DNA of 64,000 nt, from contig JAOAQY010000072.1 of the NCBI GenBank assembly GCA_025210965.1, positions 9,837 through 73,836 of the forward strand, given 5' to 3'. The notes under the pieces are model-generated. The model had not been told where the DNA came from, did no database searches, and saw only the letters and a list, made by a program, of their open reading frames with translations. Origin of the DNA: Tissierellales bacterium (GTDB lineage Bacteria > Bacillota > Clostridia > Tissierellales > JAOAQY01). The position numbers were made by a program, and so were the translations under genes. Numbering within the stretch: position 1 is the first letter of the stretch; every line of letters begins with the position of its first letter. Shown here one piece after another: positions 1 to 64,000 of this stretch.

Positions 1-71
1 TTTCTTTCATTATGGTAGTGTAAACTATTGCACTACCCAATTACAATTATTTAGACTCTAATAATTAGTCT

Positions 72-360
72 CAAAAACAAGAAAAACCAGCCATATGGCT
101 GGTTATATAGAAATTGCGTTCTTTTTTGCACAAATAAACAACAGATTGTAAATCTGCTTTCGAACACCTTCTCATCCTCGTGAGTTATAAACAGCGCTGT
201 TACCATTGGCAGGTCTCCTGACTCGAGCATAACAAATTTTTCCCTTCCCACACTTATGTGCAGTGGTTTTGAAAAATTCTATCTCCTACAGTGGCGGGAC
301 CGTACTGGACTTTGACCAGTTTCCCTTTTAAGTAAGTTCATCACAAACTCACACCAATAG
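72..360 (-). promoter_or_regulatory. Cobalamin (B12) riboswitch with intrinsic-terminator expression platform
   Basis: The minus-strand read gives the conserved core AAGGGAAACTGGTCAAAGTCCAGTACGGTCCCGCCACTGTA (B12 box GCCACTG) and the 3' element GAGTCAGGAGACCTGCCAAT. CTATTGG/CCAATGG can close P1 (aptamer about 203-360). A downstream hairpin AACCAGCC-ATAT-GGCTGGTT (85-104) is followed by a T-run on the minus strand. The regulated gene lies beyond position 1. Confidence 0.85.
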
Positions 361-512
361 TCTCCATATGGAGAATTTAAAATTCTCATTTTTATGACGA
401 ATTTATTGCAAAAAATGTTCTTTTGCAATATTTATTTCACTATCAAAATAAATATATCATCTCGAATTTTAAAAGTCAAGCGCAAAACTATCACTAGTAC
501 TTAATATTTATA

Positions 513-1628
513 TTATTTCTCAAGTAATTTTTTTATGCTCTCTGTTGCATCTAACAAAGGCGCTATTGATTTTTCTTGATTCAAATTGTAAATTATATGA
601 GCTAAGAATTTAGAAACATCTACTTCTTCAAACCATTCAGCTTCTTTAACTGAATCTGGAATATAAGTTAAGTTAGTCGAATAAACTTTATCTATAAGAC
701 CTTCTTTGTGATATCTCTCAAATTTCTCCACTCCTGATGTAAATAATGCAAAAGTCGTAGCAACTGTAATTTTAGCAGCTTTTCTTGCTTTTAATTCTTT
801 AGCTATATCAAAAACTGATTCGCCAGATGCAATCATATCATCGACAATTAATATATTCATACCTTCAACATCTTTACCAAGATATTCATGCTGAACTATA
901 GGGTTTTTACCATTTACTATTGTACTATGGTCTCTTCTCTTATAGAATAATCCGATATCTACACCCAATACGCTTGAATAATATATTGCTCTATCCATAG
1001 CTCCTGTATCAGGGCTTATCACCAACATTCTATCTTTATCGATATTTTTGTTTCCTTCTTTTTTCAAATATGTCTTCACTATCTCGTAAGTAGGATAAAT
1101 ATTGTCAAAAGAAATGAGTGGTACAGCATTTTGAACATTAGGGTCATGAACATCAAATGTAACAATGTCCTCTACGCCTAAACGTTCTAATTCTTGAAGA
1201 GCTAAAGAACAATCTAACGACTCTCTCCCCTTACGTCTATGTTGTCTTCCTGCGTAAATCATTGGCATTATGACAGTAACTCGACGTGCTCTTCCTCCAA
1301 TAGCTGATACCACTCTTTTTATATCCTGAAAATGTTCATCAGGTCCCATTCTGTTTTCAAAACCAAACATATTATATGTGCAACTATAATTCCCAACATC
1401 ACACAATATATATATATCCTTACCTCTAACTGTTTCTGATAGAACAATCTTACCTTCACCGTTTGAGAAACGAGTTTCTTTCGTTGAAATCAAATAAGAA
1501 TCCGTATCAGATTTACCTCTCTTAGCTTCTAAATGTTCGTTAATGCTCTCACCTAGTTTGCTAGCACTCTGTAGTGCTACAATGCCCAATTCGCCACACG
1601 GCATTGATTTTGAATTTTCACAGCCCAT
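513..1628 (-). CDS. prs: Ribose-phosphate pyrophosphokinase (PRPP synthetase), long form
   Basis: Motifs DVHDPNVQ and the PRPP-binding loop ILIVDDMIASGES. I moved the start to ATG 1628, preceded by AAGGAGG at about 8 nt; the ORF-track start at 1655 has no RBS. Product is 371 aa. Confidence 0.85.
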   Translation of the reverse strand: MGCENSKSMPCGELGIVALQSASKLGESINEHLEAKRGKSDTDSYLISTKETRFSNGEGKIVLSETVRGKDIYILCDVGNYSCTYNMFGFENRMGPDEHFQDIKRVVSAIGGRARRVTVIMPMIYAGRQHRRKGRESLDCSLALQELERLGVEDIVTFDVHDPNVQNAVPLISFDNIYPTYEIVKTYLKKEGNKNIDKDRMLVISPDTGAMDRAIYYSSVLGVDIGLFYKRRDHSTIVNGKNPIVQHEYLGKDVEGMNILIVDDMIASGESVFDIAKELKARKAAKITVATTFALFTSGVEKFERYHKEGLIDKVYSTNLTYIPDSVKEAEWFEEVDVSKFLAHIIYNLNQEKSIAPLLDATESIKKLLEK

Positions 1629-1823
1629 GAATAGTTCCTCCTTTATATTTCCCATTTCGAGTTTATAACTCTATACACTATCCTTCACTATTCTACTATT
1701 GTATACAACATTCTGCAAGTCTTTTTACCCATAAATTTATTCTTTTTTGTTCATTTTAAATACTTGCTTTTATCTTCGCTTACTTTTACAATTAAATAAA
1801 CAATATATTTAGGAGAGGATGCA

Positions 1824-3545
1824 ATGTGTAAATTAACCAAGTTGCTTATATCTACAATTATATTCAGTACATTAAGTATTTCAAATGTTTTAGCAACAGA
1901 CTCCATATCAATTTTTGATATTTCTGTTCCAAGCAATGTAACTATATCAGACAATTCAAATTTACTAGACACTACTAGTCTACAAGTCTCGACTCTGACA
2001 AGTGAAAATACTTACTATAAGTACATTGTCAAAAGTGAAAGACCAAGTGAAATGGATTGGAATAATGCCAAATTAGAACCATTTTACCGAACTTTGATTT
2101 TTACTCCCAAAAAAGATAACCAGTGGATAATGTTGATATCCAAAAACGAATCTAAAATATATGGTGTAAAGGGACGAAATACACTTCCTACTCAAAGCTT
2201 TCCCATAGATCCATGGGAATACACCTCTAAATTAGGCGCTGGATTTGATGTTACATGGACTCAGTTCAAATCCGGTATAGAATCTTTTTCCGAAACTCAA
2301 ATAGTTGCAATAAAAAAAGCAGGATTTAACCATGTAAGGCTCCGTTCTACTGCAGCAGCTACTGAATCTGACCTTTTTTCGTTTATGGACAAAACTGTAG
2401 AACTATGCCTAAGACACGATATATATCCTATAATCGCTAGAGGAGTAAAAGAAACAAAAGATGGAACTCTTTCTAAATCGCAGCTAGATGATTATGTAAA
2501 TTGGTGGTCTGCTGTCTCTGAACGCTATAGATATAAGTCTAACAAATTAGCATTTAATTTATTCATTGAAATTTCTGGCAAATCGAAGTTATCGGATTGG
2601 TCCATTCTAAATCCATTGTATGAAGAAATCACAAATTCCATAAGAACGTATAATCCAACTAGAAACATTATTTACGCTAGCACTCATGTTTCCAGCCCTC
2701 ATGAATTAGAGCATCTCATAGTACCAACATCTGCAGGAAATTACTATTTTGCAGAATGGCATAATTGGGCTGCTGGTCCTGGGAAAAGAAATGGCGACAA
2801 ACTATGGACTACTGGCACTGACATCGAAAAAGAGGCCATTCTTTCTGATATAAATGCAGCAAAAAATTGGTCTAAAATAAATAATAAACCAACTTGGGTA
2901 GGTGCATGGATGCCTGGATATTATAATTACAATGATAACGTAATATATTCCGAGCAAATATCTTTTTCAAAATTTTTGATACAATCATTAGAAAATGAAA
3001 AGATTCCGTATGCTGTAAACGCTTTTCCGTCTCATTATTACGACACAGAGATTAATCAATGGAAAATACAAAAATTACCATTGCTAGAAGTTTTAAATGG
3101 TGCAATTACAATGAATTTAGATGATATTGATGCTGATGGCATTACAAATATAAATGAGATGTCTCTAGGTACAAATCCAAAATATGCAGATACTGATTTT
3201 GACGGTATTTTAGATGGCGATGAATTAAAATACGGATTTAATCCTTTAAATTCATCAGATGGCATCGGAGATGCTGATGGTGATAGCATGAGCAATTCTA
3301 TAGAGATATACTATAATCTCAATCCACTTGATTCTACAGATCAATATCTTGACCCTGACGCTGATGGTCTAATAAACAGTTATGAAATCCTTATAAAGTC
3401 AAATCCTTGCAAATACGATAGTAGAAAAAGTGGAACTAGTGATTCGTTAGCTGATTTTGACAAAGACGGAATAAGTAATATAAAAGAATTAAAAAAAGGA
3501 ACCGATCCAAATATAAAAAACAATAAAAAGAAAAAGAAGAAATAA
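1824..3545 (+). CDS. Secreted GH5 (cellulase-family)-like protein with C-terminal bacterial thrombospondin type-3 Ca-binding repeats
   Basis: RBS AGGAGAGG (1811-1818). Signal peptide MCKLTKLLISTIIFSTLSISNVLA. GH5-like blocks GAGFDVTW, IKKAGFNHVRLR, FNLFIEISG and AEWHNW. C-terminal DxDxDG repeats and a lysine-rich tail. Confidence 0.6.
   Translation: MCKLTKLLISTIIFSTLSISNVLATDSISIFDISVPSNVTISDNSNLLDTTSLQVSTLTSENTYYKYIVKSERPSEMDWNNAKLEPFYRTLIFTPKKDNQWIMLISKNESKIYGVKGRNTLPTQSFPIDPWEYTSKLGAGFDVTWTQFKSGIESFSETQIVAIKKAGFNHVRLRSTAAATESDLFSFMDKTVELCLRHDIYPIIARGVKETKDGTLSKSQLDDYVNWWSAVSERYRYKSNKLAFNLFIEISGKSKLSDWSILNPLYEEITNSIRTYNPTRNIIYASTHVSSPHELEHLIVPTSAGNYYFAEWHNWAAGPGKRNGDKLWTTGTDIEKEAILSDINAAKNWSKINNKPTWVGAWMPGYYNYNDNVIYSEQISFSKFLIQSLENEKIPYAVNAFPSHYYDTEINQWKIQKLPLLEVLNGAITMNLDDIDADGITNINEMSLGTNPKYADTDFDGILDGDELKYGFNPLNSSDGIGDADGDSMSNSIEIYYNLNPLDSTDQYLDPDADGLINSYEILIKSNPCKYDSRKSGTSDSLADFDKDGISNIKELKKGTDPNIKNNKKKKKK
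3119..3512 (+). repeat. Coding repeats: 4-5 TSP3-like DxDxDGxxxxxE...(T/N)(N/D)P units inside the GH5-like gene
   Basis: Protein-level repeats: DADGITNINEMSLGTNP, DTDFDGILDGDELKYGFNP, DADGDSMSNSIEIYYNLNP, DPDADGLINSYEILIKSNP, DFDKDGISNIKELKKGTDP. Confidence 0.7.
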
Positions 3546-3550
3546 AAAAT

Positions 3551-3599
3551 AAGCTGTCTTAAACAGATAAATTAATCCATTTGAGACAGCTTGTTTTTT
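3551..3599. terminator. Bidirectional intrinsic terminator between convergent genes
   Basis: Stem AAGCTGTCT (3551-3559) pairs with AGACAGCTT (3584-3592). It is flanked by an A-run upstream and a T-run downstream. Confidence 0.6.
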
Positions 3600-3612
3600 A
3601 AATTCCAGGATA

Positions 3613-4470
3613 CTATCTAACTTCATCCACGAATTCAATAAAGCCTATTTTTCTAAAAAAATCTACTTCTTCTAGAGAAGGAATTTGTTTATTCACTATT
3701 GACTTTACTATATTTTCTTCAAATGGTATCTCTAAGGCTATATTTAGATTGTGCTCTAAACAATAATCGTTTATACCTTTTCGTCCACTATTTGATAAAT
3801 CCGATTTATTAATAACAACATATATCGGTAAATTAAATCTATTAATTAATCTATGCACTTTTTCTAAATCATGAAGTCCTGACAGTGTTGGTTCAATAAC
3901 TATTATAACCTTATCCGTCCCTGTTATAGATGAAATTACATTGCAAGCTATTCCAGGCGATCCATCAATTATTATATACTCAGCATTGGTTTTTTCAGCC
4001 AATAACTTAGCTTCTTTTCTAACTCTAGCAACCAACTTACCAGAAGTTTCTTCGCCAGGTATAAGCCTAGCATGCGCCATCGATCCATACTCAGTATCTC
4101 TTGTATAAAGATGTCCTACTACAGAATCTTTTAACTCAATTGCATTTACTGGACATACATACTCACAAACCCCACAGCCTTCACATTTGTCATAAATTAT
4201 ATCTATTTCTTCTGTAAATGCTTTAAATTTGCAGTGTTCTCTACATTTTCCGCATTTTATACACTTATCTTTATCGATGCTCGCACGTTTGAGTCCAATA
4301 AACTCTTCACTTGTTTTATTTTCTCCCGAAAAAAGTATCTTCAAATCAGGTGCATCAACATCGCAATCAGCTAGCACCACTGAATTCAAATACGGAACCA
4401 ACGATGCAACAAGTGTTGTTTTTCCAGTTCCACCCTTTCCAGAAATAACTACAATCTCTTTGGTTTTCAT
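3613..4470 (-). CDS. MinD/ParA-superfamily P-loop ATPase with inserted 2x[4Fe-4S] ferredoxin domain (COG1149-type)
   Basis: Deviant Walker A SGKGGTGKTT. Cysteine motifs CIKCGKCREHC and CEGCGVCEYVCP. Confidence 0.85.
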   Translation of the reverse strand: MKTKEIVVISGKGGTGKTTLVASLVPYLNSVVLADCDVDAPDLKILFSGENKTSEEFIGLKRASIDKDKCIKCGKCREHCKFKAFTEEIDIIYDKCEGCGVCEYVCPVNAIELKDSVVGHLYTRDTEYGSMAHARLIPGEETSGKLVARVRKEAKLLAEKTNAEYIIIDGSPGIACNVISSITGTDKVIIVIEPTLSGLHDLEKVHRLINRFNLPIYVVINKSDLSNSGRKGINDYCLEHNLNIALEIPFEENIVKSIVNKQIPSLEEVDFFRKIGFIEFVDEVR

Positions 4471-4473
4471 CGC

Positions 4474-5334
4474 CTATCTGTCCTCTCTTTTAAATTCAGC
4501 ACTAGTCCTATCTATAATGTTTTTTAGTAGCTCATCCATCATTTTTCGGTACTCATCCGATATTTCGCAAAGCAAAAATCCCTGAGCACTTTTTTCTGCA
4601 AAGTCTTTCCTAAAAGGAATCTCTTGCAATATATTAATACTCTCAGTTTTACAATATCTATAAATTTCGTCATCGCCAAGTCCAGCTTTATTTACTACCA
4701 CACCGAAATCAATATCCTTCTCGCGAAGCATCTCTACAACCATAGTCATATCACTAACTCCAAATGGTGTTGGTTCTGATACTATAATTGCAAAATCGAC
4801 ATCTTCTATAGCTGCTACTGTAGAACAAGATGTTCCTGGTGGAGAATCTATCCACACCATGTTTTCATCTTCAACATAATCTCTTAGCGTTTCTATAATA
4901 GTAACCCCAGAAACTTCTCCAACCTTCAAATCGCCATAAGCAAATTTAAACATCTTCGATACTTCTCCTAAATGAATTTTCCCAATTATTCTTTTTTCAT
5001 AGGAAATTGCACCTTTCGGACAAACTAATTCACAACCACCACAATCATGACACATTTCGTTAAATACTAAAACATCCTTTTTTGCTGGTAAAATAGCATT
5101 GTAATGACAAAATCGTCCACAATCGCCACACAAATCACATTTATCTAAATTCACCACCGGATGACTCTTATATACTGCTTTTTCTCGCATAGATTCTACG
5201 TTTAAAAACAAATGACCATTTGGTTCTTCAACATCTGTATCTATCAAAAAACCTCTACCATATACGCTAGCTAAATTTGTCGAAAGTGTCGTCTTTCCAG
5301 TTCCACCCTTTCCACTCAATACCGCTATTTTCAT
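4474..5334 (-). CDS. MinD/ParA-superfamily P-loop ATPase with inserted ferredoxin domain (second paralog)
   Basis: Walker A SGKGGTGKTT. Motifs CDLCGDCGRFC and CHDCGGCELVCP. Start set to ATG 5334, 7 nt after GAGAGG. Confidence 0.85.
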   Translation of the reverse strand: MKIAVLSGKGGTGKTTLSTNLASVYGRGFLIDTDVEEPNGHLFLNVESMREKAVYKSHPVVNLDKCDLCGDCGRFCHYNAILPAKKDVLVFNEMCHDCGGCELVCPKGAISYEKRIIGKIHLGEVSKMFKFAYGDLKVGEVSGVTIIETLRDYVEDENMVWIDSPPGTSCSTVAAIEDVDFAIIVSEPTPFGVSDMTMVVEMLREKDIDFGVVVNKAGLGDDEIYRYCKTESINILQEIPFRKDFAEKSAQGFLLCEISDEYRKMMDELLKNIIDRTSAEFKREDR

Positions 5335-5349
5335 CACTCTGCCTCTCAT

Positions 5350-5721
5350 CTAAGCTCGTCTAAGCCCATGATGCCCTTCATGAGTATTTTCTTTAAGTTC
5401 TTTCAAATTTCCTTCTTTAAAAGAATCAACTGCTTCTTGAACTGTACTAGGTATATTATATGAATACGCCTTTATATCGAATGCCTTCAATGCCGTCATT
5501 GCTTTTGGTCCTAATTCGGGTACTAGCGCTATCTCTACATTTTCTTCAGACAAAAGTCTAACCGCCATGTTTCCGGCTCCACTAGCTTCATTTTTTGCCT
5601 TATTCTCAATAGTTTTTACTAATTTACCATCTTCTACTATGACAAAATAATCTGTTCTACCAAATCGCTCTGACACCTTTGCATCTAATCCCATTGAATC
5701 TGAACTAATTCCTATTCTCAT
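5350..5721 (-). CDS. NifB/NifX/NafY-type (dinitrogenase FeMo-cofactor-binding fold, COG1433) small protein
   Basis: MRIGISSD...ERFGRTDYFVIV...GAGNMAV pattern typical of this fold. His-rich C-terminus HEGHHG. Start set at ATG 5721 after GGAGG. Confidence 0.7.
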   Translation of the reverse strand: MRIGISSDSMGLDAKVSERFGRTDYFVIVEDGKLVKTIENKAKNEASGAGNMAVRLLSEENVEIALVPELGPKAMTALKAFDIKAYSYNIPSTVQEAVDSFKEGNLKELKENTHEGHHGLRRA

Positions 5722-5744
5722 ATCAATTCCTCCAATCAACTCTA

Positions 5745-6116
5745 TTAGTGACAATCATGTCCGTCTTCATGATTATGATCGCATGGAGTTCCTTTAGAAC
5801 TCAAATCACCTTTTAAAAATTCACTTAAGTTTGATTCAATAGTTCCATTAGCTCCTAAAATAACATCTATATCTTGTTCTTTAAAAAGTCTAATCGCCAT
5901 AGCTCCCATTCCACCAGTTATTATTGTAGTTGCCTTTTGTTCTCCTAAGAATCTAGGCATAACACCTGGGGCATGCTCTGGGGCATTAACAAATTCTGTA
6001 TTCACTATATCTTTATCTTCAACTGTATAAATTGCAAAATATCTGCAATGTCCAAAATGCTCATCTACCGTATTTTTATCTGTTGTTGGAAATGCTATTC
6101 TCATTGTTTTTGACAT
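5745..6116 (-). CDS. NifB/NifX/NafY-type small protein (second paralog) with Cys/His-rich tail
   Basis: MRIAFPTTD...VDEHFGHCRYFAIY...ITGGMGAMA. C-terminal CDHNHEDGHDCH. The start is ambiguous among three ATGs (6122, 6116, 6104); the RBS AAGGAGA favours 6116. Confidence 0.7.
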   Translation of the reverse strand: MSKTMRIAFPTTDKNTVDEHFGHCRYFAIYTVEDKDIVNTEFVNAPEHAPGVMPRFLGEQKATTIITGGMGAMAIRLFKEQDIDVILGANGTIESNLSEFLKGDLSSKGTPCDHNHEDGHDCH

Positions 6117-6162
6117 TTTCATTCTCCTTTCAAATCACCATTATAGGCATATGCTCATTTAA

Positions 6163-6191
6163 ATTCTATTCCTCTTTTTCAATAATGTCAA
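6163..6191 (-). promoter_or_regulatory. Sigma-A-type promoter for the NifX/MinD-like operon
   Basis: The minus strand reads TTGACA (6186-6191), a 17-nt spacer, then TAGAAT (6163-6168), about 45 nt upstream of the start codon. Confidence 0.55.
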
Positions 6192-6205
6192 GTTTAATTT
6201 TGTTG

Positions 6206-6232
6206 TTAGCCACCTAGCTCAAAGAGTGCTAA
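6206..6232. promoter_or_regulatory. CIRCE-like inverted repeat (possible HrcA operator)
   Basis: TTAGCCACC-N9-GAGTGCTAA compared with consensus TTAGCACTC-N9-GAGTGCTAA. One half is perfect and the other has 3 mismatches. It lies between the two divergent -35 boxes. Confidence 0.4.
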
Positions 6233-6239
6233 TTTTTTA

Positions 6240-6268
6240 TTGACAAAATAATTTACTAAAGTTATCAT
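6240..6268 (+). promoter_or_regulatory. Sigma-A-type promoter for htpG
   Basis: TTGACA (6240-6245), 17-nt spacer, TATCAT (6263-6268). Confidence 0.6.
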
Positions 6269-6281
6269 AATAATTAGATAG

Positions 6282-6301
6282 AAATTAGATATATCTAATT
6301 T
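6282..6301. promoter_or_regulatory. Perfect 20-bp palindrome (candidate operator) in the htpG 5' leader
   Basis: AAATTAGATA|TATCTAATTT is perfectly self-complementary. An extra half-site copy TAATTAGATA lies at 6271-6280. The palindrome sits between the -10 box and the RBS AGGAGG. Confidence 0.5.
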
Positions 6302-6333
6302 ATTGTTTAAATTTACTATTAGGAGGTTTTTTT

Positions 6334-8205
6334 ATGACAATAGAAAAAGGAAATTTATCCATCCATAGCGAAAATATATTCCCAATTATAAAGAAATGGT
6401 TATATTCAGACCACGACATTTTCATGCGTGAACTTATATCAAACGCTTGTGACGCTATAACCAAAGTAAAAAGATTAAGCAGTTTAGGCGAGACAGATCT
6501 AGGCGATAATGATAAATTTGAAATAAAAGTCGTACTCGATGCTGAAAATAAAACATTAAAATTTATAGATAACGGTATCGGTATGACAGATGAGGAGATA
6601 AAGAAATATATAAATCAAATTGCCTTTTCAGGTGCTGAAGATTTTTTTAAAACTTACAAAGATAAAGGCGAAAACGAGCAAATAATAGGTCACTTTGGTC
6701 TAGGTTTCTATTCTGCTTTCATGGTTGCTGACCACGTTCAAATAGAAACATTATCTCACAAAGATGGATCTAAAGCAGTTAAGTGGTTCTGTGACGGTGG
6801 TACAGAATTTGAACTAGATGAGTCTTCGAAAACAGATAGGGGAACCGAGATAACTTTATTTATTGGAGATGAAGGTAAGGATTTCTTAAATGAATGGACT
6901 GTGAAATCTACTATAGAAAAATACTGTTCTTTTATGCCTTATCCTATCTATGTAGAAGTATTAGGAAAAGAACCTGAAAAAGACGAAGAAGGAAATGTAA
7001 TAATTACAGAGCCCGTTTCACTAAACGATACTACTCCTCTTTATGCAAAACATCCAAGCCAGTGTACAGAAGATGAATATAAGGAATTTTATAGAAAAAC
7101 ATTTAAAGATTTTAAAGAACCAATGTTTTGGATACACTTAAATATGGACTATCCTTTCAATCTCAAAGGTATATTATATTTTCCAAAATTAAATAATAAT
7201 TTTGACACTCTAGAAGGCGAAGTAAAGCTATACAATAGCCAAGTTTTTGTTGCTGACAATATAAAAGAAGTAATTCCAGAATTCTTATTACTTCTAAAAG
7301 GTGTTATAGATTGCCCTGATTTACCACTAAACGTCTCTAGAAGTTTCCTACAAAACGATGGATTTGTTAAGAAAACTTCTGATTACATCACCAAAAAAGT
7401 TGCTGACAAATTAAAAGCTCTATATAACACACAGCGAGAAAGCTATGAAAATTATTGGGATGACTTGAATCCATTTGTAAAATTTGGAACTCTCAAAAAC
7501 GAAAAATTTGCAGAAGCTGTAAAAGACTTTATACTATACAAGACTACTAATGGCAAATACTTAACCATACCAGAATATAAGGAACTTCATGAAAATAAAT
7601 TAGACAATGAAGTTTACTATACTACAGATGAACTTCAGCAATCACAATATATCAATCTTTTAGAATCTAATGATATAAGCCCAGTTCTATTGACTCATCC
7701 AATTGACTCTGCTTTTATATCTCACATAGAATCTCAAAATTCTGATTTGAAATTTAAGCGAGTAGACTCTGACTTGTCAGATTTACTAACTGAAAAAGAT
7801 TCTGATGAAGAAAAAACAAAAAACTCTTCTGAAAAACTACAAAATTTCTTTAGAAATGCTCTCAAATTAGAAAATTTGAACATTGAGCTAAAAAGTTTAA
7901 AAAATGAAGACATCTCGGGTATGATATTATTATCAGAGTCAAACCGCCGCATGCAGGATATGATGAAAATGTATTCTATGCCTGGTATGGATATGAATGG
8001 TTCTTTCCCTAGTGAAGAAACGCTAGTATTGAATCAAAAACATCCTCTTGTAAAATACACATTAGAAAATGATGAAGATGATACTAGTAGATTAATTGCA
8101 AAACAGATTTATGATTTAGCTATGATTAGTCATAAACCACTTTCAAGTGATGCCATGGCCGAATTTGTAAAACGCAGCAATCAAATCATGACTAAACTAA
8201 TATAG
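6334..8205 (+). CDS. htpG: Molecular chaperone HtpG (Hsp90)
   Basis: GHKL ATPase motifs ELISNACDA, DNGIGMT and GHFGLGFYSAF. Full length of 623 aa. Strong RBS. Confidence 0.95.
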   Translation: MTIEKGNLSIHSENIFPIIKKWLYSDHDIFMRELISNACDAITKVKRLSSLGETDLGDNDKFEIKVVLDAENKTLKFIDNGIGMTDEEIKKYINQIAFSGAEDFFKTYKDKGENEQIIGHFGLGFYSAFMVADHVQIETLSHKDGSKAVKWFCDGGTEFELDESSKTDRGTEITLFIGDEGKDFLNEWTVKSTIEKYCSFMPYPIYVEVLGKEPEKDEEGNVIITEPVSLNDTTPLYAKHPSQCTEDEYKEFYRKTFKDFKEPMFWIHLNMDYPFNLKGILYFPKLNNNFDTLEGEVKLYNSQVFVADNIKEVIPEFLLLLKGVIDCPDLPLNVSRSFLQNDGFVKKTSDYITKKVADKLKALYNTQRESYENYWDDLNPFVKFGTLKNEKFAEAVKDFILYKTTNGKYLTIPEYKELHENKLDNEVYYTTDELQQSQYINLLESNDISPVLLTHPIDSAFISHIESQNSDLKFKRVDSDLSDLLTEKDSDEEKTKNSSEKLQNFFRNALKLENLNIELKSLKNEDISGMILLSESNRRMQDMMKMYSMPGMDMNGSFPSEETLVLNQKHPLVKYTLENDEDDTSRLIAKQIYDLAMISHKPLSSDAMAEFVKRSNQIMTKLI

Positions 8206-8212
8206 TAAGATT

Positions 8213-8275
8213 AAAAAAGGGACTCAAATTGAAATTTCACATTAACTGAAACTTCAATTTTGAGCCCTCTTTTTA
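8213..8275. terminator. Bidirectional intrinsic terminator (htpG / cas6-like convergent pair)
   Basis: Long imperfect hairpin AGGG(A)CTCAAATTGAA...TTCAA(T)TTTGAGCCCT, with an A-run on the 5' side and a T-run on the 3' side. Confidence 0.75.
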
Positions 8276-8299
8276 ATTAAAATCTAAAAACTCTATTCT

Positions 8300-8998
8300 C
8301 TATTTTATAAACTCCGCTTTACAAAATCCTGCCCCTAATGCTGAATTTTTTTCCCCTATACCAGTAGCCAATGCAATAAATGCAAGTTTTTGAGATATTT
8401 CGTCCTCTTTTACCTCTATGCTCACCTTATTTCCAAGCAATTTTATATTCTTATACTTTAGTCCTACTGGTTTTCTATTTTTAAACTCGATTGATTTTAC
8501 TAAATTTACTTCTGCTTTCAAATCCTCATTAAAATATGATTTGTACTTCTTTTCTAAATTTGCAATCATTCTTTCATTGAAAATTTTTATATCTTGATTT
8601 TGAAGCCATGGTTGATCATCAATTGTAAGTATCACAGGACTTAATGTATGAAGAGTTTTGATTTTTCTCTGTTTTACAAGTTTCGCATCTATTGCTAATA
8701 TCTTAAAATCAAAACTCCTTAATACCCTCAAACATTTTCGCATTTTTTTCATCATTTCAACGTCTATACTTCTTATTTTGAAAATATATAGTTTGCCAGA
8801 TTTATATTTTTTATCGCGTTCAAATGGATAAAAGGTATCAAATACATAATTTTTGTATTGGTTTTTAGGATGTAACTCTTTTAGTTCTTCATCAAATAGC
8901 ATAGACTTGTTTATGTTTTTACCTATCACAAATCCAGCCTCATCAAAATCAATATCTTTTTTCAGCTCTATTGTAATTATTAGTTCTAAATATTCCAC
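8300..8998 (-). CDS. cas6: Cas6-like RAMP endoribonuclease, stand-alone
   Basis: 232 aa. C-terminal glycine-rich loop ATGIGEKNSALGAGFCK. Cas6-like blocks: LHPKN...YVFDTFYP, TLSPVILT, and LEKKYKSYFN (compare the ...KYK.FY.. block in type I-B clostridial Cas6). GTG start 5 nt after GAGGTG. Confidence 0.7.
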   Translation of the reverse strand: MEYLELIITIELKKDIDFDEAGFVIGKNINKSMLFDEELKELHPKNQYKNYVFDTFYPFERDKKYKSGKLYIFKIRSIDVEMMKKMRKCLRVLRSFDFKILAIDAKLVKQRKIKTLHTLSPVILTIDDQPWLQNQDIKIFNERMIANLEKKYKSYFNEDLKAEVNLVKSIEFKNRKPVGLKYKNIKLLGNKVSIEVKEDEISQKLAFIALATGIGEKNSALGAGFCKAEFIK

Positions 8999-9126
8999 AT
9001 CTTCACCTCAATTATTATTTACTACTATATCATTTTATTCCTTTTATACTTTTCTTTCAAGTTTCTTTACAATCTTTAAATCATTGTAGTATACTCTATA
9101 CAGTTAATACAAATATTAGGAGGTAT

Positions 9127-10029
9127 ATGATGCTTAATATACTATCAGATTGCGATCTATGTCCTAGAAATTGCCATGTAGATCGTTTCTCCCATACGGG
9201 TTATTGTAACTCTACAAATGAAATAAAACTATCTAAAGCATATCTTCATATGTGGGAAGAACCTTGTATTTCTGGTTCTAATGGTTCAGGTTGCCTATTT
9301 TTCTCAAATTGTAATTTATCATGCATTTTTTGTCAGAACTACGAAATAAGTCAAAATTCTAAAGGTAGATTAGTCTCTATCGATCAATTATCAAATCTAA
9401 TGCTAAAATTACAGAAAAATGGTGCACATAATATAAATTTAGTAACTCCAACTCAATATGTTCCTCAAATTTGTAAAGCTATCATTTTGGCAAAAAAGTT
9501 AGGACTTAGTATTCCAATTGTTTATAATACAAATAGTTATGAATCAACAAAAACAATACAAACGATAGCTCCATTTGTAGATATATTTCTTGCTGATTTC
9601 AAATATTTCGATGACAAATATGCAAGAGAATACTCAAATGCCCCAGACTACTTTAATGTAGCTAGTGCTGCCATCAAAACTATGTATGATTATGTCGGAA
9701 ACCCTATTTTTGATTTAGATTCAAAACTGATGAAAAAAGGTCTTATAATAAGACATTTGATGTTACCTGGACATGGCCTAGATACAAAAAACATAATAAA
9801 TTATTTATTCGAATCATATGGTTCAAATTTTTATTTAAGCTTAATGAATCAATACACTCCTTATTACAAGGCGCTAAATCATCCAAAATTGAATAAACCA
9901 TTGTCTCAAAACAGATACGAAAAAATGATAGACTATTGTTCCTCTTTAGGTCTAGAAAATGTATTTATTCAAGATAAAGGATCATCTTCCGATTCATTCA
10001 TACCTAATTTTGACAATCCGAACTTCTAA
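9127..10029 (+). CDS. Radical SAM protein, PflX/COG1313-like (pyruvate formate-lyase activase homolog)
   Basis: CxxxCxxC motif CNLSCIFCQN. N-terminal Cys cluster CDLCPRNCHVDR..GYC. RBS AGGAGG. Confidence 0.8.
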   Translation: MMLNILSDCDLCPRNCHVDRFSHTGYCNSTNEIKLSKAYLHMWEEPCISGSNGSGCLFFSNCNLSCIFCQNYEISQNSKGRLVSIDQLSNLMLKLQKNGAHNINLVTPTQYVPQICKAIILAKKLGLSIPIVYNTNSYESTKTIQTIAPFVDIFLADFKYFDDKYAREYSNAPDYFNVASAAIKTMYDYVGNPIFDLDSKLMKKGLIIRHLMLPGHGLDTKNIINYLFESYGSNFYLSLMNQYTPYYKALNHPKLNKPLSQNRYEKMIDYCSSLGLENVFIQDKGSSSDSFIPNFDNPNF

Positions 10030-10041
10030 TAAAAAAACAAA

Positions 10042-10065
10042 GCCCTGTATCTTACGATACAGGGC
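10042..10065. terminator. Bidirectional intrinsic terminator
   Basis: GCCCTGTATC-TTAC-GATACAGGGC, flanked by an A-run and a T/A-rich run, between convergent genes. Confidence 0.75.
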
Positions 10066-10081
10066 ATAATATCAAACTTAA

Positions 10082-10282
10082 TTATCTAACTACTTCGATA
10101 TTTTCTGCTTGTGGTCCTTTTGGTCCTTGAACAACTTCGAACTCAACGTTTTGACCTTCTTCTAAAGTTTTGAAACCTTCTACGTTAATTTGTGAGAAGT
10201 GAGCGAATACGTCGTTTCCGTCTTCTCCTGTAATAAATCCAAATCCTTTTTCTGCGTTAAACCATTTAACTGTACCTTTCAT
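10082..10282 (-). CDS. Cold-shock protein (CspA family)
   Basis: [17 protein letters not shown] (RNP1 KGFGFI) and VFAHF (RNP2). True start is ATG 10282, preceded by AGGAGG. The longer ORF-track start is upstream of the RBS. Confidence 0.95.
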
Positions 10283-10430
10283 AATAAAGTACCTCCTAAT
10301 ATAAATTTTCCTTAAATTCTTCAAAATAGATAACAAACACCGTTCTTAATTAGGACAATACTTCAAACATGAGTTCCAATCAGAAAACATTCTTGTTAAG
10401 TTTATTTCTTTTTAATTTAAGTACTACTTG

Positions 10431-10459
10431 AGTATAACACTAAAATATAGGCTTGTCAA
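10431..10459 (-). promoter_or_regulatory. Sigma-A promoter of the cold-shock gene (long 5' UTR)
   Basis: The minus strand reads TTGACA (10454-10459), a 17-nt spacer, then TATACT (10431-10436). This leaves a leader of about 140 nt. Confidence 0.65.
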
Positions 10460-10496
10460 ATATAAGTTTCTTTTATTTTTAAGTAAATTACAACAC

Positions 10497-10937
10497 TTAC
10501 TCCCCTCTTATCATTTCTATGTGAGGAATGCCATCTTCCAAATAAACGTCTGAAACTGTTATAAATCCATGTTGTTTGTAAAATTTCTCCAAATATGCTT
10601 GAGCAGATATTTTTATTTTAGTTTCATTTAATTCGTTCTCTATAAATTTAATAGCTTCTACTATCATTTTCTGAGCCAAACCCCTGCCCCTACTCTCTTT
10701 TATTACCAAAACTCTGCCTATAGAAATTTCATCATATGATAAACCTCTAGGTAATATCCTCAAATATGCTATAACTTTTTCTTCTTCCTCCAAAAATAAA
10801 TGATAGCTCTTTAAATCCTTGTCATCACAGTCTTGATAAACACAGTCTTGTTCTACTACGAATACCTCATTTCTTGCCTTTAAGATTTTATAGAGTTCTA
10901 TACTACTTATCTCATCAATTTTTTTTATTTTAAACAT
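10497..10937 (-). CDS. GNAT-family N-acetyltransferase (ElaA-like)
   Basis: RNEVFVVEQDCVYQDCDDKD...HLF is ElaA-type. The acetyl-CoA loop is RGRGLAQKM. Confidence 0.8.
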   Translation of the reverse strand: MFKIKKIDEISSIELYKILKARNEVFVVEQDCVYQDCDDKDLKSYHLFLEEEEKVIAYLRILPRGLSYDEISIGRVLVIKESRGRGLAQKMIVEAIKFIENELNETKIKISAQAYLEKFYKQHGFITVSDVYLEDGIPHIEMIRGE

Positions 10938-11015
10938 ATTTAACCCCCTTGTTTTAACATTTTTTGATATTTATTTAATTTTAGCATTCTGCTATTTTAT
11001 TTTCAAATAAAATAA

Positions 11016-11054
11016 GTACAGACACATGATTTAACTAAAATCATGTGTCTGTAC
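11016..11054 (-). terminator. Intrinsic terminator after the transporter gene
   Basis: Perfect 16-bp stem GTACAGACACATGATT/AATCATGTGTCTGTAC, followed by a T-rich tract on the minus strand. Confidence 0.8.
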
Positions 11055-11083
11055 CATAAGTGTTAATAAAAAGAGGTTTTATG

Positions 11084-12400
11084 TTATAAGAAAATCTTTA
11101 ACAAGCTCGTTGCAAGTATGAGCATAAATGCCCCACCTATTCTAGATGAAATTTGTGCAAATGGCATTAGTTCCATTCTCTTTGATGCTGAAAGTACTGC
11201 TACATCTCCCGTACCTCCCATATTAGCCATACACAATCCACCTGTTATCGCTGCTTCTATTGGATAGAATCCTAATAGCTTTCCAACTAGCCCTGATCCT
11301 ATAACTGATCCAACTACTACTGTAAATACTAGAACAATATAAGTAGGATTAATTGCTGCTATAACTTGATTCAAATCTGTATACGCAATACCTATACCAA
11401 CTAATAATGCTGGTGTTAAATTCGACATTACAAATCTAAACCATTGAAATGCTCCCATTTCGTACTTTCTTGGCAATATTCCAAGAGCTTTAACTACGGC
11501 TACTGAAATAATCATCAATGCATATGAGTGAAGCGGTATATAATTTGCTAAAACCTTTCCCCATACAAAAAATACTGTTGAAAGCAATAATCCTATACCC
11601 AAAAGTGGTAATTCTAATTTCAACTCAGTCTTGTCTTCGGCTTTAGAGACTTCTTGATTAACCATTAACTTCCCATTTCCTGTAAGACCTGTGTATTTTT
11701 GTCCTATTTTATTTAATAGTCCTCCAACCACTATTGCCATCGCATTTCCAAGTGCTAATGCTGGTACCATGACTGACATTATTTCCTTTGGATCAGTTGA
11801 CAATGCATTTCCAAATATCTGTGAAAGTGGAACTGCTCCAGCTCCCATTCCACCACCCATAATAGGTATAGTAATATAAAGTATAGCTTGCTTCGCACCA
11901 TAGCCCATAATAGCTCCAACAACTCCTGTAAGTGCTATAGAAACAATTACTCCTCCTAGTATAACTGGTAAATATCTAACAGAAGCTTTTATCAATAGCT
12001 CTCTATCCATTCCTAGTATACTTCCTGTAATAAGTGCTGCTATATAGAAACTTAAAAATCCACTACCTGATTTAGTAAAACTTACCATAACTTCTGTAGT
12101 TGCCTCTGGAATCAATCCATATGTTGCAAGTGCTGCTGTTCCAAATATAACTACAATTGCTCCACCACCAAAATAACTTTTTACTATTGGTGTTTTGTTT
12201 CCTATTTCATTCAATATTGCTCCTAAAACCATCATAAATGGAAGTGCTCCTACAAGCCCTGATGGTAATTTGCCTAAATAAGATGCATAAAATACTATTG
12301 CTGTCAAAATACTAAACATTGGAAGAGACATCCCCATTATTTTATAACCTTGCTTTTCATCCAATCTTTCTACTTGAACCTTTGCTGTACTACCCGCCAT
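11084..12400 (-). CDS. 2-hydroxycarboxylate transporter family (malate/citrate:cation symporter, MaeN/CitS-like)
   Basis: 438 aa with about 11-13 hydrophobic segments. The family is assigned from overall similarity and from its position next to a malic enzyme and a CitA/DcuS-type two-component system. Confidence 0.75.
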   Translation of the reverse strand: MAGSTAKVQVERLDEKQGYKIMGMSLPMFSILTAIVFYASYLGKLPSGLVGALPFMMVLGAILNEIGNKTPIVKSYFGGGAIVVIFGTAALATYGLIPEATTEVMVSFTKSGSGFLSFYIAALITGSILGMDRELLIKASVRYLPVILGGVIVSIALTGVVGAIMGYGAKQAILYITIPIMGGGMGAGAVPLSQIFGNALSTDPKEIMSVMVPALALGNAMAIVVGGLLNKIGQKYTGLTGNGKLMVNQEVSKAEDKTELKLELPLLGIGLLLSTVFFVWGKVLANYIPLHSYALMIISVAVVKALGILPRKYEMGAFQWFRFVMSNLTPALLVGIGIAYTDLNQVIAAINPTYIVLVFTVVVGSVIGSGLVGKLLGFYPIEAAITGGLCMANMGGTGDVAVLSASKRMELMPFAQISSRIGGAFMLILATSLLKIFL

Positions 12401-12434
12401 AAAAAAGCTCCCCTTTCAATCTACCTAGAGTAAT

Positions 12435-13607
12435 TTAAATTCTAGCTGCGCCTGAATCTATTGCCGCCTTCGAAACTGCTTTTGCTACATTTTCTCCTAC
12501 GCTTTTGTTAAAAGAACTCGGAATAACATACTCACTAGTTATTTCATCTTCAGAAATTACTTCTGCTATAGCCTTCGCCGCGGCTACTTTCATTTCTTCA
12601 TTTATATCGCTAGCTCTTACATCCAATGCTCCTCTAAATATCCCTGGAAATGCAAGTACATTGTTTACTTGATTTGCAAAATCTGATCTTCCAGTTCCAA
12701 CTACAGCAGCTCCTGCTTTTATAGCCAAATCTGGCATTATTTCTGGAGTTGGGTTTGCCATAGCAAATACAATCGCATTTTCATTCATACTAGCTACCAT
12801 ATCTTCTGTAACTACACCTGGCGCTGATACCCCAATGAAAATATCCGTACCTTTCATAGCATCTGCTAAACTTCCTGTAACTCCTTCTTCATTTGTCATC
12901 TTTGCTAATGATTCTTTCAGCCAGTCATTATGCTCTGCTCCTGGAACTAAAATTCCTCTTCTATCACAAACTTTTATGTGCTTAGCTCCCATTGCAAAAA
13001 GCATTTTAGTGATAGACGAACCAGCTGCACCCGAACCACTTAATACGATTTTTACATCTTCCCATTTCTTATTTACTAATTTTAGAGAATTTATAAGTCC
13101 AGCTACCGTTACAATTGCTGTTCCATGCTGGTCATCATGAAATACTGGAATATCAAGCTTTTCTTTCAGTTTTTCTTCAATCTCTATACATCTAGGAGCT
13201 GAAATATCTTCAAGATTTATTCCGCCAAATGTTGGTGCCAATTTACAAACCAAATCTACTATTTCGTCTACATTTTTAGTATCAATACATACTGGGAATG
13301 CATCTACATCACCAAATGCTTTGAATAAAACAGCTTTACCTTCCATAACTGGCATAGCTGCTTCTGGGCCTATATCTCCAAGACCTAATACAGCCGTTCC
13401 ATCAGATACTACTGCTACTAAATTACCTTTTGCAGTATACTTATATACATCATCTTTATTTTCAGCAATTCTTCTACATGGCTCTGCTACACCTGGTGTG
13501 TATGCAGTACTTAAATCATCTTTATCCTCTAATTTAACTTTGCAAGTTATACTTACTTTTCCCTTATTTTCTTCATGCATTTTAATTGCCATTTCGTTGT
13601 AATTCAT
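12435..13607 (-). CDS. NAD(P)-dependent malic enzyme (short, bacterial type)
   Basis: Motifs YTPGVAEPC, VVSDGTAVLGLGDIG, GGINLEDISAPRC, FHDDQHGTAIV and GSGAAG. Start set to ATG 13607 after GGAGA. The ORF-track extension runs through a terminator hairpin. Confidence 0.9.
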   Translation of the reverse strand: MNYNEMAIKMHEENKGKVSITCKVKLEDKDDLSTAYTPGVAEPCRRIAENKDDVYKYTAKGNLVAVVSDGTAVLGLGDIGPEAAMPVMEGKAVLFKAFGDVDAFPVCIDTKNVDEIVDLVCKLAPTFGGINLEDISAPRCIEIEEKLKEKLDIPVFHDDQHGTAIVTVAGLINSLKLVNKKWEDVKIVLSGSGAAGSSITKMLFAMGAKHIKVCDRRGILVPGAEHNDWLKESLAKMTNEEGVTGSLADAMKGTDIFIGVSAPGVVTEDMVASMNENAIVFAMANPTPEIMPDLAIKAGAAVVGTGRSDFANQVNNVLAFPGIFRGALDVRASDINEEMKVAAAKAIAEVISEDEITSEYVIPSSFNKSVGENVAKAVSKAAIDSGAARI

Positions 13608-13671
13608 TTTTCCATCTCCTCTAATTTGAATTAGGTTATATGAAAACCTTTTCCTTATGTGAAGATTATAT

Positions 13672-13698
13672 AAAAAAAACCGACAATTGTCGGTTTTT
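13672..13698. terminator. Intrinsic terminator between the response regulator and malic-enzyme genes
   Basis: AAAAAAACCGACAATTGTCGGTTTTT: a palindromic stem with A/T runs on both sides. Confidence 0.75.
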
Positions 13699-13737
13699 CT
13701 AAGTATTCTATATTTTTTCAAACTAAATAATTTTTTG

Positions 13738-14418
13738 TTAATATTTTATCTTATATATATAAGCCGGACGTCCTCTAGATCCATGAGACATCTCTATCTC
13801 GATTTCTCCAATCTTTCCTAGATAATCTAAATACCTTCTAGCAGTAACTTTAGAGATATCGATTTCCTCAGCCACAAAGCTAACATCGATACTTTTTTTA
13901 TCCGTCGCTTTCAATATTTTTATAACCCTCTGAAGCGTTTTTTTGTGCAATCCTTTTGGTAATTCTATATTCTCATTTTTCTCTGCATTGAAAAAAGCAT
14001 CTAAATCATCTTGACTCATTAAACTTTTATTTATAAATTCCTTTTTTATACTTAAATATTTTTGAAGTGCTAGTTTAAGCCTATCGTATTCAAATGGCTT
14101 TACCATATAATCAAAAGCACCATAACTACGAGCCTTTTTCAAGTCTTCTGCTGAATTTGCAGCTGTAACGAGTATTACATCAGTCAATATGCCCTTACTT
14201 CTAATTTTTTTCAGTATTTCAAAACCATTCAGCCCTGGCAAATACACATCTAAGATAAGCAAATCTATCTCCTCATCTTTTATATAATTATAGGCCTCTT
14301 TCCCGTTGTGTATAACATTTACAACTGAAAAAAACTCTATATTCTCAATAAATTTTTTATGAATAAAAGCCAACATTGGATCGTCTTCTACTATTAATAC
14401 CTTTATCACTAAATCCAT
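13738..14418 (-). CDS. Response regulator, CitB/DcuR/MalR family
   Basis: REC domain (VLIVEDDP, LLILDVYLPG, MVKPF) plus a C-terminal HTH. The start may instead be GTG 14409, which has better RBS spacing. Confidence 0.85.
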   Translation of the reverse strand: MDLVIKVLIVEDDPMLAFIHKKFIENIEFFSVVNVIHNGKEAYNYIKDEEIDLLILDVYLPGLNGFEILKKIRSKGILTDVILVTAANSAEDLKKARSYGAFDYMVKPFEYDRLKLALQKYLSIKKEFINKSLMSQDDLDAFFNAEKNENIELPKGLHKKTLQRVIKILKATDKKSIDVSFVAEEIDISKVTARRYLDYLGKIGEIEIEMSHGSRGRPAYIYKIKY

Positions 14419-14424
14419 CTCCCA

Positions 14425-16020
14425 TCAATTATTGTCTTCAATAGGGATTACAATTGTAAATGTAGTACCCTTATCTTTCTCACTCATAACCTCTATCTCT
14501 CCCTTCAATCTTTCCACATTAGATTTTACAAGGTCAAGACCAATTCCATTACTTCCTCTTTTAGTTGTAAATCCCCTATTAAATATTGTTTCTATATACT
14601 TTTGTTCTATACCTATGCCATTATCCGAAACTTCTATTACAAGGTTTTCTGATGTATCATTTATATAAAATATAATTTTGCCATCATCTCTATTTGTCTT
14701 TTGTATAGCTTCTATTGCATTTTCTATCAAGTTTCCTATAATTATTACCATTGCTCCAGAGTTAATCTTATAACCCTCGCAAAGCAACAAGCTGTCACTT
14801 GTAACCTCTATATCTATTTTGTCTTCACTTGCCCTATTAATCTTGCCTATTATCAAAGCATTTATAGTCGCATTTTTTATTTTCCCTGAAACTATATCCT
14901 GTATTTTAGTATATCTATATCCAAGCCCCATTACATATTTCTTAGCTTCATCTATCTCGTCAAGTTCTAACAATCCGTTTATTAGATGTAGCTTATTCTT
15001 GAATTCATGAGTAGTTGCTCTAAGTGCTCTAACCACTTGCTTTATCCCAGTCATCTCTTCAGCTAATGTTACTACATCACTTAAGTCTTTGAAAGTAGCT
15101 AGAGCTCCCACCAATCTACCATTTTCATAAATTGGTATTCTATTTGTAAGGATTTGCGCTCCATTTATAAGCTGCTCCCGATCATATTCAGCTATTCCAG
15201 TTTCAAGTATTCTAGGAAGCTTTGTCGTTGGAAATACGCTCTCTATATCTACTCCTATAAAATCTTTACCTTCACAGTTCAATATTTTTTTAGCTGAATC
15301 ATTCATCAGGTTAATACTGCATTTTGCATCAATCGCTAATATTCCTTCTCTAGTTGATTTCAAAATCACATCTTTTTCTCTATAAAGTTTTGCTATTTGA
15401 TACGGTTCCAAATTTAGCAAACTCTTTTTTATACTAGTGGATATTAGTATAGCACCAACTCCACCTATCAGTATTCCAAAAAAGGAATACACTAAAACAC
15501 TCCTTCTAATATTCAAAATAGATTCTTCAACTCTATCATATTTTTGAGCTGTCATTACAAATCCAACTTGATTATTTTGAAAATATATTGGAATAAATAC
15601 TCTAATAGAACGTCCTAAAGTACCTGTCGCGATAGAAGAATATATACTGCCGGTTTCAAGAACTTGCTTTTCATCTCCTCCAACGAAATATTTACCCAGT
15701 CTGTCTCTACTTGGATGTCCATATCTCAATCCATCCATATCAGCAATCGTAATAATTTCAATATCTTCTAGTATATCTAAATACCTTTCAACTATTACCT
15801 GTACCTCTTCAGTTTTTTTATAATTTAAATTCCATTGAATATCTTGATTTTCTGCTATTATGTGTCCTACATTTCTTAAATTTGCTTCTATCTTCATCTC
15901 CAGTCTATCTACTTCAAATTCACTTATAAAATAACTGCTAAGCCCTATCGATAATATGACCAAAAAGATCATTCCAAACAATAATTTAGTTTGCAAACGC
16001 ATTGGTGTTCTCTCTCTCAT
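14425..16020 (-). CDS. Sensor histidine kinase, CitA/DcuS/MalK family
   Basis: Two TM segments flank a sensor domain, followed by a PAS region. H-box TTHEFKNKLHLINGLLEL. ATPase boxes NLIENAIEA, DNGIGI and GIGLDL. Start is ATG 16020 after AAAGGAG. Confidence 0.85.
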   Translation of the reverse strand: MRERTPMRLQTKLLFGMIFLVILSIGLSSYFISEFEVDRLEMKIEANLRNVGHIIAENQDIQWNLNYKKTEEVQVIVERYLDILEDIEIITIADMDGLRYGHPSRDRLGKYFVGGDEKQVLETGSIYSSIATGTLGRSIRVFIPIYFQNNQVGFVMTAQKYDRVEESILNIRRSVLVYSFFGILIGGVGAILISTSIKKSLLNLEPYQIAKLYREKDVILKSTREGILAIDAKCSINLMNDSAKKILNCEGKDFIGVDIESVFPTTKLPRILETGIAEYDREQLINGAQILTNRIPIYENGRLVGALATFKDLSDVVTLAEEMTGIKQVVRALRATTHEFKNKLHLINGLLELDEIDEAKKYVMGLGYRYTKIQDIVSGKIKNATINALIIGKINRASEDKIDIEVTSDSLLLCEGYKINSGAMVIIIGNLIENAIEAIQKTNRDDGKIIFYINDTSENLVIEVSDNGIGIEQKYIETIFNRGFTTKRGSNGIGLDLVKSNVERLKGEIEVMSEKDKGTTFTIVIPIEDNN

Positions 16021-16165
16021 TTTCAAAACTCCTTTGCATCTTTCGCATTAGTATTTTTTATAATTGTATCAAATTATTCACAAAATAGCTACACCATGCT
16101 AGTATTAGTACATTTATGATATACTTAAATTATTAATGTTCTAAGCTTATAACGGAGGGGCTTCT

Positions 16166-16912
16166 ATGAAAAAACAACTAAATATAGGATTTGCAGAATC
16201 TTTAATTTCTCGTGAAAATCCATACTTACAATATGATGAACTAGAAAAAATTATATTACAAAATAAAGCGCTAGATTTAATTTGTTTTCCAGAACTCTAT
16301 TTGATCTCAGATTCTAAATCAAAATATATAAACGAAAATATTCTAAATGATATCTTTGATAGAATTGATTATCTTTCAAATACATATAATATAGCTATAT
16401 CTTACGGTTCGATTCTCCCTGAAAACGACAAACTTTTCATCGCACAAATAGTCTCTATACCAAATAAGTCTAGGATAGTATACAAAAAGACTCATTTAGG
16501 TAAAAATGAATTATCTACATTTTCAGTCGGTGATCAATTATTCACGTTTGAATACAAATCATTTACTCTTGGAATTCAGCTTTGCATAGAAACTCATATA
16601 CCAGAGCTGACTACCATACAGAGGTTAAAAGGTGCAAATATAATTATAGCGCCCTTCAATACTCCGTTAAGCGCATCTAAAAGAATTGATTTATGGAAAA
16701 AATACATCCCAACTCGCTCTTATGACAATCAATGTTTTTTTCTATGTAATAATTTTTATGGTGGTCAGTTGATAACATCTCCAAGCGGAAAGATTCTATT
16801 TGAATCATGTAAGTCGACCACTCAATCTTTTACAATAGAGTATCAAACCTTGAACTCAAAAACTGATTTTTTGAAATATCGCAGACCAGAATTATATAAT
16901 AATTTGCTTTGA
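16166..16912 (+). CDS. Carbon-nitrogen hydrolase (nitrilase superfamily)
   Basis: Candidate Glu-Lys-Cys triad in CFPE, YKKTHL and GIQLCIE. RBS GGAGGGG. Confidence 0.7.
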   Translation: MKKQLNIGFAESLISRENPYLQYDELEKIILQNKALDLICFPELYLISDSKSKYINENILNDIFDRIDYLSNTYNIAISYGSILPENDKLFIAQIVSIPNKSRIVYKKTHLGKNELSTFSVGDQLFTFEYKSFTLGIQLCIETHIPELTTIQRLKGANIIIAPFNTPLSASKRIDLWKKYIPTRSYDNQCFFLCNNFYGGQLITSPSGKILFESCKSTTQSFTIEYQTLNSKTDFLKYRRPELYNNLL

Positions 16913-17000
16913 AAAACCAAAAATAAAGAGCACACTATGCAACAAATGTTGTATAATATGCTCTCTATTTTTTCATTGTTTGATTACTACTTAACTACTA

Positions 17001-19412
17001 TTATTTAACTACTATATTACATATCTTACCTGGAACATAAATTTCTTTAACTATCTGCTTTCCTTCCAGATGCTCTTTTATCTTTTCATCAGCTTTAACT
17101 GTAGCCAATACAGTATCGTGGTCAGCATCCTTGTTTATGTTAACTCTACCTCTCACTTTACCATTGATCTGAATTGCCATTTCAATGATGTTCTCTACTG
17201 TTTTCTCTTCTTCGTATGTTGGCCATTTTGCTTGATTTAGCATTCCTTCAAACCCAAGTACTTCCCATATCTCTTCTGTCATATGAGGTGCAACTGGATT
17301 AAGCAATGTTATAAGCGTCTTATACTCTGCTTTATTAATTTTGCCATGTGCATTCATATCGTTAACAAGCGCCATCATCGCTGCAATTGCTGTGTTGAAT
17401 TTAAGTTTCTCATAATCAGATGATACTTTCTTTATAGTTTGGTGCATTCTGGTTTCTAGAGCCTCTGAATAAACATCACCATCTTCAACTATTTCCTGCA
17501 ATCTCCAAACTCTATCTAAGAATTTACGACAACCTCGAACTCCATTCATAGACCATGGAACCGCCTTCTCAAAGTCACCTATAAACATTTCGTAAGATCT
17601 AAGAGTATCTGCTCCAAATTCTTCTACTATCTCATCTGGATTTACAACATTTCCTCTAGATTTAGACATTTTTTCATTATTTTCACCCAAAATCATACCA
17701 TGAGATGTTCTCTTTTGATATGGTTCTGGAATAGGTACCACACCATAGTCAAATAAGAATTTATGCCAGAATCTAGAATAAAGCAAGTGAAGAGTTGTAT
17801 GTTCCATTCCACCATTGTACCAGTCAATTGGTAACCAATATTTAAGCTTTTCTTCTGACGCAAGTGCTTCATTGTTATCTGGATCAATATATCTTAAGAA
17901 ATACCAAGATGATCCTGCCCACTGAGGCATAGTATCAGTTTCTCTTCTAGCTGCTTTACCACATTTAGGACACGTAGTTTGAATCCATTCCTCCATCTTA
18001 GCAAGTGGAGATTCTCCGTTTTCAGTAGGCTCATAGCTATCTACTTCTGGAAGCTCAAGTGGCAATTCCGATTCTGGAATTGGCTGCCATCCACAGCACT
18101 CACAATAAACTAGTGGAATTGGCTCTCCCCAGTATCTCTGTCTAGAGAATACCCAGTCTCTTAATTTATAATTTGTCTTTTTCTCACCAATTCCTTTTTC
18201 CGATAAAAATTCTGCAATTTTTACTTTCGCTTCATCTACACTCAATCCATTCAATATGTCTGAGTTAATCATAGTTCCTGTAGCAATATCAGTAAATGCT
18301 TCCTCTTCTACATTTCCGCCTTCTACAACTTCAACTATATCTAAATCAAACTTTTTAGCAAATTCCCAGTCTCTAGTATCATGTCCTGGTACTGCCATTA
18401 TAGCTCCTGTACCATAACTCATAAGTACATAATCAGAAATCCAAACCGGTATTGCTTTTCCGTTTACTGGATTTGTTGCAGTAATTCCTTCAATAGCAAC
18501 ACCAGTTTTTTCTTTAACTAACTCGGTTCTTTCAAAATCAGATTTTCTAGCTGCAAAATCCTGATATTCTTTTATTGCATCCATATTTTTTATTTGATCA
18601 ACATATTTTTCAAGTATTGGATGTTCTGGCGATATAACCATGTAAGTAGCTCCAAATAATGTATCTGGACGAGTAGTATATACAACCAATGTCTCATCTA
18701 CCTCATTTAGCTTAAATTGAACTTCCATACCAGTAGATTTTCCTATCCAATTTTTTTGCTGAATTTTTACCCTATCTATATAATCTACTAAATCTAAATC
18801 TTTTATAAGTCTTTCTGCATATTCTGTAATTTTAAGCATCCATTGGCTCTTTACCTTCTGAACTACTTCTCCACCACATCTCTCACAAACACCATTTACA
18901 ACTTCTTCGTTTGCCAATCCTACTTTACAATCCGTACACCAGTTGATAGGCATTTCATTCTTGTATGCCAATCCTTTTTCAAATAATTTCATGAATATCC
19001 ACTGTGTCCACTTATAGTAATTAGGATCTGTTGTATTCACTTCTCTATCCCAATCAAATGAAAATCCTAATGATTTCAATTGTTGCTTAAATCTAGCTAC
19101 ATTGTTTTCTGTAACTATTCTAGGATGTATTTTATTTTTGATTGCATAGTTTTCCGTAGGTAAACCAAATGCGTCCCATCCCATTGGATAAAGTACATTA
19201 TATCCTTCCATACGTCTCTTTCTAGCAACAATATCAAGTGCTGTATACGGACGTGGATGACCTACGTGAAGTCCTTTTCCCGATGGATATGGAAATTCAA
19301 TAAGTGCATAGAATTTCTCCTTATCAAAATCATCTGTTGCTCTAAATGTTTTATTCTCATCCCAACGGTCTTGCCATTTTTTTTCTATTTTTTGTGGAAA
19401 ATATGTCTCCAT
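17001..19412 (-). CDS. leuS: Leucyl-tRNA synthetase
   Basis: HIGH motif (GKGLHVGHP), KMSKS motif and a CP1 editing domain. 803 aa. Confidence 0.97.
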
Positions 19413-19490
19413 AAAAAACCCTCCTTAGATTTAATATATCTCATTGCTTAAAACTCTATTTTAAGTTAATAAGTAAATTTTTAATTATAT

Positions 19491-19736
19491 AAAAAAGAGC
19501 CCTATCATCTTTAGAGACGATGGGCTCGCGGTACCACTCTAATTGACACTTAAAATTTAAGCATCCACTTAATGACTATAACGGAATCACCGGCACAAAC
19601 TAATAATTTCATCTGCACAGCTCATAGACGAGTTCAGAAACTAAGCATGCTACTTTTCACCAACCAATAGCTCTCTAAAATACTCCCATTTCCTACTACT
19701 TCTACTCACAGCTTTTCTCTACTGCTTAGCATTATA
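19491..19736 (-). promoter_or_regulatory. T-box leader (Leu) with terminator/antiterminator, preceded by an extended -10 promoter
   Basis: The minus strand carries the T-box AATTAGAGTGGTACCGCGAG (about 19522-19541). The terminator is GAGCCCATCGTCTCTAAAGATGATAGGGCTC plus a T-run (19491-19527). Stem I elements AGTA, AGAGAG and GGTGAAAA are present. The candidate specifier is CUC in GAA-CUC-G (19630-19632); the alternative is CUU at 19643-19645. TGATATAAT lies at about 19731-19739. Confidence 0.9.
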
Positions 19737-19766
19737 TCAAATATCATCAAAAAATAAAAGAGTCTA

Positions 19767-22376
19767 TTATACTTTTTTATTTTTATTTCTAATCAATTTA
19801 TCTATATCCAAGTCAGTTTCACTATTTACATCTTGATTTTTCAACTCTAAATCAGCTATCTCTTCTTTATTTTGTCTTTCATAAATTTTGCGTTTGTCAG
19901 TTTTTCGTATATAAACATCTACTAGCAATAATATCAAGAATATAACTAAAAAATACCGCCAAAGTTCCTTGTACTCTGTTTTCCTAAATTGTTCTTTGCT
20001 TTCAAACTCATCCGAACTTTTTAATTCTTCTCCACCAATTTGCGATAGATAAAATCTAAAATTATCTTCATTTCTAATTGTCCAGTCGTATTCTTTAGAA
20101 TATTGAGTTACAAAATTATAGTCTATAGTTTTGTTTTCCTTATCTCTAGCTATTAAACTGTAAATATATCCATCACCTTTTTTAAACTCTATTTCCCAAC
20201 CATCAACACTTTTTTTAGTCATAATTGGATATTCTTGACCACTTTGGTCAATCAATTTAAATTCGTAATCTTCTTCATCAGATTGTCTATATACTATAAT
20301 TTTATGATTTAATCCCATAGATTTTTCATCAAATTCTAACTTTTGTTGATTTTTCTTTAATACCTCATTTATAAGTTTAAGATAAAAAATTCGTCCATTC
20401 TCAGCTTTCAAATACTGCTCATTCCACATGCCGTCAAAATCAGAAGTCCATGCATAAACATTTCCAATACCATAATTCCAATATGCTAGCACAGGCTCTT
20501 CTTCATCACTCTCCATTATCAAACTAGCTCTAGGTTTTATAGTAGTGGATACATAACCATTTAGTAAAAGTGGTTCTTCTATTAATCCGCTTACAATTTC
20601 ATTTGCAGAAACTATATTAGGATAAAAAACTCTATTATTTAAATATCTATCTGCCATCATCGCTGTTTCTTTTGTAAATATCTCTGGCAAATTCAAATAA
20701 TTATCTACCTTGTAAAAACGTCCACCTGCATTTCTTGCTAAAAAATTAAGCAACCTATTGTCAGCTCCTTGACCAATTCCAAGTGTAGTCAATGTAATTT
20801 TTTCATCCTTTAAATTCTTCAGTACTTCTCTGTATCCATCCTGTTCTGCTTGTCCATCAGTAACCAATATTATGTGCTTATGCTGAACATTTGAATCTTT
20901 CAAACTTTCATATGCCGATTTTAAAGCTGGAATTATACTAGTTCCACCCTCTGCATCTATAGTCCTTATTTTACGCTTTATCTCTTTTGCATCTTGAATA
21001 TCTCCTACAGGTACTACCCACTTTCTACTATCCGAAAATGAAAGTATTCCAATTTGATCGCCTGGCATCATACTATTTATAGCTTTTGCAGAAGCTTCTT
21101 TTGCTACCTCAATTTTTGATTTACCAAGAGAATCTCCCATCATAGAACCTGATTGATCAATAACTATAACCAATCCCATTTTTTCTAATATATTCTTTTG
21201 CTTTTTCTCCATACTTACTGGTAGTAGTTCCTCTAATTTTGTCTTATAATATCCACCAAGCGCATAGCTATTTTTGCCACCTGATACTAACAATCCTCCA
21301 CCATAGTCTCTTAAATAAGTTTCTAAATTATCTAAGAATTTTTTATTCAAATTCTCAAGAGAAACATCTTCGAATATCACCGCATTGTAATTTAGCAGTG
21401 AATTTAATTCTAGCGACAACTTTTCTGGTGTTTTTATATCAACACCAATTTCATTTTCATTCAATAGTTTTTCAAATTGTTTTAGGTCATTTTCATTATC
21501 TTTAATCAATAAAACTTGAGCTTTCCCATCTATTTGAATAATTTTTCTGTACTTATTGTTTATTACTTGCTCATCATCATCTACTTCTATTACTGCCTCT
21601 ATCACATTTTGACCAATTTTATTTGAATCAAATTCTCGAGTTAAAACACTATTTCCTTCTGGTATTTTTACCAATTGCTCTTCAATTAGCTCATCATTAA
21701 CATATATTTTCAAGAATCCTTCCGTATCGTAATTGCTCTCTACTAAAACTGACAACTTATAATCTTGATTCTCAAAAATTCTATTTGGCCCTACTATATC
21801 AGAAATTTGAACATCTTTTTTTATTGCTATTTCGTATGGCAACCAATAGACATTAGCTTTTTTTATTTTTAATTTCTGAATAGTTCTAAGGACATCTCCT
21901 TCATTTTCTACTCCATCACTCAATATCACTATATTAGCACCTAACTCATCTTCAAGTTCGCTACTAATCATATTAATTACGTTCTCATAATTCGTCGACG
22001 ATTCATTTACATTTATTTGACTCAAATCTATGCCTTCAAAGTCTCCTGTTTTATTCATCGCTACAATTGAATCTGAACCAAATGACACAATCTTATACGG
22101 CTGATCTTGTGGTAATTTTTCAATCATATTTTCTAAAGCTTCTTCAATACTAACTCTATTATATTTTTGGCTATATGATTGATCTACAGCAAAATACACC
22201 GGTACTTTTTCAGACTTTGACATCCATTTTATATTAAGCCCAGCTAATAGTACTAACACTATCAATACTGCTCTCGAAATCGAATGTAACATGGGTATAT
22301 TTTTCTTGCTAGCATCTACTATAATCATAAAAATAACTATCAATGCTCCTAATATCATTAAAGCATTAGCGATCAT
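19767..22376 (-). CDS. Large membrane protein with two von Willebrand A domains and a GATase1-like middle domain (BatB/DUF1355-like)
   Basis: N-terminal TM pair and a C-terminal TM. MIDAS motifs VDQSYS and IDQSGSMMG. The segment YLRDYGGGLLVSGG is GATase1-like. The start overlaps the upstream stop by 11 nt. Confidence 0.7.
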   Translation of the reverse strand: MIANALMILGALIVIFMIIVDASKKNIPMLHSISRAVLIVLVLLAGLNIKWMSKSEKVPVYFAVDQSYSQKYNRVSIEEALENMIEKLPQDQPYKIVSFGSDSIVAMNKTGDFEGIDLSQINVNESSTNYENVINMISSELEDELGANIVILSDGVENEGDVLRTIQKLKIKKANVYWLPYEIAIKKDVQISDIVGPNRIFENQDYKLSVLVESNYDTEGFLKIYVNDELIEEQLVKIPEGNSVLTREFDSNKIGQNVIEAVIEVDDDEQVINNKYRKIIQIDGKAQVLLIKDNENDLKQFEKLLNENEIGVDIKTPEKLSLELNSLLNYNAVIFEDVSLENLNKKFLDNLETYLRDYGGGLLVSGGKNSYALGGYYKTKLEELLPVSMEKKQKNILEKMGLVIVIDQSGSMMGDSLGKSKIEVAKEASAKAINSMMPGDQIGILSFSDSRKWVVPVGDIQDAKEIKRKIRTIDAEGGTSIIPALKSAYESLKDSNVQHKHIILVTDGQAEQDGYREVLKNLKDEKITLTTLGIGQGADNRLLNFLARNAGGRFYKVDNYLNLPEIFTKETAMMADRYLNNRVFYPNIVSANEIVSGLIEEPLLLNGYVSTTIKPRASLIMESDEEEPVLAYWNYGIGNVYAWTSDFDGMWNEQYLKAENGRIFYLKLINEVLKKNQQKLEFDEKSMGLNHKIIVYRQSDEEDYEFKLIDQSGQEYPIMTKKSVDGWEIEFKKGDGYIYSLIARDKENKTIDYNFVTQYSKEYDWTIRNEDNFRFYLSQIGGEELKSSDEFESKEQFRKTEYKELWRYFLVIFLILLLVDVYIRKTDKRKIYERQNKEEIADLELKNQDVNSETDLDIDKLIRNKNKKV

Positions 22377-24030
22377 ATCTATATACCCCCCACTCTAAAA
22401 TTAATATGAAAAATAATAGTATCAATAACACATACCTATAATTCTCAAAATACTCTCCATTTGTAGCATTAGTTTCACCTACTACAGCCTCACTTTTGTA
22501 ATTTAAACCCTTTTTTTCTTCTTGTGAATCCAAATTTACCGCTATAGTTCTAGTTATATCCATACTATTTTCATCGTATATCCCTGGATTTTTTAGAACT
22601 ATACTATTATCATAGTATTCATCTACTACAAATTGCTTTTTGCCTATCTCCTTATCTCCTAATAGCCATGAAATACTATTTTTCATTAATATAGGAAATT
22701 CTTTCTTTATCATCAAATCACTATCGTATAAATCAAAACCAAACCTCAGAACATTTAGACTTTCTGTTTTTTTACCATATGCAATTAAATTTTGTCCAGA
22801 ATACATAAGTGGCAGAACATCATTTGTATTTTTAAAACCTTTTGCACTCATTAAGCTAAAACTAGGCTCAATATATTCAAATACGCTATTATCCGTTAAT
22901 CTATAACCCTTACTAATATCAATATTATCTTCACCATTATTTTCAAATATTAGGACAGCACCTTTTTCAAGCATCTTCTCTGGAATTTCACCAGAAAAAA
23001 CATATAAGTCATAGCCTCCTATTAAATTATTCTCTTCACTTCTTGTAACTTTTAATTTTTTCTGTACTGATAATGCCTTATCTAGAAAATCATTTTCATC
23101 TCCTAGAAGCAGTACCTTTATTTCTTCCATATTTGACTCCGTGAAATAATAAATATTGTCATCATCATACAAATCTTTTTCTCTTATTTTAGCTACGCCA
23201 AATTCAAATGGAATATCAATATCAAAAGTTTTAAATAATCGCTCTTCTGCATTTAACTCTATATCTATACTATATTGACTTTTCCCATCAACTACTATAT
23301 CAATCGTTTTCTTTGCTGAATTATTACTATAATTTTTAACTTCTATTACTATATTATTTTTTTCAATCTTCATATTTTCTATTCCGACATTATCAAAAAT
23401 TTCTTGTCCTTTTGTTACTAAACGTATCTTATCAGATAATCCATTGTATTTTTGGTCGCTGTAAAACCAAATTTCGTCAATGTCTTTACTCAAAGCTAAT
23501 TGATTTAATTCTTCTACTGTTTTTAATTCACTTCTGCTTGAATTACTTCCCTTTATATCTACAAGTTTTCCTCTAAAACTAACACTTCCTAATTTACCTT
23601 TTTCAATTTCTTTTATTTCACTATCAATAGCATATAGCATAATTTCTTCGCCATTTTTAAGCTCACTTAATTGATTTAAAATCTCTTTTTTTGTTACATC
23701 TAGCCGCGTTTCTTCGCCATCAGCTATATTCATGCTATATGAAGTATCCATTACTATAGCCTTAACTATATTTTCACCATTAGTTCTTAAAAATATTGGT
23801 TCTATAAGAATAAATGATACTAGTAGAATCATAAATATTTGCAATAAAAGAGGCAAACTACGCCTTAGTTTATTTAATTTTTTACTCGCTTTTTGCTCAT
23901 TTAGCACTTCTTCCCACAAAAAATTACTTGGAAATATATTTAGCTTGTCTTGTCTAATCAATTTATGAATTATCAATAATGGTATCAAACTAAGTAGTGC
24001 AAATGCAAAACTTGGATATAAAAATTCCAT
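22366..24030 (-). CDS. BatA-like protein (aerotolerance-regulator N-terminal domain + vWA-like domain + C-terminal TM)
   Basis: The N-terminus MEFLYPSFAFALLSLIPLLIIHKLIRQ is typical of BatA_N. MIDAS-like MDTSYSM. C-terminal TM LLILLFFILILEWGVY. Confidence 0.65.
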   Translation of the reverse strand: MEFLYPSFAFALLSLIPLLIIHKLIRQDKLNIFPSNFLWEEVLNEQKASKKLNKLRRSLPLLLQIFMILLVSFILIEPIFLRTNGENIVKAIVMDTSYSMNIADGEETRLDVTKKEILNQLSELKNGEEIMLYAIDSEIKEIEKGKLGSVSFRGKLVDIKGSNSSRSELKTVEELNQLALSKDIDEIWFYSDQKYNGLSDKIRLVTKGQEIFDNVGIENMKIEKNNIVIEVKNYSNNSAKKTIDIVVDGKSQYSIDIELNAEERLFKTFDIDIPFEFGVAKIREKDLYDDDNIYYFTESNMEEIKVLLLGDENDFLDKALSVQKKLKVTRSEENNLIGGYDLYVFSGEIPEKMLEKGAVLIFENNGEDNIDISKGYRLTDNSVFEYIEPSFSLMSAKGFKNTNDVLPLMYSGQNLIAYGKKTESLNVLRFGFDLYDSDLMIKKEFPILMKNSISWLLGDKEIGKKQFVVDEYYDNSIVLKNPGIYDENSMDITRTIAVNLDSQEEKKGLNYKSEAVVGETNATNGEYFENYRYVLLILLFFILILEWGVYRYDR

Positions 24031-24034
24031 ATAG

Positions 24035-24880
24035 TCACCTCAATATTCCTTCTTTTATAAACTCTTGAAAAAATACATATTCGATATCTTTCTCTAAATT
24101 TGGCTGTACTACTTTATAGCCATACTTCTTTATTTCATTCTTCAATGCATTTTCATGTTCCCTAAGCTTCTCTAAATACAAATCCCTTGTATTTCTATTC
24201 ATTTCAACCCTTATTTCCTCATCAGTTTCTGAATCTCTTAACTTTATATTCCCAGTCAATGGTATCTCTTTTTCATTTTGACCTAATGTATACACTAAAA
24301 TCAATTTACATTTTTTATACTTAAAATATTTTATGATTTCAGACATTTTATCTGTATAGCAATCTGATATTATTATAATCAGCTCTTGTCTCTTTACACT
24401 AGATTTAAGCAACTTAGGTAAGAATTCTTCCTTGTTTAAGTCACTCTCTTCAAGCTCAAATTTAGTTATTTGAGCTTTACTTCTCATTATTTCACTTTGC
24501 AAAGTTTTATTTAGGTGGTTTTTGTGCCAATGTACTTCATATCCTTGATTAAATGCTATATACGCTAGACCCTTTGCTATTTCAACTGATTTTTCAAGTT
24601 TATTTTTATCGCCCGCGCACATAGATGCAGAATTGTCTAGAAATATGTTTGCTTTAAGTTTTTTTTCAGCTTCATAATGCTTTATATAAAGTTTTCTAGT
24701 TCTTGCAAATATATTCCAATCAATTCTTCTAGTATCATCTCTAGGTTCATAGCTACTATACTCTGAAAACTCAAGTGATTGACCTTTACTCCTGGTATGC
24801 ATGTTTCCTTCATGCGCTGATGTAATATCCTTTATCGAGTTGTTTATTTTTAATTTATCTAAAGTCCTATAATCTAGCAT
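24035..24880 (-). CDS. DUF58-family protein (MoxR-associated vWA-like)
   Basis: KGQSLEFSEYSSYEPRDDTRRIDWNIFARTRKLYIKHYEAE...FLDNSASM matches the DUF58 signature. It overlaps the moxR stop by 14 nt. Confidence 0.8.
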   Translation of the reverse strand: MLDYRTLDKLKINNSIKDITSAHEGNMHTRSKGQSLEFSEYSSYEPRDDTRRIDWNIFARTRKLYIKHYEAEKKLKANIFLDNSASMCAGDKNKLEKSVEIAKGLAYIAFNQGYEVHWHKNHLNKTLQSEIMRSKAQITKFELEESDLNKEEFLPKLLKSSVKRQELIIIISDCYTDKMSEIIKYFKYKKCKLILVYTLGQNEKEIPLTGNIKLRDSETDEEIRVEMNRNTRDLYLEKLREHENALKNEIKKYGYKVVQPNLEKDIEYVFFQEFIKEGILR

Positions 24881-25877
24881 TTTCTTTCGCTTCTTTCAAT
24901 ATTTCATCAACTAATTGATCCGCATTTACATTTTCATGAATAGCTTCATAATTTAATATTATTCTATGTCTTAGTACATCTGGAGCTGTCTTTACAATAT
25001 CATCAAATGATACATTGTATCTTCCATCCAATAGAGCTCTCACTTTAGCTACTTTTATCAATGCCTGCGCTCCACGAGGACTTGATCCAAAAGAAACAAA
25101 TTCTGAAACTCTAGCCAAATTTTGGCTTGGATGCGTTCCCAATACTACAGCCATAGCAAAATTCATAACTTCATCCGCTATTAATATTTTTTCCGAAAGT
25201 TCTATGGCCTCAGTTAAAAATCGTTCTCCATCAAATGTTTCTAAATTAACCCTATCATTTGTAGTTGTTCTAAGAACTATATCTTTTAGTTCATCATGCG
25301 TCGGATAATCTACAAAAAGTTTAAATAGAAATCTATCTAATTGTGCCTCTGGCAATGTATATGTGCCTTCCATATCTATAGGATTTTGCGTAGCTAATAC
25401 AAAAAATGGTTGGTTTAATATATACGTCTGTTTTCCAACAGTTACCGTTTTTTCTTGCATTGCCTCTAATAGAGCACTTTGCGTTTTAGGTGTTGCTCTA
25501 TTTATCTCATCTGCTAATATTAAATTTCCGAATATAGGCCCTTTGTGAAATTCAAAATTCATTGCTCCACTTTTTTCAGTCCGTATAAGATTCGTTCCGA
25601 TAATATCTGATGGCATCAAGTCAGGAGTAAATTGTATTCTAGAAAAATCTAAATTCATAATCTGACTTATCGTCTTTACCAAATAAGTTTTTCCAAGACC
25701 CGGATTACCTTCTAATAATACATTTCCTCCACAAATCATAGCTATTATGACATTTTCTATAAGATCATCTTGGCCAACTATAGCTTTTTTTATTTCATCT
25801 TTAAGCCAGCTTGCTTCTTCTCTAATTTGTTTAATTCTATCTTCACTCATATTTTTTATACACTCCTTATTATTCAT
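24867..25877 (-). CDS. MoxR-family AAA+ ATPase
   Basis: Walker A GNPGLGKT, Walker B ILADEINRA, PEAQLDRF, and the C-terminal SPRG..AL lid typical of AAA_3. Confidence 0.9.
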   Translation of the reverse strand: MNNKECIKNMSEDRIKQIREEASWLKDEIKKAIVGQDDLIENVIIAMICGGNVLLEGNPGLGKTYLVKTISQIMNLDFSRIQFTPDLMPSDIIGTNLIRTEKSGAMNFEFHKGPIFGNLILADEINRATPKTQSALLEAMQEKTVTVGKQTYILNQPFFVLATQNPIDMEGTYTLPEAQLDRFLFKLFVDYPTHDELKDIVLRTTTNDRVNLETFDGERFLTEAIELSEKILIADEVMNFAMAVVLGTHPSQNLARVSEFVSFGSSPRGAQALIKVAKVRALLDGRYNVSFDDIVKTAPDVLRHRIILNYEAIHENVNADQLVDEILKEAKENARL

Positions 25878-27234
25878 CTTCTGAAAAATAATCTTGAACT
25901 AAGTCTCTAACTTCCAAAGGTATTTCATCGTCCGATGATGCATTCCATTTGACTTTGTCTCCATACTCTTCAAGTATTTCTTTTGACTTAATTTCTCCTG
26001 CTTGACCGCTCATACCATACCACTCTACTATCCAAGGCTTTTCATCCTCTAAATTTTGTCTTTCTGATTTTGCATTTTTAATTTCACTTTCAGAATTCCC
26101 TAGCTCAGATTCCGTTCCTTCTATAAATTCTTTTTCTCCTGTATCAAATATTGATGCTCCATCGCCTTTGCCTGAACTACTTCCATTTGAAGATCCATTT
26201 CCATTTTGAGCAGAACTTCCGCCATTTGATGATCCTCACGTTCCGCCTTGATTTTGTCCATTTTGTGAATCAGTTTGACTACAGCTAGATGAACTTAATT
26301 CTTTTTGTAAATTTTTCATTATATTCTCTAAAGCCTTTGGATCAATATTTTTTAGAAGCTCTTTTAAACTATCTTGCATTTTTGATAAATTCTGTAAGTC
26401 CTTTAGTAATTCATCATTAAGTTGATATTTTTCTAATACTGATTGTAAATTCTCTAAATTATCTAGCTTAAGTAACTCTTCTAGCAATTTACTCTGCTCA
26501 TTCATCCCTTCTGTTTTCTTTTTCAAAGCATCTTGCGTTTTTCTTATCATATCTTCTAAGCTTTTCTTTTGCTTCTCAATATCTTTTTTATAATCTTTTT
26601 TAACATTAGACTTTTTGAGTTCTTTTTTGGTTTTATCCAATGCATTCATAATATCTTTTTTTAATTGATTTTCCAGTTTCATATCTTGAATCAACTTTTT
26701 ATTATCATTTATCTCTTTTAATACTTCTTTTTTTATTTCACTTGCTGCTTCGATTTTATTTATCTGTGCATTGTGAAATGGCGGCACAAATAAAACTATC
26801 AAAAGCACAACTGCTGCAATACTTATTTTTAAAGCCTGCTCTTTGTACCAAAAAATGATAGGTAACTCTTTTTTTATGTCTATACTCGCTACATAACTAA
26901 TAGCATCTTCTCTCTGCATAATTGAAAGCTCATCTTCCATATCCTCATGCTCTAATGCAGTAATTAGTCTTTGCTTATCATCCAATTTTAGAAGTGAATA
27001 CTTCCATGTTTTCTTAGTCTTTAAAATCGAAAATACAATCATAATTATAACTAGAAAAAAATATAGTACAGTTAATTTATTTACTACAAAAATAATGGGT
27101 ACTATTTTTGAACCCATTATCATTGTAATAGTGATTATCACTCCTATAAACAAGATGTTATATATATTTGAATTTATTTCGTTAACTAAATTGATAAACT
27201 TAATTCTTGAAATAATATCCTTTATTTGCTTCAT
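25870..27234 (-). pseudogene. Coiled-coil membrane protein interrupted by an in-frame TGA (332 codons + TGA at 26236-26238 + 121 further open codons)
   Basis: My hand translation shows the frame stays open for 121 codons after the TGA (GSSNGGSSAQNGNG...IPLEVRDLVQDYFSEDE). That stretch has no usable start codon. It ends in a TAA (25870-25872) that overlaps the moxR ATG (25875-25877). The N-terminal part has 2-3 TM segments and a long K/E/L-rich coiled coil. Confidence 0.6.
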
Positions 27235-28076
27235 TTTATTCTACCTCTATTTTTAAATGGATTTATATTTTTAGTCGCAGCCCATATAAAAAATCCTGAA
27301 AGAATTAGCTCAGCGAATAGATTCATTACAAGCGTAAAATTAGCAGACCAATCTAAGTCAGTTATTGCATTTATAAAATTAAATGACGATCCCATTTGTT
27401 CTGACAAAATAGCTGATAAACCCGTTCCTGGATTAAATATCAAGAATACAGCATGCAAATTTTTAAATTCGTTAAAATCAAACAACTCGTATCCAATTGC
27501 AATTAAAATAAGCATTCCGAAACTTAAAATAAATATGATCACATAACTGACAACTATTGATGGAACAGTACTTTTAAACTGTGTAGAGCAAAAAAGACCT
27601 ATACTTCCAAGCAAAACCGATGTAACCATAAAAAATATAGTCAGTTTAAACAAATTTGTCACACTAATGCCACCAAACATGAAAAGGCAGCTTAATATTG
27701 GTAATGCTAAAATCAAAAGCATGAATGTTTGTAATAAAGAAGCCATCAATTTTCCAAGTATAATTGTTCTATTAGATGCTCTATTACAAATCAACAAATC
27801 AAATGTTCTCCTTTGCTTTTCACCGCTTATAGCACTTGCAGTTGTTGCTGGAACTAAAAGTCCTATCAAAAATATCTGAATTATAGCACAAGTTATATAA
27901 AGTCCTTGTAATACCTCTGGTGAAAAACCACCTCTATATCCAAAATCAAATTCGGCAGTTTTAAACACTACCACCGCTGCAAAAACCAGTACTAGAGCAT
28001 ATAATGTAATCATTCCTGCATTTTTCCAATTTCTTGCGCGTACTTTAATCTCTTTTTTTAAAACTGGATTAATCAT
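27231..28076 (-). CDS. ABC-2-type transporter permease
   Basis: 281 aa with six hydrophobic segments. The N-terminus MINPVLKKEIK...W is typical of ABC-2/GldF/NosY-like permeases. ATGA overlaps with the downstream gene, and there is an 8-nt overlap with the ATPase gene. Confidence 0.7.
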   Translation of the reverse strand: MINPVLKKEIKVRARNWKNAGMITLYALVLVFAAVVVFKTAEFDFGYRGGFSPEVLQGLYITCAIIQIFLIGLLVPATTASAISGEKQRRTFDLLICNRASNRTIILGKLMASLLQTFMLLILALPILSCLFMFGGISVTNLFKLTIFFMVTSVLLGSIGLFCSTQFKSTVPSIVVSYVIIFILSFGMLILIAIGYELFDFNEFKNLHAVFLIFNPGTGLSAILSEQMGSSFNFINAITDLDWSANFTLVMNLFAELILSGFFIWAATKNINPFKNRGRIK

Positions 28077-28998
28077 ATTCTTCCCCCTTGGTCACTTTCA
28101 TGAATATATCCTCTAAATTTTGGTCTGTATTTCCAAAATTTACTATTGAAATATTCGCTTTCACAATATCCTTTAACAACTCAGATTTTTTTTCATCGCT
28201 CCCGTTAAATTCTACTGCAAATTCATAGTCTCTATTCTGTACTTCAGTAATATAAGGATTCTCTCTCAATATAGTTTCCAATTCTTCAACTTTATTTAAA
28301 GTCTTTATCCTAACTATATTATTTTCTCCAGCAGAATTAATTATCCCATCTACACTATCCCTAGTTATTATCTTTCCGCGCTCTATTATTCCTATGCTAG
28401 TACATATCTCAGCTATTTCTGGAAGTATGTGCGAACTAATAATTACAGTTTTCCCCATCGATTTAAGCTCTTTAAGTATATTTTTCATGTGAACTCTAGC
28501 TCTTGGATCCATACCAGATGCTGGCTCATCTAGTATTAATAGTTCTGGATTATGAATAAGTGCTCTAGCTAGACATAGTCTCTGCTTCATACCTCTTGAA
28601 AGCGCATCTACATATGCATTTTTTTTCTCCGTAAGACCTACTAACTCTAATAGTTGATCTATTCTCTTATTCAATTCTTTTTCTGGAACTTTGTTCAAAT
28701 CCCCATAGAAAGTCATATATTCTTCAACTTTTAAGTCATTATAGACTCCAAAAAAATCTGGCATATATCCAATTTGACTTCTAACTCCATTTAAGTCTTC
28801 ATTTAAATTTCTATCATTTATCCATATTTCTCCACTTGTCGGTTCTAGTAGCGTTGCAATCATTCTCATAGTAGTAGTTTTACCCGCACCATTTGGACCA
28901 ACAAAACCAAATATCTCTCCTTTTTTTATTTCCAAATTTAAATTATCTACTGCTATAAAATTTCCATATTTTTTAGTAACATTTTTCAATTTCAACAT
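28069..28998 (-). CDS. ABC transporter ATP-binding protein (ABC-2 subfamily, with C-terminal extension)
   Basis: Walker A GPNGAGKTT, signature LSRGMKQR, Walker B LLILDEP, H-loop SSHIL. Confidence 0.9.
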   Translation of the reverse strand: MLKLKNVTKKYGNFIAVDNLNLEIKKGEIFGFVGPNGAGKTTTMRMIATLLEPTSGEIWINDRNLNEDLNGVRSQIGYMPDFFGVYNDLKVEEYMTFYGDLNKVPEKELNKRIDQLLELVGLTEKKNAYVDALSRGMKQRLCLARALIHNPELLILDEPASGMDPRARVHMKNILKELKSMGKTVIISSHILPEIAEICTSIGIIERGKIITRDSVDGIINSAGENNIVRIKTLNKVEELETILRENPYITEVQNRDYEFAVEFNGSDEKKSELLKDIVKANISIVNFGNTDQNLEDIFMKVTKGEEYD

Positions 28999-31139
28999 TA
29001 GTTCACAACCCCCTGAACTCTAATTTCTGGAAGGCTCACAGAATCATCAACATTTGAATTTATTTTCAGCACTATAGTTTTGTCTTCATCCATATATTTA
29101 TCTATGTCTTCACTATTTAAAATTTTTCCATTTTGGATATCTTCCCAATTATTTTCTTTAATATTAAATATTTGATAATTTGTTCCCTGACTTTCATCTA
29201 AATAAAATTGCCACTCATTAATATCAACGTCACTCTCAACTTCTCTATAGTGTATTTCTGCACTTCCTACACCATATAGATAATCTCGCCTTGTATCATA
29301 CTCCAAACCATTTACATTTTTAACCTCAACAACGAGCAAATCAGTTGACCCTGTCACTACACTTCCCTTTTCCATTTGTATTTCTCCAAATGAATAAATC
29401 ATATTTCTATTAAGCTGATTCATTTCCTTTCCATTCATCATCGAACTAAAATCTAGATTTTCCTCATTCCAAGCTACAATTATATAGTTTCCAAACCTTT
29501 TTTCACTTGATTTATATTTAGAATCGAAAAATCTATTTGAAAAGCTTTGTTTAAAGTCTTCTGTCAAATAATTTTTTTCATTATTCTCACTTGTATCTAT
29601 TCCCTGCGATTCTAAATACTTAGATCTTTCATCTGAATAATAGAGATCACTTATTTCTATGTCACTCCAATTAGTTTCTTTTCCTCTTTTCAAATCTATT
29701 TCTACTATTTTTTCCTCACCAACTCTAAGATCTCCTAAAAACACTATTGTTTTATCAAATACAAATACCATATCCTCTAGCAAATATCCAGTTTCATTCT
29801 TTATAATACCTCTAATAGTGTTATCTTCTAATTTCAATTCAGTATTTATATTTCCAATACTATCGGTTTCCCAGTCAATTGGTATTGTTGTTGGTGACCA
29901 AAAACCATTGTTTTTATACTTTAGAGTTTTTTGCACAATATTGTTAGTTACAAAAACATTTTCCTTATTTTTATTAAAATCATATGCTCTTATTTTCCCA
30001 TAATTTACTTTCACATCGTTTAAAAATTCTAAAATACACTCATTCTCTGTAGTCGCAAAGATCGAACTAGAACTGCTAATTTTGGCAACATTACTATTAG
30101 GATTTAATTCTACATATGATGCCTTACTCATAACAGGACCTTTAAGCTCTGTATTAGAGCTAATTGCGTATACTCCTATAGAAAAAACTAAAACTATAGC
30201 TGGTACCGATATCCACAAAAATTCTCGTCTGTCAATCTGCTTCAATACCAAGTAATTCACCGGACCTACAACTACTACAAAAATCATCAATACTATCTTT
30301 AGTAAATCAAACTTTGGTGCTAATTTAGCCGGTATAGTCGCTGTGTACCAATCACTATACCAATATCTATCATTATCATTTGAAACTACTTTTCTATCTT
30401 TAAGTAGTTCATTTATCATATCTATACTATTGCTATCAATCTCAGAGTAATTCGTATTTGCTAATCCTATATTATTTTCTGCCCACGCTTTACTACGACT
30501 ATCAACTATAAAATAGCCTCCACTATTTCGCCATTCTTTCAAGTAGTCAATTTGCTCGTTTGTCAATTTGTTAACTTCATTTGACAATATAATATATTGA
30601 AATAGATCAAGAACTTCTTTATTTATTATTTTATTGTTTTCTAATTGTATAAGATTACCATTTAATTCTCTATATTGTTCTACTGATTCTGCAATAACTC
30701 CGATTTCACCATATCCAGCACTCTCAGAATATTCCTCATTGAACCATGATTCGCTTTTTTCAAAAATAATATTCCCATTGTTATCAACTATTTTCACTAC
30801 GTATTCGTTAGTCTCTGGTTGTTCTGCATAAATAGGCAGTACTATTTTCTTGCTTGAATTTTGAGGCAAATTAAGATTTTCTTCATATTTTAAAAATCTT
30901 GGATCGCGTTCATCTTCGTAATTTACATACACTTCTACTTTTCCATCAAAATCCTTACCACTATTTGTTATATCTATACCAAATGGTATAACTTCATCAT
31001 GCTTTACAAAACCAGAAAAACCAGGTTCTATCTGAACTAAAAACCCGCTACTTGCTATTACTGATGTGCTTATTACAAAAAAAACTATCATAATTAAAGC
31101 ACTGACTAAAATACTATTTTTTTTCACCCTACTCGACAT
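28998..31139 (-). CDS. Large membrane protein of unknown function; N-terminal ectodomain with a GATase1-like/DUF4350- or GldG-like flavour
   Basis: Start set at ATG 31139, 5 nt after AAGAGGAGGG. Signal anchor ILVSALIMIVFFVISTSVIA. LTNEQIDYLKEWRNSGGYFIV resembles the auxiliary components of ABC-2 systems. A TM pair sits in the middle (IVLMIFVVVVGPVNYLVL / LWISVPAIVLVFSIGVYAI). The C-terminal domain of about 370 aa is unassigned. Confidence 0.5.
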   Translation of the reverse strand: MSSRVKKNSILVSALIMIVFFVISTSVIASSGFLVQIEPGFSGFVKHDEVIPFGIDITNSGKDFDGKVEVYVNYEDERDPRFLKYEENLNLPQNSSKKIVLPIYAEQPETNEYVVKIVDNNGNIIFEKSESWFNEEYSESAGYGEIGVIAESVEQYRELNGNLIQLENNKIINKEVLDLFQYIILSNEVNKLTNEQIDYLKEWRNSGGYFIVDSRSKAWAENNIGLANTNYSEIDSNSIDMINELLKDRKVVSNDNDRYWYSDWYTATIPAKLAPKFDLLKIVLMIFVVVVGPVNYLVLKQIDRREFLWISVPAIVLVFSIGVYAISSNTELKGPVMSKASYVELNPNSNVAKISSSSSIFATTENECILEFLNDVKVNYGKIRAYDFNKNKENVFVTNNIVQKTLKYKNNGFWSPTTIPIDWETDSIGNINTELKLEDNTIRGIIKNETGYLLEDMVFVFDKTIVFLGDLRVGEEKIVEIDLKRGKETNWSDIEISDLYYSDERSKYLESQGIDTSENNEKNYLTEDFKQSFSNRFFDSKYKSSEKRFGNYIIVAWNEENLDFSSMMNGKEMNQLNRNMIYSFGEIQMEKGSVVTGSTDLLVVEVKNVNGLEYDTRRDYLYGVGSAEIHYREVESDVDINEWQFYLDESQGTNYQIFNIKENNWEDIQNGKILNSEDIDKYMDEDKTIVLKINSNVDDSVSLPEIRVQGVVN

Positions 31140-31238
31140 TTTTGCCCTCCTCTTAATCTTATGATTTTCACATCCATTGTCTTTTACAATATACCTCATA
31201 AAGATTAAAAAAAGATTAAACAATAATTGCTTATGATT

Positions 31239-31260
31239 ACATTTCTAATACATTTCTAAT
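31239..31260. repeat. Tandem 11-bp direct repeat ACATTTCTAAT x2 (candidate response-regulator site)
   Basis: Exact copies at 31239-31249 and 31250-31260. A second phased pair, AAGATTAAA, lies at 31201-31209 and 31212-31220. Confidence 0.6.
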
Positions 31261-31261
31261 C

Positions 31262-31316
31262 AAAATACAATATATATCTAAATTTCTTTGACTAAAATAC
31301 ATATATATTGTATTTT
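31262..31316. promoter_or_regulatory. Perfect 16-bp inverted repeat flanking a TTGACT box in the divergent control region
   Basis: AAAATACAATATATAT (31262-31277) and ATATATATTGTATTTT (31301-31316) are exact reverse complements. The 23-nt spacer contains TTGACT. Confidence 0.6.
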
Positions 31317-31338
31317 AATTATAAAAGGAGGCTTTTTC

Positions 31339-31773
31339 ATGTCAACTTCATTAGAAAAAATAGATTTAATAAAAAATCGTACACATGTATCTTATGCCGT
31401 TGCTAAAGATGCTCTAGAAAGAAACAACAATGATTTAGTTGAAACACTAATATATCTAGAAAATAATAATTTAATTATCAATATTGAACAAATAGGATAC
31501 AATCAAAAAAAACAAACATCTTTTATGAAAAAATTAAAGAAATTCTTATTATCATATACTATTGTCACAAATAGGAAAAAGCAACGTATCTTTCAAATGC
31601 AAACAATTCTGACTTTAATTATTATTGTATCTTTATTGCCAGTTTCCATTCCGTTTCTAATAATTACCTTACCTATGAAACAAACTTGGGATTTTGTAAG
31701 TCTTGATTCTATAGAACCTTTAGCTGAACCTGAGGACGATAATAATGATTCAAAAGATATAGATAACCAATAG
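31339..31773 (+). CDS. Small membrane protein with UBA/EF-Ts-N-like N-terminus (DUF4342-like)
   Basis: ATG 31339 lies after AAAGGAGG. The N-terminus IDLIKNRTHVSYAVAKDALERNNNDLVETLIYLE is UBA/TS-N-like. It has a central hydrophobic segment and an acidic tail. Confidence 0.45.
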   Translation: MSTSLEKIDLIKNRTHVSYAVAKDALERNNNDLVETLIYLENNNLIINIEQIGYNQKKQTSFMKKLKKFLLSYTIVTNRKKQRIFQMQTILTLIIIVSLLPVSIPFLIITLPMKQTWDFVSLDSIEPLAEPEDDNNDSKDIDNQ

Positions 31774-31813
31774 TTACCTTTCAAAAATAATTAATTCAAA
31801 AGAGGGATTCAAT

Positions 31814-32506
31814 ATGAATACAAATATTCTCATAGTAGAAGATGAAGTCAAAATAGCACGCTTTCTAGAACTCGAGCTAAACCATGAAGGCTATTGCATA
31901 ACTACTGTATTTAACGGTAGAGATGGATTAGAACAAGGCTTGTCTAATCAATATGATATGATACTTCTAGACGTAATGCTTCCTGGTCTAAATGGTATGG
32001 AAATCTGTCGTCGCATAAGACAAAAATCTGATATTCCCATAATAATGCTTACTGCAAAAGATGACACCATGGATAAAGTAATGGGGCTTGATTTTGGTGC
32101 AGATGATTATGTAACAAAGCCATTTGAAATTGAAGAATTATTAGCACGTATTAGGCGAACACTTCGTCATATAAAAACTTTAGATTCTGATTCTCAATCT
32201 TCAAAATTACTTTGCAGGAATCTATCGCTTGACGACTCTAGGCACATAGTTACGTACAACAATTCAGAAATTCAATTGACTAAAAAAGAATACGATTTAT
32301 TGCAATATTTAATGATAAATAAAAATATGGCATTATCTCGAGATCAAATACTTGAAAATGTATGGGGATTCGATTTTGTTGGTCAAACAAATATAGTTGA
32401 TGTGTATATACGCTATTTGAGAAGTAAAATAGATGATGTATTTCATGTAAAACTCATCGAAACTATCCGTGGCGTCGGCTATATCATGAAGGATAGTAAC
32501 AAATGA
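31814..32506 (+). CDS. OmpR/PhoB-family response regulator
   Basis: REC domain (ILIVEDE, ILLDVMLPG, TKPF) plus a winged helix (LTKKEYDLLQYL, RGVGY). Confidence 0.92.
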   Translation: MNTNILIVEDEVKIARFLELELNHEGYCITTVFNGRDGLEQGLSNQYDMILLDVMLPGLNGMEICRRIRQKSDIPIIMLTAKDDTMDKVMGLDFGADDYVTKPFEIEELLARIRRTLRHIKTLDSDSQSSKLLCRNLSLDDSRHIVTYNNSEIQLTKKEYDLLQYLMINKNMALSRDQILENVWGFDFVGQTNIVDVYIRYLRSKIDDVFHVKLIETIRGVGYIMKDSNK

Positions 32507-33957
32507 TTCTAAGTATTATAAAACAAATCATTCGGATTATATTGTGGCTCGTTTGGGCACCATTTAGATTTATCTCTTTTACATTTTCTAAAATATGTAA
32601 TTTACTAAGATTTAATATTTCTTTTAAGCTAACTTTGTTTTTTGCTATTTTAATTCCAACTTTACTAGTTATAGAAAATCTATACTTATTAAATTATGCT
32701 CATTCAAGTTACTTCGACTCAACTTACACTCAATTAGTAAAATCGAGTGATTATTTGCATGATTTAGCAAAAGCTATAGATTTAGATCAAGAAACAATTG
32801 AAAAATACGCATACCATAATACTTTAGATGTTTATGTATACGATAAAAATGGTACTCTACTAAATTCTTTTGTTCAAGATAACTCTCTATATGACAACCC
32901 TTCAGATGTCTATAATTTGAGACGTGGTTTTGGCCTTGAAGAACAATTATTATTTGGATTTGACTTACCATCTATAGTAAAACTAAATGTTTACTATGAT
33001 GACTTAGATATTATCCTTGTTATGCCATTTTTAAACCAAAAGAATTCATTTCAATCATTGATTTTTTTATCAGTATTTTTCAATTTTTTCCTCATATTGT
33101 TAGCAATACTGCTTAGCAACAAAATGAGCCGAAAACTTTTGAAACCTATAAAAAATATGACAGCAACAGTACAAAATATAAGCATAAGTAATATTGATGA
33201 GAGGATAAACATAAAAGGTACTAAGGATGAGTTAAAAGATTTAGCTCTCACATTCAACGATATGATGGATAGACTTGAAACATCATATGTAAAGCAACGC
33301 CAATTTGTAAATGATGCGTCACATGAACTCAGAACTCCCATCGCAGTTTTGAAAGGTTATGCCAATATGCTAAATAGATGGGGTAAAAAAGATCCTCAAA
33401 TTTTAGAAGAAAGTATTCAATCCATAATAAGTGAAACAAATCAAATGCAAAGCCTTGTAGAAAAATTACTATATCTAGCGCGAAATGACAAAAATTCTTT
33501 AAAACTCGAAAAAAATAATTTTTCTATGAATGTTTTAATCGAAGAAGTTTTTCAAGATATGGAATTAATAGATCAGAATCATAAATATTTTTCTAAAACT
33601 AATGAACATATAGATTTCTATGGCGATAGAGTAGCTCTAAAAGAAGCAATCAGAATATTTATGGATAATAGTATGAAGTATACACCTGAAAATGGTAGCA
33701 TCTATTTATCAACTAAATCATCTAATAAATCCATCTTTATCTCAATCGCTGATAATGGAATTGGAATCTCAAAATCTGACCTGCCGCATGTTTTTGAAAG
33801 GTTTTACCGTGCTGATAAATCTAGAGCTAAATCAATGGGCGGCACTGGATTGGGATTGTCAATTGCAAAAATAATAATAGAACAGCATAGTGGAACTATT
33901 TGGATTGATAGCATTGAAAACGAAGGTACAATAGTAACTATAATATTACCGCGTTAA
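32503..33957 (+). CDS. HAMP-domain sensor histidine kinase
   Basis: Two TM segments, a HAMP domain, H-box ASHELRTPIA, and boxes DNGIGI and GGTGLGLSIA. It overlaps the response-regulator stop by 4 nt. Confidence 0.92.
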   Translation: MILSIIKQIIRIILWLVWAPFRFISFTFSKICNLLRFNISFKLTLFFAILIPTLLVIENLYLLNYAHSSYFDSTYTQLVKSSDYLHDLAKAIDLDQETIEKYAYHNTLDVYVYDKNGTLLNSFVQDNSLYDNPSDVYNLRRGFGLEEQLLFGFDLPSIVKLNVYYDDLDIILVMPFLNQKNSFQSLIFLSVFFNFFLILLAILLSNKMSRKLLKPIKNMTATVQNISISNIDERINIKGTKDELKDLALTFNDMMDRLETSYVKQRQFVNDASHELRTPIAVLKGYANMLNRWGKKDPQILEESIQSIISETNQMQSLVEKLLYLARNDKNSLKLEKNNFSMNVLIEEVFQDMELIDQNHKYFSKTNEHIDFYGDRVALKEAIRIFMDNSMKYTPENGSIYLSTKSSNKSIFISIADNGIGISKSDLPHVFERFYRADKSRAKSMGGTGLGLSIAKIIIEQHSGTIWIDSIENEGTIVTIILPR

Positions 33958-33967
33958 GTTAACAAAA

Positions 33968-34027
33968 AAACACGTTGCCATATTATTCAATACACAAATA
34001 TCGAATAATACCCGGCAACGTGTTTTT
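33968..34027. terminator. Bidirectional intrinsic terminator
   Basis: AAACACGTTGCC...GGCAACGTGTTT with a nested inner hairpin and flanking A- and T-runs. Confidence 0.8.
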
Positions 34028-34042
34028 AATTAAATAAAACTT

Positions 34043-35482
34043 CTATACATTCTTCAATACGTCATTCAATAATTCCCAAGTTCTTATTGTTGACTGAATT
34101 TCTAAACGCTCATTCGGAGAGTGAACTTCATACATATTTGGTCCCATAGAAATCATGTCAATAGCACCTAATTTTTCTGTAAGTAATCCACATTCTAGTC
34201 CTGCATGAATTGCATCTATTTTAGCATCTTTATTAAATAATTTTTTATAACTAGATTTAAAGACCTCTCTGATATGAGAATCTTCTCTGTATTCCCATGC
34301 TGGGTAATCTGATATCAATTTAAAATCTGCACCAGTAAGCATTGCAGCCTCTTGAATTCTTTTAGCTATCTCATGCTTCAATGTCTGTACCGAACTTCTT
34401 ATTGCACTTTCAAATAATACAGCATCTCCCTCTGTTGTTAAAACTCCAATATTGCTTGAACTTTCAACAAGTCCTTCTATAGCTTGACTCATAGTTTGTG
34501 GTCCATAAGGAATTAAACGCAATAAAGCAATTACATAATTTCTAGATTCTGTAGTCATAGATTTCATTTCAGATTCTTCACTAGTTGTAGTTATTGTGAT
34601 ATTTTTTTCGACCATTCCATATTCTTTGCTATAAGTATTTCTTAGTGAATCAACTAATTCATCTAGCTTATCTTTATGGCTAGTTCTTATAATAGCTTCA
34701 GCTCTATTTGGTATTGCATTCATTTTTTCTCCACCAGTTAAGCTTACTAACTCAAATTCGAAGCTTTCTTTAAAGCTTTGAAGCATTCTTCCCAATAATT
34801 TTATAGCATTAGCTCTACCTGTATGAATCTCAGAACCTGAGTGTCCTCCAAGTAAATTTGAAATCTTCACTTTATATGTTTCTTTAAATTTAGAATCAGT
34901 TCTCTTAACTGTTTGAGTTACTATATTCCTAACACCACCAGCACAACTTCCCAAGAATATTCCCTCTTCTTCTGAGTCAATATTTATCATTATCTCGCCT
35001 TCAACATGAGTAGGATCTAAATTAGCTGCTCCGCCCATACCACTTTCTTCGTCAACTGTAAATAATGCAGTAATTTTAGGGTGTACTGCCTCTTTATCTG
35101 TTAGCAAAGCTAACGCCATAGCCACAGCGATACCATTGTCGGCCCCAAGTGATGTTCCATCTGCTGTTATTAAATCTTCAGTATATATAAGTTTGATTGG
35201 ATCTTTGTCAAAATCATGATTACAATCTTCTTCCTTAACATTAACCATATCCAAATGTCCTTGTAAAATCACACCTGGTCTATCTGCCATAGTAGAATGC
35301 GCAGGTTTTTTGATAATAAGATTATTCATCTCATCTTGATACGCTTCTAAACCGTTTTCCTTAGCAAACTCATAAATATGGTCACTAATAGCTTTCTCAT
35401 CTCCTGAACCTCTTGGAATTTTTGAAAGTTCTTCAAAGAAATAGAATAATTTGTAATTTTTTAATAATGTTTCTCTTGTCAT
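34043..35482 (-). CDS. pepD: Aminoacyl-histidine dipeptidase (Xaa-His dipeptidase, M20 family)
   Basis: Motifs FEELSKIPRGSG, GHLDMV and TVDEESGMGGA. Start is ATG 35482 after AGGAGGG. Confidence 0.9.
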   Translation of the reverse strand: MTRETLLKNYKLFYFFEELSKIPRGSGDEKAISDHIYEFAKENGLEAYQDEMNNLIIKKPAHSTMADRPGVILQGHLDMVNVKEEDCNHDFDKDPIKLIYTEDLITADGTSLGADNGIAVAMALALLTDKEAVHPKITALFTVDEESGMGGAANLDPTHVEGEIMINIDSEEEGIFLGSCAGGVRNIVTQTVKRTDSKFKETYKVKISNLLGGHSGSEIHTGRANAIKLLGRMLQSFKESFEFELVSLTGGEKMNAIPNRAEAIIRTSHKDKLDELVDSLRNTYSKEYGMVEKNITITTTSEESEMKSMTTESRNYVIALLRLIPYGPQTMSQAIEGLVESSSNIGVLTTEGDAVLFESAIRSSVQTLKHEIAKRIQEAAMLTGADFKLISDYPAWEYREDSHIREVFKSSYKKLFNKDAKIDAIHAGLECGLLTEKLGAIDMISMGPNMYEVHSPNERLEIQSTIRTWELLNDVLKNV

Positions 35483-35635
35483 GATCTTCCCTCCTGTTTG
35501 GATTAGCCAGCATATAACATGCCACCATATAGTCAAAGAATACTCTTTACTCCATTCTATACCTTGGCGTTTAAAAATTCTAGTCCATTAAGTTTTTGTC
35601 ATATTTTCAAAATAAAAAAGGTGCTTCACAGCACC

Positions 35636-35980
35636 TTAGCTTTTTATAAATCCATCTACTATCAAGTCTATTTTTACATTTTCTAAATCTAAAAATAGCA
35701 CAAAATTATCAATTATATTCTTTTGTATATCTCTTGTCAGTTCTGGAATATTTACTCCAAATGGAACTTGTATTCTCACATCAACTTTCAATTGTTTCGT
35801 TTCATCAAGTTTTTCTATATTGGTTTTATTTCTCTTTAAGAATTGATTAACTCCTTTTTTGCCACCAACGTAGTTGACATTCGAGTATTGATTCAATGTT
35901 TCAACTATAATATTTGCTATCACCACATCAGATATAAATATTTCATGGTGTCCATAATTTTGTAACAACATTTCTTTCAT
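35636..35980 (-). CDS. Asp23/Gls24-family (alkaline shock) protein
   Basis: The pattern EIFISDVVIANIIVETL...VDVRIQVPFGVNIPELTRDIQ...VKIDLIVDG fits Asp23. ATG 35980 follows GAGAGGTGG. The terminator hairpin AAGGTGC...GCACCTT overlaps the stop codon. Confidence 0.65.
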   Translation of the reverse strand: MKEMLLQNYGHHEIFISDVVIANIIVETLNQYSNVNYVGGKKGVNQFLKRNKTNIEKLDETKQLKVDVRIQVPFGVNIPELTRDIQKNIIDNFVLFLDLENVKIDLIVDGFIKS

Positions 35981-36061
35981 AAATACCACCTCTCATTAGC
36001 TCTAGTAAATTGTTCATCTCAAAGTATTTTACTATTAATCTTATACCCTTAAATTAATAAT

Positions 36062-36913
36062 CTAAAATTCTATATTTTTAAAGCCCAACCCGTGTATCTC
36101 TGATGTGTCTATAATAGACATAAATGCTTTAGGATCAATCTGATTAATTATTCTTTTAAGATCCGCCATCTGACGCTGAGATACTATGCAATAAACTATT
36201 TTTTTCTTATTTTTAGTATATGCGCCTTCGCCTTCGAGATAAGTTACTCCCCTTTTTAATCCTTTCATTATAGCCTGTGCCATATTTTCTGATTCATCGG
36301 TAATAATCAATATCATCTTTCTTCTATCAAAACCTTGAAGCAATACATCAAAAACTTTTGCAAATATAAACATATTAATAAGTGTGTACATAGCAATAGT
36401 ATAATTAACTGTAAAAGCTCCCATAAGTACAATAAACGCATTTAACACAAATCCGATAGAAGATATACTTATATCGTATCTTTTCTTCATTATCACAGCA
36501 ACTATATCTGTTCCTCCTGTCGATGCACTCTGTCTGAAAATAATTCCAGCTCCAAGTCCACTAAACAGGCCACCATAAATACAAGATGCCAACAAATCCT
36601 CAACTATCACATAGCTAGAATACTTTTCTGTCAAAACCAAGAAAATCGAAAGGCTAAGCATACCATACAAACTAGTTAGTATAAATTCTCTATTGATTTC
36701 CCTCATTCCAATCAGAAACAATGGAATATTTATAATTAAAATCAAAACTCCAGCTTTTATCCCAGTCAAATATTGTAATATCAAAGATAAACCAGTTACT
36801 CCCCCTGATACTAAATGATGCGGCACTATAAATAAATTTATCGCAATTGCCATAATAAGTGCACCAATAGTAATCCATATAAATCTAATTATTTTTTTCT
36901 TAGTATCATACAA
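36062..36913 (-). CDS. YitT-family membrane protein (with C-terminal DUF2179 domain)
   Basis: Motifs GGVTGLSLILQY and STGGTDIVAVI. The soluble C-terminal domain is RKMILIITDE...VTYLEGEGAY. TTG start. Confidence 0.85.
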   Translation of the reverse strand: MYDTKKKIIRFIWITIGALIMAIAINLFIVPHHLVSGGVTGLSLILQYLTGIKAGVLILIINIPLFLIGMREINREFILTSLYGMLSLSIFLVLTEKYSSYVIVEDLLASCIYGGLFSGLGAGIIFRQSASTGGTDIVAVIMKKRYDISISSIGFVLNAFIVLMGAFTVNYTIAMYTLINMFIFAKVFDVLLQGFDRRKMILIITDESENMAQAIMKGLKRGVTYLEGEGAYTKNKKKIVYCIVSQRQMADLKRIINQIDPKAFMSIIDTSEIHGLGFKNIEF

Positions 36914-37007
36914 ATCAATATCACACCTTTCCCTCTTACTTAGTAGTATAACATCGATTGATTAAAAACTCATTTCAAAAATATTACATTTACATTATTC
37001 TTAAGAA

Positions 37008-37056
37008 TAAAAAATACTATCTTAAATCAATATTGATTAAGATAGTATTTTTTTAC
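37008..37056 (-). terminator. Intrinsic terminator after the hydrogenase operon
   Basis: AATACTATCTTAAATCAA/TTGATTAAGATAGTATT stem with one bulge, followed by a T-run on the minus strand. Confidence 0.8.
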
Positions 37057-37059
37057 AAA

Positions 37060-38805
37060 TTAAATTTTCTCTTTTTTTTCATAGTGAGTATGCAACAATT
37101 CGTGAGCTTTATCGCCGTAAGGTTTTCCTAAAAACTCATCATACAATCTCTTTATTTCTTTATTTTCATGTGATTTTCTTATAGTTTTCTTTCTATCTTC
37201 ATCATAAATTGCAGCTTGTCTTTTTTTGAGTATTTCAGTATCTCCATGATGATATGGCTGTCCTCCACCACCTATGCATCCACCAGGGCATGCCATTATT
37301 TCTATTGCATGATACTTAGATTCACCACGCCTTATCTCTTCTAAAAGTTTTCTAGCATTTCCTAATCCATGTGCTATTCCTATACATATGTCTTGATCAC
37401 CGATTTTCACTGTAGCTTCCCTTATACCTTCTATACCTCTTAATTCATTAAATTCAACATCTTTAAGTTCTGTTTTGGTAATCCATTCATAAGCAGTACG
37501 AACAGCAGCTTCAATTACACCACCAGTTGTGCCAAATATAACAGATGCACCTGTACTTTCTCCCATCATTTTGTCAAAATCGCTATCATTTAGATTTTTA
37601 AAATCAACACCAGCTTCGTGTAGCATTTGACCTAATTCTCTTGTTGTTATAACTACATCTACATTGCTCTCTTCATCTTTCGTCAATTCTGGCCTACTAG
37701 CTTCCGCTTTTTTTGCTACACATGGCATAACCGATACCACAATTAAATCTTGCGGATCTATACTCATTTTTTGTGCATAATATGTTTTCGCTATAGCTCC
37801 AAACATTACATGAGGAGATTTGCACGTAGACGGTACATCTAAAAGATCTGGGAACTGATGCTCAAAGAACTTAACCCATGCTGGGCAACAACTTGTAAGC
37901 ATAGGTAATCTTCCTCCATGCTCCAATCTATGAACAAATTCCGATGCCTCTTCCATTATTGTAAGGTCTGCTCCAAAATCAGTATCAAAAACACCATCAA
38001 AACCTAATCTTCTAAGTGCCGTAACCATTTTACCGGTAACTATAGTTCCAGGCTCCATATCAAATAATTCTCCTAGTGCAACCCTTACCGCTGGTGCAGT
38101 CTGAACTATAACATGTTTTCTAGGATTGTTAAGAGCCTCCCATACTTTTACTGTATTATTCACTTCAGTCAATGCTGCCGTAGGACATACTGCGACACAT
38201 TGTCCACAATAGGTACATGATGTGTCTTTCATTGGCAAATTAAATGCCGGTCCTACAAATGTATCAAATCCACGATTCACCGCCGATAGTATATTGCAGG
38301 TTTGTATTTCATTACACATAGTTTCACAGCGTCTACACATTATGCATTTATTGGGATCTTTAACTATGGCATCACTAGATACGTCCTTAGCATAATCCAT
38401 TTTTTCTCCGTCCCACTTAATTTCCCTAACCCCTAGTTCTTGAGCTAGTGCTTGTAAATCACAGTTTAAGTTTTTTGCACAAGTAAAGCATTCGTTTGGA
38501 TGATTTGAAAGAAGCAATTCTACAGCCATACGCCTTCCTTGAATTGCCCTTAGTGTATCAGTTCTAACTACCATTCCTTCTGATACTTTTGTAGCACATG
38601 ATGGTGCTAAATTTGGTCTTCCTTCAACTTCCACAACACACACTCTACAAGTCGCAGGATGGTTTTCTATCTTAAAATCCTCAGATTTTAAGTAACAAAG
38701 TGTCGGAATATGGATATTTAACTGCTTTGCAGCTTCCAATATCGTTGTCCCTTCATCTACTTCTATTTGCATTCCATTTATCATTAGACCGATTTTTTTC
38801 GTCAT
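37060..38805 (-). CDS. hndD: [FeFe]-hydrogenase catalytic subunit (HndD/HydA, M3-type)
   Basis: H-cluster motifs TSCCPAW, MPCVAKKAE and EIMACPGGCIGGGGQP. N-terminal 2Fe-2S and 4Fe-4S Cys motifs. Confidence 0.95.
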   Translation of the reverse strand: MTKKIGLMINGMQIEVDEGTTILEAAKQLNIHIPTLCYLKSEDFKIENHPATCRVCVVEVEGRPNLAPSCATKVSEGMVVRTDTLRAIQGRRMAVELLLSNHPNECFTCAKNLNCDLQALAQELGVREIKWDGEKMDYAKDVSSDAIVKDPNKCIMCRRCETMCNEIQTCNILSAVNRGFDTFVGPAFNLPMKDTSCTYCGQCVAVCPTAALTEVNNTVKVWEALNNPRKHVIVQTAPAVRVALGELFDMEPGTIVTGKMVTALRRLGFDGVFDTDFGADLTIMEEASEFVHRLEHGGRLPMLTSCCPAWVKFFEHQFPDLLDVPSTCKSPHVMFGAIAKTYYAQKMSIDPQDLIVVSVMPCVAKKAEASRPELTKDEESNVDVVITTRELGQMLHEAGVDFKNLNDSDFDKMMGESTGASVIFGTTGGVIEAAVRTAYEWITKTELKDVEFNELRGIEGIREATVKIGDQDICIGIAHGLGNARKLLEEIRRGESKYHAIEIMACPGGCIGGGGQPYHHGDTEILKKRQAAIYDEDRKKTIRKSHENKEIKRLYDEFLGKPYGDKAHELLHTHYEKKEKI

Positions 38806-38816
38806 CTTTCCACCCC

Positions 38817-40604
38817 CTATGGTTTTATTATTGCCCCAAATTTACATGCTTCGTAGCAGGCACCACATTTTATACATTTTGATTGATCTATAATATGAAC
38901 TTCTTTTACCTTTCCCTCTATACATGAAACTGGACATTTTTTTGCACAAGCTGTACATCCTATACATTTATCTGGATTTACCTTGTATTTCACAAGTGCT
39001 TTACATTCATTAGTCCTGCAATGTTTATCAAATATATGTTCTTCATACTCTTCTCTAAAATAATTTATTGTACTGAGCACTGGATTAGGTGCTGTTTGAC
39101 CAAGTCCACAAAGAGCGGTATCTTTAATCATTTTTCCCAATTGTTCTAAATTAGCAATATCATCGGGTCTCCCATGACCTTCAGTTATTCTTTCAAGTAT
39201 CTCATGCATCCTCTTAGTACCGACTCTACAAGGCGTACATTTACCACATGACTCTTCTTGAGTAAAATCCAAATAGAATTTAGCTATATTGACCATGCAG
39301 TCATCTTCATCCATAACTATCATTCCTCCAGATCCCATCATAGAACCTATTTTCTTTAGTTGCTCATAGTCTATAGGTGTATCCAAATCATTCCTTGTTA
39401 TAACTCCTCCAGATGGACCACCTGTTTGAACTGCTTTGAACTTTTTACCATCCTTTATTCCGCCACCTATTTCATATATTATTTCTCTTAATGTAGTTCC
39501 CATAGGAACCTCAACAAGACCTACATTATTTATCTTTCCAGCTAACGCAAAAACTTTTGTACCTTTACTTGTTTCGGTTCCTATAGAGCTGAACCAATCT
39601 GAACCTTTTAATAATATTGGTGGTATATTAGCAAATGTTTCTACATTATTTACGCAAGTTGGTTTTCCTCTATACCCAGAAACTGAAGGATATGGTGGTT
39701 TGTATGTAGGTTCACCCCTATGTCCCTCAACAGAATGAATAAGTGCAGTTTCTTCACCACAAACAAAAGCACCAGCGCCTAATTTTATATCTAAATCAAA
39801 ATCAAATCCCGCACCAAATATATTTTCTCCAAGCATTCCGACCTCTCTTGCTTGATGAATTGCGGTTTCCAGTCTATTTATAGCTAAAGGATATTCCGCT
39901 CTTATATAAATAATCCCTTTATTAGCTCCAATAGCATATCCACCTATAGCCATAGCTTCTATAACGCTGTGTGGATCACCTTCTAAAATACTTCTATCCA
40001 TAAATGCACCAGGGTCGCCCTCATCTGCATTGCAAATAATATATTTTTCATCCCCTGGCGATTTCTTAGTAATTTCCCACTTCAAACCTGTAGGAAATCC
40101 TCCTCCTCCTCGACCTCTTAATCCACTATTCTTTACCTCTTCTATCAGCTCATCTCTGCTCATTTCTAATAGCGCTTTCCCAAGAGCTGCATAGCCATCA
40201 AATGCAATGTATTCTGATATATCTTCCGGATTTACAAGTCCACAATTTCTAAGTGCAATTCTATATTGTTTCTTATAAAACGCCATATCTTTATGCTCTT
40301 CTATAGGTTTGTGCTTTTCAGGTTCTTCATACAATAATCTTTCTACCTTACGACCTTTAACAATATGCTCATTTACTATTTCTTCTACATCACTAGGTTT
40401 GACTTTTACATAAAACACATTATCTGGATGGATTTTTACAATCGGACCTTGTCCACAAAATCCAAAACATCCTGTTTTTATAACTTGAACTTCTTTTTCA
40501 TATCCTATTTTAGCTATTTCTTTTTCAAATAAACTAATAATTAACTCACTCTCTGCTGATATGCACCCTGTTCCTCCGCATACCATTATATTCATTCTAT
40601 ACAT
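38817..40604 (-). CDS. hndC: NuoF-like NAD(P)H/FMN-binding Fe-S subunit of hydrogenase (HndC/HydB)
   Basis: GRGGGGFPTGLKW (FMN/NADH site), an SLBB region, ESCGKCTPCR, and a C-terminal 2x[4Fe-4S] region (CIGCTACAKKCP, CIKCGACYEAC). Confidence 0.95.
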   Translation of the reverse strand: MYRMNIMVCGGTGCISAESELIISLFEKEIAKIGYEKEVQVIKTGCFGFCGQGPIVKIHPDNVFYVKVKPSDVEEIVNEHIVKGRKVERLLYEEPEKHKPIEEHKDMAFYKKQYRIALRNCGLVNPEDISEYIAFDGYAALGKALLEMSRDELIEEVKNSGLRGRGGGGFPTGLKWEITKKSPGDEKYIICNADEGDPGAFMDRSILEGDPHSVIEAMAIGGYAIGANKGIIYIRAEYPLAINRLETAIHQAREVGMLGENIFGAGFDFDLDIKLGAGAFVCGEETALIHSVEGHRGEPTYKPPYPSVSGYRGKPTCVNNVETFANIPPILLKGSDWFSSIGTETSKGTKVFALAGKINNVGLVEVPMGTTLREIIYEIGGGIKDGKKFKAVQTGGPSGGVITRNDLDTPIDYEQLKKIGSMMGSGGMIVMDEDDCMVNIAKFYLDFTQEESCGKCTPCRVGTKRMHEILERITEGHGRPDDIANLEQLGKMIKDTALCGLGQTAPNPVLSTINYFREEYEEHIFDKHCRTNECKALVKYKVNPDKCIGCTACAKKCPVSCIEGKVKEVHIIDQSKCIKCGACYEACKFGAIIKP

Positions 40605-40617
40605 ATTATCCCCCCTA

Positions 40618-41007
40618 TCATGCTCTATTAAATGTATTTATTAGTATTGAGTCTTTGAGTAGGTCTCCTCCAACTATATGTTTTTTTACTATTTCTTTTG
40701 CTTTTTCTTTATCTACCTTTCCATACAAGACAGGCTCTTCTCCTGGTATATTTACTTGAATAACTGGCTCTGAATGACAATATCCCAAACACCCAACTGA
40801 AACAACTTTTATATTTTCTAAACCTTCAGCTTCTATAGCCTCTAACAATCCAGCAAGTGTCTCTCTAGCTCCTGCAGCTATACCACATGTTGCCATCCCA
40901 ACCAATATCTCTACTTGACTACTCCCTTCTCCCGATTCTCTCAGCTTTACTTTTTTCAGATTATCATCTCTTATTTTTTTTAGTTCTTCTAGTGATTTAA
41001 TAGTCAT
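40618..41007 (-). CDS. hndB: Thioredoxin-like [2Fe-2S] ferredoxin subunit (HndB-like)
   Basis: 129 aa with MATCGIAAGA...GCLGYCHSEP cysteines. Confidence 0.8.
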   Translation of the reverse strand: MTIKSLEELKKIRDDNLKKVKLRESGEGSSQVEILVGMATCGIAAGARETLAGLLEAIEAEGLENIKVVSVGCLGYCHSEPVIQVNIPGEEPVLYGKVDKEKAKEIVKKHIVGGDLLKDSILINTFNRA

Positions 41008-41016
41008 AAAATCCCC

Positions 41017-41526
41017 CTATTCCATATATTCGTTCAATATTCTTTCTACATCATCTTCTGTAACATTTCCATAAACCTTATCGTCCACCATAAGTACTGG
41101 AGCCAACCCACATGCTCCTATACACCTTATATTTTTGAGAGTAAAATGAAAATCCTTTGTAGTTTCTCCAACTTTTATATTTAATATATCTTGTATCTTT
41201 TGATTTACCTTATCCGCTCCTCTAACAAAGCATGCCGTTCCCATACAAAGACTTAATCTATGTCTTCCTTCTGGTCTAGTATTAAAATAAGAATAAAAAC
41301 TAACAACTCCAAAAACTTCTGCTCCTGATAAATCTAATTCTTTAGCAATAAATAGTTGTACTTCTCTCGGTAAATAGCCAAATATTTTTTGAGCCTTATG
41401 CAACACCTTTATAAGATTCCCTTCTTTTTCCTCTAATTGATCAATAAATAATTTCAGTTCATCATAATACTCCTTTGGCAAATCGGGTACACTTATCAAT
41501 TGTGCTTGCATATTTTTATCACTCAT
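41017..41526 (-). CDS. hndA: NuoE-like [2Fe-2S] subunit (HndA/HydC)
   Basis: NuoE pattern SLCMGTACFVRG...CIGACGLAPV. Confidence 0.9.
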   Translation of the reverse strand: MSDKNMQAQLISVPDLPKEYYDELKLFIDQLEEKEGNLIKVLHKAQKIFGYLPREVQLFIAKELDLSGAEVFGVVSFYSYFNTRPEGRHRLSLCMGTACFVRGADKVNQKIQDILNIKVGETTKDFHFTLKNIRCIGACGLAPVLMVDDKVYGNVTEDDVERILNEYME

Positions 41527-41707
41527 GAAATCCCTCCTTAATAAATAAATTCATCCTTCTATTCCATACCCTAATTTATTTTTAATTAACTAAAAAAATT
41601 ATCCCAAATAAATAATATTTGAGATAACTATATTTGAAAAATAAAATATATTGCTAAGATAATTTACTATCAAAAGACTATTGTTTTTTCGATAATTAGA
41701 ATAATAT

Positions 41708-41749
41708 GGGTACAAAATTCCAATCAATCTTACATGAAATTTTGTACCC
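41708..41749 (-). terminator. Hairpin after the MCP gene (probable terminator)
   Basis: GGGTACAAAATT...AATTTTGTACCC 12-bp stem. The minus-strand tail is only weakly T-rich. Confidence 0.5.
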
Positions 41750-41781
41750 ATTATTAGTTTTTAATCAAACCTCCAACAACC

Positions 41782-44361
41782 TTAATATTTGCCAAATTCT
41801 GAATCATCAAGATTTATTTCAATATCTGGTTGATTCAAAGGTTCTGCTATATTTTCCACTTGGGCAGGTTTATCATCGTAATTTTGTGTATAATTATTTG
41901 TTGTATTTCTATATACTTTCGCCAATTCGAATTCTGAAACTCTCTCTCTTAACAAAGTAGCCTGCGAATTCATTTCTTCACTTGCCGCTGCCGTTTCTTC
42001 AGATGTAGCAGTATTCATTTGAACTACTTTAGATACTTGTGATACACCTTCGTTAACTTGAGTTATAGCAGATGCCTGTTCATTAGATGCTTTTGCTATT
42101 CCCCCTACTATTTCTGCAGTCTCTCCAACTCCTTCAACAATCTTATTGAGTGATTCAGACGTCTCATTCGCAATCTTCGTTCCTTCATCTACTTTGAGTA
42201 TAGACTCTTCTATTAGTGTTGTAGTTTCTTTAGCCGCATCAGCACTTCGTGCTGCTAAATTTCTGACCTCTTCAGCAACTACTGCAAAGCCTTTACCATG
42301 CTCTCCAGCTCGTGCCGCTTCTACAGCTGCATTTAGTGCAAGTATGTTTGTTTGGAAGGCAATATCATCTATTACTTTTATGATTTTAGAAATATTAGTT
42401 GATGATTCTTTAATGTCTGCCATCGCTCCAACCATTTCTTGCATCTGAACATTACCTTCTGCTGCATCTGTTTTAGATGATACAGACAAATCACTTGCTT
42501 TATTAGCATTTAGAGCATTTTCTTTAGTTTGTTCTGCTATCTCTGTAATACTTGCAGTAATTTGCTCTATACTACTAGCTTGTTCTGTAGATCCTTGAGA
42601 CAATGTTTGGCTAGAATCCGACACTTGTCTAGACGCTGTTGCAACCTGCTCTGCTGCTATATTTATCTCATCTAAAACATCATTTAATTGTGATAATATA
42701 GTATTAAATGCTAATTTTATCTTATTCCAATCACCAGCATAATCTTTAGTTACTTTTTGACTAAAGTCCTTATCTGCCATGTAATTTAGCATCTTAACTA
42801 CATCTTTTATCATTTCTTGTGTTGCAATCATAGAACTATTTAGTGAATTCTTAATTTTTGCATGATCACCTTTATAATCGCCTTTTACTCTGGCTGAAAA
42901 ATCTCCTTTTGCCATTTTTTCGAGTACATCTCCCGCTTCTTCAATAGGTTCAATTACTGCACCTAACATAGTATTTATTCCAGCAATTATTTTTTTGTAT
43001 CCGCCTTCATGTCTTTCTTCATCAGCTCTTGCAGTCAAATCACCTTTAACAGCGCTATCAATTAATTCATTTGTGTCATCGATAATTGCATTGATTTTTT
43101 CTACAGCTGCTTTTAAACCAACATTTAATATATCTTTTTCAGATTTTGGTTTTACTTCTAGTTGTAAATTACCGTGTGACATATTCGTAACTATATCAGC
43201 CTGTTCTCTAATAGATTTAATCATTTCATCGAATGCGTCCCCTAGCATCCCAATTTCATCATTAGAATCTATGTTTACATCAGCTTCTATATCTCCAACA
43301 GCTAACTTTTGAGCTGCTTCAGTTATTTTCTTGACATCTGAAACTATTTTCTTGATTATATATACATTGATTATTACACCAAGAACTATAGCTATTATAA
43401 ATCCTATAATCATAGTGACTATAGCTGAACTTATAGAATTTACCGATGACTGTGCTTTTTCTACTGATAATGTTAAACCAGCATTAGAAATATTTTTTGC
43501 ACTTTCTAGCATAGCATTTCCAGCAGCTCCTCTTTCTTCTTTTAGAGTTAACATTTTAGATTGTATAACTATCATATTCTTTATAGATTCATGATAATTG
43601 TTCATAGAACTCTCTACTTTACTTAATTGATCTAAATTTGCTGACTGACTTGTGTCACTTTTAATCATATTTCCAATTCTATCAATTTCATTAAATTTAT
43701 TTTCTATTCCTTCATAATGAGAAACATCACCAGTCGACTGAGCTTTAAAATTAGCTATTCTAATTTCATTTCCAATATCTAGAACATCATTCATCTCAGC
43801 AATTTTGTCAACTCTTGAAATTAATGCATTAGAAGATTCTGCCACTCTTATCTGCGATTTCAACTTAGTATCTTGACTAGCTAAATAATCATTGACATTC
43901 TTTACAAATAATGCAGCTGAACTATCAGCAACTATTCTAACCTCATCTTTTTGTTCTATAGCATTTTTTGTATCTGCTATGAGCCCTTCATACACTTCTA
44001 AGTTGGTCTCTGCTTGCACAAGCCCTTCTTTCAATTTTACCAAAAGTGGGTATTTTTCTACGAGTGATTTTCCCTGAGCTATATCTTCTTTTGTTAATTC
44101 TATAGCTCTGATAGCATCATCATAATATGCACTTTCTTCAGAATATGCATAATTGCTCATACCATACATGATATCTCTCGTATGACTTTCAAGCGATGTC
44201 GCAATGCGAACCTCTTCTATGTACTCATCCGCCATCCTAATCGAGTCACTCTTTATTCCATTCATGCTTACAAAAACTACACCCATAACAACAGCTATTA
44301 CCAATACCATAATTCCTATTCCCATAGCAATCTTTGTCCCTATTCGCTTGTTCTTTAGCAT
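41782..44361 (-). CDS. Methyl-accepting chemotaxis protein with multiple HAMP-like repeats
   Basis: TM1, an ectodomain of about 300 aa, then TM2. At least four HAMP-like units. Conserved signalling hairpin [37 protein letters not shown]. Confidence 0.92.
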
Positions 44362-44449
44362 AAGCTCACCATCCTTTTATAATATGAAAATCTCCCCCTC
44401 GCCAATTAATATGTACCCAGCTTTTTTGAATATAACTCAAAATAGAACT

Positions 44450-44487
44450 AAAAAAGTGCGTTGTAAATATCTTACAACGCACTTTTC
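44450..44487 (-). terminator. Intrinsic terminator after the IMPase-family gene
   Basis: AGTGCGTTGTAA-ATATC-TTACAACGCACT, followed by a T-run on the minus strand. Confidence 0.8.
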
Positions 44488-44548
44488 ATCTATATTTCAA
44501 GTGTTTAAAAATCTAAACCCTACAAGACTATTAATTCTATATGAATTT

Positions 44549-45319
44549 TTACCAATTTATTTTCTTTCTAACAATTTCAACTATTTGAGCGTTTCCTACA
44601 ATCAATGAAATATCTCGCTTATTCTCTATATATTGAACTTTTCCACCTGCTTCTTCAATTATTATTTGTCCAGCTGCTACATCCCATTTTTTTATTCCCA
44701 TTTCCCAATAAATATCATATATTCCATGTGCAACTAAGCATAAATCATACGCAGCGCTTCCCAACCTTCTAATACCTCTAACCGCAGGTATCATTTTATT
44801 TATTTCATTTAAATTATTTTCATCGTTTATATGCTTATCATATGGAAAACCCGTCGCAGCCATACATTCTATCAATTCTTTTTTTGCTCCACAACTTATT
44901 CTATTTCCATTACAATACGATCCATTATTTTTTGTAGCCCAATATGTCTCTTTTAAATACGGCATGTGAACTATTCCAGCTATTATATCATTTTTATATT
45001 CAAGCGCTATAGATATTCCAAATATTGGAATTCCGCATGCAAAATTATTTGTTCCATCTAAGGGATCTACTATCCAAGTATAATCGCTACCAGTACCGAT
45101 TGTGCCTGTTTCTTCAGTTAATATATTATGGAGTGGAAAAAACTCTTTTATTTTATCAATAATCATCTTCTCTGATTTTTTATCTACCTCCGTAACCAGA
45201 TCAGTTTGTGTAGATTTTCTGTCTATCTTTAAATTCTTTGATCTGTAGTTATCAAGCTGATATTTAGATACTTCATTCACCATTTCATTCATTCTTTCTA
45301 AAACATAATTTAAATCCAT
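44549..45319 (-). CDS. Inositol monophosphatase family protein (SuhB-like)
   Basis: Motifs WIVDPLDGTNNF and WDVAAGQIIIEEAGG. Start at the second ATG (45319), which has proper RBS spacing. Confidence 0.88.
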   Translation of the reverse strand: MDLNYVLERMNEMVNEVSKYQLDNYRSKNLKIDRKSTQTDLVTEVDKKSEKMIIDKIKEFFPLHNILTEETGTIGTGSDYTWIVDPLDGTNNFACGIPIFGISIALEYKNDIIAGIVHMPYLKETYWATKNNGSYCNGNRISCGAKKELIECMAATGFPYDKHINDENNLNEINKMIPAVRGIRRLGSAAYDLCLVAHGIYDIYWEMGIKKWDVAAGQIIIEEAGGKVQYIENKRDISLIVGNAQIVEIVRKKINW

Positions 45320-45364
45320 TTTCATTCCTCCTATCTATAAATAAAAAGACGCAAATTGCGTCTT

Positions 45365-46402
45365 TTAATGAACTTTAATTTCAGTCCAAATTCTATTATA
45401 ATCTTTAAGTGCTTCTCCTAAATCTATAAACACTTCACTCTTTTTTATTACCGATTCTTCTGGATATGCTCCGGGAATTTCTTTAATTTCCGAATCAAGT
45501 AAATCATATGTTTTGTCATTTGGAGTCGAGTATCCTATATAGTCTACGATTTTCTTGCCGCTTTCAGCTCTCAACAAGAAATCTATAAACAACATAGCTT
45601 CTTCTTTATTTTCAGATTCTTTTGGTATTGCCATAGTATCGAACCACAAATTAGTACCCTCTTTCGGAGTTATATACTTAAGATTAGGATTATTCTCCAT
45701 CATAAACATAGCTTCTCCAGAATATACAACAGCTAATGCAGCCTCTTCGCCAATCATCATGTCCTTGACATTATCCCCTACATACGCTCTCACTAAAGGT
45801 TTTTGCTCTATCAACAAGTTTTTAGCTTCCTCAAGTTCATTTAAGTCAGTTGTATTCATAGAATAACCTAATTTTTTGAGTGCAACCGCCATAGTATCTC
45901 TTAATGAATCATACATCAATATTTCTTTTTTATATGCAGAATCCCACAATACTGACCATGAATCAACGGGCTCTTTAACTGTTTTAGTATTGTATATTAT
46001 ACCAAGTGTTCCCCAAAGATATGGCACTGAGTACTCATTTTCAGGATCAAATGATAATCCCAAAAAATTGCTCCCAACATTTCCAATATTTTCTAATTTT
46101 TTTATATCAATTTTTTCAAGCAAATCTTCTTTCGCCATTCTCTCAACCATGTAATCTGATGGGAATATCAAGTCATAGTTTGCGCCACCTTGCTTTATTT
46201 TATAATACATATCTTCATTCGTTGCATATGTATCATAATTTATTTTCACGCCATACTCTGCTTCAAATTCATCTAGCAACGTTTCATCAATATAATCTCC
46301 AAAATTATATACATTCAATACTCTCTCATCTGAATTTCCACATCCAGTAAAAATAATCAAACTCACAAAAAAAGATAAAATCATTACAAGTTTTTTATTC
46401 AA
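45365..46402 (-). CDS. potD: Spermidine/putrescine ABC transporter substrate-binding lipoprotein
   Basis: Lipobox FTGC. PotD-family length and blocks. Probable TTG start at 46402, 9 nt after GGGGTG. The terminator AAGACGCAAATTGCGTCTT overlaps the stop. Confidence 0.85.
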   Translation of the reverse strand: MNKKLVMILSFFVSLIIFTGCGNSDERVLNVYNFGDYIDETLLDEFEAEYGVKINYDTYATNEDMYYKIKQGGANYDLIFPSDYMVERMAKEDLLEKIDIKKLENIGNVGSNFLGLSFDPENEYSVPYLWGTLGIIYNTKTVKEPVDSWSVLWDSAYKKEILMYDSLRDTMAVALKKLGYSMNTTDLNELEEAKNLLIEQKPLVRAYVGDNVKDMMIGEEAALAVVYSGEAMFMMENNPNLKYITPKEGTNLWFDTMAIPKESENKEEAMLFIDFLLRAESGKKIVDYIGYSTPNDKTYDLLDSEIKEIPGAYPEESVIKKSEVFIDLGEALKDYNRIWTEIKVH

Positions 46403-46418
46403 AAAAATCACCCCTATA

Positions 46419-47201
46419 TTATTTATTTACTCTCTTAACTTTAGTATCCCTAAAGCTAATTATCAATAATAAAAGCAACACCACTATAAACATAAGCGCA
46501 GAAAGGGCATTAATCTTGGGATTTATTCCTCTCTTGGCCATAGAATAGATAACTATGGACAAATTTGTAACTCCCTTCCCAGTCGTAAAAAAGCTAATTA
46601 CAAAATCATCTATTGACATCGTAAATGCTATCAAAAATCCAGTTATAATACCCGGTTTTATTTCTGGAAGCACAATCTTTCTAAGTGCATACATTGGTGT
46701 TGCACCTAAATCTAGTGCTGCCTCTACCATACTTTTTGGCATTTGCCTAAGTCTAGGCAATACAGAAATTATCACAAACGGAATATCAAATGTTATATGT
46801 GACAACAAAAGCGTTAAATATCCAAACTCCATTTTTATTGACTTAAATAAAATCATAATAGCAATTCCAGTTACTATATCCGGATTCAATATAGGCAAAT
46901 TGTTTGCTGTTAGCCAAAACTTTCTAGGCTTCCTTTTCATTTTGTACAATCCCATAGCTGCAAATGTTCCAACTATTGTAGATATAACCGATGCTAAAAC
47001 TGCTATGCTAACAGTATAATACAGCGCTTTCATGATTTGTCTATCATGAAACAACTGCCTATACCAGTCAAATGTAAACCCTGTCCAATGTGCTGTTGTT
47101 TTTTCACTATTAAATGAAAATACAATCAAAACTATTATAGGAGCGTACAAAAATAAAAACATAAGTGCCATATAAAAACGGCTAATTCCTTTTTTTACCA
47201 T
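46419..47201 (-). CDS. potC: Spermidine/putrescine ABC transporter permease
   Basis: Six TM segments. EAA loop VEAALDLGATPMYALRKIVLPEIKPG. Confidence 0.88.
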   Translation of the reverse strand: MVKKGISRFYMALMFLFLYAPIIVLIVFSFNSEKTTAHWTGFTFDWYRQLFHDRQIMKALYYTVSIAVLASVISTIVGTFAAMGLYKMKRKPRKFWLTANNLPILNPDIVTGIAIMILFKSIKMEFGYLTLLLSHITFDIPFVIISVLPRLRQMPKSMVEAALDLGATPMYALRKIVLPEIKPGIITGFLIAFTMSIDDFVISFFTTGKGVTNLSIVIYSMAKRGINPKINALSALMFIVVLLLLLIISFRDTKVKRVNK

Positions 47202-48019
47202 AATACATGCCCACTTTCATCAGTATCATATCTAGTCATTGCTGCCATTGAAATAATTATTACAATCATCATAATAATTGATATTGCAGAGCCAAAATAC
47301 CAGTCGCCAGCCGATTTAAATTGTTGCTCTATTAGATTTCCGACTAACATATACTGTCCTCCACCTAAAAGTGCTGAAATAACAAATGTACTTACCGCAG
47401 GCATAAAAACCATAGTAATACCAGAAATTATTCCTGGTATGCTTAATGGCCATATTATTTTTCTAAATTTAACCCATTTATTTGCTCCCAAATCTTCTGC
47501 TGCCTCTAGCACATTTTTATTCATTTTACTTAAAACCGTATATATGGGTAGTATCATGAATGGAATAAAATTATATATCATTCCAAGCATTACCGCACCA
47601 TCATTAAATAGTAAGTTTAATTCTGGTAAATTAAACGACTTCAAAACTGTATTAATTAGCCCATTTCTACTCAGTATCGCAAGCCATGCATACGTCCTAA
47701 GTAAAAAATTCATCCACATAGGCATTACGAATAAAATTACGGCTATCTTTCTTGTTTTTTCTTTCATCTGTGAAAGTATCCACGCCATAGGATAGCCAAG
47801 TATCAAACAGCATAGAGTAGATAATCCAGCTAATAACAATGACCTTACAAATACTTTCAAATATAATGGTTCAAAAAATCTTGTGTAATTAGACATTGAA
47901 ATTACAATATCCCCGTTTGAGTCAACACTCATCAAACTAAATACTATCACTATAAATAAAGGACATAGTATAAACAAACTACACCAAATAATATATGGAT
48001 ATGCAAAATATTTTCTCAT
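47195..48019 (-). CDS. potB: Spermidine/putrescine ABC transporter permease
   Basis: Six TM segments. EAA loop LEAAEDLGANKWVKFRKIIWPLSIPG. Confidence 0.88.
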   Translation of the reverse strand: MRKYFAYPYIIWCSLFILCPLFIVIVFSLMSVDSNGDIVISMSNYTRFFEPLYLKVFVRSLLLAGLSTLCCLILGYPMAWILSQMKEKTRKIAVILFVMPMWMNFLLRTYAWLAILSRNGLINTVLKSFNLPELNLLFNDGAVMLGMIYNFIPFMILPIYTVLSKMNKNVLEAAEDLGANKWVKFRKIIWPLSIPGIISGITMVFMPAVSTFVISALLGGGQYMLVGNLIEQQFKSAGDWYFGSAISIIMMIVIIISMAAMTRYDTDESGHVLW

Positions 48020-48023
48020 CAGC

Positions 48024-49055
48024 TTACCTCTTCATTATGTGTATATTATCAGGTTCTATGCTAAGCCCAATACTCATACCTTTGTCGTAATTATTCGTAG
48101 TGTGTATCATCCATTGATTTTCACCATCATCTGCGATTATTTCATAGTGTACTCCTTTGAAACTCTTTGAAATAATCTTAGCCTTCCACATACCTTCTGA
48201 ACTGGATACTATAAAATCTTCTGGCCTTATCACAACTTCTATATTCTCATTAGTTTCAAACCCTTTATCCACACACTCAAATTCTTTATTAGCAAAAAAT
48301 ACTTTATAATCACTCAGCATTATCCCATCTATAATATTGCTTTCGCCAATGAATTTTGCAACGAAATGATTCTCTGGCTCATTGTATATTGCCTCAGCTG
48401 TTCCCATCTGCTGTATCTTACCATCATTCATAACCACTATAGTATCTGACATTGTAAGTGCCTCTTCTTGATCATGTGTGACATATATAAAAGTTATGCC
48501 TAATTTTTGTTGCATCTTTTTTAGTTCTACTTGCATTTCTTTTCTAAGTTTTAAATCTAATGCGCCAAGAGGTTCGTCTAACAATAGTATTTCTGGTTCA
48601 TTTACTAATGCTCTAGCTATAGCTATTCTTTGCTGCTGTCCCCCACTTAAAGATTCAACACTTCTATTTTCATAACCTTCTAAATTAACTAATTTTAGCA
48701 TTTTATTAACGCGATCTTTAATCTCATTTTTAGGAATTTTCTTTATTTTAAGTCCAAATGCTATATTTTCAAAAATATTCATATGAGTAAATAATGAATA
48801 CTTTTGAAATACTGTATTTATTTGTCTTTTGTATGGTGGTACATCATTTATATTTTCCCCATTAAAAAGGATTTCTCCGCTCGTAGGTTCTTCAAAACCG
48901 CCAATCATCCTCAATGTCGTAGTTTTCCCACAACCACTTGGACCAAGTATTGTCATAAACTCATTGCGTCTAATAGACAAATTCAAATTTTCTATAATCA
49001 CATCGTTATCATAAACTTTTTTAACATTTTTCAATGCAATAATAGGGCATTTCAT
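48024..49055 (-). CDS. potA: Spermidine/putrescine ABC transporter ATP-binding protein
   Basis: [17 protein letters not shown] and LLLDEP, plus a C-terminal TOBE-like domain. Confidence 0.9.
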
Positions 49056-49079
49056 CTATCATCCTCCATTCATAATTGT

Positions 49080-49610
49080 TTAAAAATTAGGTGGGGTTGA
49101 AACCCACAATATGACAGCTTTTTTCTTCCATTTGTTTTCTAAAATATGATCTACTTTAGCTGTAAAATAAAAACACTCACCCTTTTTTAGTTCATAATCT
49201 TTTTTGCCATATCTAAGCAATAGTTTGCCAGAAAGCACATAACCAAATTCTTCTCCTTCAAATGGCTCTATTTTTTTGTAGGATTTTTCTGGTTCAATTT
49301 CAAGCAAAATCGGTTCCATTTTATTCTTTTGTGCATTACTAATTAACCACTTTATTTTATAATTTTTTTCTTCTTGCTCAAAGATATCATCTTGAGTAAA
49401 AACAATCTTATCATCTACTACCGAAAAAAATTCAGTTGGTGTTGTCCCCAAACAATCCAATAAATCTATAAATGTGGAAATTGATGGAGATGTTAAGTTT
49501 CTCTCAACTTGTGAAATAAAGCCCTTTGTCAAATCACACCTATTTCCTAACTCCTCTTGAGTCAACATATTCATTTGTCTCAAAGCCTTTAGTTTCTTAC
49601 CTATATCCAC
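49080..49610 (-). CDS. XRE-family HTH regulator with C-terminal cupin domain (PuuR-like)
   Basis: N-terminal HTH LTQEELGNRCDLTKGFISQVER. C-terminal cupin GEEFGYVLSGK...FYF. GTG start 8 nt after AAAGGAG. Confidence 0.85.
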   Translation of the reverse strand: MDIGKKLKALRQMNMLTQEELGNRCDLTKGFISQVERNLTSPSISTFIDLLDCLGTTPTEFFSVVDDKIVFTQDDIFEQEEKNYKIKWLISNAQKNKMEPILLEIEPEKSYKKIEPFEGEEFGYVLSGKLLLRYGKKDYELKKGECFYFTAKVDHILENKWKKKAVILWVSTPPNF

Positions 49611-49709
49611 AAATCAGACTCCTTTTCATCCTATTTTTTCAAATTTACACGTGTTTTTGGTTAAAAAAAAGCAAATTTTTACCTCGGTAAAAAACCGAGG
49701 TAAAAGACT

Positions 49710-49991
49710 TTACATACGACTAGCATAAACAAAATTCATATCTCGTCCGTCTTCGTATTCATTTATGAAAGTCTCAATTTTCTCTAATTGTTCATCTGAT
49801 GCTTTTTTTACATCTGCATCTGAATATATTTTTAACTCTTCAAAAATATATTTGAATAACGGAATATATATGTTTGCATATTCCTCTCCCAAAATCTTAT
49901 CCAGCTCAGCCTTGAAATATCTTAAATTGTAGATATTTTCCTCTTTTATTTTATCCGCGATCGCTTTCAATTGTTCCATAGTAATTTGCAT
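49710..49991 (-). CDS. Small acidic hypothetical protein
   Basis: 93-aa ORF. ATG 49991 follows TGGAGGTG. No recognisable motif. Confidence 0.4.
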   Translation of the reverse strand: MQITMEQLKAIADKIKEENIYNLRYFKAELDKILGEEYANIYIPLFKYIFEELKIYSDADVKKASDEQLEKIETFINEYEDGRDMNFVYASRM

Positions 49992-50248
49992 ACGGCACCT
50001 CCAAATGTTTATCATAGCAAAACTTTAAGTTTATTCTTACTAAACTTCATGCTTAATTATTATACCATTTCCCCTAAAAAATTCAATACTTCTAGTCGAT
50101 ATTTTTTCCTTTCTTATAAATTTCTTATATTTGCATTCTTTTTGATTCCTTTTTTGAATGCTGTGGTATAATATCGAATAGAAATTATTATGTGCTAGCT
50201 AGTAAATTTTGCTATCACAATACTATCTAGATGAAAGGAGGTAGCGCT

Positions 50249-50689
50249 ATGATGACCTTTCCATATTATATAGCATGGCTTGTTCTTGCGGTTATACTAG
50301 CGATAATAGAATTGCTTAGCCTAAACCTCACCACTATTTGGTTTGCTTTAGCTGCTTTAATTAGTTTCTTTGTTGCACTAACTGGCTTGAGTACCATGGT
50401 TCAAATTGTCGTATTTTTAATAACTTCAATACTTCTACTTATATTTACAAAACCTTTTGTACAAAAATATCTTAAAGTTGGTAGTGAAAAAACAAATATA
50501 GACAGCTTAATTGGTAAAGAAGCTCTGGTAAAGGAAGATATCAACAATATCGAAGCTCAGGGTCTCGCATATATAAATGGGCAAACTTGGACTGCAAGAA
50601 ACATTGTCGATCAAGTAGTCCCAGCTGGTACTATCGTAATTGTAGAAAAAATTGAAGGTGTCAAATTAATAATAAAAGAAAAGGAGTGA
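50249..50689 (+). CDS. NfeD-family membrane protein
   Basis: Three N-terminal TM segments plus a C-terminal OB-like domain (GKEALVKEDI...AYINGQTWTARN). It lies immediately upstream of an SPFH gene. ATG 50249 follows AAAGGAGG. Confidence 0.85.
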   Translation: MMTFPYYIAWLVLAVILAIIELLSLNLTTIWFALAALISFFVALTGLSTMVQIVVFLITSILLLIFTKPFVQKYLKVGSEKTNIDSLIGKEALVKEDINNIEAQGLAYINGQTWTARNIVDQVVPAGTIVIVEKIEGVKLIIKEKE

Positions 50690-50695
50690 TTTTAA

Positions 50696-51589
50696 ATGGC
50701 AGGTCTTATTTCAACAATTGTACTTATTCTTTTAGTATTAGGTTTAGTAGTATCTAATATAAGAATAGTTCCTCAAGCTAATGCTTTTATCATTGAACGG
50801 TTAGGTGGTTACAAAGGTACTTGGAGCGTTGGTCTTCATGTAAAAATTCCTTTTATTGATTCTGTAGCTAATAAAGTTTCTTTAAAGGAACGTGTAGTTG
50901 ACTTTCCACCTCAACCTGTTATCACAAAAGATAACGTAACAATGCAAATCGACGCTGTAGTCTACTATCAAATTACTGATCCAAAACTTTATACTTATGG
51001 CGTTGAACGACCACTAGCTGCTATAGAAAACCTTACAGCTACTACATTAAGGAATATCATTGGTGAATTAGAATTGGATGAAACACTTACATCTAGAGAT
51101 ACTATAAATACTAAAATGCGTAGTATATTAGATGAAGCTACAGATCCATGGGGTATTAAAGTAAACCGTGTAGAACTTAAAAACATAATTCCACCAGCTG
51201 AAATTCAAGATGCAATGGAAAGACAAATGAAAGCTGAGCGTGAAAGAAGAGAATCTATACTTAGAGCTGAAGGTGAGAAACGCTCTGCTATCCTTAGAGC
51301 TGAAGGTAAAAAAGAATCTGCTATTCTAGAAGCCGAAGCATCTAAAGAAGCTGCTATAAGAGAAGCTGAAGGTCGCGCAGAAGCAATTTTAAAAGTACAA
51401 GAAGCAACTGCGACTGGACTAGAAATGATTAAACAAGTAGGTGTAACTCAACCAGTACTGACTTTAAAGAGTTTAGAATCTCTTGAAAAAGTTGCAGATG
51501 GACAAGCTACTAAATTAATAATTCCGTCAGAACTTCAAAGCATGGCTGGACTTGCTAGTAGCCTTACTGAAATTCTTAAAAAAGATTAA
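50696..51589 (+). CDS. SPFH/Band-7 (stomatin/QmcA-like) protein
   Basis: TM anchor, then the SPFH core IVPQANAFIIERLGGY...VVYYQITDP, then an A/E-rich coiled coil. Confidence 0.92.
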   Translation: MAGLISTIVLILLVLGLVVSNIRIVPQANAFIIERLGGYKGTWSVGLHVKIPFIDSVANKVSLKERVVDFPPQPVITKDNVTMQIDAVVYYQITDPKLYTYGVERPLAAIENLTATTLRNIIGELELDETLTSRDTINTKMRSILDEATDPWGIKVNRVELKNIIPPAEIQDAMERQMKAERERRESILRAEGEKRSAILRAEGKKESAILEAEASKEAAIREAEGRAEAILKVQEATATGLEMIKQVGVTQPVLTLKSLESLEKVADGQATKLIIPSELQSMAGLASSLTEILKKD

Positions 51590-51592
51590 AGA

Positions 51593-51616
51593 AGAGAGCC
51601 CTTGGCTCTCTTTTAT
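51593..51616 (+). terminator. Intrinsic terminator
   Basis: AGAGAGCC-CTT-GGCTCTCT followed by TTTTAT. Confidence 0.8.
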
Positions 51617-51767
51617 ATTGACAAAAAATAATCAACCAATTTATCTCATAAATATCATTTGATATTATCTAATTAATAATATATGATTAATAAGGAATTA
51701 CAATTTTAAGGTAAAAATAGTTCTTTATTTATATAATATGAGAACTAATTAATGGGAGGAAAATTAT

Positions 51768-53234
51768 ATGTATACTCGAAATCTTGCCATGTTGACTGAT
51801 TTTTACGAAATCACTATGGCTAATGGCTATTTCAAAAAAAATATGAAGGATAAAATTGTTTATTTTGACATGTTTTTTAGAAAAATTCCAGACCAAGGTG
51901 GTTTTGCTATCATGGCTGGTCTTCAACCCTTAATTGATTATCTCAACAATCTAGAATTTTCAGATGATGATATCGATTATCTAAAAAGCAAAAAAATGTT
52001 TTCGGACGAGTTTTTAGAGTATCTTAGAAATTTTAAATTTGAATGTGATCTCTGGGCAGTACCTGAAGGTACTCCAATATTCCCAAACGAACCTATCGTC
52101 AAAGTAAAGGGACCAATCATTCAAGCACAGCTTGTTGAAACAATGATTCTTTTGATTGTAAATCATCAATCATTAATAGCTACAAAAACAAATCGAATTG
52201 TTCGTGCTGCTCAAGGTAGACCGGTTATCGAATTCGGATCTAGACGTGCTCAAGGAGCTGATGCTGCTGTTGTAGGTGCAAGGTCAGCTTATATTGGCGG
52301 CGCTGTAGGCACTGCTTGTACTATAGCCGAACAACTCTATGGTATTCCAGCAGGTGGAACTATGGCTCATAGCTGGGTTCAGCTTTTTGACACTGAATAT
52401 GATTCATTCAAGGCTTATGCTGAGACATATCCTTCAAAATGCACATTGCTAGTTGACACTTATAATGTTCTGAAAAGTGGAGTTCCTAATGCCATAAAGG
52501 TTTTTGATGAAGTTTTAAAACCTCTTGGATTTAGACCTCAAGGCATCAGAATTGACAGTGGAGATATAGCATATCTATCAAAAAAAGCAAGAACTATGCT
52601 TGATGATGCAGGATATTCAGATTGCAAAATTGTCGTATCGAATTCACTTGATGAAGATATAATAAGAGATTTAATACTTCAAGATGCAAAAGTAGATACA
52701 TTTGGAGTAGGAGAACGATTAATAACAGCTAAATCTGAACCTGTCTTTGGTGGTGTATACAAATTAGTTGCTGTTGAAAAAGATGGCAAAGTTGTACCTA
52801 AAATTAAAGTAAGCGCTAATGTTGAGAAGATAACAACACCTGGTGCTAAAAAAGTATACAGACTTTACAATAAAGAAAATAACAAAGCTATTGCTGATTT
52901 AATAACTTTAGACCATGAATCTATAGACGATACAAAGCCATATATTCTTTTCAATCCAATTCATACTTGGAAAAGAAAAAAGCTTGACAATTTCTATGCT
53001 AAAGAGTTGCTAGTTCCCGTTTTTAAAAATGGAAAACAGGTTTATACATCTCCAGCAGTAAACGAAATCAGAGATTATTGTGAAAAGGAAGTTAATAGAC
53101 TTTGGGATGAAATATTACGTTTTGAAAATCCTCACAGATATTTTATCGATTTATCTTACGATTTATGGATAATGAAGCAATCACTTTTAAATGAACATTC
53201 CGAAGTTCAATTAAATACCACTTTTAATAAATAA
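51768..53234 (+). CDS. pncB: Nicotinate phosphoribosyltransferase
   Basis: Motifs LTDFYEITMANGYF, FGSRRAQG, GGTMAHSW and IRIDSGD. 488 aa. Confidence 0.92.
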   Translation: MYTRNLAMLTDFYEITMANGYFKKNMKDKIVYFDMFFRKIPDQGGFAIMAGLQPLIDYLNNLEFSDDDIDYLKSKKMFSDEFLEYLRNFKFECDLWAVPEGTPIFPNEPIVKVKGPIIQAQLVETMILLIVNHQSLIATKTNRIVRAAQGRPVIEFGSRRAQGADAAVVGARSAYIGGAVGTACTIAEQLYGIPAGGTMAHSWVQLFDTEYDSFKAYAETYPSKCTLLVDTYNVLKSGVPNAIKVFDEVLKPLGFRPQGIRIDSGDIAYLSKKARTMLDDAGYSDCKIVVSNSLDEDIIRDLILQDAKVDTFGVGERLITAKSEPVFGGVYKLVAVEKDGKVVPKIKVSANVEKITTPGAKKVYRLYNKENNKAIADLITLDHESIDDTKPYILFNPIHTWKRKKLDNFYAKELLVPVFKNGKQVYTSPAVNEIRDYCEKEVNRLWDEILRFENPHRYFIDLSYDLWIMKQSLLNEHSEVQLNTTFNK

Positions 53235-53263
53235 AAAATGGAGCCAATTGGCTCCATTTTTTG
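53233..53263. terminator. Bidirectional intrinsic terminator
   Basis: AAATGGAGCC-AATT-GGCTCCATTT with flanking A- and T-runs. Confidence 0.85.
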
Positions 53264-53264
53264 T

Positions 53265-54197
53265 TTACTTTCCTAAATACTCTTCATACGTCAAACCACT
53301 TTCATAAACCTTTGTTGCCAAGTCCACTCCTAAATATCTCAAATGCCATGGTTCATAATTATATCCTGTTATATCTGTCTTATCCTTTGGATATCTTACT
53401 ATAAACCCAAATTTATGGCAATTATCCGCAGTCCAAATTCCTTCAACAGTATCACCAAAGCTATATTTAAGTTGTCTTTTTACGCTATCTGCAGTTATAT
53501 CCATTGCTAAACCTGTTTGATGTTCGCTTTGTCCTGGTTTAGCGCTAAATTTGACAGCTTCATCATATCCATGATTTTTAACGTACCTATTGAATAATTG
53601 CACCTGTGTCTTATATGAACGGTATCCTGATCTTGCTATCAATGTTATGCCTTCTTCGCTAGCTTTTTTGAATAATCCCTCAAGAGCCTCTGATGCTTCC
53701 TTTCGCATTTTCATTTCACCAATTGCAAATGGCACAGATGGAATCACCAAATCTTTTGGCTCATAGTTCTCATCTAAAAAGTACTTTTTATTCACTAATA
53801 CGTCTAACGAATCTGGATTACTTACATTCCTCTCTGCATATTCGCCTTCTATAAAATCTAAAGTTTTTTCATCTAATTTACCATCATTATCAACAAATAA
53901 CTCGCTACTTTGTATTTCTTTTATGACATTTTGTGTAGATTCATCATAGTTTCCATCTACATCTAATTTATAGTTTAACTTTCTAAGTTTTTCTTGCAAC
54001 ACTTGTAAATCTTCTGATTCTAAATCAATTAGAACTCGCTCTTTTTCCTCAGGCATCTCTATATCACTTGTATCCACCTCTACAGTTTCTGCCACAAGAG
54101 GCGTCGTAGCATTTACTTCTTCTTGAGCTACCTCTTTTTGACACCCTACCAACATCAAACTAATACCTATCATTAAAATATAATATCTCTTTTTCAT
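53265..54197 (-). CDS. VanY/M15B-family D-alanyl-D-alanine carboxypeptidase lipoprotein with a peptidoglycan-binding domain
   Basis: Lipobox LVGC. PG_binding_1-like segment LQEKLRKLNYKLDVDGNYDESTQNVIKEIQ. Catalytic blocks SGYRSY, SEHQTGLAMDI and EPWHLRY. Confidence 0.88.
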   Translation of the reverse strand: MKKRYYILMIGISLMLVGCQKEVAQEEVNATTPLVAETVEVDTSDIEMPEEKERVLIDLESEDLQVLQEKLRKLNYKLDVDGNYDESTQNVIKEIQSSELFVDNDGKLDEKTLDFIEGEYAERNVSNPDSLDVLVNKKYFLDENYEPKDLVIPSVPFAIGEMKMRKEASEALEGLFKKASEEGITLIARSGYRSYKTQVQLFNRYVKNHGYDEAVKFSAKPGQSEHQTGLAMDITADSVKRQLKYSFGDTVEGIWTADNCHKFGFIVRYPKDKTDITGYNYEPWHLRYLGVDLATKVYESGLTYEEYLGK

Positions 54198-54250
54198 TTT
54201 CCCACCTCTTCACAAATAAATCGAAGAGGTTTCCCCCTTCGATTACTAGT

Positions 54251-55972
54251 TTACTCTATACTATATAGTTTGTCCATAACAGTTGTTTCTATTTGTTTTA
54301 GCTTTTCTTCGGCTTTCACCAAATCATCAGCTTTACTATACATATATATTTTTATTTTTGGTTCTGTTCCTGATGGCCTCACTGCATACCATGAGCCGTC
54401 ATCCAAATAATATTTTACAGCATTTGTTTTCGGAATATCCGTCAAACGCCTTTCATTATTTTTCACATCTACATCATCCGAAGTTCTAAAATCAACATAT
54501 CTCACAAGATTCATATCTTCGATTTGAATTGGATAGTCTTTTCTATATGATTCCATCATTCTCTTTATTCGCTCTGCCCCTTCAATACCCTCTAGAACAA
54601 GAGAAACTAAATTTTCCCTATAATACCCATGTTTTTCATACAAATCATCTAATACATCTAATAAGGTCTTTCCTTTTGTTCTATAATACGCAGCTGCTTC
54701 TGCTAAAAACATTGCCGAATTAACCGCATCTTTATCTCTAACTAAATCACCAACGCAGAAACCTATACTTTCCTCATATCCAAACATAAATTTGTATTCT
54801 TTAGTCGAATCCCATATATTTGCATAAGCAAATATATTTTTAAATCCAGTCAATGCTTCAAACATTTTCACACCATATGAATCACATATAGCCGTAGACA
54901 AATCCCCTGTAACTATTGATTTTACAATAGCAGCATTTGAAGGTAACGTTCCTTTTTCTTGATTAGCTTCCAATACATAATTTACTAATATAGCGCCAGT
55001 TTGATTGCCATTTAACGCCTTATATCCATTATCTATTTTAACTTCCACTGCAAGTCTATCACAATCAGGATCAGTAGCAATTAAAATATCAGCGCCAATT
55101 TCACTGCCAAATTCTTCTGCCAATTTAAAAGCCTTTACATCTTCCGGATTAGGATAACCAACTGTAGTAAAATCAGGATCTGGCATTTCCTGTTCTTTTA
55201 CTACATAGACATTTTCAAATCCTCTTTCTTTAAGTATTCTTCGAACTGGTTTATTTCCTGTTCCATTTAGCGGTGTATATACGATTTTCAAACTCTTGTC
55301 TATCTCAGCATCTCTTAGTGAAAGAGCTTTAGTTCTATCTATATATTCATCATCTATCTCTTTGCCTATTATATTTAGCAAACCTTTTTCAATAGCTTCT
55401 TCTTTTTCCATAATAGGAATTTTAGAAAAATCCTTTATCTTAAGGATATTTTCTGTAATAGCATCAGCTGTATCTGGTAAAATCTGAGCTCCTTCTTCCC
55501 AATACACTTTGTATCCATTGTATTCTTGTGGATTATGGCTAGCAGTAACTACGATTCCAGATATCGCATTTAATCTTCTAACTGCAAATGATAACTCGGG
55601 TGTTGGTCTTAATTCATCAAATAAATACGATTTTATTCCATTGGCATTTAACACTAATGCTGCAGTCTCTGCAAAAACATCTGAATAATGCCTGCAATCA
55701 TACGCTATAGCAACGCCTCTATTCATAGCCTCTTTACCTTTTGAGCAAATTAATTCAGCTAATCCTTGGGTCGCTCTAGCAACTATGTATTTATTCATTC
55801 TGTTTGTTCCTGCACCTATTTTACCACGTAACCCCGCCGTACCAAACTCTAATTCTTTATAAAATCTATCCTCTATTTCTTTCTCGTCCTTTGAAATTCC
55901 TCGTAATTCAATTCGAGTTTCCTCATCAAAAAAATCATTATTTAGCCAAAAATCATAACGTTCTTTATACAT
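54251..55972 (-). CDS. Phosphoglucomutase/phosphomannomutase (alpha-D-phosphohexomutase, PgcA-like)
   Basis: Active-site TASHNP, Mg-binding DPDCDR, and GYEESIG sugar-binding loop. Confidence 0.92.
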   Translation of the reverse strand: MYKERYDFWLNNDFFDEETRIELRGISKDEKEIEDRFYKELEFGTAGLRGKIGAGTNRMNKYIVARATQGLAELICSKGKEAMNRGVAIAYDCRHYSDVFAETAALVLNANGIKSYLFDELRPTPELSFAVRRLNAISGIVVTASHNPQEYNGYKVYWEEGAQILPDTADAITENILKIKDFSKIPIMEKEEAIEKGLLNIIGKEIDDEYIDRTKALSLRDAEIDKSLKIVYTPLNGTGNKPVRRILKERGFENVYVVKEQEMPDPDFTTVGYPNPEDVKAFKLAEEFGSEIGADILIATDPDCDRLAVEVKIDNGYKALNGNQTGAILVNYVLEANQEKGTLPSNAAIVKSIVTGDLSTAICDSYGVKMFEALTGFKNIFAYANIWDSTKEYKFMFGYEESIGFCVGDLVRDKDAVNSAMFLAEAAAYYRTKGKTLLDVLDDLYEKHGYYRENLVSLVLEGIEGAERIKRMMESYRKDYPIQIEDMNLVRYVDFRTSDDVDVKNNERRLTDIPKTNAVKYYLDDGSWYAVRPSGTEPKIKIYMYSKADDLVKAEEKLKQIETTVMDKLYSIE

Positions 55973-56073
55973 AGATTTTCCTCCTTTGATAATTATAAAT
56001 AAAGTCTAACACAATTCTGCAAACATTCCAATAATACCCAATTATTTTTAATCCAAACTTAAAAATATTTAAT

Positions 56074-58365
56074 CTATTTCCAATGTTTGGGCAACAAATC
56101 ATAGTATTTCACTCTACCATATCTCTTATCTACAAGATACAAATCGCCTTTATCCGTTTCTGTTCTAATCAATCTACCTCCAGCTTGCAATACCTTGTTC
56201 ATCCCTGGATATATATAAGCATAATCAAAACCAGCACCGTATTGTTCCTCATAGTATTCCTTTAGTACATTTCTCTCATATGTTATCTTTGGCATGCCAA
56301 CTCCAACTACCATGACCCCAATTAGTTCTTCTCCTCTAAAGTCCACACCCTCTGAGAATAATCCGCCTATAACAGCTAAACCTAGTTTTCCACGTTCTTC
56401 ATTTATTTTCTTAAAGCTTTCTATAAAAACTGCTCTCTCGTCTTCTTTCATTCCACGATTTTGAATTACAATATCATGGCTTATTTTACCTAAATATGCC
56501 TCTAATTCATCTATATATTCGAATGATGGTAAAAAAACCAAATAATTTCCCATACTATCCTTGCACATATCATTTATCAATTTTGCAACCTCCGAATAAT
56601 AATATCTGCGCTCTTTATAATATGTTGATATGCTATTTACTACGTGAACATTTATATTCTCTCTATCAAATGGACTATCTAGTTGCATATGAAGTCCATC
56701 ATTTAGACCCAATAAATTTTTATAATATCGCATCGGTTTTAGCGTCGCTGAAAATAACACACTAGAGCACGCTCTTTCGTACATCCTTTCTAAAATTTTT
56801 GAAGTATCTAGACATTGACAATGGTATATAAGCTCATTTTTCTCTTCTAATTCTACCCTTGAAACATAAGTATCATCAAAATATTCATAAAGTCTCAAAT
56901 AGTCATGACATTTAAAATAAAAATCTAAAACTATATTATAATCTTTATTTATACGATTTTCTTGTAGCCATTTGTCTAGTGCTATTGTTATATTAAAAAA
57001 ATCGTAGTATAAAGCCTCTATATCAACCTCTATTATTTTTTCTAAACTATCCTCTTCTTGAAGTTCTCTTCTAAATTCAAGCATTTTTTCGTTAAGCTTT
57101 GAAATTTTGCTATAAACTCTCTTATTATACTTTCCAATAACTCTTCTAACTTCTAATATACTAGTCTTCTTAATATCAAAACTATACATATTTCTAGATC
57201 TCTCTATCAAGTTATGTACTTCATCAACCAAAAACACATATTGCCTTTCATCATCTTCAAAAAACCTTCTCAGGTAAGCTTTTGGATCAAATATATAATT
57301 ATAATCTCCAATTATAATATCCACCCAGAGTGATATATCAAGTTGCAATTCAAATGGGCACACATTGTATTTCAAAGCATACTCTACTATTTTTTCCCTC
57401 GTTATAGCAAAATTATGTTCTAATATATCTTCTCTAGCTTCTCCAACTCTATCATAATGTCCTTTAGCATATTTACATTTTTCAGGATTACATATAGTTT
57501 CTTCGTTTATACATACTTTATCTTTAGCTGTCAATGTTAGAAATTTAACTCTTGAACCAGAATCAAATAACTCATTCAATGTATCTTCTGCAACCTTTCT
57601 AACAATCCCTTTAGCTGTAACATAAAACACTTTGTCTAGTTTCATTGTAGATAGCGACTTAATTGCAGGAAAAAGCGTAGATATCGTTTTGCCAATTCCG
57701 GTCGGAGCTTCGACCAATATATTTTTTTTCTGTTCTATACTTCTATAAACGCCGACCATCAAATTTCGCTGACCCTTTCTGTATTTAGGGTAAATAAAAT
57801 CTAAATTTCTCAAACTTTCGTCTCTAATTGACTTATACTTATGAATCTTCTTTGCCCAAATTGCGTACTTTGACAATAATTCATCACAAAATTTCTTAAG
57901 TTTCTCAAATCTATATTCTCTCAAAAATGATTTTGTTTCTTCCGTTTCTACATTTACATATAGCAATTTTATTTTTATATTATCTAACTTATTTTCTTTC
58001 GAATACATATACCCGTACATTTTCACTTGTGCCCAATGATGCAAATTATACTTTTCGTCAATTTCATCTAAATCACTTTTTGTCGATTTTATTTCTTCTA
58101 TGACTATGCCCTCTTCTTCTTTCCAGATTCCATCTACTCTACCACTTATTTTGAATTTCATACCGTCAACTACTTCAAATGTTTCAATTCGTTCTTCTGA
58201 AATATAATTCTCATTTTTCGAAAAGTTTTTTTGTAATTTTTGATGAATTTTAGTACCTTCAAGTGCTCTCACACTACTTTTGTATCTCTGGTCAATATCA
58301 CCGCTCTCAAGGGTAAATTCTATTAATTGTCTAACTCCTAAATTAAATTCTATATCATAACTCAT
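56074..58365 (-). CDS. DinG/XPD(Rad3)-family Fe-S helicase with N-terminal PD-(D/E)XK nuclease-like domain
   Basis: N-terminal GRVDGIW...VIEEIKST (D...ExK). Helicase motif I EAPTGIGKT and DEAH-like VDEVHNL. Cys cluster CINEETICNPEKC...CPFE between motifs I and II. C-terminal FSEGVDF and QAGGRLIR. Confidence 0.8.
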   Translation of the reverse strand: MSYDIEFNLGVRQLIEFTLESGDIDQRYKSSVRALEGTKIHQKLQKNFSKNENYISEERIETFEVVDGMKFKISGRVDGIWKEEEGIVIEEIKSTKSDLDEIDEKYNLHHWAQVKMYGYMYSKENKLDNIKIKLLYVNVETEETKSFLREYRFEKLKKFCDELLSKYAIWAKKIHKYKSIRDESLRNLDFIYPKYRKGQRNLMVGVYRSIEQKKNILVEAPTGIGKTISTLFPAIKSLSTMKLDKVFYVTAKGIVRKVAEDTLNELFDSGSRVKFLTLTAKDKVCINEETICNPEKCKYAKGHYDRVGEAREDILEHNFAITREKIVEYALKYNVCPFELQLDISLWVDIIIGDYNYIFDPKAYLRRFFEDDERQYVFLVDEVHNLIERSRNMYSFDIKKTSILEVRRVIGKYNKRVYSKISKLNEKMLEFRRELQEEDSLEKIIEVDIEALYYDFFNITIALDKWLQENRINKDYNIVLDFYFKCHDYLRLYEYFDDTYVSRVELEEKNELIYHCQCLDTSKILERMYERACSSVLFSATLKPMRYYKNLLGLNDGLHMQLDSPFDRENINVHVVNSISTYYKERRYYYSEVAKLINDMCKDSMGNYLVFLPSFEYIDELEAYLGKISHDIVIQNRGMKEDERAVFIESFKKINEERGKLGLAVIGGLFSEGVDFRGEELIGVMVVGVGMPKITYERNVLKEYYEEQYGAGFDYAYIYPGMNKVLQAGGRLIRTETDKGDLYLVDKRYGRVKYYDLLPKHWK

Positions 58366-58384
58366 AAAACTCTCCTCATCCCAA

Positions 58385-58420
58385 TCAAAAATAGAGGGTA
58401 GTAAAAATTCTACCCTCTAT
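58385..58420 (-). terminator. Terminator-like hairpin about 20 nt upstream of the helicase start
   Basis: ATAGAGGGTAG-N8-CTACCCTCTAT, followed by TTTTTG on the minus strand. Confidence 0.65.
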
Positions 58421-58430
58421 CTCCTATTCA

Positions 58431-58625
58431 TCAAATAGCTCTAAATATCACTCCAAACAAAACTACTAGAAAAAGAATCACCATTCCTACGATCCATTTA
58501 ACATTTTTTTTGTTAAATATAAAGTTTAAATTATCTGTTCCCGGCGTATTTCCTTTTTCTTTCAACAACTCTTTTTTCTTTTTATTAAAATCTATAATTT
58601 TTATTGGCTTAGCGATGGTGATCAC
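58431..58625 (-). CDS. Possible small membrane protein (uncertain)
   Basis: 64-codon ORF with a C-terminal TM (WIVGMVILFLVVLFGVIF). The only start is a GTG directly abutting AGGAGG, so the spacing is poor. The ORF is followed by a terminator hairpin. Confidence 0.3.
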   Translation of the reverse strand: MITIAKPIKIIDFNKKKKELLKEKGNTPGTDNLNFIFNKKNVKWIVGMVILFLVVLFGVIFRAI

Positions 58626-58706
58626 CTCCTAGACTTCCTTCTTATTATTACTATACCCAATATTTGGTGGTTTCTTACATTAATAATAAAAGAAATTTAA
58701 TCTATT

Positions 58707-60353
58707 TTAGCCCTGTGTCATTATTATTTTTATATAGCCAAGAGGTGCATACATTAGAGTTGCGATGTATATGCTTGTCATAATTCCAACAACTAAACTC
58801 TCAACATAATCAGCTTCTTCATGAATTTTTTTTGTATAGTAATTCACTAGTCCTAGGCCTATTATCAAAATTATAGCTGGAACTAAAATACCCATATATC
58901 CATTCTTTAGCAAATCTGGTGCGTGTTTCAAGGTATTATATCCCATATACGTTGTCTTAAAATCATATATAAATATTAGTGAAAAACATCCATATAAAAG
59001 TCTAAATTTTAGTTTTTCATCCACTATTCTTTTTTTCGTAAATATAACTGCCATTAATGCTGCTGGCGCAATCATAAATATCACAACTTTGATCGTATTT
59101 ATAAATATATGCATAATAGAATACATAGGTGACAACATACCTTGCATAATTGCACCTTTTATAGACTCTTTTGGAATCTCTTTTTGAGCCATATACTTAG
59201 GACCATTTGAATTAATCTTTACATCGTAGCTTCCTGTATTTAATTCCTTTATCAACAAATAACTTCCCGACTCAGTCTCTATAACATCAGAAATCCTAGA
59301 ATATTCATAAGTAGTCGATGTCATCTCATAGTTTTCTATTTTCAAGTTTTGATTAATAGTCAAATCTACTATATCTGAAAATTTACTTAAATCATTTTCC
59401 AAATCTAAAGCTGCTAAAAATACATGTATTTTATTATCATATATAGCTATTTTATAATCTTTGTTTAATCTATCAATTCTGCTATTTTCACCATTTAACA
59501 GTTTAAGTTCATGATAACTCAATGTTTCTGGATTAATTTTTTTCAAATAGAAATCCCCTATATTGGAACTTTCTTTTTTACTAAGTTTTGAATAACTAAT
59601 ATACGTAGCCGAATCATTTGCAAGTGCATCTAATCTATATACTTTATCTCCTGCTAAAATGTCTATCTCATCAATTTTCTTATAACCACCACTCTCTTCT
59701 AATTTATCACTATAAAGATTAACCACATCATGCCTATAATTGTCAGGCTCTATTGTATATAATTCTATGGCTGAATCTCTCATAACAAAATCAAAATTTA
59801 TTGGCTTGTTTTCAAACGACATACTCGATAACTCTTTTGAATTTTTGTCTAATATTTTTATTTCATTTCCACTTAAATATCCAATGTAAACCTCATCATT
59901 TTTATAAAGATTAAATTTCTCAACTAAATCCTTTGTAACAATTTCTGGCTCTATCAAATCTTTTTGATCTAATATATTTGCCTTATACAAATTATCATTC
60001 TTTATATAATAAATACTTCCTGCTAAATACTGTACATCATACTTAAAAATAGATTTATCATAATTTAAAATCTTAGATTTTTCCATTGTATCATCTAATA
60101 TTTTTCCCTCATCTGATATTTTATAGACGAATACATCTCCATCTTGAGTTAATTTTATGTATTTCATTTCATCTAAATTTTCCAAAAATATTTGATCTTC
60201 TAAACTAACTTCATCAATTTTTTGTGGTTCTCCCCAAAGAAGTGATATTCTATCTCTAAGCAATGCATAATGGTAGCTAACATGAAACAACACTATTACT
60301 AGTGTAATTGCTAAAATCATGAAAGCCAATCTGCCTTTTCTAAATTGTGTCAT
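58707..60353 (-). CDS. Polytopic membrane protein of unknown function (N-terminal anchor, ectodomain of about 380 aa, C-terminal 4-5 TM bundle)
   Basis: ATG 60353 lies 8 nt after GGGGGTG. TM segment LAFMILAITLVIVLF. The ectodomain is long and Y/K/D/N-rich, probably beta-rich. The C-terminus is hydrophobic. No motif recognised. Confidence 0.5.
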   Translation of the reverse strand: MTQFRKGRLAFMILAITLVIVLFHVSYHYALLRDRISLLWGEPQKIDEVSLEDQIFLENLDEMKYIKLTQDGDVFVYKISDEGKILDDTMEKSKILNYDKSIFKYDVQYLAGSIYYIKNDNLYKANILDQKDLIEPEIVTKDLVEKFNLYKNDEVYIGYLSGNEIKILDKNSKELSSMSFENKPINFDFVMRDSAIELYTIEPDNYRHDVVNLYSDKLEESGGYKKIDEIDILAGDKVYRLDALANDSATYISYSKLSKKESSNIGDFYLKKINPETLSYHELKLLNGENSRIDRLNKDYKIAIYDNKIHVFLAALDLENDLSKFSDIVDLTINQNLKIENYEMTSTTYEYSRISDVIETESGSYLLIKELNTGSYDVKINSNGPKYMAQKEIPKESIKGAIMQGMLSPMYSIMHIFINTIKVVIFMIAPAALMAVIFTKKRIVDEKLKFRLLYGCFSLIFIYDFKTTYMGYNTLKHAPDLLKNGYMGILVPAIILIIGLGLVNYYTKKIHEEADYVESLVVGIMTSIYIATLMYAPLGYIKIIMTQG

Positions 60354-60454
60354 ATTCGCAACACCCCCTATATTTATTTTACCATATCTTAATAGCTTTT
60401 GATATTGCAGCATTCCTTAATATTTTTTAAGATTTTGTTCTCTTTGAATTAAAA

Positions 60455-60501
60455 AGGATACCTTGAAATAGCTTTTTATCCATTTCAAAGTATCCTCTTT
60501 T
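60455..60501. terminator. Hairpin terminator downstream of pepF
   Basis: AGGATACCTTGAAATA...CATTTCAAAGTATCCT imperfect stem with T-runs on both strands. Confidence 0.6.
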
Positions 60502-60592
60502 TAAAAGCAATTACTTATTTTCAATCTCGCTAACTATACGTAGCCAATATCTAACTACATCAATAGAAATAGCTCAGTGCTTAGAAAATATA

Positions 60593-62515
60593 TTAAGCAC
60601 TTTTTACATCTTTTTGAACACTTTTTTCTTGATTCTGTTTCTTTAACAATTCTTCCCATTGATTCACTAAATCGTTAAAATAAACTAAGATATTATCTAC
60701 AGCTTCAGTTTTTGACATATCCACTCCAGCTTTTTTTAGTATTTCAACTGGATAATCTGAACCTCCTGCCGCTAAGAATTCTAAATACTTATCTGTGGCA
60801 CCCTCTTTTTCATCCACAATATTCTTAACTAATTCATTCGCAGCTGAAATGCTAGTAGCATATTTGTATACATAGAAATTCATATAAAAATGTGGTATTC
60901 TACTCCAACCATATTTTGATGTCTCATCAAACGTATAGCTCTCACCATAGTATTTCTTCATTATATCCATCCATAAATTATTTAGCACCTCTGGAGACAA
61001 TGCTTTTCCAGCTTCAACCAATTCATGCGATTTTTGCTCAAACTCTGAAAACATAACTTGAGTATAAACAGTTCCTCTTATATTTTCAATTTGCTTGTTC
61101 AACAAGTAAAGCTTTTCATCATCACTCTTTGCATTCTTTATCAAATAATCCATAACAAGAAGCTCATTCGCTGTTGATGCAACTTCTGCTGTAAAAATAG
61201 AATAATCTGCATTTATATATGCTTGCTTTTTATCTGAATAAACAGAATTTAATGCATGACCCATTTCATGTGCTAATGTCAAAGCCGAATCTAGAGAATT
61301 GTCATAATTAAGTAAGATATATGGATGAACTCCGTATGGTCCCCAGTTATATCCACCTGTATATTTTTTATCATCTTCATACACATCTAACCAACGGCTC
61401 TCAATTCCTTCTTTAAACTGATTTAGATACTCTTCTCCCAAAGGTTTCAGCGCCTCAAGAATCATAGCTACAGCTTCATCATAAGTATACTCTAATTTAT
61501 AATCTTTTACCAAAGATACTGAATTATCGTAACCGTGTAATTCATCGTAGCCCAATACATCTTTTTTGACTGCGTAATATTTGTGTAAAGGTGCTAAATT
61601 TTTATTAACCGCATTTACCAAATTTTCATATATTTCTTTTGAGATATTTTCCGCAGCTAATGAAGATTCTAGAGCTGAGTTGTATCCTCTAGCTTTCGCA
61701 AAGAATATATTTTTCTTTATCTCACCAGCATAAGTCGCTGCTAAAGTATTATTAACTTTTTTATACGATTCTCCTCTAGCAAGTGCCGCCCTTTTACGAA
61801 AATCTCTATCATCAGACTCTAATATTTTTCTATAAGCTGAATTAGTAAGTACAATTTCTTTTCCTTCTTTATCTTTAACTTTTGCTTTTTGAAAATCAGC
61901 TAAAGTTACCTTATCAAATATATCATTTGGAGTTTCGCTCAGCTCTCCCGCTAATGCAAGTAGTGTTTCCTCTTTCTCGGATAAGATATGTTCTTTTTTC
62001 TTAATCAATGCATCTAAATGATGACTGTATACAGCTAATTTTTTATCTTTTTTCAAATTTTCTAATTTTTTAGAATCTAAGTTTAATATCTCTGGTGTAG
62101 TAAATGAAGTTGCTGCTAAATATTCATTATATACACCTGTTGCCATTCCAACTAGCTCTGTTGCAGTTGCATTTGACTGATCTAAGTCAGACATCAAATT
62201 AGGATACATGTATACTTTCTCTATTATATATGATGCTTCCTCATCCAATTTGAAATAATTAGCTAATTGAGTTGCTGAATTTAGTTTCCCCTTAAACGCC
62301 TTCAGCTTTGGAATATACTCTTCTCTTAATTTTTTCACATCTGATTTAAAATCTTCATTAGTCTTGTATATGTCTTCTAATTGCCACTTATATGCTTCTC
62401 CAACTTCTGCTCTCTTTGGAAGAGGTTTTTCTGCAAAAACTGCAGTTTGAGAAAATAACATTGATGCTGCCAAACTAAGTACTAATAACTTTTTTATGAT
62501 TTTATTCTTTTTCAT
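60593..62515 (-). CDS. pepF: Oligoendopeptidase F family (M3B), secreted or lipoprotein form
   Basis: Zn motif HEMGHAL. Length fits M3B. N-terminal signal sequence LLVLSLAASMLFSQTAVFA. Confidence 0.88.
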   Translation of the reverse strand: MKKNKIIKKLLVLSLAASMLFSQTAVFAEKPLPKRAEVGEAYKWQLEDIYKTNEDFKSDVKKLREEYIPKLKAFKGKLNSATQLANYFKLDEEASYIIEKVYMYPNLMSDLDQSNATATELVGMATGVYNEYLAATSFTTPEILNLDSKKLENLKKDKKLAVYSHHLDALIKKKEHILSEKEETLLALAGELSETPNDIFDKVTLADFQKAKVKDKEGKEIVLTNSAYRKILESDDRDFRKRAALARGESYKKVNNTLAATYAGEIKKNIFFAKARGYNSALESSLAAENISKEIYENLVNAVNKNLAPLHKYYAVKKDVLGYDELHGYDNSVSLVKDYKLEYTYDEAVAMILEALKPLGEEYLNQFKEGIESRWLDVYEDDKKYTGGYNWGPYGVHPYILLNYDNSLDSALTLAHEMGHALNSVYSDKKQAYINADYSIFTAEVASTANELLVMDYLIKNAKSDDEKLYLLNKQIENIRGTVYTQVMFSEFEQKSHELVEAGKALSPEVLNNLWMDIMKKYYGESYTFDETSKYGWSRIPHFYMNFYVYKYATSISAANELVKNIVDEKEGATDKYLEFLAAGGSDYPVEILKKAGVDMSKTEAVDNILVYFNDLVNQWEELLKKQNQEKSVQKDVKSA

Positions 62516-62643
62516 GTGAATTCCCCCTAATGTATTTTAAACTATGATAACATTTCTATTACTTTTTTGCAATATCTTATGGCATATTAAATAATCTTAA
62601 TATTTAGATTTTACGAAAGTATATTTATATATTGTTTTCAAAT

Positions 62644-62672
62644 TTGATTTCTTTCAAAATAAACTTTATAAT
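62644..62672 (+). promoter_or_regulatory. Sigma-A promoter for the ACT-domain gene
   Basis: TTGATT (62644-62649), 17-nt spacer, TATAAT (62667-62672). Confidence 0.65.
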
Positions 62673-62727
62673 TAGTATAGTAGAGTTAGCGCTCTGCAAT
62701 GTTAATCACAGAAGGAGTGTTTTGGTT

Positions 62728-63165
62728 ATGAAAAAAAAATACTTGGTTGTCGAAAAAAAAATATTGCCTGAAGCATTTGAAAAAGTAGTAATCGCAAAGA
62801 GACTGCTAGATTCTGGGCAAGCAGAAAACATTTCCCAAGCAGTCAAAATAGTCGGAATTAGCCGAAGCACATTTTACAAATATAAAGATAGTATATTTAC
62901 TCTAAGTGAAACAACTCACCACCAAAAAGTTTCTATCAATTTTAGATTGACTCACAACCCTGGCATTCTAAATGAAGTTCTATCATATATAGCAAGTCAA
63001 TCTGGTAATATAATAACTATTCATCAAGATATACCAATTCATGGGCATGCTTCAGTTTCTATAACTTTTGATATGACTCATCTTTCCATAGAGTTAGATG
63101 ATTTAATACAAGGCATAGCATCAATCGAAGGTGTTTCTGATGTAAATCTAATAGCGGTTGAGTAA
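62728..63165 (+). CDS. ACT-domain protein (UPF0735/PheB-like)
   Basis: ATG 62728 follows GAAGGAG. N-terminal segment AVKIVGISRSTFYKYKDS. C-terminal ACT fold (VSINFRLTHNPGILNEVLSYIA). Confidence 0.75.
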   Translation: MKKKYLVVEKKILPEAFEKVVIAKRLLDSGQAENISQAVKIVGISRSTFYKYKDSIFTLSETTHHQKVSINFRLTHNPGILNEVLSYIASQSGNIITIHQDIPIHGHASVSITFDMTHLSIELDDLIQGIASIEGVSDVNLIAVE

Positions 63166-63243
63166 CCTTTGCCATCACAAAACCTACTTACTCATCTCTC
63201 TCTTACATAAAGGAGAGAATTTTCTCGAAATAAATTTGTGCAC

Positions 63244-63286
63244 AAAAAAAGATTAGTCCTGTGTATTTAGGACTAATCTTTTTTAT
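63244..63286. terminator. Bidirectional intrinsic terminator
   Basis: AAGATTAGTCCT-N8-AGGACTAATCTT with flanking A- and T-runs. Confidence 0.85.
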
Positions 63287-64000
63287 TGCCATTCAAATGT
63301 TTTTTCTAAAAATCTTTTCAATGTATTGCTTTTGGGTTTACTAAAAATTTCTTTACTTTTACCATATTCTGCAATTTTACCATCTACTATAAACATAGTT
63401 TCATCACACGCTCTTTGTGCAAATCCCATTTCATGTGTAACAAGTATCAAATCTTGTTTTTCACTGTTCTTTAAGTCTCGCATCATATCTAGCACTTCAT
63501 TTGTAAGTTCTGGATCTAGTGCTGATGTAGGTTCATCTAAAAGCAAAAAATCAGAATCTAGAGCCAATGCCCTAGCTAAAGCGATCCTCTGTTTTTGTCC
63601 TCCAGATAGCTGATGAGGCTTTTTGTCTTTATGCTCTGATAGCTGAAATCTTTGCAATAAATCAAGAGCTTCATTTTCTGCCATATCTGCTTTTTTGTTA
63701 TGCACAACCCTCATTGGCAAAGTAATATTTTCAATAGCAGTCAGATGTGGAAATAGATTATAAGACTGAAAAACCATTCCAATAGACTTCCTATATTCTC
63801 TGATTGACTTCTCTTTATATTCTAATTTTGATCCATTTATCCAAATAGATCCTGAACTAGGCTTTTCTAGACCAGCAATAATTCTAAGTAGTGTTGACTT
63901 TCCTCCACCTGATGGTCCAATTATAGCAAGTGAACTAAGAGAATCCATCTCAAAATTTATATTGTCTAGTATAACCTTTCCCTGATAACTTTTAGTAAGA
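63283..64000 (-). CDS. Polar amino-acid ABC transporter ATP-binding protein (GlnQ-like), 5' end beyond the window
   Basis: GPSGGGKST, LSGGQKQR and FLLLDEPTSALD. The reading frame stays open upstream of the listed Met to position 64000 (LTKSYQGKVILDNINFEMDS). Confidence 0.9.
   Translation of the reverse strand, partial: LTKSYQGKVILDNINFEMDSLSSLAIIGPSGGGKSTLLRIIAGLEKPSSGSIWINGSKLEYKEKSIREYRKSIGMVFQSYNLFPHLTAIENITLPMRVVHNKKADMAENEALDLLQRFQLSEHKDKKPHQLSGGQKQRIALARALALDSDFLLLDEPTSALDPELTNEVLDMMRDLKNSEKQDLILVTHEMGFAQRACDETMFIVDGKIAEYGKSKEIFSKPKSNTLKRFLEKTFEWQ

Follow-up and report, generated by a model that had tools for sequence, protein, structure and literature searches.

A solo cas6 gene at a conserved housekeeping locus in a Tissierellales draft genome

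P. furiosus has several effector modules that use crRNAs. Its Cas6 (3pkm, 3i4h), a pre-crRNA endoribonuclease that cleaves unstructured repeats in trans, is described as a stand-alone enzyme (PMC3150331) with His46 and Lys52 as its catalytic residues (PMC3652601). Here we describe a Cas6 protein encoded by a lone gene in a 64-kb stretch of contig C164 of a Tissierellales draft genome (this entire stretch is referred to below as the window). The protein is ~19% identical to P. furiosus Cas6 and the repeat that is its predicted substrate is likewise predicted to be unstructured but, in contrast to P. furiosus, no effector module that could use crRNAs was found in its draft genome. The archaeal Cas6 of M. 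jannaschii (5yi6; ~20% identity) is the sole solved structure that could be reached from the window protein by a sequence profile (E = 6e-5), whereas a single-sequence search of solved structures gave no match. Class 1 effector loci are also present in Anabaena sp. PCC 7120, but the assembly with the window gene yielded none. What the two Anabaena Cas6 proteins share with the window protein is the concept of a Cas6 that processes arrays located away from cas genes (bioRxiv 10.1101/2020.04.14.041012).

Apart from the orthologue described below, the next-closest homologues come from Clostridium and allied genera and are annotated as Cas6 (45–59% identity), among which canonical operon-encoded Cas6 proteins are 57–59% identical to the window protein. 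Clostridial Cas6 proteins from Clostridium sp. MB40-C1, C. oceanicum, C. tetani, Anaerovorax odorimutans and Inediibacterium massiliense (P0005, P0008, P0065, P0009 and P0024) belong to the same family, have the same length and have H43, K49, Y51, the glycine-rich loop and the other invariant residues in common with it. The repeats associated with these homologues form a 30-nt family with a ...CCTTAACATNNGATGTATTNAAAN core. All five of the other homologue contexts that were examined lie in or beside I-B, III-A, III-B or III-D operons: cas6 is found next to an array and a full I-B operon on contig L025, heads a type III operon on contig L026, closes a III-A operon in C. tetani, heads a III-B operon in Anaerovorax and is adjacent to a type III operon in Inediibacterium; the type III operons of L026 and Inediibacterium both contain Cas10, RAMP and Csx19 genes. 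These homologues are encoded in or adjacent to effector operons and arrays, whereas the window gene is monocistronic and no effector was detected in its assembly. In a maximum-likelihood tree, the window protein and its orthologue form a clade (support 100/99) that is sister to the Clostridium group (96/94) and has an unremarkable stem length of 0.35.

The cas6 gene and its product

The initial annotation of the window described a 232-aa monocistronic gene with Cas6-like sequence blocks, a divergent promoter region of its own and a bidirectional terminator. All the motifs quoted there (ELHPKNQYKNYVFDTFYP, TLSPVILT, LEKKYKSYF and ATGIGEKNSALGAGFCK, which is followed by AEFIK) are present in the translation of the cas6 gene (Table 1). 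Its promoter-like element sits in the 128-nt divergent region that is common to cas6 and the radical-SAM gene. On the other side of the gene, the 94-nt spacer between htpG and cas6 (8206–8299) folds at −30.6 kcal/mol (z = −5.96), and none of 200 shuffled sequences folds as well; a hairpin flanked by A- and U-runs between two convergent genes fits a bidirectional terminator. Given the ribosome-binding site, the promoter-like box and this hairpin, the description of the transcription unit stands.

Table 1. Features of the cas6 region, numbered from the first position of the window (contig C164)
Feature	Coordinates	Strand	Basis and remarks
cas6 CDS	8300..8998	−	232 aa, GTG start, stop included; Cas6b-like endoribonuclease, type I-B/III-associated subfamily
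RBS GAGGTG	9004..9009	−	5 nt upstream of the cas6 GTG; read from the sequence; GAGGTG also in L024
Promoter-like TTGAAA-17-TAAAAT for cas6	9032..9060	−	Consensus scan, 10/12 matches; putative function
Long hairpin with A-run and T-run at its flanks	8210..8277	.	RNA folding; likely bidirectional intrinsic terminator
htpG (HSP90 family), convergent neighbour	6334..8205	+	ORF; Pfam HSP90 on identical neighbours in L019–L024
Radical-SAM enzyme gene, divergent neighbour	9127..10029	+	ORF; Pfam Radical_SAM in L019–L024

The window was also said to lack both a direct-repeat array and any cas partner, and we reached the same result: TRF analysis and k-mer and fuzzy repeat scans of C164 were negative, and searches of this contig with cas family models matched cas6 alone as a cas gene. 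The only other match on C164, to the cas3_core model, is a generic helicase that scored 20 bits, far under the cut-off.

The cas6 product passed the family cut-offs of TIGR01877 (77.5 bits versus 58.65) and of the Pfam family Cas_Cas6_C, PF01881 (40.6 versus 23), and matched the PADLOC Cas6b model PDLC01784 (4.1e-84) over positions 1–229 of 230, i.e. along its full length. Judged by its sequence, the window gene is a true, bona fide Cas6, with similarity far beyond chance, as had been proposed from its motifs. The AlphaFold2 model, built from 29 homologues (pLDDT 91.9, pTM 0.89), has the two tandem ferredoxin/RRM-like (RAMP) domains, and its best Foldseek matches (5yi6, 3pkm, 3i4h and 3qjj) are all Cas6 proteins; M. 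jannaschii Cas6 (5yi6) ranked first with a TM-score of 0.75, and the highest TM-score, 0.78, was obtained with the P. furiosus Cas6–RNA complex (3pkm).

The alignment of the 29-member family contains 16 invariant columns, which include H43, K49, Y51, G213, E216, G222 and G224. The window protein keeps every one of the 16 invariant residues and matches the consensus at each of the 16 near-invariant columns. Its C-terminal glycine-rich loop, G213-I-G215-EKNSAL-G222-A-G224, aligns to the G-rich loop of 5yi6 and has six residues instead of five between the glycine pairs, in agreement with the one extra residue noted previously. A conserved catalytic His, for which the initial annotation had called, has a candidate in H43, which is invariant across the 29 sequences and is predicted to be catalytic. 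In the profile search of solved structures, H43 and K49 aligned to the His and Lys of M. jannaschii Cas6, and their spacing (six residues) is the same as that of His46 and Lys52 in P. furiosus Cas6 (PMC3652601). No equivalent of Tyr31 of the latter enzyme could be identified in the window protein. These comparisons suggest that nothing points to a loss of catalytic capacity, and the gene apparently encodes an intact Cas6 that is predicted to be catalytically competent.

Conservation of the solo arrangement

A protein identical to the window Cas6 is encoded on six metagenome contigs, the longest of which is 187 kb. In the five places that are shown for it, the gene has the same neighbours, the divergent radical-SAM gene and the convergent htpG, wherever the contig reaches them. 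A 79%-identical Cas6 orthologue occupies exactly the same position, between htpG and the radical-SAM gene, on the Logan contig L024 (21.7 kb), the sole contig by which this sister species is known. Amino acid identity between the window and L024 is 89% for HtpG, 79% for Cas6 and 70% for the radical-SAM protein. For cas6, pN is 0.116 and pS is 0.82, which means that synonymous sites are saturated, and this constraint is comparable to that on the neighbouring genes. The upstream intergenic region is 84% identical between the two species and the −35 box, the −10 box and the ribosome-binding site are all kept. The GC3 of cas6 equals that of its neighbours.

Because the solo arrangement has been kept in L024 with a pN of 0.12 at saturated synonymous sites, we conclude from the sequence comparison that cas6 is under purifying selection. 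By the same comparison, the solo arrangement is common to at least two related species and predates their split. An old, conserved arrangement, selection, retained promoter-like boxes and ribosome-binding site and matching GC3 all argue for a long-resident, functional and vertically inherited solo cas6. The L024 orthologue, the low pN, the conserved promoter-like boxes and ribosome-binding site and the GC3 value argue strongly against a recent fragment or a decaying relic. In five relatives that have radical-SAM orthologues (43–47% identity), no htpG was found within 1.5 kb of these genes, so that they do not set the ancestral state of the junction. The window Cas6 thus belongs to a known family, and its solo arrangement is both unusual and conserved. 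A literature search with the phrase 'orphan Cas6' returned no paper, and solo cas6 genes were not discussed in two papers on CRISPR evolution.

Arrays and effector genes in the draft assembly

The draft assembly comprises 243 contigs (3.6 Mb, 32.6% GC, 95.8% complete, with a minimum contig size near 2.5 kb). Repeats of the type found with the Cas6 homologues are present on two of its contigs, C74 and C60, which directly supports the earlier suggestion that the window Cas6 serves a distant array in trans. The array scan of the assembly found six 30-nt repeats with five unique spacers of 35–37 nt on the 4.3-kb contig C74. The repeat, which on the transcribed strand reads ATTAGACCTTAACATGCGATGTATTGAAAC, is near-perfect throughout this first array (0–1 mismatches). 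It is identical at 24 of 30 positions (80%) to the repeats that flank the nearest Cas6 homologues (GTTGAACCTTAACATGAGATGTATTTAAAT) and its 3' end is the classic 8-nt handle of I-B/III systems, AUUGAAAC. The repeat RNA is predicted to be unstructured, which fits the P. furiosus-type Cas6 fold since this fold binds unstructured repeats. The array has a leader of ~170 nt with the element TTGAAA-17-TATACT just upstream of the first repeat and ends with a degenerate repeat followed by a terminator-like hairpin. A second leader on C74, 91% identical to the first, drives two 'hybrid' repeats (L002:2483-2730, G000:C74) in which the first 21 nt are kept and the last 9 nt differ (...ATGATCTGCTCC in place of ...ATGTATTGAAAC). 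The left end of an IS3-type element on the same contig is directly bordered by a 14-nt fragment of the repeat (L002:802-815). C74 also carries a serine recombinase gene and the end of a gene for an ImmA/IrrE-type peptidase; its composition is typical of the bin. C60 contains a solitary repeat preceded by a related leader end. An independent 180-kb contig carries an identical copy of this leader–repeat unit in chromosomal surroundings, and C60 shares exact 141-mer overlaps with two other contigs. Thus, arrays of the cognate family occur in the same assembly, itself a draft bin, as the window gene.

A fuzzy scan of the genome, allowing up to seven mismatches, found no credible repeat-like sites beyond C74 and C60, and a scan with a minimal motif revealed no excess outside the arrays (28 hits versus 42 in shuffled sequence). 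Two weak motif matches, 65 nt apart on C191, were rejected as AT-rich intergenic noise. Exact patterns for the C74 leader–repeat junction and the repeat core had no matches in the public metagenome, genome and viral contigs searched, which left the array without a link to cas genes or further samples. The C74 array region had no match in GenBank phages and its spacers had no self-target in their own genome. The IS3 proteins of C74 were absent from the protein collection in an exact look-up, and the contig could not be extended.

Effector and adaptation partners were sought in the 3.6-Mb assembly with nine cas family models and with tblastn searches using 14 non-Cas6 proteins from a I-B operon and a III-D operon; the positive controls of the family searches matched in the expected reference genomes. 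The assembly had no match to Cas1 or Cas2 (TIGR00287, PF09827), to Cas7 (TIGR01595, PF05107), to Cas5 (PF09704) or to the RAMP model PF03787. Likewise, tblastn was negative in the assembly with Clostridium cas1 and cas4, with Clostridium cas8b, cas7, cas5 and cas3 and with the C. oceanicum type III proteins. The operon proteins of both types retrieved cas6 itself, one unrelated weak match and a match to one accessory NARF-domain protein, which in the query operon is encoded after the type III genes.

The Cas3 core, Cas3 HD and Cas10 palm models gave marginal matches only, all but one under the family cut-off. The best cas3_core match in the assembly is a DeaD/DbpA RNA helicase, below the cut-off, and the matches to the Cas10 palm model (PF22335) are GGDEF diguanylate cyclases. 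The cas3_HD match at the end of C58, also below the cut-off, corresponds to a stand-alone HD phosphohydrolase of 216 aa in housekeeping surroundings. The GGDEF protein of C58 was absent from the protein collection in an exact look-up.

Accordingly, the 95.8%-complete draft yielded neither the components of a complete type I-B system (Cas8b–Cas7–Cas5 and Cas3, together with Cas1–Cas2, with or without Cas4) nor those of a type III system (Cas10 and the Csm/Cmr RAMP subunits). A complete cas locus lacking its own cas6, which the initial annotation had named as the case that would make the window gene a displaced component, was not found in the 243 contigs. Since this draft is fragmented and 95.8% complete, the absence of effectors from the organism is not proven.

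The sole other cas genes in the assembly are two Cas9 genes with arrays of their own. They lie in tandem on C47 (160.7 kb), encode proteins of 1308 and 1324 aa and match the PADLOC Cas9 models with E-values of 2.4e-261 and 5.8e-275. Each is followed by arrays of 36-nt repeats (L003:598-9600, i.e. G000:C47:598-9600, and L004:12030-12698 at the end of C47). Both ends of the contig bear arrays, and these have near-duplicate spacers in common. The cas9 genes are not followed by cas1, cas2 or csn2, and the whole assembly yielded no Cas1 or Cas2. The C47 arrays were set aside as unrelated to Cas6, being type II, Cas9-linked and independent of Cas6.

Possible roles of the solo Cas6

We lean, with limited confidence, towards the view that the window Cas6 is a trans-acting pre-crRNA endoribonuclease for dispersed arrays of the I-B/III type. 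The gene would be transcribed alone, from its conserved promoter at the housekeeping locus between htpG and the radical-SAM gene. When the small arrays of C74 and C60 are transcribed from their leaders, its product would bind the 30-nt repeats, which are largely unstructured, and cleave each of them 8 nt before the 3' end, so that the handle typical of I-B/III crRNAs remains. We infer the C74 and C60 arrays as the substrate, the position of the cut and the expression of cas6. Against this reading stands the failure to find any class 1 effector or adaptation gene in the assembly, which would leave the processed crRNAs without a known user. The arrays themselves are tiny, one repeat fragment abuts the IS3-type element, the repeats of the second array have altered 3' ends and mobile-element genes lie next to them; further, the repeat shares just 80% identity with those found with the nearest homologues, and the other public contigs searched did not contain the C74 repeat and so offered no case of its co-occurrence with cas6 in other samples or in the sister species. 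The C74 and C60 arrays may have arrived recently and transiently, in contrast to the old solo cas6. As to the effector genes, they would be either unassembled or unbinned, or supplied by mobile elements, or truly absent.

In one form of trans-acting processing, Cas6 is a displaced component of a complete I-B or type III effector module (perhaps with adaptation genes) that has no cas6 of its own and is missing from the draft or the bin. This is a special case of the reading favoured above and does not exclude it; that such an operon exists in the real genome, which is what our estimate refers to, appears to us possible at somewhat less than even probability. CRISPR–Cas islands are often strain-variable and poorly binned, and an assembly that is 95.8% complete and split into 243 contigs, the smallest about 2.5 kb long, leaves room for a missing one. 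Array 1 of C74, with its near-perfect repeats and unique spacers, looks as expected of a recently active system, and trans-acting cas6 genes located apart from effector operons are known, as in P. furiosus (PMC3150331). However, the nine cas models and the 14 tblastn queries detected no effector in 3.6 Mb, the sub-threshold matches turned out to be GGDEF cyclases, a DeaD/DbpA helicase and a stand-alone HD phosphohydrolase, and the places beside the leaders on the array contigs, where cas genes would be expected, are taken by IS and recombinase genes. Beyond the share of a missing module, what remains of trans-acting processing is split between processing that is truly effector-less and supply of effectors by mobile elements. 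A lineage truly devoid of class 1 effector and adaptation genes might have kept an active Cas6 since before the two species diverged as a host-encoded, effector-independent RNA-processing factor, a proposal that we regard as unlikely. Such an enzyme might cut the transcripts of orphan or mobile-element mini-arrays and solitary repeats into small RNAs that act in regulation or in conflicts between elements or, alternatively, it might be on standby for effector modules that mobile elements introduce.

The main rival of trans-acting processing, which we consider rather unlikely, is domestication: the class 1 system would have been lost long ago, Cas6 would bind or cut some non-CRISPR RNA, and the C74 and C60 arrays would be cargo of mobile elements. 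It would account for a solo arrangement at a housekeeping locus that is older than the split of two species with saturated synonymous sites and is held by purifying selection, for the lack of effector and adaptation genes in the assembly, and for arrays that are small, IS-disrupted and set among mobile elements. Nevertheless, the protein has kept every residue that is invariant in the family, is 57–59% identical to canonical operon-encoded Cas6 with no exceptional branch length, and has arrays of its cognate family in the genome, whereas repeat-like and minimal motifs outside these arrays do not exceed the shuffled expectation. The gene might also be seen as a functionless, decaying relic of a lost CRISPR–Cas locus, given that it has no neighbouring array or cas genes and that the arrays elsewhere look eroded. 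This is very improbable, as the frame is intact in six contigs and in the 79%-identical orthologue and the signal of selection is strongly opposed to it: pN is 0.116 against saturated pS, promoter and ribosome-binding site are conserved and all invariant residues are kept.

At this locus, selection has preserved an intact Cas6 as a solitary gene, at the same housekeeping site in two species, and the draft genome contains only miniature arrays of the repeat type of this Cas6 and no detectable effector. If a closed genome confirms the absence of effectors, the locus will offer a tractable case for the role of an intact Cas6 and orphan arrays without interference machinery. If effectors turn up, it will be an ordinary split locus that still illustrates how draft bins create apparent orphans.

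Several other elements lie near the candidate arrays or are related to their surroundings. On C60 (L027:658-811), a 140–150-nt element directly downstream of the leader region of the solitary repeat is a dispersed intergenic repeat, which recurs on C176, C98 and C44 at 96% identity and on C222 and C114 at 84–87%. Two overlapping genes beside the solitary repeat (L027:1032-2823), which may form a toxin-like or defence pair, encode a ParA/CbiA-like ATPase of 368 aa and a small protein of 256 aa with a RelA/SpoT domain. Contig C15 (G000:C15:2900-4300) carries a reverse-transcriptase-like ORF (...YSDD...) followed by the gene for an ImmA/IrrE-type metallopeptidase; the two may form a retron-like or abortive-infection-like defence module. 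The sequence for the C-terminus of this metallopeptidase has 85% DNA identity to the gene fragment at the left edge of C74.

Follow-up and report, generated by a model that had tools for sequence, protein, structure and literature searches.

Why should members of two widespread and mechanistically unexplained systems, the MoxR-DUF58-vWA ('Bat') clusters and the GldG-type ABC-2 systems, lie together in one run of clostridial genes? The window, a stretch of 64,000 nucleotides from a Tissierellales bacterium, carries such a run on its minus strand: eight co-directional genes, g1 to g8, at positions 19767-31139. On balance we favour the explanation that they are a conserved two-ATPase envelope operon in which g4 contains a UGA of the selenocysteine (Sec) type.

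The genes are closely packed. g1 and g2 share one base at 28998 (TAATG), g2 and g3 overlap by 8 nt (28069-28076), g3 and g4 by an ATGA (27231-27234), g5 and g6 by 14 nt (24867-24880), and g7 and g8 by 11 nt (22366-22376); g6 and g7 are separated by 4 nt (24031-24034). An earlier note on this DNA had described a translationally coupled operon of eight genes, and all seven of its junction coordinates are correct. Its g4/g5 overlap at 25870-25877 and its count of eight hold only if an in-frame TGA in g4 is decoded. The overlap also depends on where g5 begins: the ATG at 25850 follows an AAGGAG ribosome-binding site and yields a product of 327 aa, as long as most of the homologues examined, and no ribosome-binding site was found before 25877, the longer start. 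The start at 25850 is the more probable of the two, and with it the overlap gives way to a 19-nt gap. In other lineages the junctions are spacers of 10-110 nt, so that translational coupling is a trait of this genome and not of the family. The note saw no internal terminator hairpins; terminator-like sites are not commoner than in shuffled sequence (5 found, 2.6 +/- 1.7 expected). About 180 nt upstream of g1 lies a candidate promoter, identified by consensus match only (TTGACA-16-TATAAT, 12/12 matches, 31318-31345, minus strand), whose -35 hexamer overlaps the start codon of a divergent gene.

The order g1-g8 is the same in each of the 74 related loci examined, within the reach of the contigs, with no violation. 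These loci are L005, L006 and L008; L010 and L011; 14 GTDB genomes; L026, L081 and L082; and 52 metagenome loci, of which 25 have all eight genes, 41 have g3 and g5 flanking g4, and none violates the order. Their sources are Tissierellales, Clostridiaceae, Lachnospiraceae, and metagenomes of gut and marine origin, and their proteins are 21-57% identical to those of the window. The flanking genes vary among lineages; shared flanking regions thus do not account for the conserved order. In L025 and L075, g7 and g8 are fused. An order never broken in 74 loci marks the ABC-2 and MoxR/vWA halves as one conserved unit. That the two modules belong together had been proposed from the window; their adjacency is not peculiar to this genome, being found, in the same order, in 74/74 loci. 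Functional coupling of the two modules appears well supported by these comparisons, and the eight genes very likely form one conserved functional unit of Clostridia.

Each half is also found alone elsewhere in bacteria, as GldAFG or as Bat and YeaC-YeaD-type clusters, which could mean that an ABC-2 exporter and a Bat-like system are independent here and merely side by side. L006 has a separate MoxR-DUF58-transglutaminase trio, and two g1-like proteins, the most distant ones only (P0011 and P0012), lie outside any such cluster. Independence is nevertheless very improbable, given an order that is invariant down to identities of ~21% and among different flanks. Moreover, g4 is always between the halves and every g4 homologue examined sits in this cluster, the junctions overlap in the window, and a module is common to g1 and g8.

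The first half contains a transporter. g2 (28069-28998, minus strand) is a 309-aa ABC ATPase of the DrrA/GldA-like class (ABC_tran 121.9 bits, DrrA1-3_C 33 bits), and g3 (27231-28076, minus strand) is a 281-aa ABC-2 permease with about six transmembrane (TM) segments (ABC2_membrane_2, 41.7 bits against a cut-off of 27.2). Scores above curated cut-offs uphold both identifications made earlier, and the pair, an ABC_tran ATPase with a separate permease of an ABC-2 family, is an ABC-2 type transporter. Among NCBIfam models, g2 scores 259.7 bits with TIGR01188 and 250.5 bits with TIGR03522, both under the equivalog cut-offs.

g1 (28998-31139, minus strand) is a membrane protein of 713 aa, a length supported by a strong AGGAGG ribosome-binding site before 31139 and by agreement with an orthologue. 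The earlier note had called it GATase1-like and GldG- or DUF4350-like. The likeness is an indirect one, seen in homologues, where eight aligned sequences include five with DUF7408 (best 3.8e-8) and two with DUF4350 (6.7e-5), as well as CARDB and, weakly, ThuA and GATase1_like; the g1 of the window has itself no Pfam or NCBIfam match. The predicted layout is an N-terminal anchor or signal peptide, an ectodomain of a beta-sandwich and an alpha/beta (DUF7408/DUF4350-like) domain, a TM hairpin (280-326), and a C-terminal beta-sandwich ectodomain. An AF2 model (pLDDT 65) has the alpha/beta domain at 146-247 with moderate confidence, and Foldseek returned generic Ig-like matches only. Profile comparison shows that the beta-sandwich plus alpha/beta module is common to g1 and g8 (hhalign 80%, E 1.4e-5). 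Both g1 and g4 are families without a curated model.

GldA, GldF and GldG of Bacteroidota resemble these three proteins: an ABC ATPase of this class is combined with an ABC-2 permease and a large accessory protein of the membrane, which there has an extracytoplasmic flavodoxin/GATase1-like domain. Membership of the GldA/F/G type, raised in the earlier note, is not supported: the equivalog cut-offs for GldA and GldF were not reached (TIGR03522, 250.5 against 402.6; TIGR03518, 25.2 against 288.5), and g1 gave no GldG/ABC_transp_aux match. g1 further differs from GldG in its central TM hairpin and its second, all-beta ectodomain. We know of no gliding or T9SS apparatus in the host Gram-positive-type Clostridia. 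DUF4350 and GldG have been linked by HHpred in the part of the archaeal survey cited here (PMC5898192). The same part of that source describes a predicted secretion/membrane-remodelling operon of archaea with arCOG01314 (DUF4350), MoxR (COG0714), vWA and Ig-like membrane proteins (Makarova, Galperin and Koonin, 2015). Like the clostridial locus, where g1 is the candidate for this part, the system has a protein with a GldG-like/DUF4350 ectodomain next to MoxR, vWA and Ig-like proteins, and it was also read, as a prediction only, as a surface machine. It differs in its hosts and sequences and, as described in that part of the source, in having no ABC-2 ATPase or permease, no BatA_N anchor and no coiled coil of the g4 type.

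The second half begins with g5 (24867-25877 with the longer start, minus strand), a MoxR AAA+ ATPase with 208.3 bits to AAA_3 (cut-off 27) and 69 bits to AAA_lid_2 (22.7). Its DUF58 partner g6 adjoins it downstream, as in MoxR proper. g6 (24035-24880, minus strand) is a soluble, vWA-like protein with zero TM segments, a DNSAS motif and 88.4 bits to DUF58. g7 (22366-24030, minus strand; 554 aa) is of the BatA type, having a BatA_N double-TM anchor (BatA, 41.8 bits against 25.9) and a divergent vWA domain with a DTSYS motif inside a 450-aa ectodomain, followed by a C-terminal TM segment. VWA_2 stays under its cut-off in g7 (17.3 bits) and is matched by g7 homologues; the NCBIfam BatA model gives 30 bits against a cut-off of 380. 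The family assignments proposed earlier for g5, g6 and g7 agree with the AAA_3, AAA_lid_2, DUF58 and BatA scores, which exceed the curated Pfam cut-offs. g8 (19767-22376, minus strand; 869 aa) has two N-terminal TM segments, a first vWA domain (DQSYS), a DUF7408-like module (20.6 bits), a second vWA domain (DQSGS), a GATase1_like region (26.3 bits, cut-off 27), and a C-terminal TM segment with a basic tail in the cytoplasm. Both MIDAS motifs attributed to g8 are present and VWA is above cut-off (100.5 bits), which sustains the description of g8 as a double-vWA protein in part; the second domain is detected by profile only in homologues. With DTSYS in g7 and DNSAS in g6, the operon has four MIDAS-type motifs.

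A match of g5 to bpMoxR at 61 bits could suggest that the operon belongs with the MoxR-vWA ternary systems of phage defence or conflict. The far higher AAA_3 score speaks against this, PADLOC yields generic P-loop similarities only, and the Pfam search of the products found no beta-propeller or effector domain. The locus is also a conserved chromosomal one, syntenic with L010 and with housekeeping flanks such as LeuRS. A role in conflict can hardly be entertained.

The arrangement of g5 to g7 is that of the Bat or MoxR-DUF58-vWA operons of Bacteroides fragilis, Leptospira and Borrelia (BB0170-BB0176): MoxR of the AAA_3 family, then DUF58, then MIDAS vWA membrane proteins anchored by BatA_N. 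The likeness to the Bat operon that had been noted earlier extends to MoxR, DUF58, BatA_N and vWA. It does not extend to BatC (TPR), BatD and BatE (SH3/TPR), as no TPR, BatD or SH3 family occurs among the Pfam matches of the eight products or their homologues. In addition, g7 and g8 are much larger than their Bat counterparts, with extra DUF7408/GATase1-like modules and C-terminal anchors, and the clostridial operon has an ABC-2 transporter, g1 and g4 built in.

The remaining gene, g4 (25870-27234, minus strand), spans 454 codons including an in-frame UGA, and its product is a candidate selenoprotein. The predicted protein has three TM segments, a cytoplasmic loop of 63 aa, a coiled coil outside the cell, a linker rich in Gly, Ser and Asn, and IPLEVRDLVQDYF as its conserved C-terminal motif. 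The family has 378 representatives at E<=1e-30 and is normally ~520 aa long and uninterrupted. DUF4175/TIGR02302 proteins occur in alphaproteobacterial MoxR-DUF58-BatA_N clusters and have two to three N-terminal TM helices and a long Gly/Gln-rich low-complexity extracytoplasmic region. By this description their architecture is like that of g4, which is half as long and has a UGA in some members. Membership of g4 is not supported, as DUF4175/TIGR02302 models gave zero matches (Pfam at E<=0.01; NCBIfam at E<=1, the latter also for the homologue P0005).

As a plain reading frame, g4 stops after 332 codons at the TGA (26236-26238, minus strand; context C-x14-GGT-TGA-GSS), and the frame is then open for 121 more codons to 25870. 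This TGA is absent from the earlier note. Four independent JGI assemblies contain it, as does a contig from a coral metagenome with a 98% identical product, and it is therefore not an assembly error. A TGA at the same boundary of coiled coil and linker occurs in six loci of about five lineages (the window, L010, L018, L026, L081 and L082), and all six then stay in frame as far as the conserved motif at the C-terminus. A comparison of the window with L010 gives the post-TGA region a dN/dS of 0.28 at a dS of 0.9, and the region has no stops in the g4 frame as against 7-16 in the other two frames. The purifying selection and the frame kept in six loci indicate that the tail is translated. No in-frame ATG, GTG or TTG lies between the TGA and the conserved block. 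Decoding of the in-frame UGA is, on this comparative evidence, highly probable.

Several features suggest that it is decoded as Sec. A SECIS-like hairpin, GGCGGA-AGU-UCUGCU (26209-26223, minus strand), has its loop starting 19 nt after the UGA. Such hairpins are present in 6/6 TGA loci, with stems of 5-7 bp, loops of 3-6 nt, a G in the first two loop positions and a start 19-22 nt after the UGA. By criteria that were chosen after the hairpins had been seen, other codon positions qualify at a rate of 2.5-4% and codon shuffles at 1.6-3.5%. By an untuned criterion, the minimum free energy (MFE) of the 48 nt after the TGA, the six sites rank in the top 1.4-25% for structure among the positions of their own gene, and the six ranks combine to a hand-calculated Fisher p of ~4e-4. 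The bSECIS model requires a 3-9 nt loop, a 4-16 bp stem, a G in the first two loop positions, a distance of 16-37 nt from the UGA and an MFE <= -7.5 kcal/mol (PMC13188914); 6/6 sites have this geometry and 5/6 this MFE. The same geometry is found at the bona fide Sec site of fdhA on a related contig, used as a positive control. A Cys lies 5-14 residues from each of the six TGAs. At least six representatives (P0023, P0032, P0112, P0128, P0158 and P0159) have Cys pairs (C-x2-8-C) at the same boundary, a region of low complexity in which residue-level homology is uncertain; 'CPTGEHSGEGG-TGA' and 'CPTGSSSGNC' exemplify the pairing. The g4 family is absent among the 119 families or subfamilies of a 2026 inventory (PMC13188914).

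These observations have to be weighed against a UGA that undergoes near-cognate or suppressor readthrough, with insertion of Trp or Cys for instance, or that is a true stop, with a functional 332-aa product and a tail that is either degenerating or translated on its own. As a stop codon TGA is normal for this genome and ends 8/51 ORFs of the window, g3 and g6 among them; Rfam SECIS families gave zero matches; gene callers and NCBI treat truncated g4 as complete. Most family members, moreover, have neither Cys nor Sec at the position of the candidate, and the residue is thus not essential to the core function of g4. The tail under purifying selection, in frame in six loci and lacking an in-frame start before the conserved block, argues against a stop. 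Sec predicts a positionally fixed hairpin of SECIS type and homologues with nearby Cys or Cys pairs; leaky termination does not. Readthrough or termination without Sec is accordingly unlikely, and the UGA is probably decoded as selenocysteine, making g4 a candidate new selenoprotein family. The stretches of 20-64 kb from carrier genomes contained no tRNA genes.

Like known bacterial selenoproteins, g4 combines an in-frame UGA, a hairpin fitting bSECIS directly downstream, homologues with Cys at the same boundary and a host range of anaerobic Clostridia. It departs from them in its C-x5-14-U or U-x9-C spacing in place of CxxU/UxxC, and in placing the Sec candidate in the extracellular low-complexity linker of a membrane protein in place of a thioredoxin-like fold. 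An extracytoplasmic and probably disordered linker is an unusual place for Sec.

How might the eight products work together? By the topology predicted from hydropathy and the positive-inside rule, g2, g5 and g6 are cytoplasmic proteins. For g1 both ectodomains are predicted to lie outside the membrane, as are the vWA ectodomain of g7, an ectodomain of 757 aa in g8 and, in g4, the coiled coil, the linker and the C-terminus; what g4, g7 and g8 expose to the cytoplasm would be no more than short loops and tails. The predicted outward vWA domain has a parallel in the Bat operons, where the BatA-type protein BB0173 has been mapped experimentally with its vWA domain in the periplasm (PMC5700661). 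If the vWA domains do lie outside, cytoplasmic MoxR and DUF58 cannot directly touch the vWA MIDAS sites.

We propose that the products would combine into a single machine of the envelope, embedded in the membrane and powered by two ATPases in the cytoplasm. In it the ABC-2 pair would act with g1, as GldA/GldF with a GldG-like accessory protein, and would either export a surface component or serve as a mechanotransducer. A MoxR hexamer with DUF58 as adaptor would assemble or remodel the anchored MIDAS proteins g7 and g8 via their cytoplasmic segments, and g4 would be a stalk or scaffold joining the two halves. This specific division of labour is tentative, and we hold it rather doubtful in its details; that the AAA+/vWA machinery acts on a cell-envelope substrate, as proposed earlier, is a reasonable reading of the sequences. 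In the lineage of the window and at least four others, full-length g4 would be made only through UGA decoding, most probably as Sec, and failure of decoding would leave a 332-aa g4 without its C-terminal domain. The extracellular stalk would then carry a Cys...Sec redox pair, replaced by Cys...Cys in other lineages and by neither in most.

The same components might instead mature an extracytoplasmic metalloprotein or cofactor, with the ABC-2 pair as a mechanotransducer on g1, like NosFY on NosD, and MoxR/vWA as a metal-insertion chaperone, like NorQD, CoxDE and CbbQO. The family of g3, ABC2_membrane_2, also contains NosY, and MoxR-vWA pairs have repeatedly been tied to metal-centre maturation. 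The four MIDAS-type motifs fit such a role and the Sec/Cys pair could bind metal; Sec may, according to one review, serve as a metal ligand in several transporter-associated selenoproteins. No candidate metalloenzyme client lies in or beside the cluster in any lineage examined, however, and instead of a NosD-like beta-helix the model of g1 has beta-sandwich domains and an alpha/beta domain. Metal maturation is an improbable function for the operon, and the envelope machine proposed above is preferred.

The fusion of both systems in one invariant operon, with g1 and g4 almost confined to the cluster among the homologues examined, points to physical cooperation and gives pull-downs, cryo-EM and genetics a defined set of eight proteins to work on. 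We put forward, with somewhat less than even confidence, that this is an undescribed clostridial two-ATPase (ABC-2 and MoxR) envelope machine with a new selenoprotein stalk, g4, dependent on selenium and redox-sensitive via its Cys...Sec pair. If so, g4 would stand out among selenoprotein families as a membrane protein whose Sec sits in a linker outside the cell, and the system would be tied to redox or selenium status, its full-length stalk depending on selenium supply and Sec decoding. A redox-sensitive surface machine would also offer a molecular approach to the 'aerotolerance' phenotypes of MoxR/Bat systems, which have long gone unexplained. Sec in g4, if confirmed, would further mend a systematic mis-annotation, as NCBI and IMG show truncated 'hypothetical', 'FlhF' or 'SbcC' proteins in place of g4. 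Cultured carriers are Tissierella creatinophila, Crassaminicella profunda, Paramaledivibacter caminithermalis and Clostridium ihumii, and the cluster is common in Lachnospiraceae metagenomes of the human gut.

Eight co-directional genes (g1 to g8) occupy the minus strand between 19767 and 31139 in the ORF listing. They form an ABC-2 half (g1, a membrane protein with a large ectodomain; g2, an ABC ATPase; g3, an ABC-2 permease), a coiled-coil membrane protein (g4), and a MoxR/vWA half (g5, MoxR; g6, DUF58; g7, BatA/vWA; g8, double vWA). Genes g1 and g2 overlap by one base in TAATG at 28998, g2 and g3 by 8 nt (28069-28076), g3 and g4 in an ATGA (27231-27234), g5 and g6 by 14 nt (24867-24880), and g7 and g8 by 11 nt (22366-22376), while a 4-nt spacer separates g6 from g7 (24031-24034). 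These six junctions lie where the earlier note had placed them. The overlaps are not universal, spacers of 10-110 nt being found in other lineages. The 713-aa form of g1 proposed in that note is right, since its ATG at 31139 follows an AGGAGG and matches the start of the orthologue. The start of g5 is probably the second ATG, at 25850 (minus strand), rather than that at 25877; it has an AAGGAG ribosome-binding site and yields a product of 327 aa, as long as most homologues examined. This start would leave a 19-nt spacer between g4 and g5 in place of an overlap. A promoter-like sigma-70 site at 31345-31318 (minus strand) matches the consensus at 12 of 12 positions. Terminator-like hairpins are no commoner within the cluster than in shuffled sequence. 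The original observation was essentially correct apart from one stop codon: g4 had been taken as an open reading frame, and an in-frame TGA at 26236-26238 was overlooked.

The fused arrangement is widely conserved. An exact-match look-up of distant g4 homologues returned three contigs that carry all eight genes in unchanged order, at 21-57% protein identity to the window. A closer relative, the Logan contig L010 (g1 53% identical), also shares flanking genes; it is the sole close relative among the matches listed, and the window's own species is not among the GTDB matches listed. Scanning GTDB species representatives with a g1 alignment gave at least 14 loci, including Tissierella creatinophila DSM 6911, Proteiniborus, a Tissierellales MAG, Clostridium ihumii AP5, Mobilisporobacter, several Lachnospiraceae and a Eubacterium. 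In every GTDB locus listed, blastp mapping recovered the g1-to-g8 order as far as the contig extends. The g4 N-terminal domain retrieved 52 further loci from metagenomes, with all eight genes in 25 of them, g4 flanked by g3 and g5 in 41, and the gene order violated in none. Crassaminicella profunda, Paramaledivibacter caminithermalis and a Logan contig have the same order, and no exception was found among the loci examined. Neighbouring genes vary between lineages, so that what is conserved is the block of eight genes. Outside such a cluster we found only two very distant g1-like proteins, P0011 and P0012 (the latter from a Candidatus Poribacteria bacterium), which match g1 only around its transmembrane (TM) hairpin. 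The possibility, raised at the outset, that the ABC and MoxR modules adjoin in this genome only is answered by the conservation of their adjacency across the loci examined. Comparative genomics strongly supports the central suggestion of the note, that the two modules belong together. In two loci, g7 and g8 are fused into one protein of more than 1100 aa (a Eubacterium MAG, L025, 16713-21053; a metagenome contig, L075, 8552-11960). Locus L006 has a further MoxR-DUF58-transglutaminase trio (943-5418), separate from the eight-gene cluster and immediately upstream of it. This trio resembles the MoxR-DUF58-transglutaminase clusters that occur in Bacillus (yeaC-yeaD-yebA) and actinobacteria.

Pfam searches bore out the families first proposed for four products: g2 (ABC_tran with DrrA1-3_C), g3 (ABC2_membrane_2), g5 (AAA_3 with AAA_lid_2) and g6 (DUF58). 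By NCBIfam models g2 is GldA/DrrA-like and g3 weakly GldF-like, both far under the equivalog cut-offs. For g7, proposed to be BatA_N plus vWA, the BatA N-terminal anchor was matched and a DTSYS MIDAS motif is present, with VWA_2 under threshold; the cut-off of the Leptospira BatA model in NCBIfam was far from reached. Of the two vWA domains ascribed to g8, one is matched directly (residues 402-568; VWA, VWA_2 and VWA_3) and the second is seen only in homologues, which have two; g8 also matches GATase1_like just below the cut-off and DUF7408 weakly. Neither g1 nor g4 has a match in Pfam or NCBIfam. The description of g1 as GATase1-like and GldG- or DUF4350-like is supported only indirectly, by homologues: of eight aligned ones, five match DUF7408, two DUF4350 and one CARDB. 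In the AlphaFold model of g1 (pLDDT 65, from a seven-sequence alignment), an N-terminal helix is followed by a beta-sandwich (33-131), an alpha/beta domain (146-247), a TM hairpin (277-330) and an all-beta C-terminal ectodomain, with residues 551-712 modelled best. Foldseek matches of this model in the PDB were generic beta-sandwich or Ig-like folds with a TM-score below 0.2, so no function is assigned from them. The beta-sandwich and alpha/beta module is homologous to g8 residues about 233-372 (profile-profile comparison, 80%, E 1.4e-5).

The g4 family is large. Word-indexed searches for g1 and g4 homologues gave 5-7 proteins; a full HMMER search revealed the true family size, with 378 cluster representatives matching the g4 profile at E<=1e-30. 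Almost all of these are uninterrupted proteins of 470-600 aa with three TM segments, a cytoplasmic loop conserved as D-x-x-G-L-x-E-R-x-x-T-x-L-E, a long coiled coil, a Gly/Ser/Asn/Gln-rich linker and a C-terminal motif, (I/L)P-x3-(K/R/Q)-(D/E)-(I/V)(I/V)-(K/R/Q)-x-YF. A few truncated representatives, all ending ...GG(T), are hypothetical proteins in the annotation of named cultured organisms; the labels 'FlhF' (JGI) and 'SbcCD ATPase' on truncated g4 proteins are coiled-coil artefacts. In the window, the TGA follows 332 codons and the same frame is open for 121 more, to 25870. Six loci have an in-frame TGA where the coiled coil meets the linker (the window, L010, C. ihumii, the related locus L026, C. 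profunda and P. caminithermalis), and in each the frame remains open over 120-150 codons, through the C-terminal motif. The parts past the TGA in the window and L010 are 59% identical, a higher value than upstream, with dN/dS of 0.28 at dS of about 0.9, and have no stops in frame as against 7-16 in the other frames. Re-initiation past the TGA would need a start that is absent, there being no in-frame ATG, GTG or TTG before the conserved block; a 46-aa overlapping ORF at 26121-26261 (minus strand) is in another frame and spurious. Because the tail is selected, its frame open and no start available, the UGA is very probably decoded. Reassignment of TGA (code 4 or 25) was rejected, since TGA ends 8 of the 51 window ORFs, including g3 and g6, at homologue lengths. 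An assembly error or recent pseudogene is contradicted by the same TGA in four JGI assemblies, a 98% variant and a 50%-identical relative. A called 47-aa ORF at 25870-26013 (minus strand) is the tail of g4 read from an internal Met. A variant of the g3-g4 region with a 98% identical g4 product occurs in a coral metagenome (SRR1822516; L009, ENA ERZ922785), and most of the named organisms with a TGA-type g4 are Clostridia of marine or hydrothermal origin. Searching metagenomes with the tail past the TGA gave no matches, and no other recoded or interrupted genes were found in the window.

Selenocysteine (Sec) is the probable reading of this codon, given a nearby Cys, a hairpin at fixed distance and its fit to the bacterial SECIS (bSECIS). 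Every TGA site has a Cys within 5-14 residues. Other g4 homologues carry Cys pairs at the same boundary, and most have no Cys there. T. creatinophila C-x5-C is paired with C. ihumii C-x5-UGA, and 'CPTGSSSGNC' with 'CPTGEHSGEGG-UGA', in an alignment that falls in low-complexity sequence. All six sites have a hairpin with a 5-7 bp stem and a 3-6 nt loop (AGU, GGU, GGA, AGGGU/GGG, GGUC or CGGGAA), starting 19-22 nt past the UGA; stem sequences vary by lineage. The same criteria, which were set after the hairpins had been seen, hold at 2.5-4% of the remaining codon positions across 54 family genes and in 1.6-3.5% of codon shuffles. We also ranked the MFE of the TGA codon and the 48 nt after it against all other positions in that gene, and the sites lie within the most structured 1.4, 4.1, 9.6, 2.8, 25 and 5.7% (Fisher combined p about 4e-4 over the six ranks, calculated by hand). 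Shuffle z-scores of 69-nt folds at the TGA are not significant alone, and an Rfam search around it gave noise with no SECIS match. The hairpin geometry conforms to the bSECIS consensus: a loop of 3-9 nt, a stem of 4-16 bp, G in the first two loop positions, a spacing of 16-37 nt and MFE <= -7.5 (PMC13188914), the MFE limit being reached at five of the six sites. As a positive control, a formate dehydrogenase alpha gene called as two ORFs in the related locus L005 (3-1988; TGA at 354, 'CARL-U-HSP') has a hairpin of the same geometry, with a 6-bp stem and a GUU loop from +20; Sec is thus in use in a related Tissierellales-like lineage. On these sequence features, g4 would be a well-supported but unproven new selenoprotein family. 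It is not in the 119-family inventory of a 2026 review (PMC13188914).

Topology was predicted from hydropathy and the positive-inside rule. Soluble, cytoplasmic products are predicted for g2, g5 and g6, and about six TM segments for g3. The N-terminal anchor and central TM hairpin predicted for g1 place both of its large domains outside. The g4 product is predicted to have its N-terminus inside, a basic cytoplasmic loop of 63 aa and, on the outside, all residues past 154, the UGA site among them. Both g7 and g8 have a predicted BatA-type double anchor, a basic cytoplasmic loop and C-terminal anchors, with ectodomains of 450 and 757 aa and, in g8, a 46-aa basic cytoplasmic tail; this orientation is consistent with experimental mapping in Borrelia, where the vWA domain of BB0173 is periplasmic (PMC5700661). 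The eight products may form a single envelope machine, in which the GldA/F/G-like ABC-2 pair and g1 would export or mechanically drive something at the surface. MoxR and the DUF58 adaptor could assemble or remodel the MIDAS proteins via their short cytoplasmic segments, and g4 would be a coiled-coil stalk linking the halves, in some lineages with a Cys-Sec or Cys-Cys redox or metal-binding site. A Nos-like maturation role for the operon is improbable, as no client enzyme is encoded nearby, and a defence-model search did not support a role in defence.

The operon resembles Bat in its MoxR/vWA half and GldAFG in its ABC-2 half, and is a variant combining the two, with two cluster-associated families, g1 and g4, for which no curated model exists. 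Among published ideas the nearest is the archaeal DUF4350-MoxR-vWA system, predicted to be a 'secretion or membrane-remodelling' system in the excerpted account of Makarova et al. (PMC5898192). The component list in that excerpt is without the ABC-2 pair, the BatA anchor or g4, all of which the g1-g8 operon has. The literature searched held no account of the fused ABC-2 and MoxR/vWA arrangement, nor any paper tying selenoproteins to MoxR/Bat operons or clusters.

Downstream of the g8 stop (19767), a T-box leader (19718-19510, minus strand; 136.7 bits) precedes a LeuRS gene of 803 aa (17001-19412, minus strand). No G+C-rich terminator was found between the stop and the leader, and operon transcripts may read into the T-box terminator; a promoter-like TTGATG...TGATATAAT lies within 19510-19766 (minus strand). 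L010 has the same g8-LeuRS arrangement. Divergent from the operon promoter, 31288-33957 (plus strand) encodes a small unknown protein, an OmpR-type response regulator and a HAMP histidine kinase; the regulator and kinase may be dedicated to the operon. L010 has the same divergent arrangement (7168-9801), and in the C. profunda locus (L081, 4848-5531) an OmpR-type regulator lies immediately upstream of g1. Elsewhere in the window, a cobalamin riboswitch (191-373, minus strand; 110.6 bits) lies upstream of a 380-aa ORF at 513-1655.
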